From Candidatus Microgenomates bacterium (GTDB lineage Bacteria; Patescibacteriota; JACPGU01), in the NCBI GenBank assembly GCA_016188915.1, contig JACPGU010000002.1, positions 241,211 to 305,210 on the forward strand: DNA of 64,000 bases. Direction: 5' to 3'. Positions 1 to 64,000 of this stretch are shown here, one piece after another. Numbering within the stretch: the stretch's first letter is position 1; each line of letters opens with the position of its first letter. Under the pieces are notes generated by a model, which searched no databases, had not been told where the DNA came from, and was given only the letters and a program-made list of their open reading frames with translations. Made by a program: the position numbers and the translations under genes.

Positions 1-1
1 T

Positions 2-157
2 GCTTCCGATATGGAACAGGCGGTATGTTGGGCGAAAGACAGGGCAAAGCCTGGAGATATAGTTTTGCTCTCGCCAGGGTCGGCTAGCTTTAATCTTTTT
101 TTGAATGAATTTGATAGAGGAGAAAAATTTGTCAGAGCTATAAAATCTTGCCTGTAG
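2..157 (+). CDS. Mur ligase family protein, C-terminal fragment (MurD-like); 5' end lies outside the window
   Basis: The frame-2 translation ends ...PGDIVLLSPGSASFNLFLNEFDRGEKFVRAIKSCL*. This matches the conserved MurD-type C-terminus (LLSP.CAS.D.F.NFE.RG..F). The stop codon TAG is at 155-157. Confidence 0.5.
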   Translation, partial: ASDMEQAVCWAKDRAKPGDIVLLSPGSASFNLFLNEFDRGEKFVRAIKSCL

Positions 158-240
158 AGAGTCTTAAATTTCACAAATATTATAAGCCTTGCTTTTGGTG
201 GTTTGTTTAGAATATTATAAAAATATAGCAACAAAAACCT

Positions 241-1551
241 ATGGCAACAATTAAGAAAAAAACATCCGGTCTAAAAGTGAAAAAAACGGCAGGCATCAAG
301 AAGAAACAGCCCACTCGAGAATTGACTTTACCGGAAGATTATAATATCGGTCTTTTGCCTAGAATATCTTTGGCTTTTTTGGTAGTGATTTTATTGTCGG
401 TGACGCTCTATTATGTGGCGGTTGTCAGAAAAGAGAGCAGAATCAACGCGCCGGAAGAAAATACGATTGATGATTCTTTAGATAAAACTATCTTGCCGGA
501 TGATGAAGCGACAACGGCTGGACAGATTTTTTATTCTTTGGGAGACACATTGCTCTCTTACGATACGAGCAAAAGTGAGACAAAAAATTGGATTGGCAAA
601 GCTGATGATTGGCTGTTTCAGGAATCATCCGCGCCTACTTTGCTTTATCGTGATATTGCGGTGCTGGATGATAACAAAATAGGTTTTTCTTATTGTCAAA
701 AAGAAGGGGGAGAAAGACCTTGTGGTCTGTACACTTTTGATGTTAAGACTAAAAAAATAACTTTGGCTAAAGATCCGGGGCCAAATCTTACTATCGGTCA
801 AGCGGCTTGGTATTCGGCTGATAAATTAGCTTATTTTTTAGAAAATGATAAAGAAAACAAATCTAGTTTAATTTTGGCACGCGGAGGGGAATTGGCTACT
901 TTGGATGAAATTAATGGTCCTGCTTTAGGTCGTGGCGGGTTTGATGAAGATAGCGTCAAAATGGCTTTTTCTCCCGATGGGGTACATCTTTTGCAAATTG
1001 CCACCAATTCTCGCCGCGACGGAAGTGATTTCAATACTTATGTTTACGATACAATGACGGGTAAAAAAATAATCATCAACGGAGCTACTCAGCCAGAGTG
1101 GCTGAACAATGATACTATTGTCTATCGCAACCAAAGAGATGGAGGGGGAATTTATCAATTCAATATCAAAACATCAGCTTGGGAAAGATACAATGCAATA
1201 AAAATGGACGCATATAACCCACAAATTCTGGCAGGTAGTGATGAAATTTATTATGAAAAAGAAAGCGATAGAAGTGTTTGGTCGTATAATATAAAAAACG
1301 GCGACCATCAAAAAATAGCCGACAAAGCCTCTTCTTGGCGTTTTGTCTCTCCGGCGACAGCGATATATTTGACTTTGATAAAATGCGCCACTGATGGAGA
1401 AAAAAAACCAGCAGGAGCCTGCGATTTTTCTCCCGATGATTATTATCCAGACAAAGCGGTAGTTTTTGATTTGCGTTCATCGGAAGAAAGAGAAAAAATA
1501 AAAGAAAAAATATTTCCTCTCTCAAGCCATCAGTGGTTTACTGGTTTTTAA
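241..1551 (+). CDS. membrane-anchored PD40/TolB-like beta-propeller repeat protein (hypothetical)
   Basis: The 436-aa ORF has a Lys-rich N-terminus followed by one TM helix (LAFLVVILLSVTLYYVAVV). It carries repeated FSPDG / YS.D-type motifs typical of PD40/WD40-like propellers. It is followed by a strong terminator hairpin. Confidence 0.5.
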   Translation: MATIKKKTSGLKVKKTAGIKKKQPTRELTLPEDYNIGLLPRISLAFLVVILLSVTLYYVAVVRKESRINAPEENTIDDSLDKTILPDDEATTAGQIFYSLGDTLLSYDTSKSETKNWIGKADDWLFQESSAPTLLYRDIAVLDDNKIGFSYCQKEGGERPCGLYTFDVKTKKITLAKDPGPNLTIGQAAWYSADKLAYFLENDKENKSSLILARGGELATLDEINGPALGRGGFDEDSVKMAFSPDGVHLLQIATNSRRDGSDFNTYVYDTMTGKKIIINGATQPEWLNNDTIVYRNQRDGGGIYQFNIKTSAWERYNAIKMDAYNPQILAGSDEIYYEKESDRSVWSYNIKNGDHQKIADKASSWRFVSPATAIYLTLIKCATDGEKKPAGACDFSPDDYYPDKAVVFDLRSSEEREKIKEKIFPLSSHQWFTGF

Positions 1552-1565
1552 AACATAAAATACTT

Positions 1566-1616
1566 AAAAAACTACTTGCGAAGGTGTCACCTTCGCAAGT
1601 AGTTAGGTTTTTTTGA
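1566..1616. terminator. bidirectional rho-independent terminator (14-bp perfect stem, loop TGTCA) flanked by an A-run and a T-run
   Basis: The sequence aaaaa-ACTACTTGCGAAGG-tgtca-CCTTCGCAAGTAGT-taggttttttt lies between the convergent 241..1551 (+) and smpB (-) genes. The same 25-bp core recurs at 32143-32167. Confidence 0.75.
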
Positions 1617-2031
1617 GTTCTCTTTCTACATCTTTCTTTTTCAGACTCTCTCTTTTGTCCCATTTTTGTTTTCGGCGGGCGAGAGCTATTTCCAATTTCA
1701 CAAAGCCATTTTTCAGATGGATATTGAGAGGCACAATAGTGGCTCTTTTTTGTTCTATTAGTCCAGCCAGTCTTTCAATCTCTTTTTTGTGCGCGAGAAG
1801 ATGGCGATTTCTGATTGGTTCGTAATTTTTTTGATTAGCAGGTTTGTAAGCGCCGATATGCATATTTTTTATTATCAGCTCGCCACTTTCGATTATCACA
1901 AAACTACCCTTCAGATTGACCGAACCGGCTTTGATGGATTTGACTTCCGCTCCGGTCAATTTGATACCGACTTCCAGCTTTTCCGAAAGAGCATAATCGT
2001 GGAGAGCTTTTTTGTTGGTAGCTATAGTCAT
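1603..2031 (-). CDS. smpB: SsrA-binding protein SmpB
   Basis: The protein MTIATNKKALHDYALSEKLEVGIKLTGAEVKSIKAG...NIHLKNGFVKLEIALARRKQKWDKRE is the canonical SmpB sequence. The ATG start is taken at 2031; the ORF-track start at 2055 is a TTG. Confidence 0.9.
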   Translation of the reverse strand: MTIATNKKALHDYALSEKLEVGIKLTGAEVKSIKAGSVNLKGSFVIIESGELIIKNMHIGAYKPANQKNYEPIRNRHLLAHKKEIERLAGLIEQKRATIVPLNIHLKNGFVKLEIALARRKQKWDKRESLKKKDVERELKKT

Positions 2032-2090
2032 GGCTTCATTAAAACATAAAAACAAATAAACAAGAAGTCATTGAGATCAAGATATCAAAA

Positions 2091-2120
2091 AACCGCTTCT
2101 TTCAAAAGCGGCGGTTTTTT
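2091..2120 (-). terminator. rho-independent terminator hairpin downstream of the 77-aa minus-strand ORF
   Basis: The sequence aaaaaaCCGCTTctttcaaAAGCGGcggtttttt forms a stem with a T-run on the minus strand. Confidence 0.5.
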
Positions 2121-2136
2121 GATAAGTTGCAAATAA

Positions 2137-2370
2137 TTACGCAACAGTTGGGTCGCCTTCATCTGCCTTTGGTTCTTCAGCTGGTGCTTCTGCTGGAGCA
2201 GAGGCGTCTGCCGGAGAGACAGGAGCGCTCATGCCAGAATCCATAGTTGGATCGGCAGGAGCGGTATTGGCGTCTGTTGCACCTGCAGTAGGCTCTACTG
2301 GAGTAGCGCCATCAGTCGGAGTCACAGCAGATGCTGGATCAACGGCAGGGTTCATGTTTTCGTCAGACAT
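2137..2370 (-). CDS. small Ala/Pro/Thr/Asp-rich low-complexity protein (hypothetical)
   Basis: The 77-aa ORF is rich in PA, TD and A residues. It has its own downstream terminator and a divergent promoter region. Its coding status is uncertain. Confidence 0.35.
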   Translation of the reverse strand: MSDENMNPAVDPASAVTPTDGATPVEPTAGATDANTAPADPTMDSGMSAPVSPADASAPAEAPAEEPKADEGDPTVA

Positions 2371-2551
2371 TGTTCTCCCTTTCTAAAAAACTACTGCTAA
2401 GATATTCACATTTTATCAAAATTTAATATTCTTGTCAAATTTAGTATACTACCAATAGCTTTTGTCTCATGGGCTAACAGGTTAAGCGCCCTTTGCGTCT
2501 TGCTGGCTTTCGGCCTATGAGCTACAATCAAAAAGTAAATAATTAATTTTT

Positions 2552-3043
2552 ATGCTTGCTTCCTCGCATTTCATTATCGGCGCATCTGTCGGGAGACTTT
2601 CTGGCAATCCTTTTTTAGCGGCTTTTTTGGGATTTGTCACCCATTTTCTCGCTGATTTGGTGCCTCACTGGGACTTGGGCTATAATTTTTCCAAGACAAA
2701 AAAATCTTATTTTTTAGTATTTTTGGATATTTTGATCGGAATTATAATTTGCGGATTTTTTCTTTGGTGGCGACCTACTAATTGGAATGATATAGCCAGT
2801 GTCTTACTCGGAGGATTTTTTGGGCTAGTACCGGATTTTATCGGTTTTGGCGTCAAAATTTTTAAAATCAAATCTTTTGAATGGTATGTTCATCACCATG
2901 ATCGACTGCATTGGTTCATAAAGGAAGAACGGCCAGAATTTTCCGAATTTAAAATTATTCCTACGACACCTCGGATGGTTTTTTTCGGTCTCCTTTGGCA
3001 GGGACTGATTGTCGTCTTTTCTTTAATTATTTTGTGGGTCTAA
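2552..3043 (+). CDS. integral membrane protein, possibly a YdjM-like membrane-bound metal-dependent hydrolase (hypothetical)
   Basis: The 163-aa protein has 4-5 TM segments and conserved His residues (HFLADLVPHWD, HHHDRLHW). Confidence 0.4.
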   Translation: MLASSHFIIGASVGRLSGNPFLAAFLGFVTHFLADLVPHWDLGYNFSKTKKSYFLVFLDILIGIIICGFFLWWRPTNWNDIASVLLGGFFGLVPDFIGFGVKIFKIKSFEWYVHHHDRLHWFIKEERPEFSEFKIIPTTPRMVFFGLLWQGLIVVFSLIILWV

Positions 3044-3073
3044 AATTTAAATACTATACTAATAGATTATTTT

Positions 3074-3667
3074 ATGTACAATTTGCCAGAACTTCCCTAT
3101 CCCTATGAGGCTCTTGAGCCCTATATTGATAAAGAAACGATGGAAATTCATCATTTGAAGCACCATCAAGCCTATGTGAACAAATTGAATGAAGCCTTGG
3201 CCAAACATCCGGAATTGGCCGAAAAATCCTTAGAGGAACTACTAGCGGATCTTGAAGGTCTGCCGGAAGATATCAGAAAAGCGATCAAAAATCATGGTGG
3301 TGGCCATTATAACCACTCACTTTTTTGGCGCATTATGGGTCCTAGTTCGAAGAATAGGCCACAGGGAGAATTGCTCAAAAAAATTGAGGCTTCTTTTGGC
3401 TCCTTTTTCGAATTTAAGAAAAAATTTTCCGAAATAGCGATGGGAATATTCGGTTCCGGTTGGTGTTGGCTGGTAGAGCATGCCGGCCAACTAGAGATTG
3501 AAGCTACGCAAAATCAGGATTGTCCAATCTCATCTGGTAAAGTACCAATTCTTGCTCTGGATATCTGGGAGCATGCTTATTATCTGAAATACCAAAACAA
3601 GCGCGCTGATTATATAGAAAATTGGTGGCAAGTAGTTGATTGGAGCAATATTAGTAGTTCTAATTAA
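3074..3667 (+). CDS. sod: Fe/Mn superoxide dismutase
   Basis: The protein shows the [14 protein letters not shown] signature, the [19 protein letters not shown] motif and the conserved metal ligands. Confidence 0.95.
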
Positions 3668-3673
3668 AAGTCC

Positions 3674-3702
3674 TTGCTTTCTTTTGCTTAGTCTGGTATA
3701 AT
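3674..3702 (+). promoter_or_regulatory. sigma70-type promoter with an extended -10 element (TTGCTT-17-TGGTATAAT)
   Basis: The -35 TTGCTT is at 3674-3679 and the -10 TATAAT at 3697-3702, preceded by TGg. A ~110-nt leader lies ahead of the RRM protein gene. Confidence 0.4.
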
Positions 3703-3805
3703 TGTGCGCAAGTCGTAAGTTTTTTTAGTGTTTCGTTCTCACTGGCTTGCTAAAAGCTTGTGAAGAGCAACCTAAAAGAGGTCGCCTTACACGAGTTATT
3801 AGTAA

Positions 3806-4096
3806 GTGGGAAATTTTCAAATGGCACAAACGAACAAATTGTATGTTGGTGGATTGAGCTATAATACCACACAAGATTCATTCAAGGCTGCTTTTGAGCA
3901 AGCTGGATCAGTTGTTGACGCTGCGATTATCATGGACAAAATGACTGGTCGCTCCAAAGGCTTTGGCTTCGTCACCATGGGTAGCAACGAGGAAGCTGAT
4001 AAGGCTATTGAAATGTGGAATGAAAAAGAACTGGATGGCCGTATGATCCGCGTATCAGAGGCTCGTCCGATGGAAGAAAGACCAAAAAGATTCTAA
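3806..4096 (+). CDS. RNA-binding protein with a single RRM domain
   Basis: The protein has an RNP-2 motif (LYVGGL) and an RNP-1 motif (KGFGFVTM). It is a small glycine-free RRM protein of the type common in CPR and cyanobacteria. The start may be the second ATG at 3821. Confidence 0.8.
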   Translation: MGNFQMAQTNKLYVGGLSYNTTQDSFKAAFEQAGSVVDAAIIMDKMTGRSKGFGFVTMGSNEEADKAIEMWNEKELDGRMIRVSEARPMEERPKRF

Positions 4097-4114
4097 TCAA
4101 TCTTTCGGTCGCGA

Positions 4115-4147
4115 GAAACGCCTCAAGCAATTGAGGCGTTTCTTTTT
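4115..4147 (+). terminator. rho-independent terminator
   Basis: The sequence GAAACGCCTCAAgcaaTTGAGGCGTTTC forms a hairpin followed by TTTTT. Confidence 0.75.
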
Positions 4148-4180
4148 CAGCTAGTTTTCTTTATAAATTTTTATTCTAAA

Positions 4181-5980
4181 ATGAATATTCGCAATGTCGC
4201 TATTATCGCGCACGTTGACCATGGCAAAACTACCCTGGTTGATGCTATGCTTCGCCAGTCGCATACCCAGCTTTCCAAAGAAGCATCTGGGGCTGATTTG
4301 ATTATGGACTCTAACGAGCTTGAGAAAGAAAGAGGCATTACTATTTTTTCCAAAAACGCCTCTATTGTGGTGGATCAAAATGTTGGTGGAAAAGAAGAGA
4401 AAATAAAGATCAATATTATTGATACTCCCGGCCACGCGGACTTTGGTGGCGAGGTAGAAAGAGTTTTGAATATGGCGGACGGCTGTCTGCTTTTGGTGGA
4501 CGCCAAAGAAGGTCCGATGCCACAGACGCGTTTTGTTTTGAAAAAAGCTTTGCAGATGAAATTGAAAATAATCGTTGTCATCAATAAAATTGATAAACCA
4601 GACGCCAGAACCAATGTGGCGTTGAACAAAACTTTTGATTTGTTCGTGGAGTTGGGAGCCGACGATCAGACTTTGGATTTTCCTATTATTTATTGTGCTT
4701 CCAAACAGGGCAAGGCTGGCTGGGAACCTCACTTGGAGCATATGACGAGCATAGAACCTATCTTTGAGGCTATCTTGAATCATATTCCAGAGCCAAAAGG
4801 CGACACGGGAAAACCCTTTCAAATGTTGGTGACAACGATAGCGGCCGATACTTTCAAGGGTCGCATTGCCACCGGTCGTATTTATAACGGCCAGATTAAA
4901 TCTGGCCAAGATATTATTCACATCAATCGTTTAGGTGAGCAAAAAAAATATCGCCCCACTTCTTTGATGACTTTTTTGGGGTTGGGCAAAGTAGAAGTAA
5001 AAGAAGCGCAAGCCGGCGATATTATCGCTATCTCTGGTATTCCCGATGCCACTATCGGAGAGACTATTGCCGATAGTTTGAGCCCTGTGGCCCTACCCCT
5101 TTTGGCGATAGAAGAGCCGACAGTCAAAATGAATTTTGGCATCAATACTTCGCCTTTTGCGGGGAGAGAGGGACAATTTACCACTAGCCGACAGATTCGC
5201 GAGAGACTTTACAAAGAATTGGAAACAGACATGGCCTTGAGGGTGGAAGATGCGGATGGCAATAGCTGGACAGTTTCTGGACGTGGCGAACTGCATCTGT
5301 CTATTTTGATTGAGAGAATGCGTCGGGAGGGTTATGAATTGCAAGTGTCTCGACCACAAGTGATTATCAAAGAAAAAGAGGGTAAAAAAATGGTGCCCTA
5401 TGAACAGGTTTTTGTTGAAGTGCCGGAAGAGCATAGTGGCGCTGTGATCCAAAAATTAGGCTCTCGTCGTGGTGAATTAAAAGATATGCGAACGGATAAT
5501 GGTATTACTTCTCTAGAATTTGTTATGCCAACACAAGGACTCTTTGGCTATAGAACAGAATTTTTGACCGATACTAGGGGGCTGGGCATTATGAATTCTA
5601 TTTTTCATGAATACCGGGTAGATCCTGGCAGTTGGCAGGAAAGAGAATGGGGATCGCTGGTGGCGCATGAAACGGGAGAGACCAATATGTATGGTTTGCT
5701 TAACACACAAGAGAGAGGAACGCTTTTTTTGGGGCCAGGAGTGCCAGTTTATCGCGGTCAAGTGGTGGGCAGGCACAGCAAAAATAGCGATCTGTGGGTT
5801 AATGTTTGCAAAACCAAACAGCTTTCCAATGTTCGCTCTAAAGGAGAAGGCGTTTCCGAACATTTTGACAAGCCGAAAGAAATGGGACTGGAAGACGCTA
5901 TTGAATATATTTCATCTGATGAATTGGTAGAGATTACTCCGAAAAATATTCGTATTCGCAAAATGGATCTAAATGAGTAA
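4181..5980 (+). CDS. typA: translational GTPase TypA/BipA
   Basis: The N-terminus MNIRNVAIIAHVDHGKTTLVDAMLRQS carries G1-G5 motifs and TypA-type C-terminal domains. The protein is 599 aa. Confidence 0.95.
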   Translation: MNIRNVAIIAHVDHGKTTLVDAMLRQSHTQLSKEASGADLIMDSNELEKERGITIFSKNASIVVDQNVGGKEEKIKINIIDTPGHADFGGEVERVLNMADGCLLLVDAKEGPMPQTRFVLKKALQMKLKIIVVINKIDKPDARTNVALNKTFDLFVELGADDQTLDFPIIYCASKQGKAGWEPHLEHMTSIEPIFEAILNHIPEPKGDTGKPFQMLVTTIAADTFKGRIATGRIYNGQIKSGQDIIHINRLGEQKKYRPTSLMTFLGLGKVEVKEAQAGDIIAISGIPDATIGETIADSLSPVALPLLAIEEPTVKMNFGINTSPFAGREGQFTTSRQIRERLYKELETDMALRVEDADGNSWTVSGRGELHLSILIERMRREGYELQVSRPQVIIKEKEGKKMVPYEQVFVEVPEEHSGAVIQKLGSRRGELKDMRTDNGITSLEFVMPTQGLFGYRTEFLTDTRGLGIMNSIFHEYRVDPGSWQEREWGSLVAHETGETNMYGLLNTQERGTLFLGPGVPVYRGQVVGRHSKNSDLWVNVCKTKQLSNVRSKGEGVSEHFDKPKEMGLEDAIEYISSDELVEITPKNIRIRKMDLNE

Positions 5981-6036
5981 TCTTCGCCTCTTGTCTTGTT
6001 CTCGGTAAAGTTATATGCTTTAAGCAAAGGAGGAAT

Positions 6037-6495
6037 ATGGATATTGGCAGGGTTTTATTATCTTGGGAAACCAAGGATCAAAAAAGAGATCTTGACGCGG
6101 TCAAGATTATAATTGCTTTTGTTGTTATTGTGCTAGCGGCGGCTTGGGCGTTTTTTTCCAAACAATGGCTGACTGGTGGCACTTTTATCGGCGCGGTTTT
6201 GGTTTTGTCCTGGTATTTAGCGATGGGGCAAAAAAATATCGCCATCAGTATTACCGATAAAGGATTGATTATAGACGGCAGTTTTTATTCTTTTTCCGGG
6301 CTGAAAAATTATTGGGTTTCAAGAGAGGGAGTAGCGTATTTTGTTTCTCAATCAAAGCTTGCCTCTATTATTTCTTTACCCTTGGGAGAAACGCCAGCTG
6401 ACAAGATCTTTTCTTTGATCCCCAAAAATATTGTCAAAACTGAAAGTCAAAATGCCGATTTGGCCGATAAGGTAGCCAGGCTATTGCACAAATAA
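6037..6495 (+). CDS. hypothetical membrane protein (2 TM)
   Basis: The 152-aa ORF has a strong RBS (aaaGGAGGaatATG) and two hydrophobic helices. It has no recognisable family. Confidence 0.5.
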   Translation: MDIGRVLLSWETKDQKRDLDAVKIIIAFVVIVLAAAWAFFSKQWLTGGTFIGAVLVLSWYLAMGQKNIAISITDKGLIIDGSFYSFSGLKNYWVSREGVAYFVSQSKLASIISLPLGETPADKIFSLIPKNIVKTESQNADLADKVARLLHK

Positions 6496-6530
6496 GAGAT
6501 TTTGAAAAATATTTTTTTATGATATAATAT

Positions 6531-6551
6531 GACCGCTGTAGCGGTTTTTTT
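6531..6551 (+). terminator. terminator hairpin (ACCGCTgtAGCGGT + T7) immediately upstream of the tRNA
   Basis: A short stem is followed by a 7-nt T-run. Confidence 0.55.
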
Positions 6552-6623
6552 GCGCTCGTCGTTCAACGGATAGGACGCAGGCTTGCGGAGCCTGTAATAG
6601 AAGTTCGATTCTTCTCGAGCGCA
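6552..6623 (+). tRNA. tRNA-Arg with anticodon GCG (72 nt, no encoded CCA)
   Basis: The manual cloverleaf has acceptor GCGCTCG/CGAGCGC and D-stem GTTC/GGAC with loop AACGGATA. The anticodon stem CAGGC/GCCTG encloses loop TTGCGGA. The T-arm is AGAAG-TTCGATT-CTTCT and the discriminator is A. Confidence 0.6.
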
Positions 6624-6713
6624 TTGCATATTCCCAGCGTCGAATGTTAGGGATGTAGTTTTTGCTAGCGTAGTTATGTTTATAAAAAAAGCCTTGTAAG
6701 AGGGGTTTTTTAT

Positions 6714-6744
6714 TGTTATACTAACTACTAGTGATTTAGTAGTA
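6714..6744 (+). promoter_or_regulatory. extended -10 (TGtTATACT) followed by the inverted repeat ACTACTAgtgattTAGTAGT; candidate Rrf2 autoregulatory operator
   Basis: The palindrome at 6725-6744 lies ~15 nt upstream of the Rrf2 start codon. Confidence 0.4.
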
Positions 6745-6758
6745 GTCTAAAAAGAGTA

Positions 6759-7166
6759 ATGATAAAATTCAACAGGCAATCAGATTATGCTTTGGTTTTG
6801 GCTACGGAATTAGCCATTGACCACAAAAAAGGGAATTGGGTTCCCCTTTCCGTAGTGGCCGACAAATATAATTTGTCTGTTAAATTTTTAGGTTCGGTAG
6901 CCGGTATCTTACGCAAAAAAGGGCTGATTTTATCCAAAGAAGGAACGGGCGGTGGCTATGCTTTGGCGCAAGATCCCAGAGAAATTATGATCGGTGATAT
7001 TCTGTATGCTACCTTGACCGATTCCGCGCCGTCGCTTTGTACTTCCAGTATCGGTTGTGTTAATGAAAAAAAATGTCCGGCCAAGCCAGTTTGGGGAGTG
7101 GTGCAGGGAGTTTTGGAGGAAGTACTTTTTTCCATCAGCCTCAAAAGTTTGCTTAAGATTAAATAA
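6759..7166 (+). CDS. Rrf2 family transcriptional regulator (IscR/SufR-like)
   Basis: The protein has an N-terminal wHTH (MIKFNRQSDYALVLATELA) and a Cys cluster (CTSSIGCVNEKKCP). It is the first gene of the suf operon. Confidence 0.85.
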   Translation: MIKFNRQSDYALVLATELAIDHKKGNWVPLSVVADKYNLSVKFLGSVAGILRKKGLILSKEGTGGGYALAQDPREIMIGDILYATLTDSAPSLCTSSIGCVNEKKCPAKPVWGVVQGVLEEVLFSISLKSLLKIK

Positions 7167-7168
7167 CA

Positions 7169-7912
7169 ATGAATAATCTTCGTATTTCTAATTTGCGTGT
7201 CAGAATCGATGGTAAGGAGATCTTAAAAGGCGTAGACCTTTCTTTAAGCGAGGGCGAGATTCATATCCTAATCGGGCCTAATGGTTCTGGTAAATCAACC
7301 CTGGCGCAAATGGTAGCGGGAAATCCGGGATATCTAGCTAACCGTGGTAGCATCAAATTTTTTGGTAAAAATTTGTCAAAACTTTCTCCTGATGAAAGGG
7401 CCAAGATGGGGATTTTTGTCTCCTTCCAGTCCCCTATCGCTATTCCGGGGCTACCTTTATTCTCTTTGCTTTTTGAATCTTTTAAGGCGATATCAAATGA
7501 AAATAAAAATATTTCTTTTGAATATTTTTTTCGCGATCAAATTATTCCCGGCCTAAAACTTTTGGGGCTAGACCAGTCTTTTATCGATCGTAGCGTTAAT
7601 GATGGCCTCTCCGGCGGCGAGAGAAAAAAATCAGAGATTTTGCAAATGTTGGTTTTAAATCCTAAACTCACTATTTTAGATGAGATAGATTCGGGGCTGG
7701 ATATTGATGCTGTCAAAACAGTTTTTTCCGCTATCAAAAAAATCAAGACTAAAAACCCCCAGATGAGTATTCTGCTTATTACTCATAACCAAAATATTTT
7801 GCGCTATATTAATCCAGATATGGCGCATATCATGAATGATGGGAAGATTATTATTTCTGGTGGAACAGAATTGATTAGAAAAACAAGCGAAAAAGGCTAC
7901 AAGCAAGAATAA
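7169..7912 (+). CDS. sufC: Fe-S cluster assembly ATPase SufC
   Basis: The protein has a Walker A motif (GPNGSGKST) and the LSGGERKK signature. Confidence 0.9.
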   Translation: MNNLRISNLRVRIDGKEILKGVDLSLSEGEIHILIGPNGSGKSTLAQMVAGNPGYLANRGSIKFFGKNLSKLSPDERAKMGIFVSFQSPIAIPGLPLFSLLFESFKAISNENKNISFEYFFRDQIIPGLKLLGLDQSFIDRSVNDGLSGGERKKSEILQMLVLNPKLTILDEIDSGLDIDAVKTVFSAIKKIKTKNPQMSILLITHNQNILRYINPDMAHIMNDGKIIISGGTELIRKTSEKGYKQE

Positions 7913-7915
7913 TCT

Positions 7916-9340
7916 ATGGCACAAAAAAAGAATACCAAAATTTTTGCCGATTATGATCAGCGCTACCAGGAGCGTTATGGTTTTGCCGATGATGCTACAT
8001 CCTATACTCATTTGGGGAAGCCTGGTATAACGCGCGAGACCATTATGGAGATTTCTAAAATAAAAAAAGAACCAAAGTGGATGTTGGAAAAAAGACTGAT
8101 AGCCTATGATATTTTTTTAAAAAAACCCTTACCCAAATGGGGCGGTGATTTGTCAGGAATTGATTTTGGCAAGATTTATTATTACATTAGACCGAGCGAA
8201 AGAACGGAAAAAAAATGGCAAGATGTGCCGGACTATATCCGCAATACTTTTGATAAATTGGGCATCCCAGAGGCGGAAAAAAAATTTTTGGCAGGCGTGG
8301 GAGCGCAATATGAATCAGAAATGATGTATCATTCTATCCAAAAAGATTTGCAGAAACTAGGGGTTATCTTTCTCTCGCCTGATGAGGCATTAAAACAATA
8401 TCCAGATTTAGTCAAAGAATATTTCGGCACCGTAATCCCGGCATCTGACAACAAATTCGCGGCCTTAAATAGCGCTGTTTGGAGTGGTGGATCTTTTATC
8501 TACATTCCCAAAGGAGTCAAAGTAGAGATGCCCTTGCAGACATATTTTCGTATCAATTTTGCCTCCGCTGGCCAATTTGAAAGAACGCTGATTATTGCTG
8601 ATGAAGGATCGGAGATGCATTATATTGAAGGTTGTAGCGCGCCGATTCATTCAACTGATTCTTTGCACTCGGCAGTAGTGGAAATCATTGTCAAAAAAAA
8701 TGCCAAAGTGCGCTATACCACTATACAAAATTGGAGCCGTAATGTTTATAACCTCGTCACCAAAAGAGCGGCAGTTTATGAAGGTGGCAGAATGGAATGG
8801 ATTGATGGCAATCTAGGCTCAAAATTGACTATGAAATATCCTTCCGTCTATCTTTTGGGTGAAGGGGCGCATGGCGAGATTTTGTCTCTCGGTTTTGCCG
8901 GAAAAGGTCGTTGTCAGGATAATGGAGCCAAGGCTGTCCATGCCGCGCCTCGCACTACATCCTTGGTACGCGCCAAATCCATCGCGCGCGATGGTGGCAT
9001 TACTTCTTATCGTGGTTTGGTCAAAATAGAAAAAGGAATGAAAAATTGCTATGCCAAGGTGCAGTGCGACGCTTTGTTGGCAGACAGTAAATCAGTTTCT
9101 AATACTTATCCCACTATGGATATTAGAGAAAAAGATGCAAAAGTAGAACACGAGGCTTCCGTCTCCAAAATAGGAGAAGAGCAGCTTTTTTACCTTAAGT
9201 CGCGTGGTCTGACAGAAGAGGCGGCCATGCACTTGATCGTGGCGGGTTTTTTGGAGCCAATAGTTTCCGGTTTGCCGATGGAATACGCCATAGAATTGAA
9301 TCGTTTGGTGGAACTGGAGATGGAAGGAGCGGTGGGGTAA
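7916..9340 (+). CDS. sufB: Fe-S cluster assembly scaffold SufB
   Basis: The conserved SufB core is present (FIYIPKGVKVEMPLQTYFRINFASAGQFERTLIIADEGS...CSAP). Confidence 0.9.
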   Translation: MAQKKNTKIFADYDQRYQERYGFADDATSYTHLGKPGITRETIMEISKIKKEPKWMLEKRLIAYDIFLKKPLPKWGGDLSGIDFGKIYYYIRPSERTEKKWQDVPDYIRNTFDKLGIPEAEKKFLAGVGAQYESEMMYHSIQKDLQKLGVIFLSPDEALKQYPDLVKEYFGTVIPASDNKFAALNSAVWSGGSFIYIPKGVKVEMPLQTYFRINFASAGQFERTLIIADEGSEMHYIEGCSAPIHSTDSLHSAVVEIIVKKNAKVRYTTIQNWSRNVYNLVTKRAAVYEGGRMEWIDGNLGSKLTMKYPSVYLLGEGAHGEILSLGFAGKGRCQDNGAKAVHAAPRTTSLVRAKSIARDGGITSYRGLVKIEKGMKNCYAKVQCDALLADSKSVSNTYPTMDIREKDAKVEHEASVSKIGEEQLFYLKSRGLTEEAAMHLIVAGFLEPIVSGLPMEYAIELNRLVELEMEGAVG

Positions 9341-9351
9341 TTTACTTAATT

Positions 9352-9918
9352 ATGAAAAAGCAGAAAAAAGAACAATCAGAAAAAGAAATCATTCCAGAGA
9401 AGGTCGCGGAATTTTTTATGGCGACAAAAAAAAGTCAAGAAAAAAATCTAGCTTTTAGTTGGGGCAAAGATGATAGTTTTGAGCAGAGTATTAAAATATA
9501 TCTAGATGGCAAAGAGTCAAAGGTTTGCCTTACTGGTATTTTCGCAGGCTCTGATTTGATGAAAAAAAAGCTGCATTTAGAAATTGTAGCCGCCTCTCCC
9601 AAAACGCAGGCAGAAATTTTGCTCAAAGGCGTTTTGGAAGACCAGGCAGAATTAAATATCGCTGTGAGATTATCTATTCTCAAAAAATCAATTGACGCGA
9701 AAGTCGATTTACAGGCAAAATTTTTGCTTTTGTCTGAATCGGCGCGTGTTCTCATTACTCCTTCTTTAGAAATAGCAGAAAGTAATATTTTGGCCGCTTC
9801 GCATGCTGTAGCCATCGGCTCTTTGGATATGGATATGATTTTTTACATGGCTTCTCGAGGGATAAGCATAGAAAAAGCCAAAGAATTATTGAAAAAAAGT
9901 TTTCTATCGGTAGGATAA
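9352..9918 (+). CDS. sufD: SufD-like protein, short form (C-terminal SufD domain only)
   Basis: The C-terminal region FLLLSESARVLITPSLEIAESNILAASHAVAIGSLDMDMIFYMASRGIS matches the SufD C-terminus. The protein is only 188 aa. Confidence 0.6.
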   Translation: MKKQKKEQSEKEIIPEKVAEFFMATKKSQEKNLAFSWGKDDSFEQSIKIYLDGKESKVCLTGIFAGSDLMKKKLHLEIVAASPKTQAEILLKGVLEDQAELNIAVRLSILKKSIDAKVDLQAKFLLLSESARVLITPSLEIAESNILAASHAVAIGSLDMDMIFYMASRGISIEKAKELLKKSFLSVG

Positions 9919-9923
9919 TTATT

Positions 9924-10226
9924 ATGTGGAGACCAATTTTTGATACTAGCCAGATAAAACCAGGCCAAATCAAATCTGTTACGATAGATGGCAGAGCGAT
10001 AGCTATTTATAATGTTGAGGGGGAAATTTACGCCACAGGTGATACCTGCAGTCATGAACAAGTGTCTTTATCTGAAGGATATTTGGACGGATGCGTAGTA
10101 GAATGTGACGCTCACGGAGCCAAATTTGATATTCGGACAGGCGAGGTCAAATCTTTACCGGCAACTGTCGGCATCAAAACTTATCCTGTTAAAATAGAAA
10201 ACGGAGTGATACATATAAATTACTAA
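9924..10226 (+). CDS. Rieske [2Fe-2S] ferredoxin-like protein embedded in the suf operon
   Basis: The motifs CSHEQ...CDAHG (CXH...CXXH) are present in a 100-aa protein. Confidence 0.8.
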   Translation: MWRPIFDTSQIKPGQIKSVTIDGRAIAIYNVEGEIYATGDTCSHEQVSLSEGYLDGCVVECDAHGAKFDIRTGEVKSLPATVGIKTYPVKIENGVIHINY

Positions 10227-10236
10227 TATCTAAATT

Positions 10237-11454
10237 TTGTTAAAATCAATCAGAAAACAATTTCCCATATTGGATTCCAAAAACACTCGCGGTCAAAAAT
10301 TGGCCTATCTTGATAATGCTTCAACCACACAAAAGCCGAAAGTAGTGCTACGCGCTATTTCCGATTTTTATCAAAATTTTTGCGCCAATACACATCGTGG
10401 GGTTTACCAGCTGGCGGAAAATGCCACGCAGATTTTTGAAACTAGTCGCGAGATCGTGCAAAAATTCATCAATGCTCGCTATAGAGAAGAAATCATTTTT
10501 ACCAGCGGAACAACAGAATCTATCAATCTTTTGGCGCAAGCCTGGGGAGAAGAAAATATTAATCAAAATGATGAGATTATTCTCACGGAGATGGAACACC
10601 ATAGCAATCTAGTCCCTTGGCAGATTTTAGCGCAAAAAAAAGGCGCTCGTTTGCTTTTTATTCCCATCACTGCCGATGGGCAGCTGGACATGGCAGTTTA
10701 TGAAAAAATGCTGTCTTCAAAAACGAAATTGGTAGCACTTACCCATCTCTCCAATGTTTTGGGAACGATTAATGATATCAACTTTATCGTAAAAAAAGCA
10801 AAGAAATTCGGCGCGACCACTTTTGTTGACGCGGCGCAAAGCGTAGCCCATCTTGCACTTGACGTGCAAAAAATAAATTGTGATTTTTTGGCTTTTTCCG
10901 CGCATAAAATGTATGGACCTTTTGGACTGGGGGTACTTTATGGAAAAAGGGAGATTTTAGAAAAAATGTCACCCTACCAATATGGCGGTGAAATGATCAG
11001 AGAGGTCAATAAAGAAAAATCGTCCTGGAATAATCTGCCATACAAATTTGAAGCGGGAACACAAAATATCGCGGGAGCGGTGGGATTAGCGATGGCGATT
11101 GGCTTCCTCCGCAGGATAGGTTTTGCCAAAATCTCAAAACATGAGAGAAGTCTCTCCCATTATGCTATGAAAAAATTGAGTAAAAATAAAAATATCACAA
11201 TCTATGGGCCCTCTACTCGCGGAGCGGTAATTGCTTTTACTCACGATTTTATCCACCCGCATGATTTGTCGGCGATTTTAGATGCCAAACAAAATGTAGC
11301 TACTCGTTCTGGCCATCATTGCGCTATGCCCTTAGCCAAAAAAATAGGGGTAGAAGCCACCTGTCGTGTCAGTTTTGGTATTTATAATACCAAAGAAGAA
11401 ATAGATCGTTTGATGAAAGGGATTTTGTCGGCTGAAAAAATATTTAACAAATGA
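10237..11454 (+). CDS. sufS: cysteine desulfurase SufS (class V aminotransferase)
   Basis: The PLP-lysine region (FLAFSAHKMYGPFGLGVLYGK) and the C-terminal active-site Cys region (HHCAMPL) are present. Confidence 0.9.
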   Translation: MLKSIRKQFPILDSKNTRGQKLAYLDNASTTQKPKVVLRAISDFYQNFCANTHRGVYQLAENATQIFETSREIVQKFINARYREEIIFTSGTTESINLLAQAWGEENINQNDEIILTEMEHHSNLVPWQILAQKKGARLLFIPITADGQLDMAVYEKMLSSKTKLVALTHLSNVLGTINDINFIVKKAKKFGATTFVDAAQSVAHLALDVQKINCDFLAFSAHKMYGPFGLGVLYGKREILEKMSPYQYGGEMIREVNKEKSSWNNLPYKFEAGTQNIAGAVGLAMAIGFLRRIGFAKISKHERSLSHYAMKKLSKNKNITIYGPSTRGAVIAFTHDFIHPHDLSAILDAKQNVATRSGHHCAMPLAKKIGVEATCRVSFGIYNTKEEIDRLMKGILSAEKIFNK

Positions 11455-11460
11455 TTTTTT

Positions 11461-11823
11461 ATGGATATCTATCAGCAAAATATTTTGGACCATTATAAAA
11501 ATCCTCGCTATTTCGGAGAGATTGATGATGCTGACCATACTAAATGTTTGGAAAATCCCAGTTGCGGAGACAAAATCTGTATTGCTACAAGCTGTAAATT
11601 TTTCCGGTTTTCCGGCTCTGGTTGCGCTATATCGATGGCAACAGCTGATATTTTGCTGGAGTATGTGATAAAAAATAAATTAACTTTTCGGCAGATTTTG
11701 CGATTAAAAAAAGAAAATATTTTGGATTTGATAAAGATAGATTTACAGCCAGTGCGTCTCAAATGCGCTCTATTGCCCTTGGAGGTTTTGCAAAAAATGT
11801 TGGCCGAAATAGAGAAAAAATAA
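11461..11823 (+). CDS. sufU: SufU/IscU-like sulfur acceptor (NifU N-terminal domain family)
   Basis: The N-terminus MDIYQQNILDHYKNPRYFGEIDDADH matches the family. Three conserved Cys residues are present (NPSCGD, GSGCAIS, KCALLP). Confidence 0.8.
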   Translation: MDIYQQNILDHYKNPRYFGEIDDADHTKCLENPSCGDKICIATSCKFFRFSGSGCAISMATADILLEYVIKNKLTFRQILRLKKENILDLIKIDLQPVRLKCALLPLEVLQKMLAEIEKK

Positions 11824-11920
11824 TTTATCCACATTTTGGCGATTTACGCTAATTGACAGATGGTCTATAATATTAGTGATTAAAACAGCCCTTATTGGCT
11901 GTGTATAACTTTGTCAAAGA

Positions 11921-12637
11921 ATGAATTTTTTTGAAAAACATTTGCGCAAATTGGAAGTAGAAACAACCACCTTGGTCTTGGTAGCTACTTTAGTTTTAGG
12001 TGGGGTAGGAACTTCTCTTTACACTAACGCGGCGGCTACCCCCACTTTTAATCAGACCATTAACGCGGGGACTTTATCTACTGATATTCGAGATGCCAGC
12101 CGGGTAACTGTCGGCAGTCCGGCAGTAGCCATGGGCGCCAAAACTTTTAGCTTTGATTGTCTATCAGGCGGTTCAGCTGCTACTGGTACCTTGGGTTCAG
12201 CATCAGAAAGAATCTATGTGGACAATCCAGATGCCGCAGATAACGGTTGGACTTTGGCTATCGCGGCCACCGGTGGAGCTACTTCTACTTGGTCAGACGG
12301 CGGTTCCAACACTTATGATTTCAATGATTCTTCTGGTTCTGGTTGTACTGATGGAGCTGACGCTGACAGTAAGGGAGGACAGATGACTATTAACCCATCC
12401 GTAGGTTCAACCACGACCGATTATTCTGGCTCTGACACTACCGGTATTACTTTGGGCAACTCAACGGCTTTTGTTCAGGGCACTACGGATAGTGTCACCT
12501 TGGTGACAGCAGCTAATACTTCAGCAGATATTTGGCGGGGTTATTTCACGGGAGTAACTGTTTCCCAAACTATCCCAGCTGAACAAACGGCGGCCGCCTA
12601 TACTTTACAGTTTACCATCACAGTCTCTGCTTCGTAA
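11921..12637 (+). CDS. small secreted cell-surface protein with a WxL-like C-terminal domain
   Basis: The protein has an N-terminal signal anchor and a Thr/Ser/Gly-rich composition. Residues ~60-238 (VGSPAVAMGAKTFSF...GWTLAIAATGG...YTLQFTITVSAS) are homologous to the last ~190 aa of the 2446-aa protein at 15893..23233. Confidence 0.6.
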   Translation: MNFFEKHLRKLEVETTTLVLVATLVLGGVGTSLYTNAAATPTFNQTINAGTLSTDIRDASRVTVGSPAVAMGAKTFSFDCLSGGSAATGTLGSASERIYVDNPDAADNGWTLAIAATGGATSTWSDGGSNTYDFNDSSGSGCTDGADADSKGGQMTINPSVGSTTTDYSGSDTTGITLGNSTAFVQGTTDSVTLVTAANTSADIWRGYFTGVTVSQTIPAEQTAAAYTLQFTITVSAS

Positions 12638-12655
12638 TTTCTAACATTTTAAAAA

Positions 12656-13849
12656 ATGGCCAAAACAAAGAAAAAAAATATTAAATTAAAATACTTTGTC
12701 AGCCTCGTTTTCGCGGTCGTGATTTTGCTGTCAGGCTCTCCATCTTGGGCCATAGAATACGGTGGTATTGGTGGCCGGCCAGCCTATCCGCAGCCAGGCA
12801 ACGCTAGAAGCGAATCTATTTTTATCCATACAGCCGAGCCAGGCCAAATAGTCTCCGAAGGAGTAAAAGTTATCAATAATAGTGAGACTACCAGGACGAT
12901 TTCAGTCTACTCTACTGATTCGGTGGTTTCTTCTGGAGGTGCTTTTGCTTGCGCTCAAAAAGTAGATGCCAAAGAAAATGTGGGCGGTTGGATATCTTTG
13001 GAGAAAGAAATGGTCACTTTGCGCTCATTGTCTTCGGAGGTTATTCCTTTTACTATCAATGTTCCGCAAAATGCCGGTGTGGGCGAACAGTCAGGCTGTA
13101 TCGTTATTCAAGAGATGAAAGACTCGTCCGCCGGTCAAAATTTGAATGGTTTGGCGCTTTCTTTTCGCACTGCTATTCGCGTTTCTGTGACGGTACCGGG
13201 AGATATTACCAAAAAATTAGAGATTACGGGATTTTCTAAAACAAAAGGAGAAAAAGGCAAAATAATCTTTCAGCCCAAGGTGAAAAATCTTGGTAATGTC
13301 TCTGTTGATGCCGATGTGGAAGTCCGTCCCAAATATTTTTTTGGAGCAAGCGTCAAAGGAGATGATGGAAAAAAAATTGTTCTAGGTGGGGAATACCCGA
13401 TTTTACGCGGGCAAGAATCGGAATGGAATATGGATATGAAAAGTCCTTTTTGGGGCGGTCTATATCAGGCTATTCTTGCCGTTCGTTATAATGCCGATCC
13501 GAAGGTAGACGAGAACATAACGCAAGATGTCATCTGGACACATCTCTCTGTTTCACCAGTTTGGTTTTTTGTCTGGCCCAGTCTTCCCGCCTTGGCAATG
13601 GAGATAATTATTCTTTTAGCTATCTTGGCCTTGCTTTATTTCGTGATAATCGTGCAAAAAAGAAAATCTTGGATCAAGCACAGTTGGATTGAGCACAAAG
13701 TAAAATCCGGCGACAGCGTGGAGCATCTAGTGGAGCATTATCATGTCGCGTGGAAACTTTTTGTCAAAACCAATCACTTGAGGCCTCCGTACACTTTGAA
13801 GGTGGGCGAGACGGTGAAAGTGCCACCAAAGCCGGAAGGGAAGGCTTAA
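12656..13849 (+). CDS. DUF916/DUF3324-like cell-surface anchor protein with a C-terminal TM hairpin and a LysM-like tail
   Basis: The protein has a signal peptide (MAKTKKKNIKLKYFVSLVFAVVILLSGSPSWA) and a beta-rich ectodomain. A ~35-aa hydrophobic block follows (VWFFVWPSLPALAMEIIILLAILALLYFVII). The tail VKSGDSVEHLVEHYHV...LKVGETVKVP resembles LysM. The architecture matches the anchor protein of WxL loci. Confidence 0.5.
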   Translation: MAKTKKKNIKLKYFVSLVFAVVILLSGSPSWAIEYGGIGGRPAYPQPGNARSESIFIHTAEPGQIVSEGVKVINNSETTRTISVYSTDSVVSSGGAFACAQKVDAKENVGGWISLEKEMVTLRSLSSEVIPFTINVPQNAGVGEQSGCIVIQEMKDSSAGQNLNGLALSFRTAIRVSVTVPGDITKKLEITGFSKTKGEKGKIIFQPKVKNLGNVSVDADVEVRPKYFFGASVKGDDGKKIVLGGEYPILRGQESEWNMDMKSPFWGGLYQAILAVRYNADPKVDENITQDVIWTHLSVSPVWFFVWPSLPALAMEIIILLAILALLYFVIIVQKRKSWIKHSWIEHKVKSGDSVEHLVEHYHVAWKLFVKTNHLRPPYTLKVGETVKVPPKPEGKA

Positions 13850-14189
13850 GAAAATGAAGCTCTATGGGCTTTAAGCCCATAGTATCTCTTGTTTCCCTTC
13901 GGGACAAGAGATACGAGCCGTGTGGCTATTCAGCCACATTGATACGGCTCTAATCTGCGTAACATCCTCCGTCCTCCGATTCGGAGAACTCCGGGCTTGG
14001 CTTCATCCATCCCGCCAAGGCGGGATGGATTTCGCCTAAGATGTTATAAAAAATTAAGAAATTAAGAAAATAATCATTACCTACATCTTCTCGCCCGCTC
14101 TGTTAGCGGGCGAGATTTTTGATAGAAAAAACCCGCCACTTGTAAGTAGCGGGCGAAGTGAGCAAGCAAGGTAGAGTTCCCCTACCTTT
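13850..14189. other. GC-rich intergenic block with at least 8 consecutive stem-loops (possible structured RNA, or REP-like palindromes plus terminators)
   Basis: Hairpins include CTATGGGCtttaGCCCATAG, ATCTCTTGT..ACAAGAGAT and the nested GAGCCGTGTGGCTattcAGCCACattgatACGGCTC. Others are ATCCATCCCGCCaagGCGGGATGGAT, TCGCCCGCTctgttAGCGGGCGA and GGTAGagttcccCTACC followed by a T-run. GC content is much higher than in the flanks. Confidence 0.45.
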
Positions 14190-15716
14190 TTATTTCAGTA
14201 TGAGTTCTGATGGTGGGCGAAATTTGTAGCAGACTCTAAGCGCGTCGTGGATAGGGTGTCCCAGAAAGTTCGCGAAGAAGTCCTGCTCTGGTTCCTCGTC
14301 CTTTTTGTCAAAGAGTTCCAGCGCGCGGTCGACGACGGCAAAGAAGCTGGCCCACCATTTGCGAGTGCCGAGGCGCGCCGTCATAGAGCATCCGTCCACC
14401 ATGGCGTCAATGCCTCTTTTTTCCATGTAGGAGAGGAGCGAGTCGAAGAGTTCAATCCAGCTCTCGTTGGCGATCTCGGTCCAGACATGGCCGTGTTCGG
14501 ACAATACATCGGTTAAAGCCATCAGAATAGCGATGAGCGCTCCGGCCGAAATGGTGTTGATGCTGTTATCTTCCTTTTTGGCGATAGATTCTCTTGCCTT
14601 GGGGCCGACCACCCTCCACATATTGGTCTTGGCGATTGGAGGAAGATCTTTACCGCCCAAGCGTTGGTTGGCCATGATGACGCTTCTGATCTCGTTGCCT
14701 GATGCCACCTCGTCATAAATCTCAGCGATGAGCGCCTTGGCTCCCGGATAGACGAAATTGTAGATGCGCCGAAACTGTTCTCCGCCGGTAAGAAAGTCCT
14801 CCTGAATGTACTCAAAAAGCGCCTTGACTCCGAATCGGGAACAGTACTGGCGGATGACGCGAGCCACCTGATCCACGGAATCGATGAAGGATTCTTGCTG
14901 GCCCATCTTATGGCGAATGAAATATTGGTAGAGAGCTTCCACCAGTCCGAAGGGAGCGGCCAGCAAGCCCGATCTTTCACCAGTCAGGTCGCTGATACAC
15001 TCCTTTTCCAGAGTGGTTTGGAACATGAAGGGCGCGCCAATCAATGTTCCCCAAGCGAGCGTCACATCGGTGGCTTCCTCAATGGAGGCGCCCCCATTTT
15101 GTTCCACGGTGATGGAGCAATTGATGCCCGATCCTTGCTGGAAAAGTCGTCTCACAGTGTCGCCCATGCCCTTGGGGCAACAGCCGATGATGTTGATGTG
15201 CTTGGGTATCCTGATTCCCTCGTCTTTGAGGTATTTGATCAGAAACCCATGCGAGAAGCCCAGGAAAGCGCCTTTTTTCATCAAGGAGAAGATCTTCCGG
15301 TAGTGCATCACTTGCGCGTTGTCGTTGATGAGGAGTAATACCAGGTCAGATTTCTTGACGACGGCAAACATTTCTCCGAGGGTGCCATTTTCTTCGGTGA
15401 AGCCGGCCTCTCTTGCCTCGGAGGCGGACTGACTGCCCTCCCGTAGGCCGACGACGACTTTGATACCCGAGCCCTTCAGGCAGCCCCATAAATTTTGAGC
15501 TTGAGCCGGCGCTTGCGAGCCCCAGCCGATGACGCCGATTTGCTTGATGCCGGCTTCTTTGAGCGCCCTGATGGCTGTCGCTCTTTGTCTTTCCCCTCCT
15601 TTGACGATCTGTTCGGTTGTGCCTCCGATTTTGATCTCCTCCGTCCGGAAAAATGCCGAAAGAATCTCATTGCCTTTTTGCAGATCGGGATTTCTCGTTT
15701 CTGTTACTGTGGTCAT
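14190..15716 (-). CDS. ilvC: ketol-acid reductoisomerase-like protein (long class-II-length IlvC homologue)
   Basis: The motifs IGVIGWGSQAPAQAQNL, GFSHGF and PKGMGDTVRR align with the KARI Rossmann domain (GYGSQGHAHAQNL, AFAHGF, PKAPGHTVR). The protein is 508 aa. The gene has ~55-60% GC against a ~40% background. Confidence 0.75.
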   Translation of the reverse strand: MTTVTETRNPDLQKGNEILSAFFRTEEIKIGGTTEQIVKGGERQRATAIRALKEAGIKQIGVIGWGSQAPAQAQNLWGCLKGSGIKVVVGLREGSQSASEAREAGFTEENGTLGEMFAVVKKSDLVLLLINDNAQVMHYRKIFSLMKKGAFLGFSHGFLIKYLKDEGIRIPKHINIIGCCPKGMGDTVRRLFQQGSGINCSITVEQNGGASIEEATDVTLAWGTLIGAPFMFQTTLEKECISDLTGERSGLLAAPFGLVEALYQYFIRHKMGQQESFIDSVDQVARVIRQYCSRFGVKALFEYIQEDFLTGGEQFRRIYNFVYPGAKALIAEIYDEVASGNEIRSVIMANQRLGGKDLPPIAKTNMWRVVGPKARESIAKKEDNSINTISAGALIAILMALTDVLSEHGHVWTEIANESWIELFDSLLSYMEKRGIDAMVDGCSMTARLGTRKWWASFFAVVDRALELFDKKDEEPEQDFFANFLGHPIHDALRVCYKFRPPSELILK

Positions 15717-15892
15717 CTCGTCACCTCGCGTAGTTAGATTTTTAACGCTAAATATAGCTTATTTTATTATACCAAAAAAAATAAAAACAGCAATATTTAT
15801 CTTGTAATAGCCGAAATTAGACATGTTAGATTGGGGAAAAGTGAGGGTTTTCTCCTCTTCTAAACCTTATTTTTATCTTGTAAAATAAAGGT

Positions 15893-18800
15893 ATGGTGAA
15901 AAAACATTCACCAAAGGGCAAAAAAGCGCGGATCGGCGACGCTTTGTTCACTTTGAGAAAAAGAGGCAAAAGCCCCTGGTTTTTTGCTGTTTTTTTAATT
16001 GTTTTATTTTTAATAGGACAATTAACGAGCAAAGCCTATGCAGCCAATTTTTATCCCAATCTTTGTTTTGGTACTGCCGATAGCAAAAAAGCGGTCGGGC
16101 AGATTAAAAATAGCGCGTCTGATCAGACCCCTTCAGAATTTGCAGTAACAATAGACGAAGAGAACGTGACATTGGATTGCGCGCAATTTCGTGATGAGGG
16201 AAAATCCAGCAGAGTGCGCAAGGTGCAGGAAGCAACGCTAAAGATTTTTTGGAGTACGAATACAGATAGTATTGGCGAAGGGGCAAAAGCGAGTTTTTGG
16301 CAAACAAAGAAAGCTTTGGCGGCCGATGAAGAGACTACGACAGAAATTGTTAGCGAGAAAATAACAGAAGAGATAATTGCTCCGGAACAAATAGAAAACG
16401 TAATTTCTGGCCAGACAATAGGAACAACAGAGCCGATAGAAGATACAGTTTCCGATCAAGACGCGCAAATAAATAAGGCAACTATCGCTATTTCTTATAC
16501 TTTGGATAATGCCATTTGGCAAGATTTGGCAAATGTTGGGATAAATAATCTTGCGACAGAATTTCCTCTAAATCTCAAAGATTCAAGCGATATCGCCAAT
16601 TTCCATTTGCGTGTCACTTCAATCGGAGATTTTGGTCAAAATTTGGTTTTGTTAGACGGTTTTGCCATTAGCGCTGTATTCCAAAACGATTTTAGCGATG
16701 AAGAAATAGAGGCTTTACCTAGGGTAGATATTGGCGAAGAACTTTTTGTCGCGCCCAAAAAAGATTTCCGGGCAGATGAAGCAGTGGAATTTGAAATCAA
16801 AGGCTTTCAAGATGCGGGCACTTCGCAAAACCCAACTGCTTCTCTATCTGAAGCCCGAAGTATTAGTATTGCAAATCTTAAATCTCCCGCCCACCTTGTT
16901 GCGCAAGGTGTTGTGGGCAGGCAAATCTCAAATCTTCAATATATTTTCCCAGCTCATGCTGAAGAAATCACGGCTGGCGCAGTGCAGGTTTTGACCGCTG
17001 AAGTTTATGATCCTATTGGCAACACTGGAACGATAACACCTTTGGTGCAAGAAATAGGAGGAACGACCAAGATCATTGTCAACAAGCCCACTCGTGGATT
17101 CCGTCCCGGCAGGTATCGCTTGCATCTGGAAGTTTTGGATTTGGCTTCCAGCCAAATTCTTATTTCCGATCAAAATTTTACTTGGGGAGTTTTGGCTATC
17201 AACCTTAACAAATCGGTATATTTGCCCTTTGAAAGTGCTTATTTGCAAATGGGAGTGCTAGACGATCAAGGTTCTACCATCTGCAATGCTAATTTAAAAT
17301 TGGAAATAACAGATCCTTTGGGTGGGTTTACGATTTTGACGACCGCTTCTGGGTCGATTTCTTTAAGTGATCAATGTGATAAAAATAATGTGACGGACAC
17401 ACCCGATTATTTCGCTTATTATACAACCGGGGATCTCGGTGTCTATCAAATGACGCTGACCAATCTTACCAATCTTTATTCCGTTACAGACACTTTTGAG
17501 GTCAGAAACTATGCGCCGATGACGATAGAAAGAATCTCGGCCACGCGCATCAATCCCTTTAAGGCCAATTATCGAATGATTTTTGAATTGCGTGCCAACG
17601 AGGCTTTCTCCGGTGCTTTTTCTGAAACTCTGCCGGATAATTTTGAAGTAATTGATCCGACTATTAATAATGATACGGCTTACGATTTACTAATAACTTC
17701 CGGCGACAAAAAAATTATTTCTTGGAATCTCAGTCTCAATCGCAACCAGAGAAAAACCATTACCTATACTTACGATTCACCTGATGTTTCTCCTCAGCTT
17801 TACTTGGCAGGACCAGCTTCGGCGGGTACGATTTTTACCGAAACCAGAAATTGGCAGATCGCATCCGACGCTGCTTGCTCTTCTAACGGTACGGGCAATT
17901 GGAGTAATGGCGCCACATGGTCAGGATGTACGGGAACGGGAGGCGTGCCGGCGGCAGATGATACTATCACCATAACTGACGGTCATGCGGTAACATTGGA
18001 CACCACGGCCACCGTCGCGGGGCTTACTCTCTGCGACTCGGCGTGCAATGCCGATACTTCTTTGACCCATAGCGGGAGCAATGCCCTGACAGTCAATGGC
18101 ACGGTGACCATCAATGGTGGCGCCGGCGCCGGCGACAACACGCTCTGGACTATCAACGGTGGTTCGGCCACCGTTTCGGGAGCAATATCGTATAATCCGC
18201 AGTCTACGACTGGTGGTCGCGATGCCAAAATAGCACTATCCACCGGTACGCTCAACGCCAACGGAGGAATCGTCTTTGAGAATACCGCCGGCTCGGAAGA
18301 CAACCAAATGCTGGCGATGACCAGCACCGCGACTGTCAATCTCAAAGGGAGTATCAGCAATCAAACTCTTGCCGATATTCAGCCGGGGACGACGAGTACC
18401 TTTGTCTATATTGATAGCGCGGCGGCGCAGACGGTTGTCTTTGACGCGACCAGTTCCACCTACGCCAAGCTGACTTTCAGCAACACGCACGCTAGTGGCG
18501 TAACGCTTGGCGCGGCGCTTACCGCTACCAATACAACGGGGGACGTCAATGTCCTGCACGGAATATTTGTAACGGGCGGTTACAATATGACTGGTACCGG
18601 TTCCAATACGCTAACTATGAGCAACGGCTCGCAATTTGATCAGACGGGTGCTACTCTCATCAGCAGTTTCGCCGGTCTTTCCACTAGCGCGACGAGCACC
18701 TACCGACTTTTGACCACCAACGCCACTTTTTCCATGGCGACTTTGATCTATGGCAATGTGGTTGTTTCGCCGCAGGCCAACAATGTGGCGGTGACGCCCA

Positions 18801-21800
18801 GTTCCGGCACGCTGTCTATGCAGGGGTATCTGACGTTGGGAGGAGTGGGCGCCTATACCGGTATCACTTTAAATATTGACACTTCCGATCCGACCTTCAA
18901 TGTAGATGGCGATACGACGATAGGCGCCAACCATACATTGATCTTGAGCGCGACGGGGACAGCTACTTTCGGAGGAAGCTGGACGAATGCTGGCACCCTA
19001 ACCCACTCCTCCGGCACAGTCACTTTTGACGCGACCGACACGGGCAATACTATCAACAACAATTCTTCATCTTTTTACAATCTCAAGCTCAATGGCTCGG
19101 GCGGAGAATGGTCGGCGCTGACCAATACCTTGACTATCGCCAATGACCTCACAGTATCGGCCGGTACGCTTAATAATAGCGCTGGTACAGCCGACATTAC
19201 GGTTAACGGCAATGTGGCTTGTAATGGTACTTGCGGCACTGTCAATCTCACTTCCGGCACTTTCCTGCAAAGTGTGACGACCAACAAAGCTTTCGGCACC
19301 AATGTGGCGGTTGGCACTAATTGGATTTTTAACAATCTCACTTTCACCGGCACTTCGGATACTATCACCACCAGCTCTACCGGCACCGGCACTATTGAGG
19401 TCAAAACCAATTTGACGATTTCAACGGCTACCACTTTGGACGCGGGCAACCGCACCTTCATCCTTTCCGCGGCCTCCACCACTCCCGCCACTTTCACCGG
19501 CACTTTGACGGGTAATACTTCCATCTTTCGCTACACCGGCGCGGGCAACACCACTATTCCGGCCAGCACCGGGTACAGTACGGTTCAGCTCTATCCGGGC
19601 GCTAATTCCGCCATCTTCACTCTCGATTCTGGCACATTCACTCTGTCGGGAGATTTCATCGCGGGCGGAAATTCTTCTTACACCGGCACCACTGTTACGC
19701 TCGGCGCGAACAATCCAACGATGAATATCACGGGCGACTTTACCGTTTGCGCCTCTTCTTGTCCTGAAATGACTTTCACCAAATCATCTAACACTATTAC
19801 TCTAAACGGCACAGCCAATACCAAGACTATCACTGACAACAACACGACCAAGCAAGACCTTGGGAAAATCGCTATCGGCAACGCCTCGGCTGCCAAAATC
19901 GTCAATATGGGCTCTACTTTGAAATTGGAGACGCTCAATATCACTGCCAACGCCACTTTTTCTTTCAACAACGGAGCCTACACTTTGACTATTACCGGTA
20001 CCGGCACGCCATTAACCAAAACCGGTACCTTTACGGCGACCACTGGCACGACGACCTATGTTGGTAATGGCGCGACAACTATTACGGCGGCCACTTACAA
20101 CAATTTACAGATTTTTCCCGGTGGCGCCTCCGTTACTCACACCTTGGCTTCCGGCACTTTCACTATCGGTGGCGATTTGGATATCGGCGGGAATGCCAAT
20201 GGCGCTTCCACTGTCGTTACCGCTGGCGCGAACAACCCGACCATTGGTTTGACGGGCAATCTTGTGGTCTGCGCGTCCACTTGTTCCAACCAGATGACTT
20301 TCACCAAATCTTCCAATACTTTAACGTTGAATGGCACGGCCAATACCAAGACCATCACCGACAACAATACCACCAAGCAAGACCTCGGGGCTTTGGCTAT
20401 CGGCAATGGCGCAACGGCCAAACATATCGGGCTTGGCTCCAATATCAAGGCCACTTCCGTCAATATTACCGCTTCCGCTTTTTTTGAGCCGGGCGCCTAT
20501 ACGGCGACTTTGACAGCCAACGGCACGCCTTTTACCGTCTCCGGCACTTTCACGCCCGCCACTTCTACCATCGAATACGCCCCCGCTTCCACGACCGGTG
20601 TTACGGTAGCCTCCACCACCTATCATCATGTTATTTTCAATAAAACCTCCAACACTTTTTCACTGACCACATCCGGCATTACTACCGATACCGCTAATGG
20701 CGGTGGAGATTTGACTATTTCTGCCGGAACACTAGACACTGTTTCCGGCTCTAATTACCCGATTTCTATTGGGGGTTCTTGGACTAATAGCGACACCTTT
20801 ACCGCCAATTCTGGCACTGTTACCTTCACCTCGGTTAATACTGGAGAAACGCTTTCCGGCACATTGTCCGGCGCTTCTAGTTTCAATAACATAATTTTTA
20901 ATGGTTCAGGCGGAGAATGGACGCCAGGTTCAGCTGTTAATTTGAATGGCGATTTGACCATGACGGCCGGCACTCTGCTCGGCACGCAAAATATTACCGT
21001 CGCTGGCGGAGACGTGACTGGTGATGGCGCTATCACTCTTACCGGCGGGACATTCAAAGTGACGGGCGCTTCCGGCACGGGTTTTGGCGGGGCGACAGCT
21101 TGGAGTTTTTCCTCCCTTACTTTTGGCGATGGTGCTGATAGCGCGACGACGACCGCTACCGGCTCCGGTGGGATAACGGTTTCTTCTGTTCTGACCATTG
21201 ATGCCACTCATACTTTGGACGCGGCTGGTAAGATATGGACACTTTCCGGAACAACTGACCCCTTTGTTAAAACGGGAACTTTTACTCCTAATACTTCTAC
21301 TTTTAAATTTACCGGCAATGGCGCGACCAATATCCCCGCCACCACTTATTACAATTTGCAAGTTTTTCCCGGCGGAGCAGTCACCCATACCTTGGGCGCG
21401 GGAACTTTCACCATCAATAATAATCTGGATCTAGGCGGTAACACCAACCCGGCTTCAACAGTAATCACGGCGGCGACCAATTCTCCGACGGTGAACATTA
21501 CAGGTAATTTGACGCTTTGCGCCACTACTTGTTCCAATCAGATGACCTTCACCAAGGGCGGAACAATTACTTTGTCTGGCGCGGCTAATACCAAGAGCCT
21601 GACTGACAACAACACGACCAAGCAAGATCTGGGCGATATCACTATCGGCAACGCCTCCTTGGCCAAAATCATTCAGCTTGGTTCGTCGATCAAGGCGACC
21701 TCCATCAATATTACGACCAATGCAACGCTTGACGCTAACGGGACGAACACTATTACTTTGACCGGTACAACTACTCCTTTCACTACTAACGGCGCTTTTA

Positions 21801-23233
21801 CTTATTCCACCAGTACCGTGGTTTTCACCGGCAACGCATCTTTTACCATTCCGGCAACCACTTATTATAATTTAACTTTTAGTCCGACCGTGGTGACGAC
21901 CGGCAAGACCTATACTTTTGGCGGAGCAGTGGCGGTCAATAGCGCCTTGGATATCAATCCGGACGCGGCTACCAGTCTTTCTTTGACGGTCAATCTCGGT
22001 GGCGCGCTCACCGGCTCGCCGGCTGTCACCGTTAGAAGGCAAAATTCGGCGGCTTCCGTTTTGGATACTACGGCCGGCAATTATGGTATTACGGCTACCA
22101 GTTTTGACATCCAAGCAGGCGGGACAGTGACACTTAACGCTTCTACTGTTTCGGCTTCCGGCGCGGTGACCATTGCTTCATCGGGGACGTTAAATGCCAC
22201 TTCTGGCACTTTCAGTATTGGTGGCAATTACACGAATAATGGCACTTTTTCTAGCAACAACGGCACCGTTACCATCAACGGCTCTTCGCAGCAGACTTTG
22301 GCCGGAACGATGACAACGACCAACGCTTTCAAGACTCTGACAATTACCAATAGTAGTGGCGCCGATCCCGATGCTTCGCCTTCGGTAATTTTTTCGGCCG
22401 CGGCGACCGCCACCACTTTCAACGCGGTGACGGCCTCAACCAAAATTCGCTTCTTGGCGGGCGCGACCTATACTTTTACCACTTTCAATGTCAATGGCCA
22501 GGCGACCGGTACGCGCGTTCAGCTCCGTTCCTCTTCCTCGCCGACCGCTTGGTTGCTTGTCGCTAGTGGCAGTCCGGTGGTTTATAATACCAATCCCAAA
22601 GATTCCAATGCTTCCGGCGGGAGCAGCATTGATGCTTCAGCCGCATCCAATTTGGACGGTGCGGGCAATACCAATTGGAATTTTGGAGGACTTTCTACTG
22701 ATATTGTAGACAGTAATGGCGATCCAGTGGGTAGTCCAGCGGTAGCTATGGATAACGCTTCTTTAGGTTTTGCTTGCCAGTCTGCTACTGGTACCTTGGG
22801 GGCGGCTTCGCAGAAAATGCGTGTTTCCAATAGCACGGGCAATCCTTCATGGACCCTAACTATCGCGCCGACTGATGGGGCCACTACGACTTGGACGGCT
22901 GGCGCGCCCTTGTATGATTTTAACGACGCGACAGCTTCTGGCTGTTCGGATGGGATAGACGCTGATGGAGTGGGTGGACAGCTAACGATGAACGCTTCGG
23001 CAGGGACGGTGACGCCACAGGGCGGTTGTTCTTCTACGGGAATTACAAAAGGTAATTCAGCTGCTTTTGTGCAGGGCACTACTGACAGCGTCACCATTTT
23101 GTCGGCTAGCGGTCTGGCGGAAACTAGTTGTTATTGGGATTTGACAGGCGTTTCTTTGAGTCAATCAATTCCGCAAGAGCAAACTATCGGCAATTACTCT
23201 TTGAATATGACGATTACTTTGACTGCGAATTAA
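15893..23233 (+). CDS. giant (2446 aa) secreted Thr/Gly/Asn-rich tandem-repeat surface protein with a WxL-like C-terminal domain
   Basis: The protein has an N-terminal signal anchor. A beta-helix-like low-complexity region carries about four ~180-aa tandem repeats (NNPT.N.TG...CAS.C..MTFTKSSNT.TLNGTANTKTITDNNTTKQDLG). The C-terminal ~190 aa are homologous to the 238-aa protein at 11921..12637. Confidence 0.8.
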   Translation: MVKKHSPKGKKARIGDALFTLRKRGKSPWFFAVFLIVLFLIGQLTSKAYAANFYPNLCFGTADSKKAVGQIKNSASDQTPSEFAVTIDEENVTLDCAQFRDEGKSSRVRKVQEATLKIFWSTNTDSIGEGAKASFWQTKKALAADEETTTEIVSEKITEEIIAPEQIENVISGQTIGTTEPIEDTVSDQDAQINKATIAISYTLDNAIWQDLANVGINNLATEFPLNLKDSSDIANFHLRVTSIGDFGQNLVLLDGFAISAVFQNDFSDEEIEALPRVDIGEELFVAPKKDFRADEAVEFEIKGFQDAGTSQNPTASLSEARSISIANLKSPAHLVAQGVVGRQISNLQYIFPAHAEEITAGAVQVLTAEVYDPIGNTGTITPLVQEIGGTTKIIVNKPTRGFRPGRYRLHLEVLDLASSQILISDQNFTWGVLAINLNKSVYLPFESAYLQMGVLDDQGSTICNANLKLEITDPLGGFTILTTASGSISLSDQCDKNNVTDTPDYFAYYTTGDLGVYQMTLTNLTNLYSVTDTFEVRNYAPMTIERISATRINPFKANYRMIFELRANEAFSGAFSETLPDNFEVIDPTINNDTAYDLLITSGDKKIISWNLSLNRNQRKTITYTYDSPDVSPQLYLAGPASAGTIFTETRNWQIASDAACSSNGTGNWSNGATWSGCTGTGGVPAADDTITITDGHAVTLDTTATVAGLTLCDSACNADTSLTHSGSNALTVNGTVTINGGAGAGDNTLWTINGGSATVSGAISYNPQSTTGGRDAKIALSTGTLNANGGIVFENTAGSEDNQMLAMTSTATVNLKGSISNQTLADIQPGTTSTFVYIDSAAAQTVVFDATSSTYAKLTFSNTHASGVTLGAALTATNTTGDVNVLHGIFVTGGYNMTGTGSNTLTMSNGSQFDQTGATLISSFAGLSTSATSTYRLLTTNATFSMATLIYGNVVVSPQANNVAVTPSSGTLSMQGYLTLGGVGAYTGITLNIDTSDPTFNVDGDTTIGANHTLILSATGTATFGGSWTNAGTLTHSSGTVTFDATDTGNTINNNSSSFYNLKLNGSGGEWSALTNTLTIANDLTVSAGTLNNSAGTADITVNGNVACNGTCGTVNLTSGTFLQSVTTNKAFGTNVAVGTNWIFNNLTFTGTSDTITTSSTGTGTIEVKTNLTISTATTLDAGNRTFILSAASTTPATFTGTLTGNTSIFRYTGAGNTTIPASTGYSTVQLYPGANSAIFTLDSGTFTLSGDFIAGGNSSYTGTTVTLGANNPTMNITGDFTVCASSCPEMTFTKSSNTITLNGTANTKTITDNNTTKQDLGKIAIGNASAAKIVNMGSTLKLETLNITANATFSFNNGAYTLTITGTGTPLTKTGTFTATTGTTTYVGNGATTITAATYNNLQIFPGGASVTHTLASGTFTIGGDLDIGGNANGASTVVTAGANNPTIGLTGNLVVCASTCSNQMTFTKSSNTLTLNGTANTKTITDNNTTKQDLGALAIGNGATAKHIGLGSNIKATSVNITASAFFEPGAYTATLTANGTPFTVSGTFTPATSTIEYAPASTTGVTVASTTYHHVIFNKTSNTFSLTTSGITTDTANGGGDLTISAGTLDTVSGSNYPISIGGSWTNSDTFTANSGTVTFTSVNTGETLSGTLSGASSFNNIIFNGSGGEWTPGSAVNLNGDLTMTAGTLLGTQNITVAGGDVTGDGAITLTGGTFKVTGASGTGFGGATAWSFSSLTFGDGADSATTTATGSGGITVSSVLTIDATHTLDAAGKIWTLSGTTDPFVKTGTFTPNTSTFKFTGNGATNIPATTYYNLQVFPGGAVTHTLGAGTFTINNNLDLGGNTNPASTVITAATNSPTVNITGNLTLCATTCSNQMTFTKGGTITLSGAANTKSLTDNNTTKQDLGDITIGNASLAKIIQLGSSIKATSINITTNATLDANGTNTITLTGTTTPFTTNGAFTYSTSTVVFTGNASFTIPATTYYNLTFSPTVVTTGKTYTFGGAVAVNSALDINPDAATSLSLTVNLGGALTGSPAVTVRRQNSAASVLDTTAGNYGITATSFDIQAGGTVTLNASTVSASGAVTIASSGTLNATSGTFSIGGNYTNNGTFSSNNGTVTINGSSQQTLAGTMTTTNAFKTLTITNSSGADPDASPSVIFSAAATATTFNAVTASTKIRFLAGATYTFTTFNVNGQATGTRVQLRSSSSPTAWLLVASGSPVVYNTNPKDSNASGGSSIDASAASNLDGAGNTNWNFGGLSTDIVDSNGDPVGSPAVAMDNASLGFACQSATGTLGAASQKMRVSNSTGNPSWTLTIAPTDGATTTWTAGAPLYDFNDATASGCSDGIDADGVGGQLTMNASAGTVTPQGGCSSTGITKGNSAAFVQGTTDSVTILSASGLAETSCYWDLTGVSLSQSIPQEQTIGNYSLNMTITLTAN
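19690..21700 (+). repeat. in-frame tandem coding repeats (~540-bp period, about four copies) inside the giant gene
   Basis: A recurring DNA block containing accaagcaagacct occurs at ~19850, ~20390 and ~21625. The protein-level repeats are listed above. Confidence 0.7.
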
Positions 23234-23302
23234 TGATTTACCTATTGTTGCTGTGAGGACTGATGTTATAATAAAAACAAGTTTTATAATTAATTTTGTT
23301 CT

Positions 23303-23446
23303 ATGCCAAAAAACAAAAACAAAAAAAGCCAAAAAGGAGATTTTTGCGTGGGCGATTGTTGTTTTCGGAAAGTATATTGGGCGACTTTGGCCGTTTTGGT
23401 TTTACAGATAGCAATTCTCTTGGTTTTCATTTGGAAGTTTATATGA
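23303..23446 (+). CDS. 47-aa ORF (MPKNKNKKSQKGDFCVGDCCFRKVYWATLAVLVLQIAILLVFIWKFI) duplicating the signal-anchor region of the downstream giant gene
   Basis: Its TM segment and DNA (ttttacagatagc..) are paralogous to codons ~25-45 of the 23462..27748 gene (FLIVVLVLQIAVLAILV). It lies 16 nt upstream of that gene. It is not on the ORF track because it is under 60 aa. Confidence 0.3.
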   Translation: MPKNKNKKSQKGDFCVGDCCFRKVYWATLAVLVLQIAILLVFIWKFI

Positions 23447-23461
23447 AATAACTTCTAGCAA

Positions 23462-26400
23462 ATGAAATGGATAAAAAACAAAAAAAGCTATCTTTCCCCC
23501 CTTTCTTTTTTCAAAGAAAAAAGCAATCAAATTTATTCTTTTTTGATTGTTGTTTTAGTTTTACAGATAGCTGTTCTTGCTATTTTGGTGCCATTAGTGC
23601 GGGGAGTAAATTCTACTACTCACACCAGCCAAGAAGATTTTGCGGCAGGCGCTATCTCTCAAACAGCAGTGACTAATAGCTCTGGCGGTGAGATTTCTTT
23701 GGCTACTGTTTCTTCCAGTTTTGCCCAACAATCTTTCGGCACTAACTCTCTCGGCGAAGTAGGAGTCAAGGTCAATGATTTATACGCCGCCTATAGCCCC
23801 AGTCTAGTCCACGATTCCTTAGGCAATACCTACGTTGCCTACTTTTTCGCCGGTTCAACTTGGGATATTGTAGTCAAAAAATATGATTCTGCCGGAGCGC
23901 AAGATTTGACTTTTGGCACAGCTGGCACTTTGACTATTTCATCTTCTGCTGTTGCCGGCGGGATTATGCCCAATACACCATCTTTGGTAGTGGACAATAC
24001 CAACAGTAATCTCTATGTCGCCTGGGATGCCGGAGCGCCTCTCGCCAGCGCTAAAACTATTTATGCCAAAAAGTTTTCTTTTGCTGGTGTTATTGACACG
24101 AGTTTTGGCACGAGCGGGCTTTTGACTGCCGGTAGTAATAACAAATCTATCAGCACGGATCATAGTTTTTCTATTAGTATTGATACCAATAGCAAACTCT
24201 ACATTGCCACGAATGGTACGAGCGGGACGAGCCTCACAGTCAAAAGATACACTACGGCCGGAGCCCTGGATGCTAGCTACGCGACATCCGGAACATTAAC
24301 AGCCGTTTCTACCGGCAACGCGGTCGGTGACCCATATATGGTAGTTAATGGTGGCGACAATCTTTATCTCCTTTACTACGAAAATATTTCCGGTCCGCAC
24401 AAAATCTACGCCAGGAAATTCAATTCTTCGGGAGTAACGGTGACCAGCTTTGGCGCCAGTGGAATCTTGGAGATCGCTTCTTCCACGCAGGCATTGCGAG
24501 ATCCCGTGGTAGTTTTCGGTGGTTCAGAGAACGGCTATGTCGTTTGGACGGAAGCGGCCAACAATGATATTTACGCCAAGAAATTTTCCACGGCCGGAGT
24601 TTTAGACACGAGTTTTGGCACGAGTGGTATGGCAACAATAACTACAGCTAGTAATATTCAGAGGAAACCGGCGCTGGCCCTAGATTCCAGTGAAAATATG
24701 TATATCGCCTGGGAAGATAATCGCGGAGCGGATTACAGCATTTATACTAAAAAATTCAATTCCTCTGGCACGTTGGTTTCCGGCTTTGGAACGGCGGGAG
24801 AATTAGCCACTTTCGATAATAGCAACAATCAATTTTATCCGGCGATTATGACTGATGCCACCGGTGATATTTATCTTGCTGCTTCTGATGATCGCTCTAC
24901 CGGCAATACCAAATATGATTTGTATATAAGAAAATTCAATTCCTCCGGTACGCGATATAACGATTATTCACCGGCCACAGCAGATGATGTGGCGATCAGC
25001 GGTGAATCTTCTAGCCAAGAACATCCTGCTTCCGCTACCGATTCTGACAACAATGTTTATTTCGTTTGGCGCAATATGGCAACGGACGCCAACGGCGATA
25101 TTTATATGAAAAAATACAGCGCCATGGGCTTTCTCTACGACGGTACATCCGCTTCTCCGGAATTTGGCACCGACGGGCAGGTCTTGATTTCCTCTGCCGG
25201 GACGAACGCTGCCCAGCGCGCGCCACGGATAACGCTAGATAGCACTGATAATATTTATGTCTCTTGGTATGACAATCGTGATGGGGCAAATTACGACGCT
25301 TACGTGAAAAAATTTAGCAGTAGTGGCGCGCTAGACGCAACTTTTGGCTCATCAGGAGAGTTAACGGTGGAGGCAGGGATTTTAATCGGCGCGGGCGAAT
25401 CCGATGAACTACCGACAGAAATGGGGCTGGGGGTGGATTCCTCTGACAATATCTATGTTGCTTATTACAAAGATTTGGCTCTGGATGGCGCTGATTACGC
25501 GGTCTATATCAGGAAATACTCTTCGGCCGGCGTTATCGTTTCGGCCTTTGGCAGTTCCGGCACTTTGACGGTAGCAAGTAGCAGCCTAGCCGATACCTTT
25601 CCCACGCTGACTATTTCTTCCGCTAATAATCTTTATGTCGGTTATGTGGAATGGGAGCTGGACTTCTCTGACTCTAAAGTGAAGATTAAAAAATATAATT
25701 CTTCCGGGACGATAGATAGCGCTTTTGGTACGAGCGGGACCATCACTTACGATAATGTTGGCGATATTGATCGCGAGGCGAGGCTGGCTTTGGATTCTAC
25801 CGGAGCCGTTTATCTGGCTTCGGGCAATGTAGATGATCTCATCGCGCCTACTGCCTACCAAATATTCCTGACCAAATATGATTCAGCTGGCGTTATCGTT
25901 ACGAGCTTTGGTACCGGTGGCACGATCACTTTGGCGACTTCAGCCAATGCGACCATCTATCCTTCTATCGCCACAGATTCGGCAGACAATATCTATGCTA
26001 CTTGGACGCAAACGGTAGCCGATAATGATATCAAGCTTCGCGTTTACAATACTGCCGGAACGCTCAATACTAATGTTGGCACTAACGGAGTTTTGGTTTT
26101 GGACTCTACAACGGCCAATGCCAATCAGGTAGCTATAACCGTTGGAGCAGGAGACGCTATCTATTTTGCTTGGTCGGACGGGGCGATATCTGGCGCCAAA
26201 TATGATTTCACTGGCGGTTCGACTGTCTATTATACTTCTGGTACTTTTGAATCGGCCACGATTGATACTGGCTCTAGCACGCAAGTTTACGGCAATTTGT
26301 CTTGGTCGGTAACGACGCCAGTCGGCACATCGGTTTTGTTCCAGGTGGCTACGGCCACCACTGATAGCGGCTATGTCTATCGCGGACCGGGTGGATTTTT

Positions 26401-27748
26401 GGACACCTACTACACCACTTCCTCTGGTCATAATATTTGGTCAGGGGCGGACAGCCAGAGATATTTCCGCTACAAAATGATTTTGGCCACGACCGATGCT
26501 ACGGCCAGTCCTAGTGTAGCCAGTGTTACTATCGCTTATAACCTGCCACCAAACGCCCCTTCTTCTTTAGGGCCGATGGCTTCTATCGACGGAACGGCTT
26601 CTTCTAACACCAGACCTAACTTCTCTTTTACCTTGACCGACAATGATACATCCGACACGGTTGGCTATCGTATTCAAATTAGCCAAGTGAGCGACTTTTC
26701 TTCCAGTATCGTTGACTATACTTCGGCTATGGCCACTCAGGGGACAGCTTCTTTTTCAGTTGGACAGGCTACAGGTAGTGGTAGCTATACGACGGGGTGG
26801 CTTAATCAGACTTTGTCTGAAGGAAATTATTATTGGCGCGTCGCTGCTATTGACGAAAACAATCTTATCGGTAATTGGACGACAGCCAATTCAGGCAATG
26901 TTGCTTTGACAATTTCTTTGCCACCATCCTATACGGCACCTATCGAATCAACCGGCGGAGGTGGCGGGGTAGAACCCAAGGCCGCCACGCCAGAGAAAAA
27001 GGCCACAGAGACCTTTACCGATAATTTTTCCATAAATATTAATGACGATCAGATCAATACAACTAATCTGGAAGTTACTTTGCGTTTTAGTGCTCCTTCT
27101 TCTGCTACGGAAGTGGAGATTTCTAATTATCCTGACTTCAAAGAATCTACTCGCGATCAATTCGCTAGAGAGAAAAAATGGTCTATCTGTGCCGACAAAG
27201 ATACAGGCGCGGTCGGAAAAGCCAACATCAAAACCCACAATTGTTCAGAGGGCGAGTACAGCGTCTATGCTAGATTTTATAATGCCAAAGGAGAAATGTC
27301 GGCAGTTTTCAGAGACACCATCTCTTATCGTCTGAATACGAAAGATATAACTGAGGGGGCAAATCAAGCTATCCCAGAGAAAGGTGGCACGCCACAAAAT
27401 ATTAGTGAGACAATTAGCCCCAACGATAATACTGGTAGTCAAACAGAGATTTTGCCGGCGCTGGTTTTTGTTCCCGACATCATCTTTTTCAACAATATGC
27501 GAGTGGGTTCCAATGGGGTGGAAGTCAAGGCTTTGCAGGAATTTTTGAATAAAAACGGTTTTACGGTAGCTGATAATGGTCCTGGTTCTTCCGGCGGTGA
27601 AACGCAGTATTACGGCGCGTTGACTGCCCGGGCAGTGGCTAGATTTCAAGAAGCCAATGCTGATCAGATTTTGACTCCCTTGGGCTACACCAAGGGTACG
27701 GGTATCTTTGGTCCCGCGACGAGAAATTATATTAATTCACTGAAATGA
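23462..27748 (+). CDS. giant (1428 aa) secreted protein with ~15 delta-60-like repeats, Ig/FN3-like modules and a C-terminal peptidoglycan-binding (PG_binding_1-like) domain
   Basis: Repeated units of ~45-60 aa (IYAKKF.S.G.LDTSFGTSG.LT...) follow a signal anchor. The C-terminus VGSNGVEVKALQEFLNKNGF...YYGALTARAVARFQEAN resembles a PG-binding domain. Confidence 0.8.
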   Translation: MKWIKNKKSYLSPLSFFKEKSNQIYSFLIVVLVLQIAVLAILVPLVRGVNSTTHTSQEDFAAGAISQTAVTNSSGGEISLATVSSSFAQQSFGTNSLGEVGVKVNDLYAAYSPSLVHDSLGNTYVAYFFAGSTWDIVVKKYDSAGAQDLTFGTAGTLTISSSAVAGGIMPNTPSLVVDNTNSNLYVAWDAGAPLASAKTIYAKKFSFAGVIDTSFGTSGLLTAGSNNKSISTDHSFSISIDTNSKLYIATNGTSGTSLTVKRYTTAGALDASYATSGTLTAVSTGNAVGDPYMVVNGGDNLYLLYYENISGPHKIYARKFNSSGVTVTSFGASGILEIASSTQALRDPVVVFGGSENGYVVWTEAANNDIYAKKFSTAGVLDTSFGTSGMATITTASNIQRKPALALDSSENMYIAWEDNRGADYSIYTKKFNSSGTLVSGFGTAGELATFDNSNNQFYPAIMTDATGDIYLAASDDRSTGNTKYDLYIRKFNSSGTRYNDYSPATADDVAISGESSSQEHPASATDSDNNVYFVWRNMATDANGDIYMKKYSAMGFLYDGTSASPEFGTDGQVLISSAGTNAAQRAPRITLDSTDNIYVSWYDNRDGANYDAYVKKFSSSGALDATFGSSGELTVEAGILIGAGESDELPTEMGLGVDSSDNIYVAYYKDLALDGADYAVYIRKYSSAGVIVSAFGSSGTLTVASSSLADTFPTLTISSANNLYVGYVEWELDFSDSKVKIKKYNSSGTIDSAFGTSGTITYDNVGDIDREARLALDSTGAVYLASGNVDDLIAPTAYQIFLTKYDSAGVIVTSFGTGGTITLATSANATIYPSIATDSADNIYATWTQTVADNDIKLRVYNTAGTLNTNVGTNGVLVLDSTTANANQVAITVGAGDAIYFAWSDGAISGAKYDFTGGSTVYYTSGTFESATIDTGSSTQVYGNLSWSVTTPVGTSVLFQVATATTDSGYVYRGPGGFLDTYYTTSSGHNIWSGADSQRYFRYKMILATTDATASPSVASVTIAYNLPPNAPSSLGPMASIDGTASSNTRPNFSFTLTDNDTSDTVGYRIQISQVSDFSSSIVDYTSAMATQGTASFSVGQATGSGSYTTGWLNQTLSEGNYYWRVAAIDENNLIGNWTTANSGNVALTISLPPSYTAPIESTGGGGGVEPKAATPEKKATETFTDNFSININDDQINTTNLEVTLRFSAPSSATEVEISNYPDFKESTRDQFAREKKWSICADKDTGAVGKANIKTHNCSEGEYSVYARFYNAKGEMSAVFRDTISYRLNTKDITEGANQAIPEKGGTPQNISETISPNDNTGSQTEILPALVFVPDIIFFNNMRVGSNGVEVKALQEFLNKNGFTVADNGPGSSGGETQYYGALTARAVARFQEANADQILTPLGYTKGTGIFGPATRNYINSLK

Positions 27749-27789
27749 AATTCGTAGAGGCGTTGCAATGCAACGTCTCTACGAATTTC
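27747..27789. terminator. long near-perfect hairpin (AAATTCGTAGAGgCGTTGCAatGCAACGtCTCTACGAATTT) between the giant gene stop and the tRNA-Pro 3' end
   Basis: The hairpin is ~19 bp. On the minus strand it is followed by a T-rich stretch. Confidence 0.6.
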
Positions 27790-27791
27790 AA

Positions 27792-27864
27792 TCGGGATAG
27801 GCAGACTTGAACTGCCGACCTCCACGTCCCGAACGTGGCGCGCTACCAACTGCGCTATACCCCG
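27792..27864 (-). tRNA. tRNA-Pro with anticodon CGG (73 nt, no encoded CCA)
   Basis: The minus-strand sequence is CGGGGTA-TA-GCGC-AGTTGGTA-GCGC-G-CCACG-TTCGGGA-CGTGG-AGGTC-GGCAG-TTCAAGT-CTGCC-TATCCCG-A. The acceptor has one G-U pair. Confidence 0.85.
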
Positions 27865-27867
27865 ACT

Positions 27868-27960
27868 CAAGCTCTGGCGGGCAGGCGAATCGTGTGCCTT
27901 AGCCAATTAGGCCAGTCGCCGACACAAGCTTTGGCGGGTGGCGCGCTACCAGTGCTACTT
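27868..27960. repeat. tRNA-Pro 5'-fragment duplication plus a 20-nt direct repeat (CAAGCTyTGGCGGGyrGGCG) upstream of tRNA-Pro
   Basis: The copy at 27868-27887 directly abuts the tRNA 5' end. The copy at 27925-27945 is fused to GGCGCGCTACCAGTGCTAC, whose reverse complement GTAGCACTGGTAGCGCGCC resembles the tRNA-Pro D-arm TAGCGCAGTTGGTAGCGCGCC. Confidence 0.5.
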
Positions 27961-28038
27961 ACCGAAATCGGATATCGGTAAATAGTATTTTATCAAAAAA
28001 GACAGACGAAACAAAAAGTTTAAGTTTTCTTCTTGAGA

Positions 28039-28067
28039 TTTGACATTTTTTTGAGGAAGAGTAAAAT
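28039..28067 (+). promoter_or_regulatory. near-consensus sigma70 promoter TTGACA-17-TAAAAT
   Basis: TTGACA is at 28039-28044 and TAAAAT at 28062-28067. Confidence 0.5.
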
Positions 28068-28074
28068 AGTGGCT

Positions 28075-28204
28075 ACCTATGAAAAACAGCAATATCAAAA
28101 ATCTCATTTCTGTCATTTTGCTACCATCGCTGGACGGTGATTTTGCTGTTGGCATATAGAAAAGATTCCAACAACGAAACCACCGCCCAGGCGGTGGTTT
28201 TTTA
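28075..28204 (+). ncRNA. candidate ~130-nt promoter-to-terminator transcript (sRNA or leader) containing a 26-codon sORF
   Basis: The predicted TSS is at ~28075. The sORF at 28079-28159 encodes MKNSNIKNLISVILLPSLDGDFAVGI and has no SD. The terminator AAACCACCGCCcagGCGGTGGTTT+TTTT lies at 28177-28204. Confidence 0.3.
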
Positions 28205-28230
28205 AATACCTTAAAAATCGGAGGCAGAAT

Positions 28231-28939
28231 ATGGAAACGATTAGCGACCATTTCCCTTTTTGTAGTCTTGACGAAGCGGTTGACGTTCAGAAAAAAAAGA
28301 CGGTTTGATACTGGCCTTTTTAAGGCCGTAGAAAAATTTGTCGGAGAACTGCCTGATTTTTTGCAAAAAGATTTTGATTGGAAAAAACCGACGACGGCTA
28401 TTGTCACGCCCCTGGCCAGTTGGCGAGAAGTAGATCAGATTTTTCTTGATCGATCTGCCAGAGTAGGCGCGCGCGCGATTTGGCTGGAATTTTCCAAGGA
28501 TCTTTTTAGTCCCACTAATTGTTGGAAAAAAGAATTCATTTTGGTTCGCAATAACGGCCAGACAAGAACTTTGGTTAACCCCGAGAGATTTGCTGGTCAA
28601 CCCTTTGCCTGGGTCGTGGTCGATGATGGTGACTATCTGATTGATTGCCATCATCAATTGCGTCACAGATTGACGGAAGGTACAGATGGTCGAACGCCGT
28701 ATTTTGACATCTCTCCCTGGCTTTGCCAAAAAAGAAATGGTCAAAAGCTCGGCCATATCACACCCCTTCTGGCTTTGGCGGTCATGCATTTCATTTTAGT
28801 TTTGTATGACCATACCCCTTCTCTACTAGCCAAAAAAATCCAGCCGGCCAGTCTTTTGATAGAACAAAGATTGGGCGTTAGGCCGTTGATTGTTGATCTC
28901 GGCGTTTCACATTCTTCGGCCAGGATTTTGCTCCAGTAA
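28231..28939 (+). pseudogene. hypothetical protein gene interrupted by a +1 frameshift in an A8 homopolymer (28291-28298)
   Basis: An ATG at 28231 has a strong RBS (aatcGGAGGcagaatATG) and encodes METISDHFPFCSLDEAVDVQKKK, stopping at 28306. Deleting one A joins it in frame to the 223-aa ORF, whose only upstream start is a TTG at 28268. Confidence 0.45.
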
Positions 28940-28992
28940 TTTTTTTAGGCTAAGATAGATGGTCACCCCTTCTCTCTTGGCTTGTTTCAAAA

Positions 28993-29022
28993 AAAACGCC
29001 CCTCATCACGGGGGCGTTTTTT
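28993..29022. terminator. bidirectional rho-independent terminator
   Basis: The sequence aaaaaaACGCCCCtcatcacGGGGGCGTtttttg is flanked by A and T runs between convergent genes. Confidence 0.75.
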
Positions 29023-29064
29023 GTATTTATTCGAACGATTCGCTCTAATTCAAGCAATTCGCAT

Positions 29065-30087
29065 CTAAAGTTTCTTTTTAATCGTCGGATATTCCTTAGT
29101 TAGCACCGAGATGGTGGCGACCGCCGGAACGGCGAGCAGTACTCCCAAAATCCCTGCCAATTTACCGCCGACCAAAAGGGCGATTAGAGTGATAAAGGGA
29201 GAAATCCCTAGCGCTTTTTGCATTATTTTTGGTACGAAAACCTGATTTTCCAATTGCTGGATGATGACATAGGCAATCAAAACGACGACTGCCAGCCAGG
29301 GCGAAGACAGATAGGCCAAAATCACTGCCGGGATAGCCGCGATAATCGGCCCAATGGTTGGTATAACTTCCATTAGTCCGGCGATTAAACCCAGGGTCAA
29401 AGCGTATGGCACTTGCAAAATAAACAAAATAATAGTAGTGGCTACGCCTACCACCGCCATCAAGCTGATTTGTCCGACCACCCAAGCTCCCATTTTATCC
29501 GAAATCTTTTTGCTGACTTCCACGATGTAGGCTTTCTGAGAAATAGGCATTAAGGAAACAAAAAATTTCCTAATACCATCTTCTTCCAGGAGCAAAAATA
29601 AAGTCAGAACCAGAATGTAGAACAAAGTCGCTATTCCTCCAAAAAAGCTACTGGCCGATTTGACGATGGTATCAGCAACATTTCCCAGGGTAGAGGAGGC
29701 TGATTTGATAGAACTAGAAGAGTCCAATAAGCCGTTGCCACTGAAAGTGCTGAAAAGCTCATTAATTTTTTGAGAATAGCCTGGTAGATTGTGGGAGATA
29801 TTTTGGATTTGGTCAACAACTGGCGGAATAATCATATAGCCGATAATGCCAAAGATCAAAAGAAGCCCCAAATAAATCAGAAGAATGGCCATTATTCTGG
29901 GAATATTGAGGCGGTCTTTTATTTTGTCAACCAATGGCGAGAGTGCGGCGTTTAGGATAAGAACGATAAAGAGAGTGAGGATAATATCAAATAGATGCAG
30001 CAAAAGATAAAAGCTAATGATAGCAACAGCCACTTTGACAATACTGCTCCAAGATATTTCCCAGACGGTAGTTTGTTTTGTTGACAT
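29065..30087 (-). CDS. AI-2E family transporter (PerM/YhhT/TqsA-like)
   Basis: The protein has ~8 TM helices and the family-typical N-terminus (IVKVAVAIISFYLLLHLFDIILTLFIVLILNAALSPLVD). The start is taken at the internal MSTKQ; the longer ORF-track start would overlap rplY. Confidence 0.8.
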   Translation of the reverse strand: MSTKQTTVWEISWSSIVKVAVAIISFYLLLHLFDIILTLFIVLILNAALSPLVDKIKDRLNIPRIMAILLIYLGLLLIFGIIGYMIIPPVVDQIQNISHNLPGYSQKINELFSTFSGNGLLDSSSSIKSASSTLGNVADTIVKSASSFFGGIATLFYILVLTLFLLLEEDGIRKFFVSLMPISQKAYIVEVSKKISDKMGAWVVGQISLMAVVGVATTIILFILQVPYALTLGLIAGLMEVIPTIGPIIAAIPAVILAYLSSPWLAVVVLIAYVIIQQLENQVFVPKIMQKALGISPFITLIALLVGGKLAGILGVLLAVPAVATISVLTKEYPTIKKKL

Positions 30088-30127
30088 TATTTTTTGATTA
30101 GTTTTTGTTTTTATTATATAACGAGAT

Positions 30128-30823
30128 CTATTCTTTGGCTGGAGTTTGCTCTTCGGCGAGCGCTTCGTTTTCTGTTTCTTCTTTCTCTGGTTTCTCAACG
30201 GCATCGCCAACAGCTTCAATATTTTCCTCTACTTTTTCTTCCAGCGCGGCTAATTCTTCTTCACTCCTAGGCGGATTGACCAAGGCAATAGTTTCTTTAA
30301 GGTCGGTAATCATTTCTACATTGGCTGGCAATTTGATGTCGGAAGCCGTGATAGAGTCCTCAAAAGTTTTCAATTTTTCCAAATTGACCTCTAGCTCGTG
30401 CGGAATATTGGCCGGTAAACATTTGACCTCAATTTCAGTTTTATTAGTGATTAATGTTCCTTCCAAATCTTTTACCGCGGTCGATTCACCAACGAATTTT
30501 ATCGGTATGGTGGTTTCTATTTCTTCGTCCATTTTTACTTCATAAAAATCAATATGGATAGCTTCGTCGCGAAGAGGATCCAGCTGCACATCATGTGCCA
30601 AAACGTTACGAGGGGTATTCTCGCCTTCAATGTTTAATTCAATCAAACTGTTCTCTCCCGCTTGGCGAAAAACACGATTGAATTCTTTTAGATCAATAGA
30701 AATATTGACATTGGTTTTACCCTTGCCATAAACTACACCAGGAGTAATACCGATCTGTCGCAAAGGCCCCAATCTTGCTCCCTTCTCTTCTCTTTTTTTA
30801 GCTATCAGTTTGTATCCTACCAT
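30128..30823 (-). CDS. rplY: 50S ribosomal protein L25 (long Ctc/general stress protein form)
   Basis: The N-terminus MVGYKLIAKKREEKGARLGPLRQIGITPGVVYGKG matches L25. A beta-barrel domain and an acidic C-terminal tail follow. Confidence 0.9.
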   Translation of the reverse strand: MVGYKLIAKKREEKGARLGPLRQIGITPGVVYGKGKTNVNISIDLKEFNRVFRQAGENSLIELNIEGENTPRNVLAHDVQLDPLRDEAIHIDFYEVKMDEEIETTIPIKFVGESTAVKDLEGTLITNKTEIEVKCLPANIPHELEVNLEKLKTFEDSITASDIKLPANVEMITDLKETIALVNPPRSEEELAALEEKVEENIEAVGDAVEKPEKEETENEALAEEQTPAKE

Positions 30824-31265
30824 TTTTGCTTCCTTTCAGTATGCTTTTTTTGTTATTTTTAATTATTTCGCTGAAGTCACCTTTGAAATTTTTGATATTT
30901 TTGTAAAAATCTAGGATGTCGTCATCTTGGACGGGGCCTTTTTTGATGAAATCAATCATCTCATTCATTTTAACGTCTATCAAAAATGGCTTTTCTGATT
31001 TTCTGTCGTTTTTTTCGCTAGTAAAGGCAAAACTTGCCATAATAGTATTCTGGCATTCGCGACAATTAAGGTGGCCAACATAGCCGGAATCAAAACGAGC
31101 GACGATGGTGATATTAGACTCCATGTAATCAGCGCCACAAAAAGGGCAATGTACCAAACGGCTGATATCTGGCACTATTTCTTCGTTGCCACTCCAAGAA
31201 TCAAAAAAATTATAGCCCGACATATTTTTGTATTGTTTTTTAAATCCATCTTTAGTATAACACAA
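30798..31265 (-). CDS. hypothetical zinc-ribbon protein
   Basis: The 155-aa protein has the motifs HCPFCG...CRECQNT. Confidence 0.5.
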   Translation of the reverse strand: MCYTKDGFKKQYKNMSGYNFFDSWSGNEEIVPDISRLVHCPFCGADYMESNITIVARFDSGYVGHLNCRECQNTIMASFAFTSEKNDRKSEKPFLIDVKMNEMIDFIKKGPVQDDDILDFYKNIKNFKGDFSEIIKNNKKSILKGSKNGRIQTDS

Positions 31266-31460
31266 TACTTCCCGATGTTCAACTGTTTACTAAATAGGTG
31301 ACTCCAAAGCAAAGCGCCGCCTTTGCCTTGGAGCAAACGGGCGGCGCTATTTTGGAACTTCGAGGGGAGGTGTCCCCTCTTGAAAAAAACGTCCTCTCTG
31401 TCTTTAACGGGCGACTGAATAACAGAAAAAATGAGAGGAACTTTTTCTGTTTTGGTTGGG

Positions 31461-32099
31461 TTACAAAAACGGATATCCTTGAGGGACGAGTAAACTTTTT
31501 GGATTTTGTCCGTCCCAAGATATTTCTCCTGTCAAAACCAACTTGGTAATGTACCATTGCCAGGCACGCTCTTTTTCGTTGACGCGAGCGGCCAAAGTTT
31601 CGGCGGTGTCGTCTTCCCTTATTAAAACGGGATAGCGGAAAATAACCGGACCTTTGTCATATTCGTCGGTGACGAAATGCATTGTTACCGCGCTTTCCAT
31701 TATAAGGCCTTTCTTGTATGAGTCAATAACTGATTCGTGGACAAAGTGCCCATACATCCCTTGCCCGCCAAAGAGCGGCAAGGGCCCCGGGTGGATATTG
31801 ATGGTTTTGGTAGGGTCAAGACCTTTTGCCAATTTTAACCAGCCAGAAAGCGCAATCAAGTCGGGACTGTATTTTGCAACCAACTTCTGGTATCCCTCGG
31901 CCTCATAAGGGCCGGGGAAATATTCAAAAGGAACTCCATATTCTTGAGCGATTTGGAAAACTCCTCCCTCCGGATGGGAGGAAACGACGGCAACAATGTC
32001 GGCTGGCAAGAGACCGGTCTTGGTATGTTCAACTAATTCTCCAAAACCACTACCCCCGCCCGTTTTACTGCCCGAAGCGAAAACTAAGATTTTTTTCAT
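31461..32099 (-). CDS. purN: phosphoribosylglycinamide formyltransferase-like protein (PurN family)
   Basis: The protein is collinear with PurN: the motifs MKKILVFASGS..G, INIHPGPLPLFGG and HFVTDEYDKGPVIFR align with the E. coli PurN regions INIHPSLLP and HFVTDELDGGPVILQ, and the C-terminus ends PQGY. Confidence 0.75.
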   Translation of the reverse strand: MKKILVFASGSKTGGGSGFGELVEHTKTGLLPADIVAVVSSHPEGGVFQIAQEYGVPFEYFPGPYEAEGYQKLVAKYSPDLIALSGWLKLAKGLDPTKTINIHPGPLPLFGGQGMYGHFVHESVIDSYKKGLIMESAVTMHFVTDEYDKGPVIFRYPVLIREDDTAETLAARVNEKERAWQWYITKLVLTGEISWDGQNPKSLLVPQGYPFL

Positions 32100-32138
32100 A
32101 GTTGCTTTTTTTGAAATTGAAATATTGAAATATAATAT

Positions 32139-32171
32139 ACTTCTTGCGAAGGTGTCACCTTCGCAAGAAGT
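32139..32171. terminator. second copy of the 14-bp-stem palindromic terminator (ACTTCTTGCGAAGGtgtcaCCTTCGCAAGAAGT) downstream of the HIT gene
   Basis: The 25-bp core CTTGCGAAGGTGTCACCTTCGCAAG is identical to the one at 1575-1599. Confidence 0.7.
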
Positions 32172-32177
32172 GGGGAT

Positions 32178-32588
32178 TTAAGATAATTTTAGTTTTTCGG
32201 CCATACTTTGCAATTCCTTTGCTATGGGGCTAGCAGTCTTTTCTTCTAGCAAAACTTTTGAAGTAATGTCAGTTGTCTCTTGCATCGGTACAATGTGAAT
32301 ATGAGCATGAGGGACATCAAAACCCATGGTCATTATACCAGTTTTGAGAGGCCTTAATTCTTCGTTGACTTTTTCCGCTATTTTTTTGACAGCCAGCATC
32401 AATTTGACAAAATCATCATCGATCAGGTCATAAAAATCGGGCGTATGTTTCTTTGGCACGACCAAAATATGCCCTTCTCTTATCGGATGAATGTCTAAAA
32501 ATGCTAGACAATTTTCGTCCTCATAGACTTTGTGGCAGGGGATCTCTCCCCGAATGATTTGACAAAAAATGCAGTTGTTATTTTTCAT
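32178..32588 (-). CDS. HIT family (histidine triad) nucleotide hydrolase
   Basis: The protein has the HIT motif (HAHIHIVP) and an N-terminal CIFCQII..GE region. The start is taken at MKNNNC. Confidence 0.85.
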   Translation of the reverse strand: MKNNNCIFCQIIRGEIPCHKVYEDENCLAFLDIHPIREGHILVVPKKHTPDFYDLIDDDFVKLMLAVKKIAEKVNEELRPLKTGIMTMGFDVPHAHIHIVPMQETTDITSKVLLEEKTASPIAKELQSMAEKLKLS

Positions 32589-33105
32589 TTTTCCTCCTAT
32601 GCTTATGGTAGTCATTTTATCATTAAAAAGACATTTTGTGAAAAAAAATATTATTTTGATAATAATACTAGCAGTTTTAATCGGCGGAGGATATTGGTTT
32701 TGGCAAAAAAATGAAAATAAAAAGCAAAATTTTGTTTCGGATAATACTACTGAAGAAGAAAGGCTAGAATCAATACTAGTCCAGACAGAAGAGAAAAAAG
32801 AAAGCCAAAAGGTAGAGACACCTTTTGCTGAAAATAGGGAAGAAAATCAATCTGTTCAGGCAAAAACATATAATGTGTCTATTAAGAATTTTGCTTTTTT
32901 ATCTGGTAATTTAACCATCAAAAGAGGAGATACGGTGATCTGGACAAATTTTGATAGTATTGGGCATACAGCAACTGGAGGTAGCTTTGATAGTAAAATA
33001 TTAAATAAAGGAGAGAGTTTTTCTTTTACTTTTTATTCTTCTGGCACCTTTGATTATCTTTGCTCGCCCCACCCCTACATGAAGGGAAAGATAGTAGTAG
33101 AATGA
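32569..33105 (+). CDS. membrane-anchored cupredoxin (plastocyanin/pseudoazurin-like type-1 copper protein)
   Basis: The Cu ligands G-H-T (GHTATG) and C-x2-H-x2-M (YLCSPHPYMKG) are present, preceded by an N-terminal TM. The start is ambiguous. Confidence 0.75.
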   Translation: MQLLFFIFPPMLMVVILSLKRHFVKKNIILIIILAVLIGGGYWFWQKNENKKQNFVSDNTTEEERLESILVQTEEKKESQKVETPFAENREENQSVQAKTYNVSIKNFAFLSGNLTIKRGDTVIWTNFDSIGHTATGGSFDSKILNKGESFSFTFYSSGTFDYLCSPHPYMKGKIVVE

Positions 33106-33127
33106 AACTCTATAGCCTAAGATGCTA

Positions 33128-33165
33128 TAAAAATACCCGCCTTTTGGCGGGTCAATTATTTTTCG
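33128..33165. terminator. bidirectional terminator (ACCCGCCttttgGCGGGT)
   Basis: The hairpin lies between convergent genes and is flanked by A and T runs. Confidence 0.7.
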
Positions 33166-33619
33166 GATAAAAGCTGATGCCATCCAGGATAAGGTTAGCG
33201 TCTTTTCTCTCTAAAAGATGAGAAATAATTTTTTCCAGGGATACCCTTTCGCGACAAGCCTTGCTGGCCAAGAAACGCAAAAGAGAGGTGGTCAAAGAAT
33301 CTTTTGTGAGGTCAGAACTAGTTTGCGCGGCGGCGATGACTTTTTTCAGCTCTGCTGCCGGTAAATTTTTGGTTAATTTTCTCCAAAGGCTGGCAGCGTT
33401 ATCTTTCGGGGCTTCTGTCACCATTTTTTCAATACAGCGCAAACAAGCAGAAGTGCCGTCGTTAAAACCGATATATGGTCTTTGATGCTCTTGACAGTAG
33501 TACCCAGATTGCTCCGCACACGAAAGGCAAGCAGAAGTATTTAGCTTTCCGTCGATCCTTTTTATGGGGAGAAAAACCAAAGTTTGGCCAATATCCTGAT
33601 CACAAATTTCACAATGCAT
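33152..33619 (-). CDS. hypothetical Cys-rich zinc-finger protein
   Basis: The N-terminus has CxxC...CxxC pairs (MHCEICDQ...CLSCAEQSGYYCQEH...CLRC). Confidence 0.5.
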   Translation of the reverse strand: MHCEICDQDIGQTLVFLPIKRIDGKLNTSACLSCAEQSGYYCQEHQRPYIGFNDGTSACLRCIEKMVTEAPKDNAASLWRKLTKNLPAAELKKVIAAAQTSSDLTKDSLTTSLLRFLASKACRERVSLEKIISHLLERKDANLILDGISFYPKNN

Positions 33620-33654
33620 TCTTTCTCGCTCCCTTCGTCGGTTTTTAATGTTCC

Positions 33655-34353
33655 CTAGACAAATTTCTTGAATTGTCCAATGTCACGATCTTTATAGAGT
33701 TTGGGTAACATATCTTCTGGCTTCCAATTTTTTTTCATCGCTTCAATATTCTCATGCGTGTGGTATTTGCCACGCTTGGCGTATTCATCTTTTTCCTCGA
33801 TTTTTCCCACTTCGTGGAAGATAATTTGAGCGATGCGCATGCCAACGACCAAAGGAATAATAATGGTGCTAAAGTTGGTGATTTCCATCGTCCAGCGATT
33901 GACATAGCCAATATCGCCCCAGCCGGCGCATTTGCAGACGCCGATGCCGATTCTCCCCAATGAACTTCGAGCGCGCATTTCGGTTGTTAGCGCCGGTAAA
34001 CTCTTTGTGCCGTTTTTGCCACCGATGAATTCTGTCGTGTGAGCCAAAATAGTCTCGCCAGGCGCAACAAAAATTACCTGATCGTCGTCTTCTAGATTGA
34101 AGAAGGGATTGATTTTGGAACGAACTTTTTTTACCTCGATGGACTGCTCTACCTTGGGATACATCTTGGCAATTGATTCTTCCCAGAAGGGATTGAGTGT
34201 TTCGGTGTCGTGAGCGCGACTTTGGCGATAAAAATATTGCCCCAAACGCACATCGCAACTGCTATTGGCAATGTCTTCTTCGTTGAAGGGGTCGATGATG
34301 ATATTGCCGGCCTGGTAATGTTTCAATATTTCTGGTTTGGAGAGGACGGACAT
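33655..34353 (-). CDS. dcd: dCTP deaminase family protein (Dcd/dUTPase fold)
   Basis: The motifs GNIIIDPFNEEDIANSSCDVRLG and ARSSLGRIGI match Dcd (IEPF......VDLRLG; GRSSLARLGL). Confidence 0.8.
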   Translation of the reverse strand: MSVLSKPEILKHYQAGNIIIDPFNEEDIANSSCDVRLGQYFYRQSRAHDTETLNPFWEESIAKMYPKVEQSIEVKKVRSKINPFFNLEDDDQVIFVAPGETILAHTTEFIGGKNGTKSLPALTTEMRARSSLGRIGIGVCKCAGWGDIGYVNRWTMEITNFSTIIIPLVVGMRIAQIIFHEVGKIEEKDEYAKRGKYHTHENIEAMKKNWKPEDMLPKLYKDRDIGQFKKFV

Positions 34354-34394
34354 AGGGAAATTGCAGATTTAAGATCGCAGATTGATAATTAAAT

Positions 34395-34886
34395 TTAGCC
34401 GAGGAAATTGCGAAGACGAGGGAAGCGAGAGCAGATGGGGAGCTTCGAACACCAATTTTCCAGGCCGAAAGAGCGACCGGCTCTGAAACTGGCCAAAACC
34501 AGCAAGGCAAAGGCGTAGATGACGTGTTCGTCAACAATGAAAGCGTGAGCGTTGGGGTAGGGGAAATCCAAAATCGGCAAGTAATAAAGCGCCATCAAAA
34601 GCACGCCCATGATTGAAGCAAAACGAGTGAAAATTCCCAAAAGCAAAGCGACGCCAATGAGTAATTGTCCCCATTCGTTCAGGAAATTGGTGATATTGAT
34701 GATGTCTGGGCTGGAAAGCCATTGGTAAAAATCGGGCAGGGTTTTGGCGACTTTCAGATATCCGGCCGCCGACCAATCGGAATTGAACATCTTGGTAATG
34801 CCGGAATAAAAAAACATCCAGCCCAGAGAGAGGCGCAGGAGGATCAGAGACACTTTTTGAAAACGCGAAACATTTTCGTTTTTCAT
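34395..34886 (-). CDS. DoxX family membrane protein
   Basis: The protein has 4 TM segments and a DoxX-type N-terminus (LRLSLGWMFFYSGITK). Confidence 0.8.
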   Translation of the reverse strand: MKNENVSRFQKVSLILLRLSLGWMFFYSGITKMFNSDWSAAGYLKVAKTLPDFYQWLSSPDIINITNFLNEWGQLLIGVALLLGIFTRFASIMGVLLMALYYLPILDFPYPNAHAFIVDEHVIYAFALLVLASFRAGRSFGLENWCSKLPICSRFPRLRNFLG

Positions 34887-34939
34887 AGGATTTTGTTTTT
34901 ACTTTTAATGATTCTATTCTAGCAAAAAGAGTTATTTTT

Positions 34940-36115
34940 TCAAAGTCCCAAATGAGCAAGAAGGAGGCGGAAGAATCGAGTTTTGGGCAGGATTCGCCAA
35001 AAAAAGCGTAGATCGGCCAATTTTCTTAGCGCATAGCCAGTCTTTCCGGCAAAAGCTTTTTTGCCCAAGCAAGCGATCGCCCAGCGAGGACCGATAGGGA
35101 TAATGTAGGCGACGGGATGTCTCATACGCGTCAAAAGTTTCCCCCCGGCTATTTTTCGGCAGATATTTTCTGCTGTCAGCCGTCCGTGCGCGATAGCTGA
35201 TTGCGCGGTGCCGACATCGTCAGTATCGGCGCTGTCGCCGATGACAAAAATGTTTTTACTCTTGCTTGCTTGCAAGAAATTGTCCACCGTCACTTGTCTA
35301 GATTTGCCGTGGCGCAATTTTGCCTTGGCGAAAAAAGGATTATTTTTCGTGCCGGCCGTCCAGACGACGGTCTTTGTTTTCACGCCGAAATCACGAAAGA
35401 TGATGTTGCCAGCGTTTTCACGCACTACGGTTCTCCTTGTCAAAATCTTCACGCCTAATTTTTCCAATCGTCTGGTGGCAAGCCTAGACACATTTTTTGA
35501 TAAATGAGGCAGGAGGCGCGCGTGTCGTTCGACTAATTCAATGCCGACCGACTCATTTTTGCGAGCAAAGTAAGCTATTTCTCCGGCCAGCTCCACTCCC
35601 GTTGGTCCTCCGCCTACGATGACTATATTTTCTCGTTTTTTGGCTGATAAGATCTTTTGCAGGCGCGCTTTCAGTTTCAAGGCATCGGCATGCGACTTGA
35701 AAGGATACGCCCTTTTTGGGAGACCGGGAATATCGAAAAAATTAGTTTCACTGCCAATAGCTAACACTAAATAATCAAAGGAGTATTTTTTTTGCCCAAT
35801 AATTTTTTTGTTTTTAATGTCCAGCTTTTTGACGCGGTCGATGGCAATACGAATATTTTTTTCTGCAAAAATATCTTTGAGTCTCACGGCCACTCCCGGC
35901 GCGTGACGGTCACTGACTAGACGGTACAAAGAAGGTTTGTATTCAAAATCCGCTTTGTCGCTGATTAAAGTGATAGCGACATTGGACAGATTTTTCTTCG
36001 CCAGCTCCAGCGCTGTCGTTATTCCGCCGAATCCCCCACCGACGATAATGATCCGCACTCCGCTCTTCTCTTTGTCGAGCTTTATGGGATGAGTTTTTGT
36101 TTTGGTTTTTGGCAT
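34940..36115 (-). CDS. ndh: type II NADH dehydrogenase (NDH-2)-like FAD/NAD(P)-binding oxidoreductase
   Basis: Two GxGxxG dinucleotide folds are present (IIIVGGGFGG, IVIVGGGPTG). Confidence 0.8.
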   Translation of the reverse strand: MPKTKTKTHPIKLDKEKSGVRIIIVGGGFGGITTALELAKKNLSNVAITLISDKADFEYKPSLYRLVSDRHAPGVAVRLKDIFAEKNIRIAIDRVKKLDIKNKKIIGQKKYSFDYLVLAIGSETNFFDIPGLPKRAYPFKSHADALKLKARLQKILSAKKRENIVIVGGGPTGVELAGEIAYFARKNESVGIELVERHARLLPHLSKNVSRLATRRLEKLGVKILTRRTVVRENAGNIIFRDFGVKTKTVVWTAGTKNNPFFAKAKLRHGKSRQVTVDNFLQASKSKNIFVIGDSADTDDVGTAQSAIAHGRLTAENICRKIAGGKLLTRMRHPVAYIIPIGPRWAIACLGKKAFAGKTGYALRKLADLRFFWRILPKTRFFRLLLAHLGL

Positions 36116-36122
36116 ATAGCAA

Positions 36123-36896
36123 TTATCGCATTTTTTTAGCCATTAAAGCCAGAGCCGAATTTTCTTTGTATCTGCCCTTGCCTAGAAAAAGCGGGTAGAA
36201 AATTTTTTCCGCTTTTATTTTAGTTTTTCCCTCTTGACCGATGACCTGCCTTGTCTTTATCAGTCGAAAATCTTTGAGCGCTGGATTTTGCTGAAATTTT
36301 TTCCCCACTTTGTATATACCATAAACACGGAATACCTCTGATTTTTGCTTTAATTTTTTCTTTCCCGTCAAGGCTCCAATATTAATCAGCATCTGCCTGG
36401 TTACGTCTAGGGCCTTTGGGTAATTAGCCATTTTTTTGTTTGGCCCGAATTCTAAAGCAATGCCTCTTTGCACATGAGAGATGAGCTCCTTGCCCCCAAA
36501 AACATTTTTTTTCACTAAAGCAACTTTTTCTATCGGGACGAATCTTAGCATTCTTTTTATCTCTTTATCGTATTTAGTGACGATGGCGAGCCTGTCAATA
36601 TCAGAATTGGTGGCATGAATATCTATAACTAAATCATAGCAAGACAGGGCTTTTCTTAGTTGATAAGCTATTTTTTCCTCATTTTGACCATTTTTTTTGC
36701 CGGGAAAAGATCTATTCAGATCTTTCTTTATCCAGCGCTTCCTTTTCTCGTAGGCGGGTTGATTGCCAATGAAAAAATCCAAAACAAATCCCTCCTTAAC
36801 TTTTGCTTTTTTAAGTTCCTTGATCACTTTGATGCCGATAATTTCATCGCCATGGACGCAACCGACAATAGCGATTTTGAAAATTTTTCTATTCAT
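36123..36896 (-). CDS. succinylglutamate desuccinylase/aspartoacylase (AstE/AspA) family zinc hydrolase
   Basis: The motifs IVGCVHGDEIIG and the AstE_AspA-type Zn ligands are present. Confidence 0.7.
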   Translation of the reverse strand: MNRKIFKIAIVGCVHGDEIIGIKVIKELKKAKVKEGFVLDFFIGNQPAYEKRKRWIKKDLNRSFPGKKNGQNEEKIAYQLRKALSCYDLVIDIHATNSDIDRLAIVTKYDKEIKRMLRFVPIEKVALVKKNVFGGKELISHVQRGIALEFGPNKKMANYPKALDVTRQMLINIGALTGKKKLKQKSEVFRVYGIYKVGKKFQQNPALKDFRLIKTRQVIGQEGKTKIKAEKIFYPLFLGKGRYKENSALALMAKKMR

Positions 36897-36929
36897 AAAC
36901 TTTTAGTTAATTATATACAAAAACAAATT

Positions 36930-36958
36930 GAGGCGGGAAGTATGTTCCCGCCTCACAA
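36930..36958 (-). terminator. terminator hairpin GAGGCGGGaagtatgttCCCGCCTC
   Basis: The 8-bp GC stem is followed by a T-rich run on the minus strand after the GCS2 gene. Confidence 0.6.
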
Positions 36959-36959
36959 T

Positions 36960-37787
36960 TTAGGCAACATTTTGAGCTAAAGCTTGTTGGCAAATACCGT
37001 AACATACTCTGGCCCAAAAGACTATTTCGTCTATATCTTCCGTAGTGTCGAACATACGGAATTCGATAGTGCCATGTTTGGAGATTCTGATGAAATCCCA
37101 AAGCTGGCGCGGATCGTTGTCAAATCTTTCGTTGACTGCTCTTTGATAAAATTCTTCCCAGTTTGCGTAGCGAGGCGGGAAAAATTTGGTTATCATATGC
37201 TTCTGGAAGATGTCCATTTTGGCGTTCATCCCGATGGCTGCCCGGCAGTATTCGGAAATCCTCTGGTCGGTCGCTCCTAATCGACAGAGATATTTGAATG
37301 ACTCGACAGCTTTGTTGTAAACAGCCATGGCCTCTGCATGGCTAGGCATGCCAATATGGATATGTACTCCTGCTACACGACAAGCCGCCAGAAGCACTTG
37401 TCTCGGGAGATCTTTGGTGATGCCCAGATATCTCGTATCGGGGTAGACATCTAATGGCATATCTTCCGGCGCGACTGGACAAAATATGCGGGAGAAACGG
37501 AGTTTTTTTTCGGCTTCTTTGATGACTCCCTCTACCTCTAGAATGTTTCTTCTCAGATTTTCGATGGGGCATGCTTCTGGTGTTCTCCATTCCAGTTGAC
37601 AGGCAGAAAGCTCATAAGTGAAGCAATCAGACAATTCAGGAGCGATGGTCTTGATGCCCATCAGAATGCGATGGGCAATCGGAGCTATCTGGCCATTTTC
37701 GGCAAGATGACATTCTATCTCTACTCCGACCTTTTCGGTATTTTCAGGAGCAAATTGGTAAAGAGCCATAAATTCTTCCATTCCCAT
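36960..37787 (-). CDS. carboxylate-amine ligase (glutamate-cysteine ligase family 2, YbdK-like)
   Basis: The GCS2 motifs VGVEIECHL, GVHIHIG and GTIEFRMFD are present. The start ATG at 37787 is preceded by AAAGGAGA. Confidence 0.7.
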   Translation of the reverse strand: MGMEEFMALYQFAPENTEKVGVEIECHLAENGQIAPIAHRILMGIKTIAPELSDCFTYELSACQLEWRTPEACPIENLRRNILEVEGVIKEAEKKLRFSRIFCPVAPEDMPLDVYPDTRYLGITKDLPRQVLLAACRVAGVHIHIGMPSHAEAMAVYNKAVESFKYLCRLGATDQRISEYCRAAIGMNAKMDIFQKHMITKFFPPRYANWEEFYQRAVNERFDNDPRQLWDFIRISKHGTIEFRMFDTTEDIDEIVFWARVCYGICQQALAQNVA

Positions 37788-38054
37788 GACAAGTCGTCTC
37801 CTTTCGTTTTTTGTAAAATTTGGGAATAAAAAACTGGCCTTTGGCGGCCAGTTGTTTGTCCTGTTTTCAATATCTAAACATGTCAAACTAACTGATCGCC
37901 AAATGGTCAGTATTAAGCCAGAAGAAAAAATTACCTTGAGCAATATTTATCATGATTTTATTATATTCCTAGTCGCAAGATTGTCAACACACAAAACAAA
38001 ATTTCGTCTATAGTTGGGATATCTTGAGGTTTGCCTATGAATTTTACTTCGTTG

Positions 38055-38546
38055 TTACAACTTGTCAACAATGTCTATTTTTTTATCCAAGACGATGTCT
38101 TTCTCTCCGAATTTGAACATCCCTTTCAATAAATTTCCTTTTATAACATCTGGTAGCCAGAAAATATCATCCGGCCACATTTCCTGAAAAGGCAATTCAT
38201 TTATGGGAAACCATTTTGGTTTCATTTCATCACTTTCTTTTGGTTCGCCGTTCCAATTTTCAACAAGATAAACGTGAACCATTTGATCCCAGGCTGGATT
38301 ATGAGGAAAGTAAAAAGACAATTCCGCAACTTTGTTTAGGTCTTGCACATCAACATCTATTTCTTCCTTCGTCTCGCGTCTCGCGGCGTCCTCAATCGTT
38401 TCTCTTTGATCATTTACTTTTCCACCGACTCCGTTCCATCTGTTCATGCCAAAACCTCGTTTTTTCATAGCGAGACAAATATTTTTTATCTCCCCGTCTG
38501 ATTTTTTGACCAAAAATAAAAGTGTTGCGTCTCTTAATTTATCCAT
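38055..38546 (-). CDS. NUDIX hydrolase (MutT-like)
   Basis: The Nudix box GGKVNDQRETIEDAARRETKEEIDV is present. Confidence 0.8.
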   Translation of the reverse strand: MDKLRDATLLFLVKKSDGEIKNICLAMKKRGFGMNRWNGVGGKVNDQRETIEDAARRETKEEIDVDVQDLNKVAELSFYFPHNPAWDQMVHVYLVENWNGEPKESDEMKPKWFPINELPFQEMWPDDIFWLPDVIKGNLLKGMFKFGEKDIVLDKKIDIVDKL

Positions 38547-38589
38547 AATTTTTATTTTAATTATAGGTATACAAATTATAGCAGTTTCG

Positions 38590-39189
38590 CTAAAAAGTAG
38601 TTAATGATTTTTGTATTAATTCCGCCACTTCTGGCCAGGAATAAGCGCGACGAACATTGGTGGGTAAAGAACTATTTCTATTCCAAGGATGATCGAGCAA
38701 AATTACTTGTTGGCAAACAGGGGCGCATTCTATGGCATAATGCGCGCCGTCTTCTATCAAAGTGTCCACCCTCAAATTTCGGCAGATATCGGCTTTGGTT
38801 TGCCTTTCTTTTTTTGTGTGAATATTGTCGGAGAAATGAATTTCTAAAAAAGGATTATCAGGAAAATGTTTCGCTAACCATTCGTCGGTTATTGGCCGAT
38901 GTTCGAGAAAACGGGAGGTAATCAAAGACAAATCGTGTCCAGATGAGCGCAGTTTTTTCACTGCCTCTTGCGCGCCATCAAGCGGTAGCATTTTTCTCGC
39001 GTGCCTTGAAGAGAAAAAATCTTTAACGAGCGCCACACCCTCTTCCATAGTGCCATCCCACAGAGTCCAGAGCGCATACTGAACGACATCCTCATAACGA
39101 AAAGATGCCCCCATTTTTTCATTGGTATAAGTCAAAAAACTACGAGTGAAGTCACAAAGCACATTATCTATATCAATGCCGATACGCAT
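38590..39189 (-). CDS. HAD-superfamily 5'(3')-deoxyribonucleotidase (NT5C-like)
   Basis: The DxDxV motif (IDIDNVL) is at the N-terminus. Size and layout match PF06941. Confidence 0.65.
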   Translation of the reverse strand: MRIGIDIDNVLCDFTRSFLTYTNEKMGASFRYEDVVQYALWTLWDGTMEEGVALVKDFFSSRHARKMLPLDGAQEAVKKLRSSGHDLSLITSRFLEHRPITDEWLAKHFPDNPFLEIHFSDNIHTKKERQTKADICRNLRVDTLIEDGAHYAIECAPVCQQVILLDHPWNRNSSLPTNVRRAYSWPEVAELIQKSLTTF

Positions 39190-39203
39190 AGATTTTTTAA
39201 TAG

Positions 39204-40511
39204 TTATGGTCGACGGCGACGAAAATGACCGCCAAAAGAGTTGCCGCCACGGTGTGGCCTGCCGGGGCGAGAGCCACCAGATCGGGGAGAGCCGAAATTG
39301 GGACGACCCTTTCCGCCAGTGGTCGGACGGCGCGGCCCCATTTCGTTTCTGGGCATAAAGGGCGCGGGACGGGCGGGTGGTAATTCCGGTAGATAAGAAA
39401 TAGTAATGGTTTGATTGATTAGTCTTTCAATGGCATGCAATTCGCGTTTCTGATCAGGGGCGATGAAAGAAATGGCGTGTCCGCCAGCGCCAGCGCGGGC
39501 TGTTCTGCCGATACGATGGACATAGTCTTCGGCGGCGGCTGGCAGGTCGTAATTGATAACCAGCTCAATGCCGACGACATCAATACCGCGGGAAGCGATG
39601 TCGGTGGCAATCAAGACGCGATATTTGCCCGACTTGAAGCCTTCCAGAGCGTCTCGTCTTTGCGAGAGAGATCTATTGGAATGAAGCTCGGCCACCGTGT
39701 GTCCCATTTCGCGAATAGCCAGCGTCAGTCGCTTGGCGGTGTGCTTGGTGCGAGTGAAGATCAAGGTGGCGCCACGATAATCATTTAATAATTTTTCTAT
39801 CAAACGATTTTTTGCTTCTTTGGGGAGCATGAAAACTTCTTGAGTGATTTTGTCCACGGTAGAACCAGCGGGAGCGACCTCTATCCTAATCGGCGTTTTC
39901 ATATAAGTAGTCGCTATCTTCATAATCTCGTAGGGCATCGTGGCGGAAAAAAGCATAGTTTGGCGTCGAGAGGGCAGGGTGGCAAAAATCTTTTTAATCT
40001 GGGGAGCGAAGCCCATGTCGAGCATTCTGTCAGCTTCGTCTAGGACGACAATACGCACTTCGTCTAGCTTCACTGTCTTTTGTTGCAAGTGGTCATTTAA
40101 TCTTCCCGGAGTAGCGATAATGATGTGTGGGCTACGGGCTAGCGCGGAAATCTGCGGTTGCAGAGATGTCCCGCCGATTAAGATCACTGTTTTGAGGCCG
40201 AGATGTCCGCCGATTTTGCGCAAAGATTCGTCTACTTGGATAGCCAGTTCTCTGGTCGGCAAAACCACTAGGCCGCGCGCGCCCTTTTCCGCTTGCAGTC
40301 TTTGGATCATTGGTAGGCCGAAAGCCAAGGTTTTGCCCGTGCCTGTCTGCGCGATGCCGACGACATCTTGACCGTCCATAGCGACAGGGATGGCTTGTGT
40401 CTGAATGGGCGTTGGCTGGGCGTATTTGAGCTTTGATAATATTTCCAAAAAATCCGGGGCGATCCCCAGCCCGGAAAAATTTGGCGTTGATGGTTGAGTA
40501 TTTGGTTCCAT
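39204..40511 (-). CDS. DEAD-box ATP-dependent RNA helicase (RhlE/DeaD-like) with an Arg/Gly-rich tail
   Basis: The Q-motif, AQTGTGKT, DEAD, SAT and HRIGRTAR motifs are all present. Confidence 0.9.
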   Translation of the reverse strand: MEPNTQPSTPNFSGLGIAPDFLEILSKLKYAQPTPIQTQAIPVAMDGQDVVGIAQTGTGKTLAFGLPMIQRLQAEKGARGLVVLPTRELAIQVDESLRKIGGHLGLKTVILIGGTSLQPQISALARSPHIIIATPGRLNDHLQQKTVKLDEVRIVVLDEADRMLDMGFAPQIKKIFATLPSRRQTMLFSATMPYEIMKIATTYMKTPIRIEVAPAGSTVDKITQEVFMLPKEAKNRLIEKLLNDYRGATLIFTRTKHTAKRLTLAIREMGHTVAELHSNRSLSQRRDALEGFKSGKYRVLIATDIASRGIDVVGIELVINYDLPAAAEDYVHRIGRTARAGAGGHAISFIAPDQKRELHAIERLINQTITISYLPELPPARPAPFMPRNEMGPRRPTTGGKGRPNFGSPRSGGSRPGRPHRGGNSFGGHFRRRRP

Positions 40512-40583
40512 ATTGGTGATTAATGGCTAAGCTACTAAGTATTAATAGCAATGATTATTTGTTTTTAGTATATTTTGTGGATA

Positions 40584-40838
40584 TTAACGATGAGGACAAC
40601 CGGCCCAACAGCAAGGCCGACGCTTTCCGTTCGTGAGATCCACGCACAGTCTCTCAACTCGACGTTTTCTGGTTTCTAGTTTCTTTGCGGATATAATCCA
40701 GCAAATCCATTCATTACGCGCGAGTGGCGTAATGTCCTTCCACGCTGTTTGCGCCGTCGGGGTTGTAGCAAGAGCCTTTCGTAAATCAATCGGTATTCTA
40801 TGTGGCGTCACGCCGATGGTAGCTTCTTTTTTTAGCAT
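40584..40838 (-). CDS. YdeI/OmpD-associated family protein (PF13376-like)
   Basis: The segment WICWIISAKKLETRKRRVERLCVDLTNGK matches the family signature (W....AK..ETR.RR). The gene and its upstream region are locally GC-rich. Confidence 0.6.
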   Translation of the reverse strand: MLKKEATIGVTPHRIPIDLRKALATTPTAQTAWKDITPLARNEWICWIISAKKLETRKRRVERLCVDLTNGKRRPCCWAGCPHR

Positions 40839-41100
40839 ATATTTTTGACTCCAAAATAAGCGACTCTTTCAAATCGTGAAGTTTCTGCCAACGGTACCTT
40901 TTGGTTAAAATCCGAACTTTTTTTGACGAAAATCCGAATCCCGAATTTTAAAATCCAATCGCTCGGGCGGGCAAAAAGGAAGGGGGTTGGGGGGAGCGAA
41001 TTTTTGCCCGCCCTCGCTTTCCGATTCCAATTTTTTTCCGCCTCCGCCGAATTTTGTGCCAGTGAAACTGGCGCGCCGTCCAATAGGTTTATTATAGCCG

Positions 41101-41976
41101 CTATTTCGAAACGAATCCAGCAGAGACCACCAAAATCAAACCCAAAATATAAACCGGTAAAAAGATTTCTTGAAAGAATAAAACAATCAAAATAGCCGCA
41201 AGGATAGGAGTTAGGAAAACAAAAGGCGCGATAAATGACGCTTTGGCATAGCTTAATCCTTTCAGCCAAAGAATATAAGAAAATCCGTTTATAAAAATCC
41301 CATTCCCTAAAATTGGAATTAATTCATTTTTTGACGGCATTGCAAAATGAGAAAATAATAACATTGCAATAAAAGAAAATAGCGTCGCCGAAAGAAAAAA
41401 TAATGTGGTCGCAGAAAATGGTTCAAAATTTACTTTTTTACTTAATACTGAAAATAAGCCAAAAACAGAAGCTGCAAATAAAACAATGAAATCGGTGAAT
41501 AAATTACTTAAATTTACCGCCGAAAAATCTCCCTTAGTTAATACAACGAAAACGCCGATAAACCCCAAAATGATGGCGATTATATTTCTTAGAGAAATTT
41601 TTTCCTTCAGAAAGAAGAAAGAAAAAATTACAATAAAAATAGGCCAAGTATATTGGATAATCAAAACTTCTAAACCTTTCGCATTGGCATATCCGAAGTA
41701 AAGAAGTAAATAATATAAAAAAGTTCCTAAAAATCCCAAACCAAGAGCAGTAAAAAAAGATTTTTTGTTGTAATTTTTTAATTCAAAAGCTTTACCTGAA
41801 AATATTGTGCTTAATAGTAAAACTACAAACGAAAGCAAGCTAGACCAAAACAAAAATTGATAATTATCCAAATTTGTCTGACCAAGTCTAGAGACAACTG
41901 GTATAAATGCCCAGAGTATTATGCAGGCAAAAATAAAAAGAAGTGCTTTTGATTTGTTTTCAGAAATTATAGTCAT
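41101..41976 (-). CDS. EamA/DMT superfamily transporter
   Basis: The protein has 10 TM helices and a duplicated EamA domain layout. Confidence 0.8.
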   Translation of the reverse strand: MTIISENKSKALLFIFACIILWAFIPVVSRLGQTNLDNYQFLFWSSLLSFVVLLLSTIFSGKAFELKNYNKKSFFTALGLGFLGTFLYYLLLYFGYANAKGLEVLIIQYTWPIFIVIFSFFFLKEKISLRNIIAIILGFIGVFVVLTKGDFSAVNLSNLFTDFIVLFAASVFGLFSVLSKKVNFEPFSATTLFFLSATLFSFIAMLLFSHFAMPSKNELIPILGNGIFINGFSYILWLKGLSYAKASFIAPFVFLTPILAAILIVLFFQEIFLPVYILGLILVVSAGFVSK

Positions 41977-41978
41977 AA

Positions 41979-42806
41979 CTATTTTTTCCTTACAATAATC
42001 ATCATGTGTCCACTTGTGTCAACAACAAAAGACTCGGTGCAAATTTGCATATGAATTTCAAGCCAATTTTTCCACGCTTCTGGAAATTTCTTCGCAAATT
42101 TGTTCGTTACTTTTTCATCAACATTCAATCCCTCTAGGCCAATCTTGCTGATAACTTCAATATTTTCTTTCAAAAACATTTTCTCTAATTCATCAGAAGT
42201 AAAATAATGGCAATAGCCATTACCCCGCCATTTATAATCCTCTCCATTTTCAACAAGGTTTTGAAAATGTTTTTTGAAACCAACTTCTTGCGGCCAGCCC
42301 GCTGGTGTGGCCAGCATAACTCCATATTTGCTCATTACGGAAGCAAAAATTGGTGCGCCAGCTTTTGCGACTCTTACCAATTCTGAAATGGCTTTCTGTC
42401 GTTTTGCTTTTGGGTGAACATGCGAAAGTGGACCACCTAAACACAAAACTGCATCAAAAGAATTGTCAGAAAATTTTGAGAGGTTGGTTATTGATCCTTG
42501 GACAATATTCTTCACTTTATTAGTGACTTTTTCTTTCTTGATTTGTTTTTTCGCAAGTTCCAAATGCTCAGCTACTAAGTCAAACAAAATAACATCGTAG
42601 CCCAATTTTGCGAGCTCAATAGTATATCTTCCTGGGCCACCTCCGGCATCTAAAACTAAACCATTTTTAGGAAGATATTTTTTAAGAAAAGAAAAAGTCG
42701 TTAAAAATTCTAATTCATGAAATGAGTCTTTAATTAATCTTTTCCATTCACCATTTACACTGGCGGAATAAACTTTTTTTGTTAGTTTTGTTTCTTTGCT
42801 GTCCAT
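41979..42806 (-). CDS. class I SAM-dependent methyltransferase
   Basis: Motif I (VLDAGGGPGRY) and motif II (DVILFDL) are present. Confidence 0.8.
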   Translation of the reverse strand: MDSKETKLTKKVYSASVNGEWKRLIKDSFHELEFLTTFSFLKKYLPKNGLVLDAGGGPGRYTIELAKLGYDVILFDLVAEHLELAKKQIKKEKVTNKVKNIVQGSITNLSKFSDNSFDAVLCLGGPLSHVHPKAKRQKAISELVRVAKAGAPIFASVMSKYGVMLATPAGWPQEVGFKKHFQNLVENGEDYKWRGNGYCHYFTSDELEKMFLKENIEVISKIGLEGLNVDEKVTNKFAKKFPEAWKNWLEIHMQICTESFVVDTSGHMMIIVRKK

Positions 42807-42808
42807 GG

Positions 42809-43024
42809 TTATTTAATTAAATCATCAACCGAAACATCTAGCGCTTTGGCGATTTTTCGCAAGGTTTCAATTGTTGGATTAGTAATTCCGCCGGTTTCAA
42901 GTTTAATGATTGAATTATAAGAAACATCCGCCGCTTTTGAGAGGCGATCTTGCGACAAGCCCTTGGCTTGCCTTGACCTCTTTATGTTCTTGATGTTCTT
43001 GCTTATTTTATTATCTTGCGTCAA
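42809..43024 (-). CDS. XRE-family helix-turn-helix transcriptional regulator
   Basis: The Cro/C1-type HTH region is QAKGLSQDRLSKAADVSYNSIIKLETG. Confidence 0.8.
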   Translation of the reverse strand: MTQDNKISKNIKNIKRSRQAKGLSQDRLSKAADVSYNSIIKLETGGITNPTIETLRKIAKALDVSVDDLIK

Positions 43025-43052
43025 TACTACTATTATCTAAACCCTGAAACCA

Positions 43053-43116
43053 CCGTTTGTAGAAATATTTTGGTATAAATACCAAAATATTTCTACAAAC
43101 GGAGAAGGAGGGATTC
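43053..43116. repeat. perfect 24-bp-arm palindrome fused to an 18-nt duplicate of the tRNA-Ser(GCT) 3' end (att-like scar)
   Basis: The palindrome is CCGTTTGTAGAAATATTTTGGTATaaATACCAAAATATTTCTACAAACGG. The segment ACGGAGAAGGAGGGATTC at 43099-43116 is identical to 43299-43316, which spans the tRNA T-loop to its 3' end. The two copies are exactly 200 bp apart. Confidence 0.6.
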
Positions 43117-43260
43117 CTCTTCGCTCCGACCCGCCTAGACTCGGCGAGGCTGGCTCGAATTCGGGGCGCTACACACAATGAAAAGTTGCGCTCGCTCGCT
43201 TTCCACCTGCCTGCCGGCAGGCAGGCTCGCGCCCTTCGAATCCCCGCCATATCTTGATTG

Positions 43261-43296
43261 ATAACCAAAGAATATCAATTGATATTCTTTGGTTAT
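43261..43296. repeat. perfect 18-bp-arm palindrome immediately 3' of tRNA-Ser(GCT)
   Basis: The palindrome is ATAACCAAAGAATATCAATTGATATTCTTTGGTTAT. Confidence 0.7.
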
Positions 43297-43299
43297 CAA

Positions 43300-43390
43300 C
43301 GGAGAAGGAGGGATTCGAACCCTCGATACGGGTTTTCACCCGTATAACGGTTTAGCAAACCGCCGCCTTCAGCCACTCGGCCACCTCTCC
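43300..43390 (-). tRNA. tRNA-Ser with anticodon GCT (type II, 91 nt)
   Basis: The minus-strand sequence is GGAGAGG-TG-GCC-GAGTGGCTGAA-GGC-G-GCGGT-TTGCTAA-ACCGT-(long variable arm)-GAGGG-TTCGAAT-CCCTC-CTTCTCC-G. Confidence 0.85.
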
Positions 43391-43552
43391 ATATTTTTGA
43401 TTTAAACATCACGATAGACTGAAACATCTTTTCTGCTCTAGGCGGCATATCAACCTTTGGTTGATTACGCCTTTCCCGCCACAACTATCATAAAATATTA
43501 TAGTAGGCGGGACCCCTGCCTCGCCGGCAGGCAGGCCGCCTTTGGCGGTGGC

Positions 43553-43573
43553 AGCCACTCGGCCACCTCTCCT
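43553..43573. repeat. 21-nt duplicate of the tRNA-Ser(GCT) 5' end, ~165 bp upstream of the gene
   Basis: The plus-strand CAGCCACTCGGCCACCTCTCC is the reverse complement of GGAGAGGTGGCCGAGTGGCTG, i.e. tRNA positions 1-21. It is adjacent to the GC palindrome CCTGCCTCGCCGGCAGGCAGG at 43516-43536, which pairs with CCTGCCTGCCGGCAGGCAGG at 43207-43226. Confidence 0.6.
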
Positions 43574-43676
43574 GGTCTAATTTTGCTCCAAATCTTTGAT
43601 TTTCTTGTCCATCTTAGCACAATTAAGAAATTGAGTTAATATGGAGATTCCGATATAATCATGTGGTAAATCAAAT

Positions 43677-43763
43677 GGAGAGCTGCCAGAGTGGTCGAAT
43701 GGGCCGCACTCGAAATGCGGTAAGGGCGTAAGCCTTTCAGAGGTTCGAATCCTCTGCTCTCCG
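43677..43763 (+). tRNA. tRNA-Ser with anticodon CGA (type II, 87 nt)
   Basis: The sequence is GGAGAGC-TG-GCC-AGAGTGGTCGAATG-GGC-CGCAC-TCGAAAT-GTGCG.. The anticodon stem CCGCA/TGCGG encloses loop CTCGAAA. The T-arm is AGAGG-TTCGAAT-CCTCT, the acceptor 3' strand is GCTCTCC and the discriminator is G. Confidence 0.85.
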
Positions 43764-43836
43764 TTTGCCCTAAACAATAGAGCGGCAAACCTAAAAGACC
43801 TATACTTTCATAGCTTCAAACTTATTATCATAAGGA

Positions 43837-44697
43837 TTATTTAAGGTTACTTAAATATTTCTTCAATTCATCTTTGGTCTCAGGATGTTTTAGCCCTAGC
43901 TCTATATTGGCTTTGAGCCAGCCGATTTTGGAGCCGGTATCATAATATTTACCTTCTATCTGACAAGCATAGACGGGACGTTTTTTGACCAAATTATTGA
44001 TGGCATCGGTCAGCCATTTTTCTCCACCTTTTCCAGGCTTTAGATTCTCTATTTCATCAAAAATGTCAGGAGTCAAAATATAGCCGGAAGGAGCGGCCAA
44101 AAGAGAGGGAGTTTTCTCTGGGCCCGGTTTTTCCACTACGGATTTTACTTGATAAATATTGCCGGTTATTTTGTCGGCCTCCAACATACCGTATTTTTCG
44201 GTATCAGCTTTTTCTACCGTATAGCCAGTTAGGACAGGATTTTGATATTGATTGAAAACTTCAATCAATTGTTTCAAGCGGGGCTTTTCGCCGACAAAAA
44301 GATCGTCACCAAAAGCGACGGCAAAAGGTTCATCGCCGATAATGCTTTTGGCGCACAAAACAGCGGCGCCATTGCCTGGAGAACCTTTTTGGCGGACATA
44401 GACAAAATTGGCCATTTGAGCTATTTTTCTTACTTCGGCCAACATCTCTTTTTGTCCCTTTGTCTCCAGCCATTGCTCTACGTCTTTAGAATAATCAAAA
44501 TGATCCTCAACGGATCTTTTCATGGAGCTAGTCACCAAGATAATATCGGTAATACCAGAGGCTACTGCTTCTTCTACGATGTATTGCAAGATAGGCTTGT
44601 CTACTATTGGCAACATTTCTTTGGGCTGAGCCTTGGTAGCTGGCAAAAATCTTGTACCAAAACCGGCTACCGGTATTACGCATTTTCTTATCGGCAT
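43837..44697 (-). CDS. galU: UTP--glucose-1-phosphate uridylyltransferase
   Basis: The N-terminus MPIRKCVIPVAGFGTRFLPATKAQPKEMLPIVDKPILQYIVEEA is the canonical GalU sequence. The start is taken at MPIRK, because the longer ORF-track start lies inside an inverted repeat. Confidence 0.85.
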   Translation of the reverse strand: MPIRKCVIPVAGFGTRFLPATKAQPKEMLPIVDKPILQYIVEEAVASGITDIILVTSSMKRSVEDHFDYSKDVEQWLETKGQKEMLAEVRKIAQMANFVYVRQKGSPGNGAAVLCAKSIIGDEPFAVAFGDDLFVGEKPRLKQLIEVFNQYQNPVLTGYTVEKADTEKYGMLEADKITGNIYQVKSVVEKPGPEKTPSLLAAPSGYILTPDIFDEIENLKPGKGGEKWLTDAINNLVKKRPVYACQIEGKYYDTGSKIGWLKANIELGLKHPETKDELKKYLSNLK

Positions 44698-44732
44698 ATT
44701 TTTTGTTGCATTAATTGGACTTAATTTCATCT

Positions 44733-44983
44733 GCATGGTGGAGGGGGAGACCCGCCTGCTGGCGAGGCAGGGATTCGCCCAGTTATTCGACTGGGCACCA
44801 GATCGAATAATCTGGCAAACTCATTTACTGCCTTAAACGGAGAGAGTGGGATTCGAACCCACGAACCACTTGCGTGGTTAACAGTTTTCAAGACTGTCGC
44901 CTTCAACCACTCGGCCATCTCTCCGCTTCTCTGCGGTGGCAAGACAATTGCACTAAACTACTATGCGACCCCTCCACCATGCA
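44733..44983. repeat. 15-bp inverted repeat (TGCATGGTGGAGGGG / CCCCTCCACCATGCA) bracketing tRNA-Ser(TGA) and ~160 bp of GC-rich hairpins
   Basis: The arms are at 44733-44747 and 44969-44983. Internal hairpins include CCCAGTtattcgaCTGGG and CCAGATcgaataATCTGG. Confidence 0.55.
44838..44924 (-). tRNA. tRNA-Ser with anticodon TGA (type II, 87 nt)
   Basis: The minus-strand sequence is GGAGAGA-TG-GCC-GAGTGGTTGAA-GGC-G-ACAGT-CTTGAAA-ACTGT-(variable arm)-GTGGG-TTCGAAT-CCCAC-TCTCTCC-G. Confidence 0.85.
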
Positions 44984-45153
44984 GATTTTCCCTTAAGCTA
45001 TGCTATCATACTATAAAATTTGACTGATTTCAACTGAGTAGATATACAGATATTTTTACTATATTTAGCCAAAATGTTAAATAAAGAATTTGACCAGAAG
45101 AGCTTTTTGTGCTAAATTTAAAAAATCATAACAACATTTAATATATTATTTCT

Positions 45154-46968
45154 ATGAAGTTCATTTTTGATTTTTTGAAAAATAATTGGATTATCCTTTT
45201 ACTGGTTGTGATTGTCGCGACTAGTTTTGGGTATTCTGATTACAGCAAACGCACTATCCCCAAAGAAGAAATAGGCATTTCCGAAATAGCCGAGCAGGTA
45301 GAAAAAGGAATGGTGGAAAAAATAGAAATCACCGGCAATCAATTAAAAATCTTTTTTAAAGAAAAAGATGAGAAGGGCCAGAGCAAAACAGAGACTACCT
45401 ACAAAGAAGACGGCGTTTCTCTGACTCAATATGGTATCACTCCTGAAAAAGTAAAAATTGATATTAAAAATGCCGAAGCCGGCTCTATTTGGTGGGGAAT
45501 TTTTTCCACCTTTGTTCCCTTTCTTTTGCTGGCCGGATTTTTATGGTTTATTTTTCGTCAAGCGCAGGGTGCCAACTCGCAAGCTATGTCTTTTGGTAAA
45601 TCAAAAGCCAGGCTCAATATTCAAAATGTAAAAACTACCTTTGCTGATGTGGCGGGCAGTGAAGAGTCTAAAAAAGATTTGATTGAAGTGGTAGATTTTT
45701 TGAAAAATCCAAAAAAATATCGCGATTTGGGAGCGCAGATTCCGAGAGGAGTTTTACTCATTGGACCTCCAGGAACAGGAAAAACATTGCTAGCCAAAGC
45801 TGTGGCCGGCGAGGCAGGAGCGCCATTTTTTTCCATTTCCGGCTCGGAATTTGTGGAGATGTTTGTCGGCGTGGGAGCGTCTCGTGTCCGCGATCTTTTT
45901 GCCAAAGCTCGTCGCAACGCACCGTGCATTATTTTTATTGACGAAATAGACGCTGTCGGTCGTCAAAGAGGAGCGGGTCTAGGTGGATCTCATGATGAAA
46001 GAGAGCAGACATTGAACCAAATTTTGGTAGAATTGGATGGTTTTGACACCGAAGAAAATGTCATCGTCATGGCGGCTACCAATAGGCCTGATGTGTTGGA
46101 TCCGGCGCTACTTCGTCCCGGCCGTTTTGATCGCCAAGTTTTGGTTGATCTGCCGGACATTAAAGAGCGCGAAGCTATTCTCGCGGTACACGCCAAAGGA
46201 AAGCCTTTGGCCAAAGATGTTGATCTAAAAAAATTAGCACAAAAAACTTCTGGTTTCTCTGGTGCTGATTTGAAAAATCTTTTGAACGAAGGCGCTATTT
46301 TGGCTGCCAGAGAGAACAAAAAAAATATCGGGCAGGCCGATGTAGCTGAAGCGATAGAAAAAGTAATGATGGGACCGGAAAGAAAAAGCAAGGTAATATC
46401 AGAAAAAGAAAAACAAATTACCGCCTACCATGAGGCGGGACACGCTCTTGTTGCCCATTTCTCTCCTCATGCCGATCCGGTGCATAAAATTTCCATTATC
46501 TCTCGTGGTCGCGCTCTGGGCTATACTTGGAATCCGCCAGAGCAAGATAGGGTTCTGCAATCCAGATCGGAATTTGAGGACGATTTGGCGGTAATGCTGG
46601 GCGGGAGAGAGGCAGAGCTTTTGACTTTTAAAGAGGTTACTACTGGCGCGCATAATGATCTGGCAAGGGTTTCCAAACTAGCACGCGCCATGGTGACCGA
46701 ATACGGTATGAGCGACAAATTAGGGCCTATCTCGCTAAACGGCAAAGATAGTGTAGTTTTTTTGGGTAAGGATTTGGCCGAAGCAAAAAATTATAGTGAA
46801 AAAACCGCGCAAATAATAGACGAAGAAATTTCTCGCATTATTGAAATGGCCGGTAAAGCTGCACGCGATATTTTGATCAAAAATAAGGCCATTTTGAAAA
46901 AGTTAACTGATGAATTGTTAGTCAAAGAAACTTTAGAGCGCGAGGAATTTGAAGCGCTGATGGGATAA
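45154..46968 (+). CDS. ftsH: ATP-dependent zinc metalloprotease FtsH
   Basis: The protein has an N-terminal TM pair, the AAA+ Walker A motif (GPPGTGKT), the SRH region and the zinc-binding HEAGHALVA motif. Confidence 0.95.
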
Positions 46969-47049
46969 GTATTGTTAAGACGCACAAAGTTGTAACTGAA
47001 AAATAGGGCGCGATGATAAATGTCGTGCTCTATTTTCTTATCCAAAAAT

Positions 47050-47079
47050 TTCTACTCTATTTCTGCTCTATGGTATAAT
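47050..47079 (+). promoter_or_regulatory. promoter with an extended -10 element TGGTATAAT (same element as at 3694-3702)
   Basis: The sequence ctaTGGTATAATc at 47071-47079 lies ~45 nt upstream of the ABC transporter ATG. Confidence 0.35.
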
Positions 47080-47121
47080 CTATTTGTGTGGTTAGTTTTT
47101 AGTTCGTTCAATTCGTGTATC

Positions 47122-48921
47122 ATGCACACCAAAACTAGGAGACAAAAAACAAAACAAGGGTTCAAAGTCTTTTTCAAAATAATCGCCGAATACAAAGGGG
47201 CGGTGATTTTTTTTGCTATTTTTGGCGTTCTATCTTCTATTATAAACGGTGCTATGCCGTATATTTCAGGTAAGCTTTTTGACAGTATCTTGGATTTTGA
47301 CTCTACTGTGGCTATTTTTGGTTCTCACTACCACATTTGGGCGGTGATGTTGGCCTTTTGGCTTTTGGCTCAGGTGATTCTTCGAATTATTGATTCCATC
47401 TCTTCTAGGAAAAGAGAGATTTTCGCCAGAGACCTAGAGGCCAATTATATGCTCAAAGCAATCAAAAAACTCTCACATTTGCCCCTCTCGTTTTTTAAAC
47501 AAAATAAATTAGGAGAGACACTGCGACGCGTCAATTCCGCCTCTGATCGACTGGAATCGGCCATGAATATGATTTTTGATATAGCGCCGGATATTTTGAG
47601 TATCATTTTTGGCTTCATTTTTGTCTTTGCTATCAATTATACTTTTGGCCTTATTATGCTTTTGGTGGTGATTCTTTATGCCCTAGTGGTTTTTTACACA
47701 TTAGCGCCAGCCAGCCAATTGCGACACGCTATTTTCAAAAAATATGATATTGCCTATGGCAATTTTTATGACGCGATGGGCAATATCAAAATAGTGAAGC
47801 AGTCAGGGCAGGAAGAATATGAAGAAAAAAGATTCCGACACATCGTTGATCAAGCCAGAGGAATGTACAGAAAAGTGGTTAATCTCCATGAGAGGGTCAA
47901 CCTTTTTCAAAAATTTTCCATTGTGGTCATGCAATTTTCTGTTTTTTTCATTTCTGTTTACGCCATTCACCGTGGACAAATTAGCATTGGCGATTTGTTT
48001 GCTGTCAATGGCTATACGGCAATGATTTTGGGACCCTTTACCCAAATGAGTCGCTGGTGGAACTGGTTGTCTGATTGTCTGGTTTCACTAGTACGAGTGG
48101 AAAAAATTTTTGGCCATAAAGATGAAGAATATTTCCCCTTTGATTCTGAAAAGATTAACAAAATTTCTGGCAATATTAGTTTTCGTAATGTTTCTTTCTC
48201 CTACATTGGAGGCAATGACGAAGAGAAGAAAAAAGACAAAACCGATGTTTTGAAGGGTGTTAGCTTCGAAATAAAAAAAGGCCAAACAGTGGCGCTGGTC
48301 GGTAAATCGGGCGTGGGCAAGACGACCATTGCCGATCTCGTTTCCGGATTTTATTTTCCGCAAAAAGGGAAAATTTTGGTTGACGGCCATGATACGCGAT
48401 CTCTCCCTCTACATCTTTTGCGCAAAAATATTGCCGTAGTTTCGCAAGATATTGTTATTTTTAACGAAAGTATCAAATACAATATCCGCTATGGGCAACT
48501 AGGTATTGACGAAAGAGGGGTCATTTCTGCCGCCAAAGAAGCTGGCGCGCACGAATTCATCAAAGGTTTCAAGAAAAAATATAATCAGTTGGTGGGTGAG
48601 CGCGGAGTAAAGCTTTCCGGGGGTCAAAGGCAGAGGATAGCGATTGCGCAGGCGATTTTGAAAAACGCGCAAGTTCTAATCCTTGACGAGCCGACTTCGG
48701 CGCTGGACGCGCAAACCGAAAATATCGTCACCAAATCTCTGGAAAAATTGATGAAAGGCAAAACCACTATTATTATCGCGCATCGGTTGGCCACGGTCAG
48801 AAAAGCGGACAAAATAATCGTGCTGGAAAAAGGTAGAGTGGTAGAAGAGGGCAAGCATATTGATTTGATCAAAAAAAGAAACGGCGCCTATCGGAAATTT
48901 TACGAACTGCAAAAATTATAG
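47122..48921 (+). CDS. ABC transporter, fused permease/ATP-binding exporter (MsbA/type I exporter family)
   Basis: A 6-TM domain is followed by Walker A (GKSGVGKTT), the LSGGQRQRIAIA signature and Walker B (ILDEPTSALD). The start is taken at MHTKT; the ORF track extends it to 47020. Confidence 0.85.
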   Translation: MHTKTRRQKTKQGFKVFFKIIAEYKGAVIFFAIFGVLSSIINGAMPYISGKLFDSILDFDSTVAIFGSHYHIWAVMLAFWLLAQVILRIIDSISSRKREIFARDLEANYMLKAIKKLSHLPLSFFKQNKLGETLRRVNSASDRLESAMNMIFDIAPDILSIIFGFIFVFAINYTFGLIMLLVVILYALVVFYTLAPASQLRHAIFKKYDIAYGNFYDAMGNIKIVKQSGQEEYEEKRFRHIVDQARGMYRKVVNLHERVNLFQKFSIVVMQFSVFFISVYAIHRGQISIGDLFAVNGYTAMILGPFTQMSRWWNWLSDCLVSLVRVEKIFGHKDEEYFPFDSEKINKISGNISFRNVSFSYIGGNDEEKKKDKTDVLKGVSFEIKKGQTVALVGKSGVGKTTIADLVSGFYFPQKGKILVDGHDTRSLPLHLLRKNIAVVSQDIVIFNESIKYNIRYGQLGIDERGVISAAKEAGAHEFIKGFKKKYNQLVGERGVKLSGGQRQRIAIAQAILKNAQVLILDEPTSALDAQTENIVTKSLEKLMKGKTTIIIAHRLATVRKADKIIVLEKGRVVEEGKHIDLIKKRNGAYRKFYELQKL

Positions 48922-49071
48922 ACGCGAAGCGTTACGGGCAGGTAGCAATGCGGGCAGGGACGTCGGACATCTTTGCGAAGGAAGTTAGGTGCGTAAGCCC
49001 TATAATGAACCGCTTAATTTTTGTGTTATAATGATTCGTGTGATTAGTTTCTGAATTAGTGCTATTAGTGT

Positions 49072-50652
49072 ATGAAAAATGTTATAGATAAAATTTCACA
49101 AGTGGGTAGGAACGCGGCGGTAATTGCCGCTACTTCTTTGGTATCTCGTCTTTTGGGGATTTTCCGTGATCGTGTTCTGGCTTCTGAATTCGGCGCAGGA
49201 TCTGTTTTGGATAGTTATTACGCCGCTTTTCGTATCCCTGATTTTGTCTTCAATCTAATTATTTTGGGTGCTTTGTCAGCAGCTCTTATTCCTATATTTT
49301 CTTCTCTTCTTTTCAAAAACAAAGAAAAGGCTTGGCAGGTAGTAAACAATTTCGCCTCAATTTCTTTTGTTTTTATGGCGGCTGTTTTGCTTGTGCTATT
49401 TTTTGCTACTCCTTGGCTGGTCAAAATAATGGCACCAGGGTTTGAAAAAGAAGCTTTTGCTATGACAGTATCTATGACACGAGTGATGTTGCTCTCTCCT
49501 ATCTTTTTTGCTCTTTCCTCTATCGTCGGTGGTGTGCTGAATTCTTTCGGTCGATTTTTTGCTTATTCTATTGCCCCGATTATTTACAATATCGGCATTA
49601 TCTGCGGAGCGCTATATCTGGTGCCCACTTTCGGTCCGGCGGGTTTGGCCTGGGGAGTAATTGCCGGCGCGGCCGGTCATCTGTTGATTCAGCTACCGAC
49701 CTTTTTCTCTTCTGGCTTTCGTTTCCGCCCTAGTTTCAATCTCAAGGACCCTTATTTCAAAAAAATCTTGATTCTGATGCTACCGGTAACGTTGGGTTTG
49801 GCACTGATGCAGATAAATCTTTTTGTGGATAGTTTTTTCGGGTCTCTTTTGGAGGAAGGCAGTATCGCTATCATTAATTTTTCAACCAATATTGTCAGTT
49901 TGCCAGTTGGACTAGTGGGAATTTCAGTTGCCGTTTCCATATTTCCGCTTTTGGCCTATGCTTATACAGAAAAAAAAGAAGCTCTTTTTTCTTTCCATTT
50001 CACTGGCGCTTTCAATCTGATGGTTTATCTTTTGATTCCGGCGATGGTTTTTACCGTTTTGTTTCGCGCCTATATCGTTCGTTTGCTTTTGGGGGCCGGG
50101 CTTTTTGATGTTTCCGACACAGTTTGGACTAGTCGCGCCTTGGGATATTTGTCTTTGAGCATCGTGGCGCAAGGGATGATTCCTTTTTTGGTTCGCGCTT
50201 TTTATGCTATTGGAGACACGAAAACACCGGTCAAAATAACTTTTGTGGCGGTTTTTATTAATATTTTATGCAGTATTATTTTTACTATGATAATTCCTTT
50301 CCGCGTGGTGGGGCTAGCTCTAGCGGCCAGTATAGCGGCCTTTGTCAATTTCTTTTTCCTTTTGCTTGCCATAAGGAAGCGTTTTGGGCATATTGATTTC
50401 GTCGCTATTTTAGGGCCGACCGGGAAATATATGCTTTTTAGTTTAGCGGCTGGTTTTGTCGCCTATCGCACTCTTTATTGGGTGGAGCCGTATATTGATA
50501 CAGCGATGACTCTCGGGCTTTTTCTTCAAACGATGATAGCCGGACTAGCGGCTGTTGCCATTTACATTATTTTAAGCATTATTTTCAAAGTACCTGAAGC
50601 AGAAAGATTAGTCTCCGGCGCTAGGAGAGCATTGAGGGTGGTTAGAAGATAA
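49072..50652 (+). CDS. murJ: lipid II flippase MurJ (MviN)
   Basis: The N-terminus LVSRLLGIFRDRVLASEFGAGSVLDSYYAAFRIPDFVFNL is MurJ-type. The protein has 14 TM segments. Confidence 0.85.
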   Translation: MKNVIDKISQVGRNAAVIAATSLVSRLLGIFRDRVLASEFGAGSVLDSYYAAFRIPDFVFNLIILGALSAALIPIFSSLLFKNKEKAWQVVNNFASISFVFMAAVLLVLFFATPWLVKIMAPGFEKEAFAMTVSMTRVMLLSPIFFALSSIVGGVLNSFGRFFAYSIAPIIYNIGIICGALYLVPTFGPAGLAWGVIAGAAGHLLIQLPTFFSSGFRFRPSFNLKDPYFKKILILMLPVTLGLALMQINLFVDSFFGSLLEEGSIAIINFSTNIVSLPVGLVGISVAVSIFPLLAYAYTEKKEALFSFHFTGAFNLMVYLLIPAMVFTVLFRAYIVRLLLGAGLFDVSDTVWTSRALGYLSLSIVAQGMIPFLVRAFYAIGDTKTPVKITFVAVFINILCSIIFTMIIPFRVVGLALAASIAAFVNFFFLLLAIRKRFGHIDFVAILGPTGKYMLFSLAAGFVAYRTLYWVEPYIDTAMTLGLFLQTMIAGLAAVAIYIILSIIFKVPEAERLVSGARRALRVVRR

Positions 50653-50733
50653 AATTTAGTTTATTGATGTTACAAAAAAGAAACTTTGTGGCGACTCTCG
50701 ACCGTGATTTTTTGATAGTCGAATCGCCGAGCG

Positions 50734-52521
50734 TTATTTTTTCATCAAATCCAAGAAAACTGAAGGTGGCACGTGGACTTTGCCGAGAGCCTTCATCTTC
50801 TTTTTACCTTCTTTTTGCTTTTTGAGTAATTTGTCCTTGCGCGTTCTGTCGCCCCCATAAAGATAACCCGTCACGTCTTTTTTCATCGCGGAAATTGTCT
50901 CGCGCGCCAAGACTTTTGAGCCTATCGCTGCCTGAATGGCAATCTCAAACATTTGGCGAGGTATCAGCTCTTTTAATTTTTTGACAATGGCAGATCCCTC
51001 TTTTTGGGCTTCGTTTTTGTCTACGATGCGGCTTAATGTGTCCACTCTTTCATTAGCTAATAATATGTCTATCTTGACCAAGTTGCCAGATCTTATGCCT
51101 AAATGCTCGTAGTTTAGGGAAGCGTAGCCAGAAGAGACAGACTTCAAATCATCATAAAAATCTTTGACCATTACCGCCAGAGGTAATTCGTATTTGATCA
51201 AAGCCTTGGTCTCGTCCAAATAGCTGACATCTTTATAGATACCACGATAGCGGCCCAACATTTCCATCACATTGCCCACTTGCGTCTTGGGCAACAAAAT
51301 TTCAGTAGTTACCCATGGCTCTCGAATTTCGGCAATCGCGGAGGGATCAGGAAATTCAGCGGGGTTGGAGGTGAAAATTGTTTCTTTGTTAGTTTTGACT
51401 ATTTCATAGCCTACGGTCGGGCTAGTAACAACTAGTTCAAGAGAAGATTCTCTTTCCAAGCGTTCTTTGACAATGTCCAAATGAAGCATTCCCAAAAAAC
51501 CGCAACGAAAACCCAGCCCTAAGGCAGGAGATTTCTCTGGTACAAAAGAAAGAGAAGAATCATTCATTTTGAGCTTACTGATGCCGTCGCGCAGTTTGCC
51601 ATAATCATTGGAGTCTGCCGGATAGACACCGGCAAAAACGGTAGGCTTTACTTTTTGATAGCCCAACAAAGCTTTGGTGGACATCTTGTCTTTTTCTAGC
51701 GCTATGGTGTCACCAACTGAAGCCAAGGAAATGTCTTTTAACGAGGTGACGATATAGCCAATTTCACCGCAAGAAAGAGCTTCTGTTCTTTGCATTTTTG
51801 GAGTAAAGTGTCCAATCTCCAAGGCTTCAGTTTTTTTGTCGGCAGCCATCATAGTAATAATATCTTTGTTTTTAAGAGAGCCGTCAAATATTCTAATGTA
51901 GGTGATGACTCCGCGGTAGGAATCATAATTGGCATCAAAAATCAGCGCGCGCAATGGGCCGTCAATTTTGCCTTGAGGAGGAGGGGTTTTTTCTATAATA
52001 GCTTCCAGGATAGACTCTACATTTTCTCCAGTTTTAGCAGAGACATAGAGCATTTCTTCTTTTTTGAAGCCAAAGGTAGCAATCAATTCACCGGCTACTT
52101 TTTCTCTGTCTGCGGCCGGCAAATCTATTTTATTAATGACTGGGATTAATTTTAATCCTTGTTCTTGGGCAAGGCTTGCTACTGCCAAAGTTTGCGCTTG
52201 GATGCCTTGCGCCGCGTCTACAACTAATAGTGCGCCTTCAACGGCGGCCAGTGATCTAGAAACTTCATAGGAAAAATCCACGTGTCCGGGAGTATCAATC
52301 AAATTCAGGGTATAGCGTTCAGCGTTTAGCGTATAGGACATGCGAACCGGTTGCAATTTTATCGTAATACCGCGCTCTCTCTCCAAGTCCATACTGTCCA
52401 AAACTTGATTAGTCATTTCTCTTTTTGACACTGTTTTTGTCAATTCCAAAAGACGGTCAGCCAAGGTTGACTTCCCGTGATCAATGTGAGCAATAATGCA
52501 AAAATTACGAATGTTTTTCAT
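50734..52521 (-). CDS. lepA: elongation factor 4 (LepA)
   Basis: The N-terminus MKNIRNFCIIAHIDHGKSTLADRLLE and the LepA-specific C-terminal domain are present. Confidence 0.95.
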   Translation of the reverse strand: MKNIRNFCIIAHIDHGKSTLADRLLELTKTVSKREMTNQVLDSMDLERERGITIKLQPVRMSYTLNAERYTLNLIDTPGHVDFSYEVSRSLAAVEGALLVVDAAQGIQAQTLAVASLAQEQGLKLIPVINKIDLPAADREKVAGELIATFGFKKEEMLYVSAKTGENVESILEAIIEKTPPPQGKIDGPLRALIFDANYDSYRGVITYIRIFDGSLKNKDIITMMAADKKTEALEIGHFTPKMQRTEALSCGEIGYIVTSLKDISLASVGDTIALEKDKMSTKALLGYQKVKPTVFAGVYPADSNDYGKLRDGISKLKMNDSSLSFVPEKSPALGLGFRCGFLGMLHLDIVKERLERESSLELVVTSPTVGYEIVKTNKETIFTSNPAEFPDPSAIAEIREPWVTTEILLPKTQVGNVMEMLGRYRGIYKDVSYLDETKALIKYELPLAVMVKDFYDDLKSVSSGYASLNYEHLGIRSGNLVKIDILLANERVDTLSRIVDKNEAQKEGSAIVKKLKELIPRQMFEIAIQAAIGSKVLARETISAMKKDVTGYLYGGDRTRKDKLLKKQKEGKKKMKALGKVHVPPSVFLDLMKK

Positions 52522-53594
52522 ACGAGATCGACCCTTTTTCTATTTTTTGCCAATGCAGAAATAACTCCCATACTAATAGTCAAAAATATCAGCAGAGAAA
52601 TAATGGCTATCAGTTTGAGTTGTGTATTAAGAGTCAAAGCGATAGCGCCAAAAGCAGCTGTTATTAACCAAAAAATAATCACGATGAAGCGTCTAGACAA
52701 TCCCAAATCTAATAATTTATGATGCAGATGATCTCTATCGGCTGTCCAAGGTGCTTTGCCATTTATCGCGCGAGAAAATACTACCCATAGTCCGTCAAAT
52801 ATTGGTAGGCCCAGAACGAGTAAAGCAGTAGCTATTTTACTGCCGGTGATAATAGCCAAAACTGCCAAAACTAGCCCCAGGAATTGGCTGCCGACATCTC
52901 CCATAAAAATTTTGGCCGGGTTAAGATTCCAGGGCAAAAATCCTAAAATAGCGCCACAAGCAATAAGAGCGATAATGGCAGACAAAGGCTGTTCAACCGC
53001 GGGGCTGATGCTTAAAAGATAGATAATAAAAAAAGCAATGGCAGAAACACCGCCGGCCAGCCCGTCTAGCCCGTCCAAAAAATTGACAATATTAATCATC
53101 CCTATGATCCAAAGTAGCGCCAAAAGGTCAGCCCAAAGGGTGAGGTGATAGATAGCGCCGGCAATCTCTAGGGGAATCTGAATTTGTCCCAAATAAAAAA
53201 AACCGCCCAAAGGATTAGTGATATATTTGACTCCGATTCCAGATAAAATAATAATAACAGCGGCGATTATCTGAAAAATAATTTTTTCCCCAGGAGCAAG
53301 ACGTTTGCGGTCATCGATCGTACTGGCGACAAAAAGTAGAAGACTACTTAAAAAAAGGCCGATTAGATATTTTAGATAAAAACCGGAAGTATTATTGATC
53401 AAAACAAAGGCTAGGACAACCAACCAAAAAGCTACAAAAAAAGCAATCCCACCAGTATTAGGAACGGGGATATGGTGAATTTTTCTAGGTTCGGAAGCGT
53501 AATCAAAAAACTTTTTTTTCAAGGCTATTTTCCAAGACAAAATCGTTAACCCAAAAGAAAGAAAAAGTGTGGCTAGAAAAAAGTATAATGCCAT
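52518..53594 (-). CDS. polyprenyl-phosphate N-acetylhexosamine-1-phosphate transferase (MraY/WecA family)
   Basis: The protein has 10 TM segments and the motifs VPNTGG, IDDRKRL and FMGDVGSQFLG. Confidence 0.75.
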   Translation of the reverse strand: MALYFFLATLFLSFGLTILSWKIALKKKFFDYASEPRKIHHIPVPNTGGIAFFVAFWLVVLAFVLINNTSGFYLKYLIGLFLSSLLLFVASTIDDRKRLAPGEKIIFQIIAAVIIILSGIGVKYITNPLGGFFYLGQIQIPLEIAGAIYHLTLWADLLALLWIIGMINIVNFLDGLDGLAGGVSAIAFFIIYLLSISPAVEQPLSAIIALIACGAILGFLPWNLNPAKIFMGDVGSQFLGLVLAVLAIITGSKIATALLVLGLPIFDGLWVVFSRAINGKAPWTADRDHLHHKLLDLGLSRRFIVIIFWLITAAFGAIALTLNTQLKLIAIISLLIFLTISMGVISALAKNRKRVDLV

Positions 53595-53694
53595 AGTAAA
53601 ATGATGATTAAGAAAATAAGAAATTAAGAAAATAACATTCGTTATTTTTTAGCTAAAATTCTACCTTTAATTATTAACTGTTAATTATTATCGT

Positions 53695-54510
53695 ATGGAA
53701 AATAAAAACAAAATATTTTTGGTCGCTGGTATCCTGGGGGTATTACTTCTCTTGGTAATTATTATACCTTCATTTACTGGTAAAAATAAAGGAGGAACTG
53801 AACAGATAGTGACGAGCATTATTTTGGCCAAATCTGTGAGTGAGGCAGGTGTGGCTACTGGTCAGACGGATATTTTTTCTACGGAAGACCCAGGGATTTA
53901 CGCCTTGGTTTCTCTTAATGCTTTGCCAGCCAAATCCAATGTAGAATACCAATGGTATTATGCCAGTGGTCGTAGTGTGCAATATTCGGAGAAAAAGAAA
54001 CCGGAAAAAGATTACACCGGTAAAAGTCGCGCTGTTTTTCCCAAGACAGAGAAAAGCTTTATTAGTGGCGATTATGAATTTCGTATTTTAATTAGCAATC
54101 AATTAGTCGGTAAAAAATCTTTTGTAATCAAAACGCCAAATGAATTGAAAAAAGATTACCGTTTGACGGTCATTACTGATGCGCAACTGGTAGAAAAAGT
54201 TTCCTTAAGCGGTGTGCCTGGCAGTATCGGCAAGGATGTATTCGCGGCTGATACCGCCAATATTTATGCCGCTATTAGTTTTTCTGGTGCCAGTAGCAAT
54301 GTTTTTGAGGCTCAATGGGTATATCTGCCAGAGAATAAGATTTTCAAAACTTATAAAAAAACTATTACTGGCAATGGTACTTTTGCTGTACCGCTGGAAG
54401 CCAAAAAAGATTCTTGGTTGCCGGTTGCTTCTTGGGCCAAGGGCAAATATTCTTTGAAAATCACTTTGGACGACGATTTGGTGCGAGAATTATTTTTTGA
54501 GATCCAATAA
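53695..54510 (+). CDS. hypothetical secreted protein with an internal ~100-aa tandem domain duplication
   Basis: A signal/TM region is followed by two homologous modules (DIFSTEDPGIYALVSLNALPAKSNVEYQWYY / DVFAADTANIYAAISFSGASSNVFEAQWVYL). Confidence 0.5.
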   Translation: MENKNKIFLVAGILGVLLLLVIIIPSFTGKNKGGTEQIVTSIILAKSVSEAGVATGQTDIFSTEDPGIYALVSLNALPAKSNVEYQWYYASGRSVQYSEKKKPEKDYTGKSRAVFPKTEKSFISGDYEFRILISNQLVGKKSFVIKTPNELKKDYRLTVITDAQLVEKVSLSGVPGSIGKDVFAADTANIYAAISFSGASSNVFEAQWVYLPENKIFKTYKKTITGNGTFAVPLEAKKDSWLPVASWAKGKYSLKITLDDDLVRELFFEIQ

Positions 54511-54520
54511 TATCTAATGA

Positions 54521-54558
54521 TTTTAAAAATACCCCGCAAAAGCGGGGTATTTTTAAAA
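54521..54558. terminator. bidirectional terminator (ATACCCCGCaaaaGCGGGGTAT)
   Basis: The stem is flanked by ttttaaaa on both sides, between convergent genes. Confidence 0.75.
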
Positions 54559-55101
54559 TCATGCTCTATACAGCTCTTCCTCGGAAAACCAAATATTTAA
54601 TTCTCTTTGAGCCTCTAAAATATCTGAAGAAGCATGGACAATATTTGTGATTGGACGATTATTTTGATCGGCAAGACGATAAGTGTCCAGAGAATAATCT
54701 CCGCGAATAGTGCCAGGAGCGGCCGCGGCCGGTTCGGTAGCACCGACTAATTTTCTTACTGTAGAGATGGCATTATGCCCTTGAGCGGCAACGGCAACAA
54801 TCGGACCGGAAGATATAAAATCCATTAATTGCTGACGCACCATTTGCCCATGCTCTAATTCGGTTTTATCAAAAGGCAATCCTTTCTCTTCGTAATTTTT
54901 TTTAGTTTTCTCTCCCATGGATTTGAGCCATTCTTCATTATCGGCATAATGCTGTCCGGCTTTTTTACTGTCTGGCCAGACCATTTTTAATCCGATAATA
55001 TCCAGGCCTACTTTTTCCAGCCTGCTCAAAACATCGCCGATTATTTTTTTCTTTACGCCGTCAGGTTTTAGCAAAATAAGAGTGACCTCGGTGTTCTCCA
55101 T
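54559..55101 (-). CDS. ndk: nucleoside diphosphate kinase (long form with insertions)
   Basis: The motifs LILLKPDGV, GPIVAVA, GTIRGDY and N..HASD are present. Confidence 0.85.
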   Translation of the reverse strand: MENTEVTLILLKPDGVKKKIIGDVLSRLEKVGLDIIGLKMVWPDSKKAGQHYADNEEWLKSMGEKTKKNYEEKGLPFDKTELEHGQMVRQQLMDFISSGPIVAVAAQGHNAISTVRKLVGATEPAAAAPGTIRGDYSLDTYRLADQNNRPITNIVHASSDILEAQRELNIWFSEEELYRA

Positions 55102-55102
55102 G

Positions 55103-56479
55103 TTAGAATTTGATTAATTTTAGTAATTCCGCTTGGGTTTTTTCTTTGTTCAGCGGTCCAACGACAGCAAGATTGCAATTTTCTGAACGGAATATTTCTC
55201 GCGCTATTTTTTTTAAATCTTGATTGGTGACAGAGCGAATTTTTTTCAAATAATCATCCGGCATTTGGATTTTTCCTTCCAAGAGTTCGCTGGTTCCTAG
55301 ATTCCCAGCAATGAAATTAGAGCTTTCCATGGCCAATTTCAGACTACCCACATTATTTTCTTTGGCCATTTCTATTTCTTGTTTGGAAAAGCCATATTTT
55401 TTGGCGTGGCGTAAAATATCCATGATAGCCCGAAAGGCTTTGATGGTTTTTTCGGGAGCAAAGCCACCATTGATGCAAAAAAGACCAGTATCAAAATAAT
55501 TCCAGACGCTAGCATTGACCGAATAGGCTAGTCCTCTTTTTTCCCTGATTTCTGTAAAAAGCTTCGAGCTCATATAGCCACCCAGGATATCGGCCAAGAC
55601 CGCTCGCGTGTATTTACGACGGTCTTCTGTCAGGTAGCCGAACGAATGAAAACCGAGACGCATTTTGGCTTGTTCCCATTTTTTTTCGTGGACTAAAACG
55701 CGAGGAATAATTTGAGAAATACTGATTTTTTTCTGTTTTTCTTTAGTTTGTCCGTGCAATGAGCCAAACATTTTAACAGCCATTTTTTTTGTTTTTTCTT
55801 CTTTGATATTACCACAAATAGAAATGACGGTATTATTCGGATTGTAGAGACGGCGGTAGAAATCAAGGATTTTTTGTCTGTTAATGGCAGAAACAGTTTT
55901 TTCATTGCCGATAACAGGTCGACCCAGTGAAGTATCGCCGTAAACTAATTCTTGGAAAATATCGTTGGTAAAAGAGCCCGGTCTATCGCGGTGCATTTTC
56001 ATTTCTTCCAAAATAACGCCTTTTTCTTTTTTTATTTCTTTAGGCAAAAGCAAAGAGGAGGACAACATGTCGGACAAAATATCAAGCGCCAAGGTTAATT
56101 TATCTGCCGGTAAATAAATCCAGTAAATAGTTATCTCCTCCGAAGTAGAAGCATTCCAGTGACCGCCGACTCCATCGATTTCTCTAGAGATATCCAGAGC
56201 GGTCGGTCTTTTCTTCGTGCCCTTGAAGGCCATATGCTCCAAGAAATGGGCAATGCCGGAAATCTCCGGTGTCTCATATCTGGAGCCGGCGCCGAACATC
56301 ACTTGCACCGAAACAGCATCCGTTTCTTTCATCGGAGAAGTAATCAGGCGGAGGCCGTTGGGCAATTTGGTTTTAGTGAATTTTAATTTCATGGATTCAT
56401 GACTTAAGTAGCCTCTGATAAACAATTGATTTGCTAAAAATTGATCTTTTTTGTTAAAATTTTTGAAAAAATTTATCAC
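55103..56479 (-). CDS. M16 family zinc peptidase (insulinase-like, probably an inactive/active pair in one chain)
   Basis: The HFLEHMAFKGT (HxxEH) motif is present. The true start is probably MKLKFTKTKLPNGLRLI, ~87 nt inside the ORF. Confidence 0.8.
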   Translation of the reverse strand: MINFFKNFNKKDQFLANQLFIRGYLSHESMKLKFTKTKLPNGLRLITSPMKETDAVSVQVMFGAGSRYETPEISGIAHFLEHMAFKGTKKRPTALDISREIDGVGGHWNASTSEEITIYWIYLPADKLTLALDILSDMLSSSLLLPKEIKKEKGVILEEMKMHRDRPGSFTNDIFQELVYGDTSLGRPVIGNEKTVSAINRQKILDFYRRLYNPNNTVISICGNIKEEKTKKMAVKMFGSLHGQTKEKQKKISISQIIPRVLVHEKKWEQAKMRLGFHSFGYLTEDRRKYTRAVLADILGGYMSSKLFTEIREKRGLAYSVNASVWNYFDTGLFCINGGFAPEKTIKAFRAIMDILRHAKKYGFSKQEIEMAKENNVGSLKLAMESSNFIAGNLGTSELLEGKIQMPDDYLKKIRSVTNQDLKKIAREIFRSENCNLAVVGPLNKEKTQAELLKLIKF

Positions 56480-56702
56480 TTAGCTTAGGCTAAACTCAAA
56501 ATTTTGTTCAAAAATTTTATCTAAAAAATCTCTAATTTTATATCTAAATATTGTTTATCAGAGGTTACTTAACAATGATAGACCCAAAGAGCATAACACG
56601 GATAGAATTTCTTTTGTAGCCCCTTTCTCTTTACTTAAATCGCAGATGTCGTACAATACTCCTATCCATACTTCATGCCTCATAATTCATGCTTCATCAC
56701 CT

Positions 56703-57668
56703 ATGAACCTCAACGATCTCATTCGCCAATTCTTGGAACATCTGGAAGTTGAACGTGGCAAAAGCCTCAAAACGATAGAAAACTATCAGCACTATTTGAA
56801 TCGTTTTTTGATTTTTGCCGAAGGTTTGGGCGTGAAAGAGCCGACACAGATAGATCAAGATGTCATTCGTCAATACCGTCTCTACTTGAACCGTCTGACC
56901 AATCAAAAAGGCGAAATGCTCAGAAAAGTGACGCAAAATTATCATTCCATCGCCTTGCGCGCTTTTTTGAAATATCTGGCCAAAAGAGATATCAAATCTT
57001 TGTCGGCGGAAAAAGTGGAATTAGCCAAACAAGAAGACCGAGAAGTGAGCTTCTTGGATGCCCAAGAATTGGAAAGGCTGATGGCATCTCCCGCGATGTA
57101 TGAAAAAAATGTGACCAAAAGAATGCGTGATGAAGCGATTCTTCATACTTTGTTTTCCACCGGTCTGCGTGTCTCGGAGCTTTGCTCGCTTAATCGTGAG
57201 CAAGTGGATTTAGAGCGAGGCGAATTTTCCGTTCGAGGCAAGGGGAGCAAAATCCGCGTCGTTTTTTTGTCAAATGAGGCCAAAGAATTTTTGCGAAAAT
57301 ATTTGGAGAGAAGAAAAGACAATCATAAGGCTGTTTTTGTTCCGGTCTTGCATAAAGTGCGCGGAGCGGGTAATTCCCCGACGTCCGACGTCGGGGAGAA
57401 AATCGGGCGCGAGATGCGCCTGACTTCTCGTTCGGTGGAGAGACTAATCGCTCATTACGCTAAATTGGCCGGCATTATCAAAAAAGTTTCACCGCATACC
57501 TTAAGGCATTGCTTCGCGACCGATTTACTGATGAACGGCGCCGATATTCGTAGTGTGCAGTCTATGCTCGGCCATTCTTCTATTACCACCACGCAAATTT
57601 ATACTCATGTGACCAATCAACAATTGCGCGATGTCCATCGCGCTTTCCACGGGAAGACAAAAAAATAA
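56703..57668 (+). CDS. xerD: tyrosine site-specific recombinase XerD/XerC-like
   Basis: The N-terminal SAM-like domain (LIRQFLEHLEVERGKSLKTIENY) and the C-terminal catalytic motifs HTLRHCFATDLL...LGHSSITTTQIYTHV are present. The protein carries a ~40-aa insertion. Confidence 0.8.
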   Translation: MNLNDLIRQFLEHLEVERGKSLKTIENYQHYLNRFLIFAEGLGVKEPTQIDQDVIRQYRLYLNRLTNQKGEMLRKVTQNYHSIALRAFLKYLAKRDIKSLSAEKVELAKQEDREVSFLDAQELERLMASPAMYEKNVTKRMRDEAILHTLFSTGLRVSELCSLNREQVDLERGEFSVRGKGSKIRVVFLSNEAKEFLRKYLERRKDNHKAVFVPVLHKVRGAGNSPTSDVGEKIGREMRLTSRSVERLIAHYAKLAGIIKKVSPHTLRHCFATDLLMNGADIRSVQSMLGHSSITTTQIYTHVTNQQLRDVHRAFHGKTKK

Positions 57669-57695
57669 CCCCGCTCGCTAGAGCGGGGACTAATT
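57669..57695. terminator. bidirectional terminator (CCCCGCTCgctaGAGCGGGG)
   Basis: The hairpin lies between convergent genes, with an A-run upstream. Confidence 0.7.
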
Positions 57696-57711
57696 TGCGC
57701 GATTAAAGCGA

Positions 57712-58746
57712 TTAGGGAGATGGAGGCATAGTGTAATCGCTTGTTTCGTCTGTCGGAGGGGGCTGGTCGGGGTCTAGCTCTTTGAGCCTTCGTCCGCATT
57801 GGCCGCAGAAGATGTCATCTTCGGCGGCTTCTTTTTGACACATCGGACACTTTCGGACATCGGGATTTTGCGTGGAGCCCATTTTTTCCGAAGCCTTTTC
57901 CTCGCCCATTGAGCCTTCCTCCTTGCGTTCTTTCTTCTGACGGCATTTTGGGCAGAAATCATAGCCTTTGGGAATCGGGGCGTTACATTGGGGACAGTAA
58001 GGTGACGAAATGGCCGTGCCGAGTTCTTTTTTCTGTGACCTTTCGTCACTAATGAGCTCAGCGCCACAGCCACCGCAGAAGATTCCGTCTCCTATGACGC
58101 ACAGTTCGGCGGTAGTGTAGGTGCCAGGAGTTTTCATCTCCACTTCTTTCTCCATATCTTCCATATCTTCGCGCGCCAGTTTCAAGAGAGCATCCCAAGA
58201 CCCCGTTTCTTCTGCAATAATGAAGAGATTAAGGGGGTCATAGCCTGGCTTTTGGGCATTGCCGGGCTCATTCAGCCAGTCAATTAGCTGATTCGTCTGG
58301 TAGAAAAGAGTGTTGGCCATCGTCATTACTTCACTGGATGTTTGCTCTTGGGCGAGTAAATTCCTCAGCAGTTTATGGAGGTATTGCAGGGCGTCGACGC
58401 TGGATACAATCAAGTTCATATCTTCGATCCGAGCCACTCTCTTAGTCAAAAAGGCAGGGTCGTCGTATCGATGAGATGGAACTTGAAATTTTGCAATAGG
58501 CGCGATGACCCCTTGCTTGGTATTGTTGACGACGACAGGTTTTATCTGCCTTTTTCTCGCCTCTCGCGATGGCCGTGGTCGGAAAATGAGGTAAATCAGA
58601 CCGTAGGCAGTCAGAACGATCGCCAATAGCAGAACGAGCGAGCAGATGTCAGTCGGCAGGCTCACACCGAGAGAGCTGGACAACCGATTGATGAAGGGGG
58701 TTGTGATTTCCTCCCACAAGTCGAAAAAGCTGAAAATAGTCTCCAT
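57712..58746 (-). CDS. hypothetical membrane protein with C-terminal tandem zinc-ribbon domains
   Basis: An N-terminal TM is followed by a cytoplasmic region and three CxxC...CxxC ribbons (FCGGCG..CPQCN; CPKCR; CPMCQ..CGQCG). Confidence 0.5.
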   Translation of the reverse strand: METIFSFFDLWEEITTPFINRLSSSLGVSLPTDICSLVLLLAIVLTAYGLIYLIFRPRPSREARKRQIKPVVVNNTKQGVIAPIAKFQVPSHRYDDPAFLTKRVARIEDMNLIVSSVDALQYLHKLLRNLLAQEQTSSEVMTMANTLFYQTNQLIDWLNEPGNAQKPGYDPLNLFIIAEETGSWDALLKLAREDMEDMEKEVEMKTPGTYTTAELCVIGDGIFCGGCGAELISDERSQKKELGTAISSPYCPQCNAPIPKGYDFCPKCRQKKERKEEGSMGEEKASEKMGSTQNPDVRKCPMCQKEAAEDDIFCGQCGRRLKELDPDQPPPTDETSDYTMPPSP

Positions 58747-58910
58747 GGCGGAGCGCCTCCTTGATTTTGGTTTTGTGATTTTTTAAACATCAAAAAATCT
58801 TTCCTTATTATAGCCTATTTCGCTTTATAAAGTCAATATTTTTCTGGCAATGTCCGACTTTGCCAGACTTTTTGGCTATCGGTATTCTTGTTTTTGTGCT
58901 AAAATACTTC

Positions 58911-58938
58911 ATAACTCATAACTCATAACTCATAGCTC
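58911..58938. repeat. heptamer tandem repeat (ATAACTC)x3 + ATAGCTC
   Basis: The repeat is seen directly in the intergenic region upstream of 57712..58746. Confidence 0.6.
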
Positions 58939-59083
58939 ATGCTTAGCATCGGCAATTTCACTATTCTGATTTTCCCCTAGTAATGCCTTTTGAAATTAAA
59001 TTAAATATGCCTAAGCCACGCAAAAAAAGAATCATCCTACAAAGGGATGAAAATGGGCGGATTTTGCACTCTAAAGTGGCCGA

Positions 59084-59275
59084 TTAATTAGATTTTTCAT
59101 TGTTGTCGGTGAGGACTTGTTCTTTTTCTTTATTCTCTAGATATATTTTATATAAAATCTCATAATATTGGGTTATTTGTTCTGCATATAGCCCCGCTTC
59201 CTCATCTGTTAGCTCTTTTCCAGCCTCCTCTTTTACTATTCGTTTGAATTCTTGTATTAATTTTTCTGATAACAT
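59084..59275 (-). CDS. small acidic helical protein (hypothetical)
   Basis: The 63-aa ORF may be the last gene of the minus-strand operon. Confidence 0.3.
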   Translation of the reverse strand: MLSEKLIQEFKRIVKEEAGKELTDEEAGLYAEQITQYYEILYKIYLENKEKEQVLTDNNEKSN

Positions 59276-59476
59276 ATCTTTGTTCTAAATGATAATTGTT
59301 TTAAGCTCCTAAATTACCGAACAAATACCGAATATTTACTGAATAAGAAGATAAAAAACTACCCCTATATAAAAGCTCCTATTCAAAAATGGCGTTGGGG
59401 GGGGTCTTTCCTTTATGGGTGGTAAGCCGAGTGGGAATCCTGCTTCCTCAAAGCGAAGGCTAACTTAAAGTATTTC

Positions 59477-59932
59477 TTAAACTTTTTTGTTCTTTGCTAG
59501 ATTATGGCCGTATTTAACAGCATTTAGGATTAATAGTTGGATTTCTTTTACAAAAAACTTTGGGTAACTTACTAAATCCTCTTCTGATTCATTTGGATAG
59601 CTTTTTGAATCTTCTTCAAATTCTCCTGAACAATTTCTTAGATCCTTTTCTAATTCACACAGATAAATATTATTAGCCTTTTCTTTAATTTCCTCCTCAC
59701 TTATTAACTGACCATCTTCAATACCATATTTGACGGCTTCCCTAATGCGATCGTAGTGCCAGAAGGGGATATTGACGATATCTCTTATTTCTTTCCATCT
59801 TTCTTTGGTTATATGCACATTACCTATAGACTCATCAACATACTTTCTTAGAAGACTATCTAAAGCATCATAGGGATTAGTTTCAAAATCAAATGTTTCT
59901 TGGTTTTTCATAGGTTTATATTTAAAAGACAA
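59477..59932 (-). CDS. hypothetical acidic cytoplasmic protein
   Basis: The 151-aa protein has no recognisable family. It overlaps the upstream CPBP gene by 11 nt, suggesting translational coupling. Confidence 0.45.
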   Translation of the reverse strand: MSFKYKPMKNQETFDFETNPYDALDSLLRKYVDESIGNVHITKERWKEIRDIVNIPFWHYDRIREAVKYGIEDGQLISEEEIKEKANNIYLCELEKDLRNCSGEFEEDSKSYPNESEEDLVSYPKFFVKEIQLLILNAVKYGHNLAKNKKV

Positions 59933-60701
59933 AGATAATATTACTTAATATATTATTTCCTATATGCCCCAATATAGCATATTTAAACCCATACCTCATC
60001 CGCAAAAATCCCAATATTAAACCCCCTGTTGCTTGGGGGAGAATAAAGAAAGGAATCAAAAACCAAAAGTTGCTAAAGTTGGAAAAGTTAGACAAATGAT
60101 CTAGCCCAAACAATATTGCCGAGATATAGAAAATATACCCAAATCTTTTTTGGTAGAAGCTCCTGATTTTTTGTTCGTTTAGGAATCTCTTCATTGTCTT
60201 TGCCAGCAGAAAACCCAGTACTAAGACTATAGTAATCATAATAGGAGCTATAATCCAGTCATAAGGGTCAGAAAACACTGTAATGAGCCAGCCCCAGCCA
60301 ATATCCACACTAGCTATCCAAGTTCGTAATTCCTCAAAAAATGCGATACAGAGGAATATAAGGGCAAATGCGAGGTTGTAAAAAGAGAATCTCAGCCCAA
60401 GCCTAAATGTAAGCTCCTCCATGACAGGAGCTCCTATCAAAACGACTAGAATATAATAGATCGGTCTATAATCAGCCTCTCCTCCCACAAAGTTTCCGAC
60501 ATCATAATCAAATAATCTAAATAGGTGGTAATTAAGATATACCAATATGCTATTAATTGCCAATCCTATTATTATTAGAATGAGAATATTAAGAAGGTCA
60601 ACCGCCGTTTTCTTTTTGTTTGAATCAATGGAATAATCGGGTTTCCGTAAAAACTTCAGAAAAGATAAAACTATGTTTTCCTGATCTATTTTATTTTCCA
60701 T
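59922..60701 (-). CDS. CPBP family intramembrane glutamic endopeptidase (CAAX protease / Abi bacteriocin-immunity family)
   Basis: Multiple TM helices carry motif 1 EExxxR (GAPVMEELTFRLGLRF) and a His motif (FGLDHL). Confidence 0.75.
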   Translation of the reverse strand: MENKIDQENIVLSFLKFLRKPDYSIDSNKKKTAVDLLNILILIIIGLAINSILVYLNYHLFRLFDYDVGNFVGGEADYRPIYYILVVLIGAPVMEELTFRLGLRFSFYNLAFALIFLCIAFFEELRTWIASVDIGWGWLITVFSDPYDWIIAPIMITIVLVLGFLLAKTMKRFLNEQKIRSFYQKRFGYIFYISAILFGLDHLSNFSNFSNFWFLIPFFILPQATGGLILGFLRMRYGFKYAILGHIGNNILSNIIFVF

Positions 60702-61194
60702 TTTTGTTTGTTGGTATTTTGGTCTCTTTTATTAGCTTTGGTGGTCTAATGCTCGTGTCATAAACTGATATTTTGTCGTCTGATATTATCGTGGTCATCT
60801 TTGAATCATGATAATTAAAAAGCTCCTTTAGTTGTTTGCTTCGTGCCTTTTTAAAGAAGTGGAGATAGTTGGTTTTAAAATTTGATCTTTGTTGGCTACT
60901 GAATTGTTGTATATTCAATTGCTCTTCAAAAAGAACATCCAAGCTCTTTTTTGAATCATCCTCGCATGCTTTAACAAAGACAGGGAGTAAAGAGTGGCAA
61001 CAATGGCCTGAACAGCCAAAATCTATTATTTGATTAGCGAATATATTTATTATCCAGATCAGAAAATCAATAGGAGCTTCAAATCCCATTTTGGCCAATA
61101 ATTCCTCGGCTTTGATTGGTGAAGCTCCTCGTACATGAAAACCGCCCTTGTCAGCATATCCGCTTAAATTGTCTAAGCGTTGTTGGTTGGTCAT
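60691..61194 (-). CDS. hypothetical cytoplasmic protein with a degenerate GCSGHCC motif
   Basis: The 167-aa protein contains IIDFGCSGHCCHSLLP, which weakly recalls a SAM-binding GxGxG motif. It overlaps the CPBP gene by 11 nt. Confidence 0.4.
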   Translation of the reverse strand: MTNQQRLDNLSGYADKGGFHVRGASPIKAEELLAKMGFEAPIDFLIWIINIFANQIIDFGCSGHCCHSLLPVFVKACEDDSKKSLDVLFEEQLNIQQFSSQQRSNFKTNYLHFFKKARSKQLKELFNYHDSKMTTIISDDKISVYDTSIRPPKLIKETKIPTNKNGK

Positions 61195-61199
61195 AATAT

Positions 61200-61439
61200 T
61201 TATTGATTAATCGCATAAATAACGGAGAATATTGTAAAAGCTATAAATAATAGACCTCCCAATATTGCTAAAATTCTGGAAAGTATGGGGCTACTACTTG
61301 TAGAGGGTCTTAGTGGATCCCCAACAGTAAAGCTCTTAGATAGCTCTTCATTGGAATAAAATATGCCACTAAATAAAGCTCCTAACCCAATTCCCAGTGA
61401 CACTATTGCTACTAATACTATCCCAATAATTTTCATCAT
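61200..61439 (-). CDS. small two-TM membrane protein (79 aa), first gene of the operon
   Basis: Two hydrophobic helices are separated by a Ser/Pro-rich loop. The gene lies 6 nt upstream of the next gene. Confidence 0.45.
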   Translation of the reverse strand: MMKIIGIVLVAIVSLGIGLGALFSGIFYSNEELSKSFTVGDPLRPSTSSSPILSRILAILGGLLFIAFTIFSVIYAINQ

Positions 61440-61459
61440 ATTTTTAAATTATTGATAAA

Positions 61460-61600
61460 ACAAAAGGACAACCTTGCAGGTTGTCACACCCAATTAGACA
61501 GGTTGTGCCTAATTGTTTTACAAAGTTGCCCTATTCTTGGTACAACCTTGCATTATCCTCACGGATAAAAAGCATAATAAATCTAATTGGGTGTGACAGA
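61460..61600. promoter_or_regulatory. promoter/operator region with nested inverted repeats
   Basis: A 15-bp perfect IR (GTCACACCCAATTAG at 61483-61497, CTAATTGGGTGTGAC at 61584-61598) has its arms 86 bp apart. The palindrome ACAACCTTGCAGGTTGT is at 61469-61485. A second copy of ACAACCTTGCA is at 61543-61553. Confidence 0.45.
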
Positions 61601-61623
61601 TTCATTATAGCACGACATAAAAA

Positions 61624-61650
61624 ATAGCGTAATATAGATTATCACGCTAT
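61624..61650 (-). terminator. terminator (ATAGCGTgataatctatattACGCTAT + T-run on the minus strand) after the GmrSD-like gene
   Basis: The hairpin is followed by TTTTTTATG on the minus strand. Confidence 0.6.
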
Positions 61651-61682
61651 TTTATGTTATTTCTCCAAGTTGTTTATCTCCC

Positions 61683-63389
61683 CTAAAACTCTAAATTCCA
61701 AACCTTATCTATAGAATATTTGGATAATTCTTGTGCTCTTTCCTTTATACTGTCTTCATTCCACGCGTCTCGTTGCAGATATTTTGAAAATATTTCTATA
61801 CCTTGAGCATACTCAACTAGCCCATGATTTTGGCCACTACCAGCTTTTTTGGTTTTCCAATCAGAATCTCTTATGGATGAATTGAGTTGTTTTGTTATTA
61901 AAGTTAAATTGCCTAATGTTAATATTAGATCGTCACGGTCATTTTCCTGCTCGTTTGTTAAATTATCGTCTTTCCAGTTATTCCGCCATTTTTTTGGCAT
62001 CACATGCTCTAGGCTATATTCGTCAAAATACTTAAGTTCCGTAGAGTTTAGATTGCTCCTAATAGATCTTTCAATTAAGTAAAGAATTCCTTTGGCTTGT
62101 TTGTTGCTTAGATCAGATTGTTTGATACCTTCTTCAACATCTTGATCGGAAGGCATATAATTAATTTTCTCCCCCTTCATTTCAATAAGCTCCTTCAATT
62201 TTTCTAGCGTGTTTATCTCGTTATTTATGAAGCTCCTAAATAATTGGTTATAATTTTTTGTCGTTTTCTTACAGATTAATCTTCGCATTAAATAAGCCTC
62301 AAGATATCTAAAAATTTTGTTCCTTTCATCTTGATTGGTAACCTTTTTTGCTACATACAGGATATACGGGATAATCGTCGCCGTATCCAACCCAAACATA
62401 ACCAAATTCAATCTTTGGACATAATCATTTTTGTTTACATCCTGTTCTACGATCTTTGGATTAACTGTGTTTTTATAAACAGAAGCATACTCTTTTAATT
62501 CACTTACCACTAAATCTTTAACTAAGCCATACTTAGCAATAAATTCTTTATACGAATTGAATACAGAATCAACCTTAAAATAACGCTCCTTATCATCAGA
62601 GGTAACATTAAGATCCTTCTCTTGAATTTTTATAAATAAATATGATTGCAAAAATAGATCTATATTATTTCTGATGCTTCGGCCTGAAGTAACTTCTTGA
62701 TCCCAATATTCCTTAATCTCGTCATCTTTTTCAAAAACATCTCGCCAGTTTTTGTTGTAAAATTCTATATCGTCTCGGAATAAGTAATTTTTTAGCAATT
62801 CAGCAGTTGTCAATCTAACACCAAGAGAGTTTATGGTATCAAAAATCTGTTGCTCATCTTCATTGAAAAGAAGATCAATGCCGACAAATAAAACATTAGA
62901 TAATAGATTGTTTGGATTTATTTCATTTGCCTCAATATTTTTTAGAAAATAGTCGTAACACCTGCTTATTTGGCTCTTCTTCTCTTTTGCATCAAGTTCT
63001 TGGTCTGTCAGTATTTTTTCAAAAATAGGTTTATCTGAGTAATTATGCTCTAAAATTATATTATTATTAAACATTGTAAAGATTTCCTGAAACTTTTCAG
63101 GTGTTTCATTTTTATTAAACAATGCCTTAAAAAACAACATAACCGTTGTTAATCTTTGTTGGCCATCAATAATTGTTCTAACATTATTTTCATTTACCTG
63201 CGTCTCCTGTTGTTTTAATATAACCGATCCCATGAAGTAGGGGCAGTTGGCACGAGAGGCATACCTCATGTCATCTAAAAATCTCTCCCATTGTTCTTCT
63301 TGCCAAACATAAGATCTTTGAAAATGAGGTATTTTCAATTTATTGGCTCTATTAAATATGTCAGATATATTTCTTTTTCCAGCTTCCAT
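61683..63389 (-). CDS. GmrSD-family (DUF262 + DUF1524) type IV modification-dependent restriction endonuclease candidate
   Basis: The N-terminal DUF262/ParB-like motifs are KIPHFQRSYVW and IIDGQQRLTT. The C-terminal DUF1524 His-Me finger is EHVMPKKW...N...NLTLI..LN. Confidence 0.8.
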   Translation of the reverse strand: MEAGKRNISDIFNRANKLKIPHFQRSYVWQEEQWERFLDDMRYASRANCPYFMGSVILKQQETQVNENNVRTIIDGQQRLTTVMLFFKALFNKNETPEKFQEIFTMFNNNIILEHNYSDKPIFEKILTDQELDAKEKKSQISRCYDYFLKNIEANEINPNNLLSNVLFVGIDLLFNEDEQQIFDTINSLGVRLTTAELLKNYLFRDDIEFYNKNWRDVFEKDDEIKEYWDQEVTSGRSIRNNIDLFLQSYLFIKIQEKDLNVTSDDKERYFKVDSVFNSYKEFIAKYGLVKDLVVSELKEYASVYKNTVNPKIVEQDVNKNDYVQRLNLVMFGLDTATIIPYILYVAKKVTNQDERNKIFRYLEAYLMRRLICKKTTKNYNQLFRSFINNEINTLEKLKELIEMKGEKINYMPSDQDVEEGIKQSDLSNKQAKGILYLIERSIRSNLNSTELKYFDEYSLEHVMPKKWRNNWKDDNLTNEQENDRDDLILTLGNLTLITKQLNSSIRDSDWKTKKAGSGQNHGLVEYAQGIEIFSKYLQRDAWNEDSIKERAQELSKYSIDKVWNLEF

Positions 63390-63421
63390 ATAATTTATTT
63401 TTATTAATAGGTTTTATTATA

Positions 63422-64000
63422 CTACAAATCAGATAGCCTTTTCCATATCTCTACCATTGCTAGAGTATCTAACTCGCAATATTTGAGCATGTCTTGATAT
63501 AAGTGTTCTCGTTCTTCCTTGTCCACCTTCTCGTCTGTTAGTGTGAACCATGAAACTGAAGCTGTGCCACCCTCTTGGATATTAAGCTCCTTATATGACA
63601 GGTGAGGTACCATTACTGGTAATACTTTCTTGAGTGAGGCGGAAGCCTTAAAGCCCTTGTCTGCTACATATCCATTCTTAAATATCATCATCAAATCAAA
63701 CATTCTTTCATTCATACCCTCAAAGAATTCTTTATATTCAGGGTTTCTGCTGGCAATACCTGTATTACAACTCTTTTCAAAAGACATATTCCACGATATA
63801 AAAGTTCCTTTTTCTCCGACGATATTATTCAGCGATTCATAAAGATCTTTGGTCGGGTCTTTGTATTCTTTTTCTAAAAACTCATAATGCTTTGCTTCTG
63901 CGTTTGGAGCTTCTATGACATGTAAAGAGTATTGAAACGGGATATTCTCGTAAGGCCTAAGCCCATCAAATAGAGGTACGGCTCCTCCAAATGTCTCATA
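63422..64000 (-). CDS. hypothetical protein, 5'-truncated by the window edge, with a DEDDy 3'-5' exonuclease-like C-terminal motif
   Basis: The reading frame is open from the window edge to the stop at 63422. The C-terminus ...HLYQDMLKYCELDTLAMVEIWKRL resembles exonuclease motif III (Y-x3-D), as in RNase D/DnaQ-like domains. Confidence 0.45.
   Translation of the reverse strand, partial: YETFGGAVPLFDGLRPYENIPFQYSLHVIEAPNAEAKHYEFLEKEYKDPTKDLYESLNNIVGEKGTFISWNMSFEKSCNTGIASRNPEYKEFFEGMNERMFDLMMIFKNGYVADKGFKASASLKKVLPVMVPHLSYKELNIQEGGTASVSWFTLTDEKVDKEEREHLYQDMLKYCELDTLAMVEIWKRLSDL

Follow-up and report, generated by a model that had tools for sequence, protein, structure and literature searches.

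A probable recent one-base poly(A) insertion in an accessory gene beside tRNA-Pro of a Candidatus Microgenomates bacterium

The split gene and its locus

The gene under study lies on the forward strand of a 64-kb window, which denotes here the whole stretch of contig DNA that was analysed, and it is found beside a tRNA-Pro gene in a 1.25-kb lineage-specific segment. This segment is flanked on each side by the 3′-end of a conserved gene, the two genes being convergent: one encodes a 1428-aa giant protein and the other an AI-2E transporter. The source of the DNA is a Candidatus Microgenomates MAG, i.e. an uncultured groundwater-type CPR bacterium. The features of the locus, numbered by their positions in the window, are as follows.

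27739–28991, no strand assigned: lineage-specific variable segment of 1.25 kb, delimited by the breaks of blastn homology to the relative L009 and enclosing all the features below apart from the terminator at 28991–29022
27791–27865, minus strand: tRNA-Pro (anticodon CGG), called by ARAGORN and scoring 65.9 bits with the Rfam tRNA model
27918–27972, minus strand: scrambled partial copy of the 5′ portion of tRNA-Pro and of its 5′ leader, recognised by repeats
28040–28067, plus strand: sigma-70-type promoter candidate, TTGACA-16-TAAAAT, agreeing at 11 of 12 consensus positions; a consensus match with a putative function
28123–28203, plus strand: terminator-like 5′ leader element, a hairpin followed by T6, 17 nt before the Shine-Dalgarno (SD) motif
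28220–28224, plus strand: SD motif GGAGG, followed after a 6-nt spacer by ATG 28231
28231–28308, plus strand: ORF1, consisting of the ancestral start and first 22 codons (METISDHFPFCSLDEAVDVQKK), three out-of-frame codons and TGA
28291–28298, plus strand: A8 tract, the presumptive site of a one-base insertion into an ancestral A7 (AAA AAA AGA, encoding K K R)
28298–28939, plus strand: rest of the gene, 213 codons and a stop, read in the +1 frame
28991–29022, no strand assigned: strong bidirectional intrinsic terminator with a 13-bp stem, common to the split gene and the convergent AI-2E transporter gene

The frame opened by ATG 28231 reads METISDHFPFCSLDEAVDVQKKKTV and terminates after 25 codons at the TGA of 28306–28308, and a 223-codon ORF (ORF2) extends from TTG 28268 to 28939 in the +1 frame relative to ORF1. 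The sole NCBI annotation at this locus is HYV44_02435, a hypothetical protein of 219 aa with TTG 28280 as its start. Removal of one A from the A8 tract fused ORF1 and ORF2 into a single ORF of 235 codons, and a single ORF, of 236 codons, was also obtained when two A's were added. A preliminary description of the sequence had pointed out the GGAGG, the ATG, the 25-codon frame, the A8 at 28291–28298, the ORF with a TTG start and the adjoining tRNA-Pro, and all of these were confirmed. The same description had rated the RBS as excellent; the GGAGG is literally there, but its evidential weight is low, because SD motifs are rare, most long ORFs of the window having none, and three of the eight GGAGG-N4-10-ATG sites in the window open ORFs of 25 codons or fewer, so that the RBS alone proves little. 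That the gene is moderately GC-rich, as had also been stated, was wrong, its GC content being 44.9% versus 42.4% of the window and 43–51% of the neighbouring genes. The A8 run by itself is unremarkable for the window, whose 64 kb hold 29 runs of eight (18 A8 and 11 T8) and 85 A7/T7 runs.

Upstream of the split gene, the TTGACA-16-TAAAAT site is its only candidate promoter. The leader that would follow was predicted to form either a long imperfect hairpin at 28123–28198 (−36.2 kcal/mol, z = −5.1) or an alternative compact G+C-rich hairpin at 28176–28201, with the T6 of 28198–28203 standing after either of them, and in a fold of 166 nt the SD/start region paired with 28104–28114. An attenuator, a riboswitch-like leader or an independent small RNA would each be conceivable; a T-box or another known riboswitch was rejected, as no Rfam family matched the leader at E ≤ 1.

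The segment that houses the gene differs in the closest relative, L009. Its AI-2E transporter is 71% identical, and the synteny is retained with L25 and AI-2E on one side and a giant protein of ~1426 aa on the other, whereas blastn homology covers only positions 25502–27738 and 28992–30730 of the window, and the slot in L009 contains hicB and hicA instead and no tRNA. In the window, the slot is occupied by the tRNA-Pro, the scrambled partial tRNA copy, the promoter candidate plus leader and the frameshifted gene. The tRNA and the partial copy share an exact 14-nt repeat (GTGGCGCGCTACCA, at 27835–48 and 27938–51), and a 22-nt imperfect repeat connects 27861–82 with 27918–39. This 3′–3′ slot, bordered by the AI-2E transporter gene and by the gene of the giant cell-surface protein, is thus a variable site in the lineage, holding a toxin–antitoxin pair in one relative versus a tRNA and a split gene here.

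The gene had further been proposed to be cargo of a former integrated element, a view with which the lineage-specific 1.25-kb segment and the hicBA of L009 agree. However, no integrase family was detected among the genes within 10 kb, and no att repeat of the tRNA 3′-end was found, the scrambled copy of the 5′ portion being the sole repeat of the tRNA; for these reasons element cargo is only loosely supported. The gene also shows no compositional deviation and lies on the 5′ side of tRNA-Pro. There is good support for an accessory gene that occupies a variable slot.

Homology across the A8 tract and the protein family

When the fused protein was used in a word-indexed homologue search, nothing but the gene itself was retrieved, and no close relatives were found in the GTDB genomes or JGI metagenomes scanned. 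An exhaustive HMMER search against 1.84 billion representatives yielded 31 distant homologues (27–34% identity, mostly 237–289 aa), and a subsequent profile search added 14, making ~45 homologues of 22–34% identity, all from CPR bacteria, all unannotated and all free of the frameshift. The family has an N-terminal motif, Y/F-x4-EA-x2-E-L-x2-R-R-x-D-x2-L-x3-V-x2-F-L-G-x-L-P, which the A7 fusion (FCSLDEAVDVQKKRRFDTGLFKAVEKFVGELP) matches gaplessly over the A-tract and with the exact family spacing. The first part of the motif, Y/F-x4-EA-x2-E-L, aligns with F10, A16 and V19 of the ORF1 peptide. Frame 1 encodes the near-invariant A16 and the conserved V17, and frame 2 the 98%-conserved R23, which places the break between the V17 and R23 codons (28282–28298); the A8 is the sole repeat in this interval, and from this we infer AAA AAA AGA (A7) as the ancestral state.

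Variants of the protein were scored against a profile built from the homologues only, with the following results.

A7 fusion: 128.9 bits
A10 fusion: 124.9 bits
ORF2 from TTG 28268: 121.9 bits
Core from R23: 118.6 bits
Shuffled N-termini (n = 300): mean 121.0 bits, sd 1.5, maximum 126.2; 0 of 300 reached the fusion score
Same-length frame-2 N-terminus: 122.0 bits
Same-length frame-3 N-terminus: 121.4 bits

The frame-1 peptide contributed about 7 bits more than the frame-2 and frame-3 N-termini, and profile position 5 was reached by the alignment only with the N-terminus from frame 1. AlphaFold2, run on the 235-aa fusion with a 43-sequence alignment, gave a model of pLDDT 90.4 and pTM 0.87, in which a helix of residues 13–23 crosses the junction and residues 11–20 have a mean pLDDT of 97; a single-sequence run reached a pLDDT of 32. 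Judged from these sequence comparisons, ORF1 and ORF2 are one ancestral gene that was broken inside the A-tract and whose ancestral start is ATG 28231. The preliminary description had supposed a single gene split at the A8 and fused by removal of one A, and this held, as homology passes from frame 1 into frame 2; it had also proposed a comparison with orthologues, and in that comparison the internal TTG is the start of no homologue, the N-termini of the family being aligned with the frame-1 peptide.

These alignments bear as well on the possibility of two separate functional products, namely an N-terminally truncated protein of 219 or 223 aa begun at TTG 28280 or 28268, accompanied or not by the 25-aa peptide. 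The 219-aa form is the one that NCBI annotates, and TTGs devoid of an SD are not disqualified, since most genes of the genome lack one. Nevertheless, both TTGs are located inside the translated ORF1, no homologue starts at them, and a product initiated there would lose most of the confidently modelled, conserved helix, which leaves this arrangement highly unlikely.

The homologues make up an uncharacterised, CPR-restricted family of ~240–290 aa, for which the model of the fusion suggests a Rossmann-like (HUP-class-like) alpha/beta fold, and on this model the product of the split gene looks like a cytoplasmic enzyme. No family was assigned to the fused protein or its homologues by Pfam, NCBIfam, PHROGs or PADLOC, no PDB sequence matched the family profile, and Foldseek gave no significant match in the PDB. 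HUP-class Rossmann-like domains include the catalytic domain of class I aminoacyl-tRNA synthetases, BshC, ATP sulfurylase, nucleotidyltransferases and cyclodipeptide synthases, and any resemblance to them would be at the level of fold only: neither the HIGH nor the KMSKS nucleotide-binding motif is present in the 43-sequence family consensus, and the family has no Pfam, NCBIfam or PDB sequence match. Its conserved signature reads ...ATPNxE...DKF...DFHH...W...YY...PLIV.

A homologous membrane histidine kinase of ~540–556 aa (HisKA/HATPase_c) is the neighbour of the family gene in three other CPR genomes. An EamA transporter is encoded near the family gene in two of the three, and a small gene of ~120–140 aa is situated just upstream of it or nearby in all three, two of these small genes encoding homologous Cys-rich membrane proteins. 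By its Rossmann-like model and its place next to a membrane sensor histidine kinase, an EamA transporter and a small Cys-rich membrane protein, the family may represent a candidate new signalling-linked enzyme. Neither the histidine kinase, nor EamA, nor the small Cys-rich partners were found in the 64-kb window, and they may be encoded elsewhere in the genome, beyond the window; a second family copy was likewise not found in the window. The window copy is the lowest-scoring full-length member of the family (191 bits versus 218–292 bits of the others) and retains 22 of the 29 highly conserved positions (family range 21–29, mean 26.4). It is a divergent, orphan (solitary) member.

Reality of the A8 tract and the case for a switch or recoding

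An independent Logan assembly contig (SRR12113420), reached via exact product look-up of the neighbouring gene L25, agreed with the window at every position over 20,696 bp (100% identity, 0 gaps), the A8 tract included. On the Logan side, the gene caller had chosen a 182-aa antisense ORF that spans the tract and depends on A8, and the exact 182-aa product was recorded on two contigs, the same number as carry L25 and the AI-2E gene; every assembled copy therefore carries A8. Three assemblies all have A8, albeit as consensus assemblies, which hide minority alleles and may go back to shared or related reads. The fused 235-aa protein had no copy among 5.8 billion database proteins. Of the 28 other A8/T8 runs in the window, 25 are inside intact long ORFs, so that homopolymer errors are no general weakness of the assembly.

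That the A8 arose in assembly is unlikely. If the true genome had A7 and an intact gene, the error would have fallen at the commonest kind of site for indel errors, a homopolymer, in a gene that is otherwise perfect, and the compared assemblies possibly stem from the same reads. Against this stand the identical sequence produced by two different assemblers over 20.7 kb, the third contig that also has the A8-dependent antisense product, and the ORFs left unbroken by nearly all other A/T runs of length eight. The groundwater study PRJNA640378 used Illumina 150-bp paired-end reads and MEGAHIT assembly (PMC7906910); if the MAG comes from that study, as the era of its locus tags may indicate, a consensus error at A8 would be improbable. 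We consider an intact A7 gene very unlikely, and the sequencing error mentioned as an option in the preliminary description became unlikely through the identical independent assembly and the A8 in every contig on record.

The A8 could alternatively be an evolved contingency locus, in which slipped-strand mispairing would alternate between ON (A7/A10) and OFF (A8) states. Such a locus would show, as here, a homopolymer early in a coding region that has no other damage; the gene moreover has its own strong promoter-like site and its own SD, is cleanly restored by a one-base change and sits in a variable accessory slot. As in the contingency genes of Neisseria, Haemophilus, Helicobacter, Campylobacter and Mycoplasma, a change of one base near the 5′ coding end would switch between a full-length and a truncated product. 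The tracts of those genes, however, are atypically long for their genomes, polymorphic between isolates and located in surface, restriction-modification or LOS genes, none of which is seen in the A8 gene. Its tract is short and as ordinary as the census of the window implies, merely encodes K-K-R in an A+T-rich genome, and is not kept in the family, the equivalent site being CAT CGA AGG AGC in the homologous locus L001 and A6 in L004. It is A8 in every assembly on record, and no ON-state protein is in the database. The product, with its Rossmann-like fold, is cytoplasmic enzyme-like and has no noted surface features, and no PADLOC, PHROG or Pfam match places it among the surface, restriction-modification or defence genes that are commonly switched. 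Phase variation, which the preliminary description had raised, consequently found no support in a tract that is ordinary, unconserved and of one length in all assemblies, nor in a product of neither surface nor defence type, and we regard it as unlikely.

Recoding, programmed or habitual, would in turn give the full-length protein from the A8 gene itself, through RNA-polymerase slippage (−1 A or +2 A) or ribosomal +1/−2 frameshifting on A AAA AAA AG. Both halves of the gene are intact, and A_AAA_AAG, the slippery heptamer classically known from dnaX, lies in the 0-frame; as all eight bases are A, tandem re-pairing of Lys-tRNA would meet no steric obstacle once a −2 or +1 shift had taken place. 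According to a review, slippage has reportedly been documented to rescue poly(A) frameshifts in reduced genomes and elsewhere, and Citrobacter tssM is said to be one such case. The heptamer and its zero-frame register are identical to those of dnaX programmed −1 frameshifting, but here the favoured −1 shift enters the third frame and dead-ends at a stop after 10 further codons (KKDGLILAFLRP, then stop), the productive frame being reachable only by a +1 or −2 shift. A stimulator at a functional spacing is also lacking: no SD-like sequence precedes the slippery site, and the downstream hairpin, at spacing 0, falls short of significance (z = −1.8; equalled by 13 of 200 shuffled sequences). Furthermore, the feature is unconserved in the family, with the frameshift in 0 of ~45 homologues, and the family profile is matched more poorly by the A10-type product than by the A7 type (124.9 versus 128.9 bits). 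Transcriptional slippage would have to act on a run of only 8 A, and in a systematic reporter study of the E. coli RNA polymerase, an enzyme which may differ from that of CPR bacteria, no one-base deletion slippage was detectable on poly(A) up to A8 (PMC6260861). Taken with this evidence, recoding appears quite unlikely.

Two further ways of reading past the stop were discarded. A prfB-like +1 shift at GTT TGA was excluded because the conserved R23–R24 are already read from frame 2 before that site; and with UGA read as Gly (code 25), frame 1 would stop five codons later at TAA anyway.

Distinctly unlikely, too, is the broader view that the A8 is a functional switch, through phase variation or low-efficiency +1/−2 recoding, which meters an orphan Rossmann-fold enzyme behind the terminator-containing leader of 28040–28203. 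Were it true, an accessory CPR gene would be under two-layer control, by the A8 switch and by an undescribed terminator-containing leader. To our knowledge, neither contingency loci nor recoding have been characterised in CPR bacteria.

Probable inactivation of an orphan accessory gene

We consider it probable that the A8 results from a real and recent one-base insertion in poly(A), which inactivated an orphan accessory copy of the uncharacterised CPR protein family. Growth of the tract from A7 to A8 within the Lys-Lys-Arg codons, close to the start of the gene, would cause ribosomes that initiate from the ancestral SD and ATG 28231 to stop after 25 codons, while the remaining 213 codons would have no efficient start of their own, rendering the gene null or strongly hypomorphic, i.e. 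an incipient pseudogene. Replication slippage that occasionally brings back A7, as well as infrequent slips on the A-run in transcription or translation, might yield traces of the full-length protein, which would be incidental leakiness and not an evolved switch.

The features expected of a frameshift pseudogene were found in the homology that continues across the frames, the restoration by one indel, the position of the break within a repeat and the A8 of an independent assembly. We infer loss of expression, relaxed selection and a recent event, the last because SD and ATG, conserved residues of the N-terminus and 213 downstream codons have all stayed intact, and because of the conserved positions kept. 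Perfect preservation of both halves, though, fits a rescued (recoded) or a reversible (phase-variable) gene equally. Dispensability of the gene is plausible, since the family partners are missing from the window, the segment is absent from the closest relative, and the gene is the most divergent member of its family. Of the options offered in the preliminary description, that of an incipient pseudogene is the one favoured by the evidence.

The probable inactivation resembles the poly(A) frameshifts of the endosymbionts Buchnera and Blochmannia, in which a single-base indel in the poly(A) of Lys codons splits an otherwise intact gene; as there, the bacterium is a small-genome and host-dependent one, and low-level transcriptional rescue is conceivable. 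In contrast to the 8 nt here, the endosymbiont tracts are usually 9–10 nt or longer; rescue has been shown there at the RNA level and some of the frameshifts are conserved between species, whereas the frameshift in the window is known from DNA alone and occurs in no relative. As a frameshift it is of little importance, a new instance of a well-known event, i.e. a textbook homopolymer indel in a dispensable gene. For the annotation, this reading would make HYV44_02435 a frameshifted pseudogene of a 235-aa protein instead of a 219-aa CDS from a TTG.

Gene content between the AI-2E transporter and giant protein genes

Two consecutive very large genes, encoding 2446 aa and then 1428 aa, occupy window 15893-27748, and both are kept in the closest relative (syntenic locus L009) with a DNA identity of 75-78%. 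The 1428-aa protein carries long repeats rich in Ser/Thr/Gly and a weak C-terminal match to PG_binding_1; presumably, both products are cell-surface proteins of the type typical for episymbiotic CPR bacteria. Where the AI-2E transporter gene and the gene of the ~1430-aa giant protein meet 3′-3′, the intergenic slot was found to differ in contents (window 27739-28991 versus L009 7104-7797), namely that it holds tRNA-Pro and the frameshifted gene in the window, whereas a HicB/HicA toxin-antitoxin pair is located there in L009. In two further loci, L010 and L011, other small unannotated genes adjoin the AI-2E gene. The AI-2E/giant protein 3′-3′ slot is a variable site.

Window 27835-27972 contains a partial, scrambled duplication of tRNA-Pro(CGG) sequence, drawn from the 5′ leader and the 5′ part of the tRNA, with an exact 14-nt repeat, GTGGCGCGCTACCA, present at 27835-48 and 27938-51, and a second repeat 19/22 identical between 27861-82 and 27918-39. 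This partial duplication was possibly left as a scar when a rearrangement produced the variable segment. An inverted repeat with perfect 22-nt arms and a 1 nt spacer (27746-27790) starts with the 1428-aa gene's stop codon (27746-27748), adjoins the tRNA-Pro 3′ end (27791) at its other side, and is likely a bidirectional terminator.

Putative leader and antisense ORF of the frameshifted gene

Upstream of the frameshifted gene, a candidate promoter was recognized by consensus match:

Within window 28040-28203: near-consensus promoter, TTGACA-16-TAAAAT

Downstream of it lies a strongly structured RNA of ~130 nt, in which folding yielded a hairpin of −36.2 kcal/mol (28123-28198, z = −5.1), and whose 3′ end is formed by a terminator-like hairpin plus T6 directly 5′ of the SD of the gene. 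The region also encloses a 26-codon ORF without an SD (28079-28159), and 28040-28203 matched no Rfam family. It could serve as an attenuator or a riboswitch-like leader, or be a small RNA in its own right.

The gene is also overlapped on the opposite strand:

Window 28241-28789, minus strand: 182-codon antisense ORF

In the annotation of the independent Logan assembly of SRR12113420, this ORF was taken as the gene instead of the sense ORF, because the frameshift shortens the latter; the antisense gene call is an annotation artefact.

Family neighbourhood in other CPR genomes and a G8 run

Members of the uncharacterised Rossmann-like family share a conserved gene neighbourhood in three other CPR loci:

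L001, 6001-10395
L003, 5679-8557
L004, 5615-8386

In each, the family gene adjoins the gene of a multi-pass membrane histidine kinase (HisKA/HATPase_c) of ~545 aa, homologous among the loci, and a small gene of ~120-140 aa is located directly upstream or close by; in two loci the product of this small gene is a Cys-rich membrane protein, and these two proteins are homologous. An EamA transporter occurs in 2/3 loci. The 470-aa family member P0010 bears a GNAT acetyltransferase domain at its N-terminus.

Poly-G/C tracts are classic sites of phase variation. The sole G8 run of the 64-kb window (42% GC), at 59397-59404, is intergenic, flanked by minus-strand ORFs at 59084-59275 and 59477-59932.

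Follow-up and report, generated by a model that had tools for sequence, protein, structure and literature searches.

How does a tRNA gene come to lie between copies of its own two ends? The tRNA-Ser(GCT) gene of this Candidatus Microgenomates bacterium, an uncultured member of the Patescibacteria (CPR), is bracketed in this way, and one perfect palindrome comes after the gene and another after its 3' copy. The window is the whole stretch of DNA that was analysed, 64,000 nucleotides in length. The features of the nest are collected in Table 1. The tRNA end copies, the flanking perfect palindromes and the paired GC palindromes described in the initial annotation are all present, with coordinates shifted by 1-3 nt.

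Table 1. Features of the tRNA-Ser(GCT) nest, in positions of the window.
Feature	Position	Strand	Basis
tRNA-Ser(GCT) gene, 91 nt, no encoded CCA; read as functional	43300..43390	-	ARAGORN and Rfam
Exact 21-nt 5' copy (tRNA positions 1-21)	43552..43572	-	repeat search
Exact 19-nt 3' copy (= 43298-43316)	43098..43116	-	repeat search
Spacer Y, 161 nt, non-coding, four hairpins, between 5' copy and gene	43391..43551	-	sequence, folding
Spacer X, 181 nt, between gene and 3' copy	43117..43297	-	sequence
9-nt insertion CCACCGCCA, then AAGGCGGC (= tRNA positions 22-29)	43535..43551	-	sequence reading
Perfect AT-rich palindrome, 42 nt, abutting the tRNA 3' end	43258..43299	.	repeat search
Perfect outer hairpin, 24-nt arms, 2-nt loop	43053..43102	.	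repeat search
Inverted copy of own T-loop/T-stem (TTCGAATCCC) within X	43235..43244	+	repeat search
GC palindrome pal, CCTGCCTGCCGGCAGGCAGG, 20 nt, in X	43206..43225	.	repeat search
GC palindrome variant pal', CCTGCCTCGCCGGCAGGCAGG, 21 nt, in Y	43515..43535	.	repeat search
Weak candidate promoter TTAACT-17-TGnTAAGAT, upstream of the 5' copy	43611..43639	-	by eye, below scan threshold

The central gene has the properties of an ordinary tRNA. Its Rfam tRNA match scores 58 bits (E=3.5e-11), and 87 of its 91 positions are identical to the tRNA-Ser(GCT) of unrelated bacteria. ARAGORN and Rfam place its ends at 43299/43300 and 43390/43391. The 5' copy (43552-43572, identical to 43370-43390) spans the acceptor 5' strand to the D-loop and lies 161 nt upstream of the gene. 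The 3' copy lies 181 nt downstream and is composed of the T-loop GAAT, the T-stem 3' strand, the acceptor 3' strand, the discriminator and TT, which are two flanking nucleotides. Its boundary falls within the TTCGAA of the T-loop. The copy spacings are 182 and 200 nt. The observed fragment counts were reached by none of 100 shuffles, and no match to the 5' copy is expected from shuffles. A search of the 64-kb window for further copies of either end fragment returned only weak matches in the paralogous tRNA-Ser(TGA). An origin of the copies as pieces of paralogous tRNA-Ser genes, one outcome that would have overturned the initial annotation, is ruled out, as the paralogues differ at 2-3 positions and are located elsewhere.

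The two spacers are rich in hairpins and poor in everything else. In Y, CCACCGCCA and AAGGCGGC together fold as the hairpin CCGCC-AAA-GGCGG (43536-43548), after the 5' copy. X consists of the AT palindrome and a hairpin-rich core of 62-64% GC, and its inverted T-loop/T-stem copy aligns with a p of about 0.02. The 42-nt AT palindrome is a probable terminator or 3'-processing hairpin. The arrangement of a palindrome that abuts the gene, as at 43258-43299, is also present at the window tRNA-Pro and at the tRNA-Leu of locus L002. The arms of the outer hairpin (43053-43076 and 43079-43102) are 100% complementary, and the hairpin starts inside the 3' copy with a 5-nt overlap; it would be the terminator of an ancestral gene end. 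A third variant of the GC palindrome is found at 44751-44771, adjoining tRNA-Ser(TGA). The candidate promoter at 43611-43639 is of the extended -10 type and is the best candidate at the locus, and a promoter scan found none between the 5' copy and the gene. An ORF scan found no credible ORF in X or Y.

Neither spacer belongs to a family that could be recognised in the collections searched. A second copy of X or Y is absent from the 64-kb window and from 3.3 Mb of fetched loci. An X-specific 23-mer had 0 matches in the metagenome collection, in a scan made with the X sequence alone. The cultured-phage collection, searched with the tRNA region, matched at tRNA genes only. Rfam over 42000-45500 at E<=10 returned the tRNAs and noise matches to miRNA hairpin families, and Intron_gpI had no match in this interval at the same threshold; the positive control, the intron of locus L114, scored 86 bits.

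The boundaries of the end copies are sharp. Identity is 21/21 and 19/19 within the copies and drops to background at each junction. In shuffle tests, the tRNA has no significant homology to the remainder of Y and X (p=0.34 and 0.86), and the flanks of the outer copies have none to the flanks of the gene (p=0.22 and 0.12). Perfect identity that ends this abruptly points to recombination junctions and not to decayed tandem duplicates. The displaced 3' copy keeps its own perfect hairpin, and the gene has a different one.

The initial annotation had compared these duplications with those left by tyrosine integrases, and the likeness is borne out by their sharp limits and by the 3' boundary in the T-loop, as in classical att sites of this type. 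The 3' duplication is a direct repeat of the 3' part of the tRNA starting in the T-loop, which is the form expected of an att repeat. Fragments of the same kind are found in viral contigs. Among IMG/VR matches to the tRNA-Ser 3' 22-mer, 47 of 120 are fragments outside a full tRNA, and 8 of 18 matches to the 5' 21-mer are tRNA-Ser(GCT) 5' halves broken at the anticodon loop. Two of these 5' halves were inspected (L371 and L376), and both directly adjoin tyrosine integrase genes. The presence of 3'-only and 5'-only tRNA-Ser fragments in IMG/VR indicates that elements displacing either end exist. tRNA fragments arising from integration have been described (bioRxiv 10.1101/2022.07.05.498093). A metagenome scan with the anticodon-arm 23-mer gave 120 loci, almost all from unrelated GC-rich bacteria, which served as background.

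The att duplications of prophages, genomic islands and CIMEs resemble the nest in two ways: the 3' end is repeated directly and exactly from the T-loop, and the incoming DNA restores the gene. CIMEs are deleted derivatives of tyrosine-integrase elements. Unlike these systems, the nest has no integrase or cargo, holds only 161-181 nt between its repeats and has both gene ends duplicated. Its 5' boundary lies in the D-arm, unlike that of the integrase-linked 5' halves, which is in the anticodon loop.

The neighbourhood of the nest is ordinary. Three tRNA-Ser genes (GCT, CGA and TGA) are spread over 1.7 kb around galU, and the neighbours encode an XRE-type HTH protein, a methyltransferase, an EamA transporter, GalU, a DEAD-box helicase and FtsH. 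The ORFs that adjoin the repeats encode the first four of these, and none is a recombinase. No tyrosine or serine recombinase, excisionase or cargo gene was found in or beside X and Y. The initial annotation named a xerD-like gene as the only recombinase of the window. For the eight window ORFs that were scanned, this is correct: a single protein, encoded by the Xer-like ORF at 56646-57668, carries a Phage_integrase domain, and the statement extends to those eight. Its implied tie to the nest is unsupported: the ORF is 13 kb from the tRNA-Ser(GCT) nest and no evidence linking the two was found. The repeated insertion and excision proposed in the initial annotation is likewise without support; the collections searched contain no close relative with an empty or occupied site. 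The window GalU is 100% identical to a protein that NCBI lists under Candidatus Microgenomates bacterium. The nearest other GalU relatives are 63-69% identical and mostly Magasanikbacteria-like. An orthologous locus was not found in the genome collection, where GalU relatives are at most 63% identical and the tRNA cluster is absent. Contigs encoding GalU proteins 64-69% identical to that of the window carry no nest, and synteny is not conserved. Exact-protein look-ups with the 299-aa GalU ORF, the HTH ORF and a spurious ORF in Y gave no match.

The reading that we prefer, tentatively and at somewhat less than an even chance, is that the nest is composed of att-like junction duplications made by small insertions at the D-loop and the T-loop, which were later colonised by palindromes and are now immobile. 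Two separate small insertions would have entered an ancestral tRNA-Ser(GCT), one of them on the side of the D-loop, the other within the T-loop. With each insertion would have come a replacement tRNA end, so that the essential gene was kept intact, and the original end would have been pushed outward. The displaced 3' end would have taken its own original terminator with it as a hairpin, and the displaced 5' end probably took the original promoter. Y and X would then have been colonised by tiny GC units, the CCTGCC..GGCAGG palindrome (20/21 nt) and the CCGCC-AAA-GGCGG hairpin. Transcription of the gene would probably pass through Y, the transcript would be trimmed by RNase P and by 3' processing, and the AT-rich palindromes would serve as terminators. 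Nothing at the nest is demonstrably mobile now. The sequences show the exact copies with their sharp limits, the hairpins, the lack of coding capacity and the recurrence in relatives; the site-specific (att-type) origin, the order of events, the pattern of transcription and the present immobility are what we infer.

Several findings count against reading the nest as the scar of past integrations. Large elements would have to have undergone two near-complete deletions without any mutation in the repeats. Several genomes have similarly short spacers (59-200 nt), and one module, placed at different tRNA isoacceptors in different genomes, has 74-78% identity. Recurring short spacers and a shared module are not explained by independent deletions. 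The 5' boundary, at position 21 or 29, is unlike the anticodon-loop break of the integrase-linked IMG/VR 5' halves. As there is no consensus promoter between the 5' copy and the gene, a large element on the 5' side would silence an essential tRNA.

The late colonisation by GC units is suggested by the behaviour of the palindrome elsewhere. The exact CCTGCCTGCCGGCAGGCAGG has matches in 35 IMG/VR stretches, whose contigs are of 38-68% GC and come from many samples, and a control palindrome of the same design and composition, CCAGCCAGCCGGCTGGCTGG, has 0 IMG/VR matches. It is multi-copy in some contigs, with four copies in L103 and three in L089. In 2.6 Mb of other loci it is absent, even with 2 substitutions allowed. 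A 30-nt query around the palindrome had no full-length exact match among cultured phages, and in the plasmid collection, searched with this query only, the matches listed reach at most 95.8% over 24 nt. A literature search on the palindrome found nothing. In L107, CCTGCCTGCCGGCAGGCAGG interrupts the variable loop of a phage tRNA-Met as a clean 20-nt insertion, and in L084 it lies in a remnant of the same tRNA-Met, in which the T-arm is also deleted. In L114, the D-loop of a 5' tRNA fragment carries it as a clean 20-nt insertion, and the fragment is upstream of a GIY-YIG gene and of the real, intron-bearing tRNA. Clean palindromic insertions in tRNA copies are also present in L010, with 30 nt in a D-loop and 44 nt in a T-loop. 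The clean insertions and their recurrence indicate that small palindromes behave as separate insertion units. They accumulate in tRNA copies and flanks that are not essential. An adapter or linker artefact was rejected as the source of the palindrome, which stands as a clean 20-nt insertion inside continuous tRNA (L114 and L107) and is present in two assemblies here.

Small palindromic repeats include REP/BIME, the Rickettsia palindromic elements and the GC clusters of yeast mitochondria. Units of the REP/BIME type are short GC-rich palindromes in AT-rich DNA that insert cleanly in non-essential sequence, including RNA genes. The 20-nt palindrome is, like REP sequences, a discrete palindromic unit at many unrelated sites. 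It shares with REP/BIME, the Rickettsia elements and the GC clusters that it is short, GC-rich, cleanly inserted and multi-copy in some genomes. Unlike them, the unit here is only 13-21 nt long, and the exact 20-mer is found across contigs of 38-68% GC.

The intron of the L114 tRNA is a group I intron (Rfam, 86 bits) with an ORF that reads as an HNH endonuclease. This combination agrees with the group I introns bearing HNH genes that have been reported from patescibacterial tRNAs (bioRxiv 10.1101/2025.07.03.662931). Group I introns and homing endonucleases (bioRxiv 10.1101/2025.07.03.662931) resemble the nest in that patescibacterial tRNA genes are often targets of selfish DNA, and L114 joins the palindrome-bearing 5' tRNA fragment, the GIY-YIG gene and the intron-containing tRNA in one place. 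Unlike group I introns, X and Y have no intron signature and no endonuclease gene.

The main rival to the preferred reading is that X and Y are small non-autonomous elements in their own right. They would be lineage-specific, 60-200 nt long and hairpin-rich, and would insert in the D-loop or T-loop DNA of tRNA genes. The interrupted end would be regenerated, giving target-derived repeats of 12-25 nt, and the recombinase would be encoded elsewhere. We regard this as doubtful overall, though it explains the recurrence and the shared modules better than a scar does. The recombinase might act on folded single strands, by analogy with integron attC or CTX-phage attP. The nest is like these folded-hairpin sites, of which CTX-phage attP is used by XerCD, in that a hairpin-rich core is bracketed by one inverted and one direct copy of the target, here the T-arm; the window also has an Xer-like ORF. 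The likeness is a resemblance only, and no conserved core motif, cassette array or recombinase link was seen.

The recurrence was measured in a survey of all 396 tRNAs with complete 400-nt flanks in every fetched locus, scored for a nearby direct self-copy of at least 14 nt. Six of the 396 carry one, and five of these six are patescibacterial. The proportions are 5/10 for patescibacterial tRNA loci vs 1/386 for the others (Fisher p=2e-8), and 5/16 after six more patescibacterial tRNAs, all free of self-copies, were added, with a patescibacterial sample that is small and non-random. The five cases are the window tRNAs Ser-GCT and Pro-CGG, tRNA-Leu of L002, tRNA-Ser(CGA) of L007 and tRNA-Arg of L010. 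The repeats always match the local tRNA.

The L010 tRNA-Arg has a two-sided nest like that of the window, with copies at -99 and +99. Its 5' copy is 12 nt (20 nt with the upstream flank); the hairpins TCCGCCAAAGGCGGA and CCCGCCCCTGGCGGG come next, and beyond them the D-loop sequence continues exactly for 7 nt. Its 3' copy is 18 nt at +99, and AAGGTTCGA and a 44-nt hairpin stand just before it, which together read as a T-arm whose loop carries an insertion. Y begins with sequence homologous to the upstream module of L010 (p<0.001), and pal' aligns with the second L010 hairpin. The 13-mer hairpin that follows the window 5' copy also follows the 5' copy of the L010 tRNA-Arg. For the 13-mer CCGCCAAAGGCGG, 6/7 matches in 3.3 Mb fall in patescibacterial loci.

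One-sided layouts are found as well. Downstream of the L002 tRNA-Leu, the order is that of X: gene, perfect AT hairpin, inverted T-arm copy, GC-rich core, then a 16-nt 3' copy and a perfect AT hairpin. The inverted T-arm copy in L002 is exact over 13 nt, lies at the place equivalent to TTCGAATCCC in X and, with the direct 3' copy, brackets the GC core in the window and in L002 alike. The L007 tRNA-Ser(CGA) has a 19-23-nt 3' copy 59 nt downstream, and the spacer is composed of two 18-nt hairpins. This spacer aligns without gaps to the trailer of the window tRNA-Ser(TGA), at 74-78% identity over about 81 nt, and the trailer hairpins differ by three compensatory pair changes. In this alignment, the window palindrome at 44751-44771 occupies the place of the L007 3' tRNA copy. 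L003 and L324 each have a promoter, a 5' fragment, a GC-rich spacer and a tRNA in order, with the promoters directly upstream of the 5' fragments.

Other findings weigh against small non-autonomous elements. As described above, X and Y are each represented once in the sequence searched, and a covariance model of the trailer module found no further members. Patterns of the trailer module and of the 18-bp repeat around tRNA-Ser(TGA) gave 0 or chance-level matches in viral contigs. Rfam at E<=0.01 over L114, L010, L002 and L007 returned tRNAs, one intron and miRNA-family noise. The repeat boundaries vary between tRNA positions 12, 21, 24, 31 and 38, and no mechanism is known for such duplications. 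The ends of X and Y are not complementary, with palindromes internal only, so terminal inverted repeats are missing, and no linked recombinase was found. The suggestion of a MITE-like element in the initial annotation gains indirect support in one respect: hairpin modules with tRNA-end copies do recur at other tRNAs and in other Patescibacteria, and the terminal inverted repeats and multiple copies of such an element are absent. MITEs resemble X and Y in being small, non-coding, hairpin-rich and flanked by direct repeats. Unlike MITEs, neither X nor Y has terminal inverted repeats, and each is present once in the data searched, which for their own genome comprise 64 kb. The repeats of the nest are 19-21 nt and tRNA-derived, unlike the short fixed target duplication of MITEs.

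The remaining explanations are less likely than either a scar or small elements. In one, which we consider improbable, the flanks are a selected leader and trailer structure of the pre-tRNA that guides processing, termination or transcript stability. Pal' would pair with pal and the 5' copy with the 3' copy, and the copies would serve as competitors or decoy attachment sites. Folding of the entire 561-nt region is far stronger than that of shuffles (z=-12.6) and includes a long-range pal'-pal helix. However, most of this score comes from trivial perfect palindromes, each GC palindrome is able to fold alone, and X by itself folds no better than shuffles (z=-1.5). A perfect 18-bp leader-trailer inverted repeat surrounds the window tRNA-Ser(TGA), with a promoter upstream of the leader arm, the trailer hairpins carry compensatory changes between genomes, and GC-rich perfect hairpins in patescibacterial loci are about 4x denser within 250 nt of tRNAs than elsewhere. 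Against this, the window tRNAs Arg and Ser-CGA have no such flanks, no Rfam family matches, and the perfect repeats suggest recent events and not conserved RNA helices.

A tandem triplication of the tRNA by slippage at long palindromes, followed by deletion and decay of the outer copies, was given little probability as well. The spacings of 182 and 200 nt are alike, and a 13-17-mer near the promoter is weakly repeated. The outer copies reach further in L010, with the 7 D-loop nucleotides that resume exactly after the 30-nt insertion and with AAGGTTCGA before the T-loop insertion. This origin was rejected on the shuffle tests of flanks and interior (p=0.12-0.86); moreover, fragments that are 100% identical beside unalignable sequence are unlike the product of neutral decay.

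An assembly artefact, a chimeric join at repeats common to the three tRNA-Ser genes of this 1.7-kb stretch, is highly improbable. Logan contigs do break at tRNAs and inside the 42-nt palindrome. Nevertheless, the Logan contig L387, which was assembled from another run (SRR12113422), matches window positions 41049-43287 at 100% identity and covers the outer hairpin, the 3' copy, the GC palindrome and all of X except the last 10 nt. The 3' half of the nest, the part to which this independent support applies, is therefore not an artefact. Repeats of 19-21 nt are below the usual assembly k-mers, and the same layout is present in relatives from other studies. Split-tRNA and giant-intron readings were rejected, as the outer fragments have no anticodon arm and the archaeal splicing endonuclease is not known from bacteria.

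New here are the recurrence of the nest layout, two-sided in L010 and on the 3' side in L002 and L007, the hairpins common to spacer modules across genomes and the palindrome in IMG/VR. The 20-nt palindrome is a concrete sequence, and its recurrence across unrelated viral metagenome contigs needs a mechanism. If the nest is only a scar, the finding is a small note for annotation: programs that find tRNAs or predict genomic islands can be misled by partial tRNA copies. A broader proposition, which at present seems rather unlikely, is that patescibacterial tRNAs are recurrently bracketed by copies of their own ends that are made or occupied by undescribed tiny hairpin elements targeting D-, T- and variable loops, the 20-nt palindrome found within phage tRNA genes being one of them. 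If true, selfish DNA of a new kind would be targeting tRNA genes, or the copies would be decoy attachment sites that shield single-copy tRNA genes in reduced genomes. Patescibacteria have minimal genomes in which tRNA genes are mostly single-copy. If such modules are regular in Patescibacteria, they would point to a class of very small elements, or to a repair process, that acts on tRNA genes and has so far gone unrecognised.

Within the window, the two arms of a perfect 18-bp inverted repeat lie on either side of tRNA-Ser(TGA), and the whole unit spans positions 44729-44986. Outside the repeat, the sequence TTTC occurs at both ends, perhaps as a 4-bp target duplication. A promoter for this tRNA is predicted at 45033-45005, so that the leader would contain one repeat arm and the trailer its partner. 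The enclosure is either a tRNA-carrying cassette of 258 bp or a processing stem. The tRNA-Ser(TGA) also has a trailer module (44751-44836) in common with a tRNA-Ser(CGA) of L007 (4962-5042), a locus of a distant relative among the Patescibacteria. This module is composed of two 18-nt hairpins and a T-loop-like junction, and the L007 and window copies are 74-78% identical with three compensatory pair changes. The module has no matching family in Rfam, and a covariance-model search with it found no additional members.

Features at two tRNA genes in the window
Feature	Position	Strand	Details
tRNA-Pro(CGG)	27791-27865	minus	surrounding region 27746-27951
tRNA-Ser(TGA)	44838-44924	minus	
Inverted-repeat arm 1	44729-44746		ATCTGCATGGTGGAGGGG
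Inverted-repeat arm 2	44969-44986		complement of ATCTGCATGGTGGAGGGG

The tRNA-Pro(CGG) gene is accompanied by an exact 14-nt repeat of its D/anticodon-stem region (27938-27951), 103 nt upstream of the gene. The leader motif CCCGCCARAGCTTGWGTCGG is present twice at this locus, and a hairpin with 22-nt arms abuts the tRNA 3' end. In another patescibacterium, tRNA-Arg(CCG) sits in a symmetric nest (L010 500-790) with copies at -99 and +99; in these outer copies, the D-loop and the T-loop each carry a clean hairpin insertion.

Directly past the exact copy of the tRNA-Ser(GCT) 3' end lies a 2-kb stretch (41100-43050) that encodes EamA, a SAM methyltransferase, and an XRE-type HTH protein. Its GC content is 23-38% in most 100-nt windows and at most 46% around 42250-42650, compared to 45-59% in the adjoining genes. 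This stretch may be an acquired islet. Its location relative to the 3' tRNA copy is, however, the wrong one for the element that this repeat would bound.

The 20-nt GC-rich palindrome from the downstream spacer of tRNA-Ser(GCT) is also found in tRNA loops of IMG/VR contigs. In L114 (493-1470), a segment adjoining recR in a 42% GC contig, the palindrome sits in the D-loop of a tRNA 5' fragment, which is followed by a GIY-YIG endonuclease ORF and then a full tRNA split by an intron that matches the group I family of Rfam at 86 bits. An ORF within this intron reads as an HNH endonuclease. The palindrome cleanly interrupts the variable loop of a phage tRNA-Met in L107 (2239-2330), which ARAGORN still calls as a tRNA. 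The related contig L084 (8570-8650) has the identical insertion, and the T-arm of its tRNA-Met is deleted. L116 (3918-4142) possesses a tandem array, reaching the viral contig end, of a 21-nt unit (CCATGCCTACCGGCAGGCAGG) that is related to one palindrome arm.

In segments of two prophage-like IMG/VR contigs (L371 1365-2624 and L376 8375-9557), tyrosine integrase genes directly adjoin tRNA-Ser(GCT) 5' halves that break off at the anticodon loop. This arrangement suggests that these integrases displace the tRNA 5' half instead of the 3' half.

Follow-up and report, generated by a model that had tools for sequence, protein, structure and literature searches.

Two things are new in the locus described here: a rare and previously undescribed Cys-loop family, to which the 167-aa protein p167 belongs, and the one-time recurrence, in a divergent metagenomic contig, of the tandem that p167 forms with an intramembrane protease of the CPBP family. 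We read the locus, tentatively but in preference to each of its rivals, as island cargo whose core would be this p167-CPBP pair, acting at the membrane. The five minus-strand ORFs concerned (Table 1), which a preliminary description had put forward as a translationally coupled operon and candidate membrane-based defence system, are all present at the coordinates it claimed, and reading of the sequence bore out that the genes are real, share one orientation and are closely packed. "The window" denotes the whole stretch of DNA that was analysed (64,000 nucleotides).

Table 1. Features of the cluster and of its upstream neighbourhood, with positions in the window
Feature	Position	Strand	Remarks
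p79 ORF	61200..61439	-	79 aa
p167 ORF	60691..61194	-	167 aa
CPBP ORF	59922..60701	-	259 aa
p144 ORF	59477..59911	-	144 aa from ATG 59911; alternative TTG start 59932 gives 151 aa
p63 ORF	59084..59275	-	63 aa
GmrSD-type (DUF262/DUF1524) type IV restriction enzyme	61683..63389	-	context, outside the cluster
Promoter-like extended -10 element TGcTATAAT	61604..61612	-	read directly from the sequence; putative function
Structured leader, 117 nt	61482..61598	-	18-bp stem closing a junction with two internal hairpins
Terminator-like hairpin GACAACCTGCAAGGTTGTC then CTTTTGTTTT	61457..61485	-	terminator scan
Terminator-like hairpin and T-run after p63	59032..59050	-	terminator scan

The protease and its candidate Cys-loop partner

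The CPBP assignment of the 259-aa protein proved right, since it passes the Pfam model PF02517, if narrowly (23.6 bits vs a gathering cutoff of 22.4, E = 6.5e-5, profile positions 4-93 of 93), and carries all of the family motifs, namely E95-E96-L-T-F-R100 (EExxxR), F198-G-L-D-H202 (FxxxH) and H246-I-G-N-N250 (HxxxN/D), each conserved in an alignment with 10 relatives. Several Kyte-Doolittle hydrophobic segments lie between residues 30 and 233 (GRAVY 0.69), as in a polytopic membrane protein, and the protein is a CPBP (Rce1-like) glutamic intramembrane protease with intact catalytic motifs. It is also, as had been stated, the sole member of the cluster with a recognisable family, Pfam, NCBIfam, PHROGs and PADLOC otherwise returning nothing significant. 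The best-scoring curated model, NCBIfam NF052640 (M949_0222 family CPBP), matches it over the full length with 38.6 bits against a curated equivalog cutoff of 220 (E = 1e-9), so that it is to be regarded as a distant relative or a related subfamily and not as a member. The protein has the CPBP core and an N-terminal motif, F-[LI]-x-[FY]-[LIV]-[KR]-x-P, in common with distant relatives from Bacteroidota, Thermoplasmatota and others. To our knowledge, no function has been described for the NF052640 family. The distant relatives stand in unrelated and often housekeeping-looking contexts. In Arcicella, relatives of this CPBP are followed by a sensor-histidine-kinase-like ORF and then by a response-regulator-like one (translations read by eye).

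In p167, the GCSGHCC motif noticed earlier was confirmed as G60-C61-S62-G63-H64-C65-C66. Remote homologues are rare, 13 among 1.84 billion representatives, and so far reside only on CPR-like contigs; in the family alignment C65 is invariant and Cys66 near-invariant, and neither p167 nor any of the 13 has a Pfam, NCBIfam or PHROG family. The confident AlphaFold2 model of p167 (pLDDT 85.7, pTM 0.75) forms one compact domain with no structural neighbour in the PDB. The protein contains no hydrophobic or transmembrane segment and is predicted to be soluble and cytoplasmic; its C-terminus (...KIPTNKNGK) is devoid of an Arg cluster, and its N-terminus of a signal peptide. Across the family the N-terminal part is conserved, while the C-terminal parts and the downstream genes are variable.

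The relatives of p167 are located in mobile or variable regions. One (L041) belongs to an element with an integrase, Xis, an FtsK-like ATPase and a T4SS pilin, another (L013) overlaps an FtsK-like gene, and a third (L008) shares its contig with Rep_1. Two more (L006 and L009) sit beside integrases and restriction-modification (R-M) genes, and the remaining neighbours include TPR and ANK proteins as well as unknown proteins. The FtsK-like genes raised the question of a WXG100/T7SS-type substrate, an assignment that was rejected: these genes encode short FtsK-like ATPases of a single domain, and as they accompany integrase, Xis and T4SS pilin, a conjugation-type context is more likely than a T7SS. 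Relatives of p167 and of the CPBP protein were both absent from IMG/VR, INPHARED and PLSDB.

The pairing itself recurs on contig L010, where a p167 homologue (P0009; 28% identity over the full length, E = 3.6e-7 with 1.84 billion proteins searched) is followed 11 nt later by a CPBP gene. The product of the latter, which ends at the contig edge, is 46% identical to the cluster CPBP over 142 aa, compared with 32% over 61% of the query for the next closest CPBP among 5.8 billion proteins. P0009 has lost the CC motif and kept a single Cys (TYCKES). The gene upstream of the pair ends in a hydrophilic tail, and therefore no p79-like gene lies there. As the pair recurs in so divergent a contig, at least these two genes look like a unit. 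Every other p167 homologue with readable flanks is devoid of a CPBP neighbour, just as every other CPBP relative is devoid of a p167 neighbour, and since most p167 relatives have other neighbours, p167 can do without the protease. Lack of conservation of the operon as a unit had been named in the preliminary description as a refutation, and for the five genes together this largely holds, since they were found nowhere else; the p167-CPBP pair is found once more, and p79 has no part in what is conserved. The L010 contig (1,077 bp) is too short for a wider gene context.

Defence-island setting and leader

The defence-island context claimed earlier is real. Directly upstream of the cluster, the GmrSD-type enzyme was confirmed by Pfam (GmrSD_N 2.7e-35, GmrSD_C 7.5e-19) and by PADLOC (Orf5, HEC-06, mREase_IV), and L001, a copy of the locus that extends further, adds beyond it a Cas4-like/DUF2779 protein, a type I HsdR (REase_I, E = 0), Shedu SduA and HsdS, all of which the cluster follows in the same direction. 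The cluster (GC 30-36%) resembles GmrSD (31.6%) in composition, against 39-50% for four genes measured just outside, among them the adjoining zinc-ribbon gene with 50%, a difference that we count as support for a horizontal origin. A XerC/D-like recombinase lies 1.4 kb away; it scores below the equivalog cutoffs and may be a housekeeping enzyme. The genes of 58.7-64 kb and of L001 yielded no FtsK-like, relaxase or Rep domain, with the 150- and 370-aa genes covered partly or from precomputed annotation, and no 12-mer that could serve as an att-like direct repeat occurs both at the left edge of the island and in the distal part of L001. A phage or plasmid origin of the cluster was rejected, no relatives having appeared in the IMG/VR, INPHARED and PLSDB scans that were run.

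The cluster seems to have a promoter of its own, from which transcription would pass through a highly structured leader. The extended -10 element comes immediately after the hairpin and T-run of GmrSD, and was not listed in the consensus promoter scan because it has no -35 hexamer. The nested inverted repeats reported near the promoter were borne out: perfect 17-mers at 61482-61498 and 61582-61598 form the arms of a stem that encloses two hairpins, and the leader RNA folds with an MFE of -56.4 kcal/mol (z = -5.7 (-5.69); none of 200 shuffles folds as well). The 9-mers CAAGGTTGT and ACAACCTG are each present in two copies, so that alternative pairings would be possible within the leader, and the terminator-like hairpin ending 17 nt ahead of the p79 start codon may be an attenuator. 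An Rfam search of the leader gave nothing significant, the sub-threshold match to an sRNA lying over the GmrSD terminator. As the 17-mer arm has only two matches within the window, a repeated element or MITE was rejected; three IMG/VR matches to the arm are regarded as chance matches, since they comprise a single arm with neither its partner nor flanking similarity.

This setting bears on the reading of the cluster as a new anti-phage system of the abortive-infection type, in which p167 would act as a cytoplasmic sensor of infection, triggering membrane damage by CPBP and/or p79. The co-directional position behind the restriction genes and Shedu, the low GC common to the rest of the island and the regulated-looking leader all speak for it, as do the occurrence of several p167 homologues near R-M or defence-like genes (L006, L009 and L042) and the single further instance of the pair. 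However, none of p79, p167, CPBP, p151 and p63 matches a PADLOC-DB v2.0.0 model at E <= 1, even with candidate systems included; the five-gene unit was found nowhere else, with p79 missing from L010; and island position is weak evidence, because such islands carry anti-defence genes, addiction genes and unrelated cargo too. Nor does the "Abi" label, offered earlier as a pointer to abortive infection, count as evidence of it, being a legacy name of PF02517 no longer deemed appropriate (Haft 2023). With the five-gene unit found only here and the label set aside, it is genomic position that still points to defence, and such a role is possible. A PADLOC match belongs only to the neighbouring GmrSD, and the earlier interpretation is supported in part. 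We consider the anti-phage reading rather unlikely.

Gene packing and the remaining proteins

Tight spacing had been taken as the hallmark of a single co-translated module, and this argument was not borne out. Read from the sequence, the p79-p167 junction is a 5-nt spacer and the p167-CPBP junction an 11-nt overlap, and p144 follows CPBP after 10 nt from its ATG, the start common to NCBI and the Logan gene caller, or overlaps it by 11 nt if the TTG is used. Gaps of at most 11 nt or short overlaps are, however, common between same-strand neighbours across the window (for instance 7166/7169, 7912/7916, 11454/11461, 41976/41979, 52518/52521 and 55101/55103), and a Shine-Dalgarno motif at the usual distance is absent from every gene checked. 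Close packing is therefore a habit of this genome and by itself no mark of a module. The distance from p144 to p63 is ~200 nt, and p63 is a possible member of the unit. No terminator is predicted between the two, and the hairpin after p63 is likely the 3' end of the transcription unit.

The three remaining proteins would be additions particular to this lineage, for which no conservation was detected. Two hydrophobic segments (residues 1-29 and 48-79; GRAVY 1.16) confirm p79 as the two-helix membrane micro-protein it had been called; it contains no Cys, begins directly with a hydrophobic helix, and is annotated as hypothetical at NCBI (HYV44_02625), with one difference, L63I, in the Logan copy. 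Its Pfam scan yielded sub-threshold matches only, and a SecG identity (E = 0.023, far under the cutoff) was rejected. The p144 protein is acidic (pI 4.9) and helical and p63 small and acidic (pI 4.6), and neither has a significant family in Pfam or NCBIfam. For p144, three weak matches (NCBIfam DnaB loader, E = 0.0038; PHROG replication-initiation O-like, 0.039; HTH_Tnp_Tc5, 0.04) and an empty PDB sequence search led us not to claim a DnaD-like or winged-helix replication protein. In limited searches no relatives of p79, p144 or p63 were found among the retrieved loci or in the viral scans (IMG/VR for all three, PLSDB for p144, INPHARED for p63), and at 90% identity all three are singleton clusters, copies from the same population excepted. 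A motif, G-x-[LI]-[ST]-D-E-E, is common to p63 and to a 53-aa protein downstream of the L008 p167 homologue, a resemblance for which BLAST gave no support of homology.

These properties invite the view that the cluster has no joint function, its genes being unrelated orphans and mobile-element remnants that lie close together only through genome streamlining. The spacing is indeed the genome norm, three of the five proteins are without detectable relatives, and p167 relatives occur in mobile-element contexts with no CPBP. Against this, p167 and CPBP are adjacent again in L010, at 28% and 46% identity, which chance would hardly maintain, and the five genes share their composition, the first four on one strand behind one apparent promoter and a terminator following p63. 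We regard this view as unlikely.

Comparison with known CPBP loci and significance

CPBP proteins have been linked to bacteriocin self-immunity (Haft 2023), a role proposed for those beside the bacteriocin genes of the pneumococcal blp and S. anginosus sil/angicin loci (PMC4517551, PMC9298176). Like these loci, our small accessory cluster is horizontally mobile and probably acts at the membrane, and it encodes an intact Rce1-like protease along with a short hydrophobic protein. It differs from them in that no bacteriocin precursor, ABC transporter, C39 peptidase or quorum-sensing genes are recognisable, that p79 is a leaderless, integral two-helix protein, that the Cys-loop protein conserved with the protease is soluble and undescribed there, and that the host is a CPR bacterium. 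A second parallel comes from P0003, the CPBP relative on the longest contig among the relatives, which lies inside an array of orphan Rhs C-terminal toxin cassettes and overlaps the end of one of them by 4 nt. In these Flammeovirgaceae arrays (UBA5585; L002-L005, L028), with the TIGR03696 Rhs core present in the L002 cassettes, a CPBP of the same subfamily thus follows directly downstream, overlapping, in a variable locus of the conflict type; the gene upstream of our CPBP, by contrast, has neither an Rhs core nor a known toxin domain, and no array surrounds it.

Both parallels would fit a toxin or bacteriocin cassette in which CPBP confers immunity against p167 or p79 as its cognate toxin: CPBPs often stand downstream of bacteriocin genes, P0003 occupies an immunity position, and the conserved N- and variable C-terminal parts of the p167 family loosely resemble polymorphic toxin loci. 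The proteins themselves argue otherwise. Since p79 is leaderless (direct reading revealed no double-glycine, GG-type leader) and no transporter or processing peptidase gene lies in 59084-61439 or its flanks, the locus does not have the make-up of a class II bacteriocin with CPBP immunity, and p79 is unconserved in any case. A polymorphic toxin of the Rhs or LXG type is not seen either, p167 lacking a trafficking domain as well as a signal peptide, its 13 relatives sharing the lack of Pfam and NCBIfam domains, and its model being a single compact domain. We judge a toxin-immunity cassette to be quite unlikely.

A different precedent is Abx1, the CPBP partner of the CovS kinase in group B Streptococcus (PMC3578759). 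The cluster CPBP would likewise pair with one specific protein, although p167 is small, soluble and no kinase, and the cluster lacks a two-component system. A more far-reaching proposal makes the pair a minimal, previously unseen membrane effector of two genes, proper to CPR mobile elements. In it p167, whose relatives accompany FtsK-like DNA translocases and integrases, would respond to a phage cue or to DNA that is invading or being transferred and activate the protease, leading to abortive infection or entry exclusion, with the leader as an attenuator silencing the module until needed; we hold this to be improbable, and offer it as speculation.

The myxosortase-type CPBP sorting enzymes (MrtX, MrtC, MrtP, MrtJ, MrtS and MrtA) act on clients with Cys-bearing C-terminal signals, and CPBP subfamilies are predicted to process invariant-Cys clients that are often encoded in tandem (Haft 2023, bioRxiv 10.1101/2023.06.07.544157). 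That p167 is such a client, modified at its invariant Cys and cleaved beside it by CPBP, is highly improbable, for although the protease is of the same superfamily, the tandem with an invariant-Cys partner occurs in two loci and the Cys motif of short family members lies 10-15 residues from the C-terminus, p167 has no tripartite C-terminal signal, transmembrane helix, Arg cluster or signal peptide and carries its Cys (residues 61-66 of 167) mid-domain in the predicted cytoplasmic fold, p79 has no Cys to offer instead, the MrtJ model scores 16.8 bits against a cutoff of 75, and most family members have no CPBP nearby.

Returning to the reading of the locus as island cargo, the cluster would consist of strain-specific accessory genes on the outer margin of a low-GC defence island that a Candidatus Microgenomates (CPR) genome acquired horizontally, and only p167 and CPBP have evolutionary support as a putative functional unit. 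In this arrangement p167 would join the protease on the cytoplasmic side of the membrane, whether to regulate it, to serve it as an adaptor or to be its client, and CPBP would cleave a membrane-proximal substrate. The output may be protection of the island or of its host at the membrane level, of the immunity or exclusion type, a role like that proposed for bacteriocin-adjacent CPBPs and in line with the immunity slot of P0003 in the Rhs array. The physical or functional coupling of the two proteins, the direction of regulation, the substrate and the phenotype are what we infer here. Against the cargo reading it counts that the pair recurs just once, on a short contig and with the CC motif lost, that most p167 relatives have other neighbours and the distant CPBP relatives unrelated contexts, that the cluster contains nothing recognisable as a toxin, a bacteriocin precursor or a transporter, and that the nearby recombinase may be a housekeeping enzyme.

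The practical weight of the finding is modest, as it concerns an uncultured organism and a pair in two loci only. Bacterial CPBP proteases are nevertheless abundant, with substrates and partners that are mostly unknown, and a recurring soluble partner with an invariant Cys would give a concrete protease-partner pair. Furthermore, the p167 family adds one entry to the poorly charted pool of mobile-element and defence-island genes of the CPR.

p167 and CPBP adjoin in two divergent loci

All five minus-strand ORFs of the preliminary description were found in the ORF list at exactly the coordinates it had given (see the table), and they correspond to NCBI locus tags HYV44_02605 to 02625 on the 311,798-bp Candidatus Microgenomates bacterium contig, where NCBI, like the Logan gene caller, starts the fourth at an ATG at 59911, which gives a 144-aa protein (p144). 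As read from the sequence, a 5-nt spacer separates p79 from p167, the p167 and CPBP genes overlap by 11 nt, p144 follows CPBP after 10 nt (or overlaps it by 11 nt with the TTG start), and p63 lies about 200 nt further on. Such tight packing had been regarded as the hallmark of a co-translated module; however, junctions of 11 nt or less and short overlaps occur all over the window. Since many same-strand neighbours lie only 1-11 nt apart and none of the 24 start codons checked in the window is preceded by a Shine-Dalgarno motif at the usual distance, spacing-based operon calls are unreliable in this small genome, whose general build is one of dense gene packing.

Features of the cluster and its surroundings, in window coordinates
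Feature	Positions	Strand	Remarks
p79	61200-61439	minus	ORF list
p167	60691-61194	minus	ORF list
CPBP (259 aa)	59922-60701	minus	ORF list
151-aa ORF	59477-59932	minus	ORF list; TTG start
p63	59084-59275	minus	ORF list
Hairpin and T-run		minus	First leader element on GmrSD side; likely GmrSD terminator
Promoter-like element	61612-61604	minus	Extended -10, TGcTATAAT; sequence reading
Three-way-junction element	61482-61598	minus	117 nt; 18-bp closing stem encloses two hairpins
Terminator-like hairpin and U-tract	61485-61457	minus	Ends 17 nt ahead of p79 start codon
GmrSD	61683-63389		Pfam, PADLOC
Zinc-ribbon gene	57712-58746		344-aa double-zinc-ribbon membrane protein
Tandem repeat	58909-58960		TCATAAC, 7 nt x 4.6; island edge
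Giant ORF	15893-23233		2,446 aa
Giant ORF	23462-27748		1,428 aa
Three tRNA-Ser genes	43299-44925	alternating	GCT, CGA and TGA anticodons within 1.7 kb

The 259-aa protein is indeed, by Pfam and by its motifs, a CPBP/Rce1-like glutamic intramembrane protease. It narrowly passes PF02517 (23.6 bits against a threshold of 22.4), contains several hydrophobic segments and has every catalytic motif in place (E95-E96-x3-R100, F198-x3-H202 and H246-x3-N250), while its top curated model, NCBIfam NF052640 (M949_0222 family, E = 1e-9), is reached far under the model cutoff, which leaves it outside that equivalog. Its partner p167 is soluble and basic, with the motif G60-C61-S62-G63-H64-C65-C66.

Among nine p167 homologues whose genomic context was examined, a single one has an adjoining CPBP, on a 1,077-bp contig (L010). 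This homologue, P0009, is the only one to align through the C-terminal half of p167 (28% identity); it has lost the CC pair and retained the invariant cysteine. The CPBP gene starts 11 nt after it, and its product is much closer to the window's CPBP than any other relative (46% identity over 142 aa, to the contig end), so that the adjacency has outlasted substantial divergence. Of CPBP, p79 and p167, whose conserved neighbourhood had been put forward as a check, p167 and CPBP adjoin once more here, and p79 is not conserved, as the gene upstream of P0009 ends in a hydrophilic tail. By evolutionary evidence from these two loci, no part of the cluster other than the p167-CPBP pair stands out as a unit.

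The remaining three proteins, p79 (two hydrophobic segments, no cysteine), p144 (acidic, pI 4.9) and p63 (acidic, pI 4.6), like p167, matched nothing significantly in Pfam, NCBIfam, PHROGs or PADLOC. They had no relative in any fetched locus or in IMG/VR, and neither one plasmid search with p144 nor one phage search with p63 returned any; across these searches they are provisionally orphans. p63 shares a G-x-[LI]-[ST]-D-E-E motif with a 53-aa protein directly downstream of the p167 homologue in contig L008 (4035-4196); BLAST gave no support for homology, and the motif may be a coincidence.

The p167 family and distant CPBP relatives

In an index of 5.8 billion proteins p167 retrieved only itself, and when 1.84 billion representatives were searched exhaustively with HMMER, 13 remote homologues emerged at 30-43% identity. 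The family shares an N-terminal region of ~90 residues (consensus RFxxLRGYYxxxxFHxxG...LLxxLxF...DFLxW...CxGxCCxSLL), in which C65 is strictly conserved and C66 almost so, and none of its 14 members is covered by a Pfam or PHROG model. It is an undescribed, new family.

Its genes appear to occupy mobile or variable regions of CPR-like genomes, usually without CPBP. For instance, in contig L041 a ribosomal protein L19 gene is followed by an integrase, an HTH_17 excisionase and an FtsK_SpoIIIE ATPase gene that runs 4 nt into the p167-like gene; HicAB-like genes (translations read by eye), MazE and a T4SS pilin lie further on. The p167-like gene itself is split there into ORFs of 29 and 105 aa, probably by a frameshift or as a pseudogene. 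In contig L013 the p167 homologue precedes an FtsK-like ATPase, again with a 4-nt overlap, and the two ATPases are 34% identical. The two overlaps with short single-domain FtsK/SpoIIIE-like genes (L041 5070-6318, L013 1589-3318) lie in unrelated loci and in opposite gene orders. Other homologues are surrounded by a Rep_1 gene, TPR proteins and small membrane proteins (L008); by an integrase, a resolvase, HTH and TPR proteins, an Eco57I-type enzyme and an SNF2 helicase (L006); by three integrases, a HATPase_c_3 protein and a DNA methylase, with an upstream protein, ankyrin-repeat-like in look, overlapping the homologue (L009); or by a trypsin-like protein and a PLD-SNF2 helicase (L042). In L006, L008, L009 and L011, UGA is a sense codon, with in-frame TGA abundant in every gene, and under code 25 the motif reads FGCGSCC where database translations give W. 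Such reassignment of UGA is a usual trait of CPR of the Gracilibacteria/Absconditabacteria type.

The CPBP matched itself and one protein at 32% identity in the same 5.8-billion-protein index, and scans of genome and metagenome collections gave 26 loci with distant relatives (25-41% identity) from Bacteroidota, a Thermoplasmatota archaeon, Proteobacteria and others, which share with it the N-terminal motif F-[LI]-x-[FY]-[LIV]-[KR]-x-P. Their neighbourhoods are unlike one another, and none of the 26 has a p167-family gene nearby. One relative, P0003 of Flammeovirgaceae UBA5585 (L002-L005, L028), shares 4 nt with the end of a gene for a 295-aa protein with an Rhs-associated core (TIGR03696, above cutoff). 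The surrounding array holds at least six Rhs-core-like ORFs, four confirmed with TIGR03696, and behind most of them comes a small gene that usually codes for a membrane protein, which places P0003 in an immunity-gene slot; one such slot of UBA5585 is taken by a CPBP of the window's subfamily. In Arcicella, a CPBP relative is followed by a sensor-kinase-like and then a response-regulator-like ORF (translations read by eye).

Leader and island border

The nested inverted repeats reported upstream of the cluster are present as the closing stem and enclosed hairpins of the three-way-junction element, which folds at -56.4 kcal/mol (z = -5.7). Complementary 9-mers occur twice each in the leader, so alternative pairings are possible, and the leader (61457-61612) could be an attenuator or a small RNA. 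Rfam gave no match; stem-arm matches in IMG/VR were chance only and provided no comparative support.

The neighbouring GmrSD was confirmed, and the locus continues past the window end in L001, a Logan contig derived from a different run, which matches the window at 99.96% identity over 5,048 bp; there, one strand carries HsdS, a 150-aa protein, Shedu SduA (PADLOC, 6e-16), HsdR (REase_I, E = 0), a 491-aa Cas4-like/DUF2779 protein, GmrSD and the five cluster genes. GmrSD, the type I R-M genes, SduA and the Cas4-like/DUF2779 protein together bear out the defence-island context. Within L001 1-7280, SduA (DUF4263) and the 150-aa gene, whose product matched nothing in Pfam, NCBIfam or PADLOC, lie between hsdS and hsdR.

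The cluster and GmrSD (59084-63389) have 30-36% GC, against 50% (GC3 57%) in the zinc-ribbon gene just outside, 45% in a recombinase gene and 39% and 42% in two genes further out; from this step and the island's gene content, the cluster lies at the margin of a defence island that was acquired horizontally. The recombinase, 1.4 kb from the cluster, is XerC/D-like and may be housekeeping, and no att-like repeats were found between the island edge and the far part of L001. Beside the tandem repeat at this edge, L001 carries 21 extra bases (11749-11771, ~window 58952), and the Logan contig ends at window 58923, which points to a heterogeneous population or a break in the assembly. Elsewhere in the window, two giant ORFs in a stretch of 47-53% GC, the larger without any Pfam match and the smaller with a C-terminal peptidoglycan-binding domain, probably encode large CPR surface proteins.

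Possible function of the pair

An intact intramembrane protease with a Cys-invariant soluble partner encoded just upstream occurs in two divergent loci. We tentatively favour a joint function in which p167, as regulator, adaptor or client of CPBP, would act with it at the cytoplasmic face of the membrane, and the outcome would be protection at membrane level, of immunity or exclusion type. The latter reading fits P0003 in its Rhs immunity slot and corresponds to what has been proposed for CPBP proteins whose genes lie next to those of bacteriocins (Haft 2023).

That the cluster is a genuinely new anti-phage system, as initially proposed, seems unlikely: its position in the island speaks for this, nothing beyond the neighbourhood does, and it belongs to none of the PADLOC systems. 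About as unlikely is that the genes have no joint function, which is plausible for the three orphans but contradicted for p167 and CPBP. A toxin-immunity cassette in which p167 or p79 would be the toxin is rather improbable, as toxin, export and leader features are absent and the cluster fits neither class II bacteriocin loci nor Rhs/LXG toxin-immunity pairs. A Haft-type client-protease sorting pair is very improbable, for the defining tripartite signal is missing and the cluster lies outside myxosortase-type sorting systems.

Membrane-level protection by p167 and CPBP thus remains our preferred reading. The core of the cluster is a CPBP with an undescribed partner family, within the known theme of a CPBP protease and a tandem partner in accessory DNA. 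Both the new p167 family and its recurring pairing with CPBP are real, although the evidence comes from two loci and the organism is uncultured.
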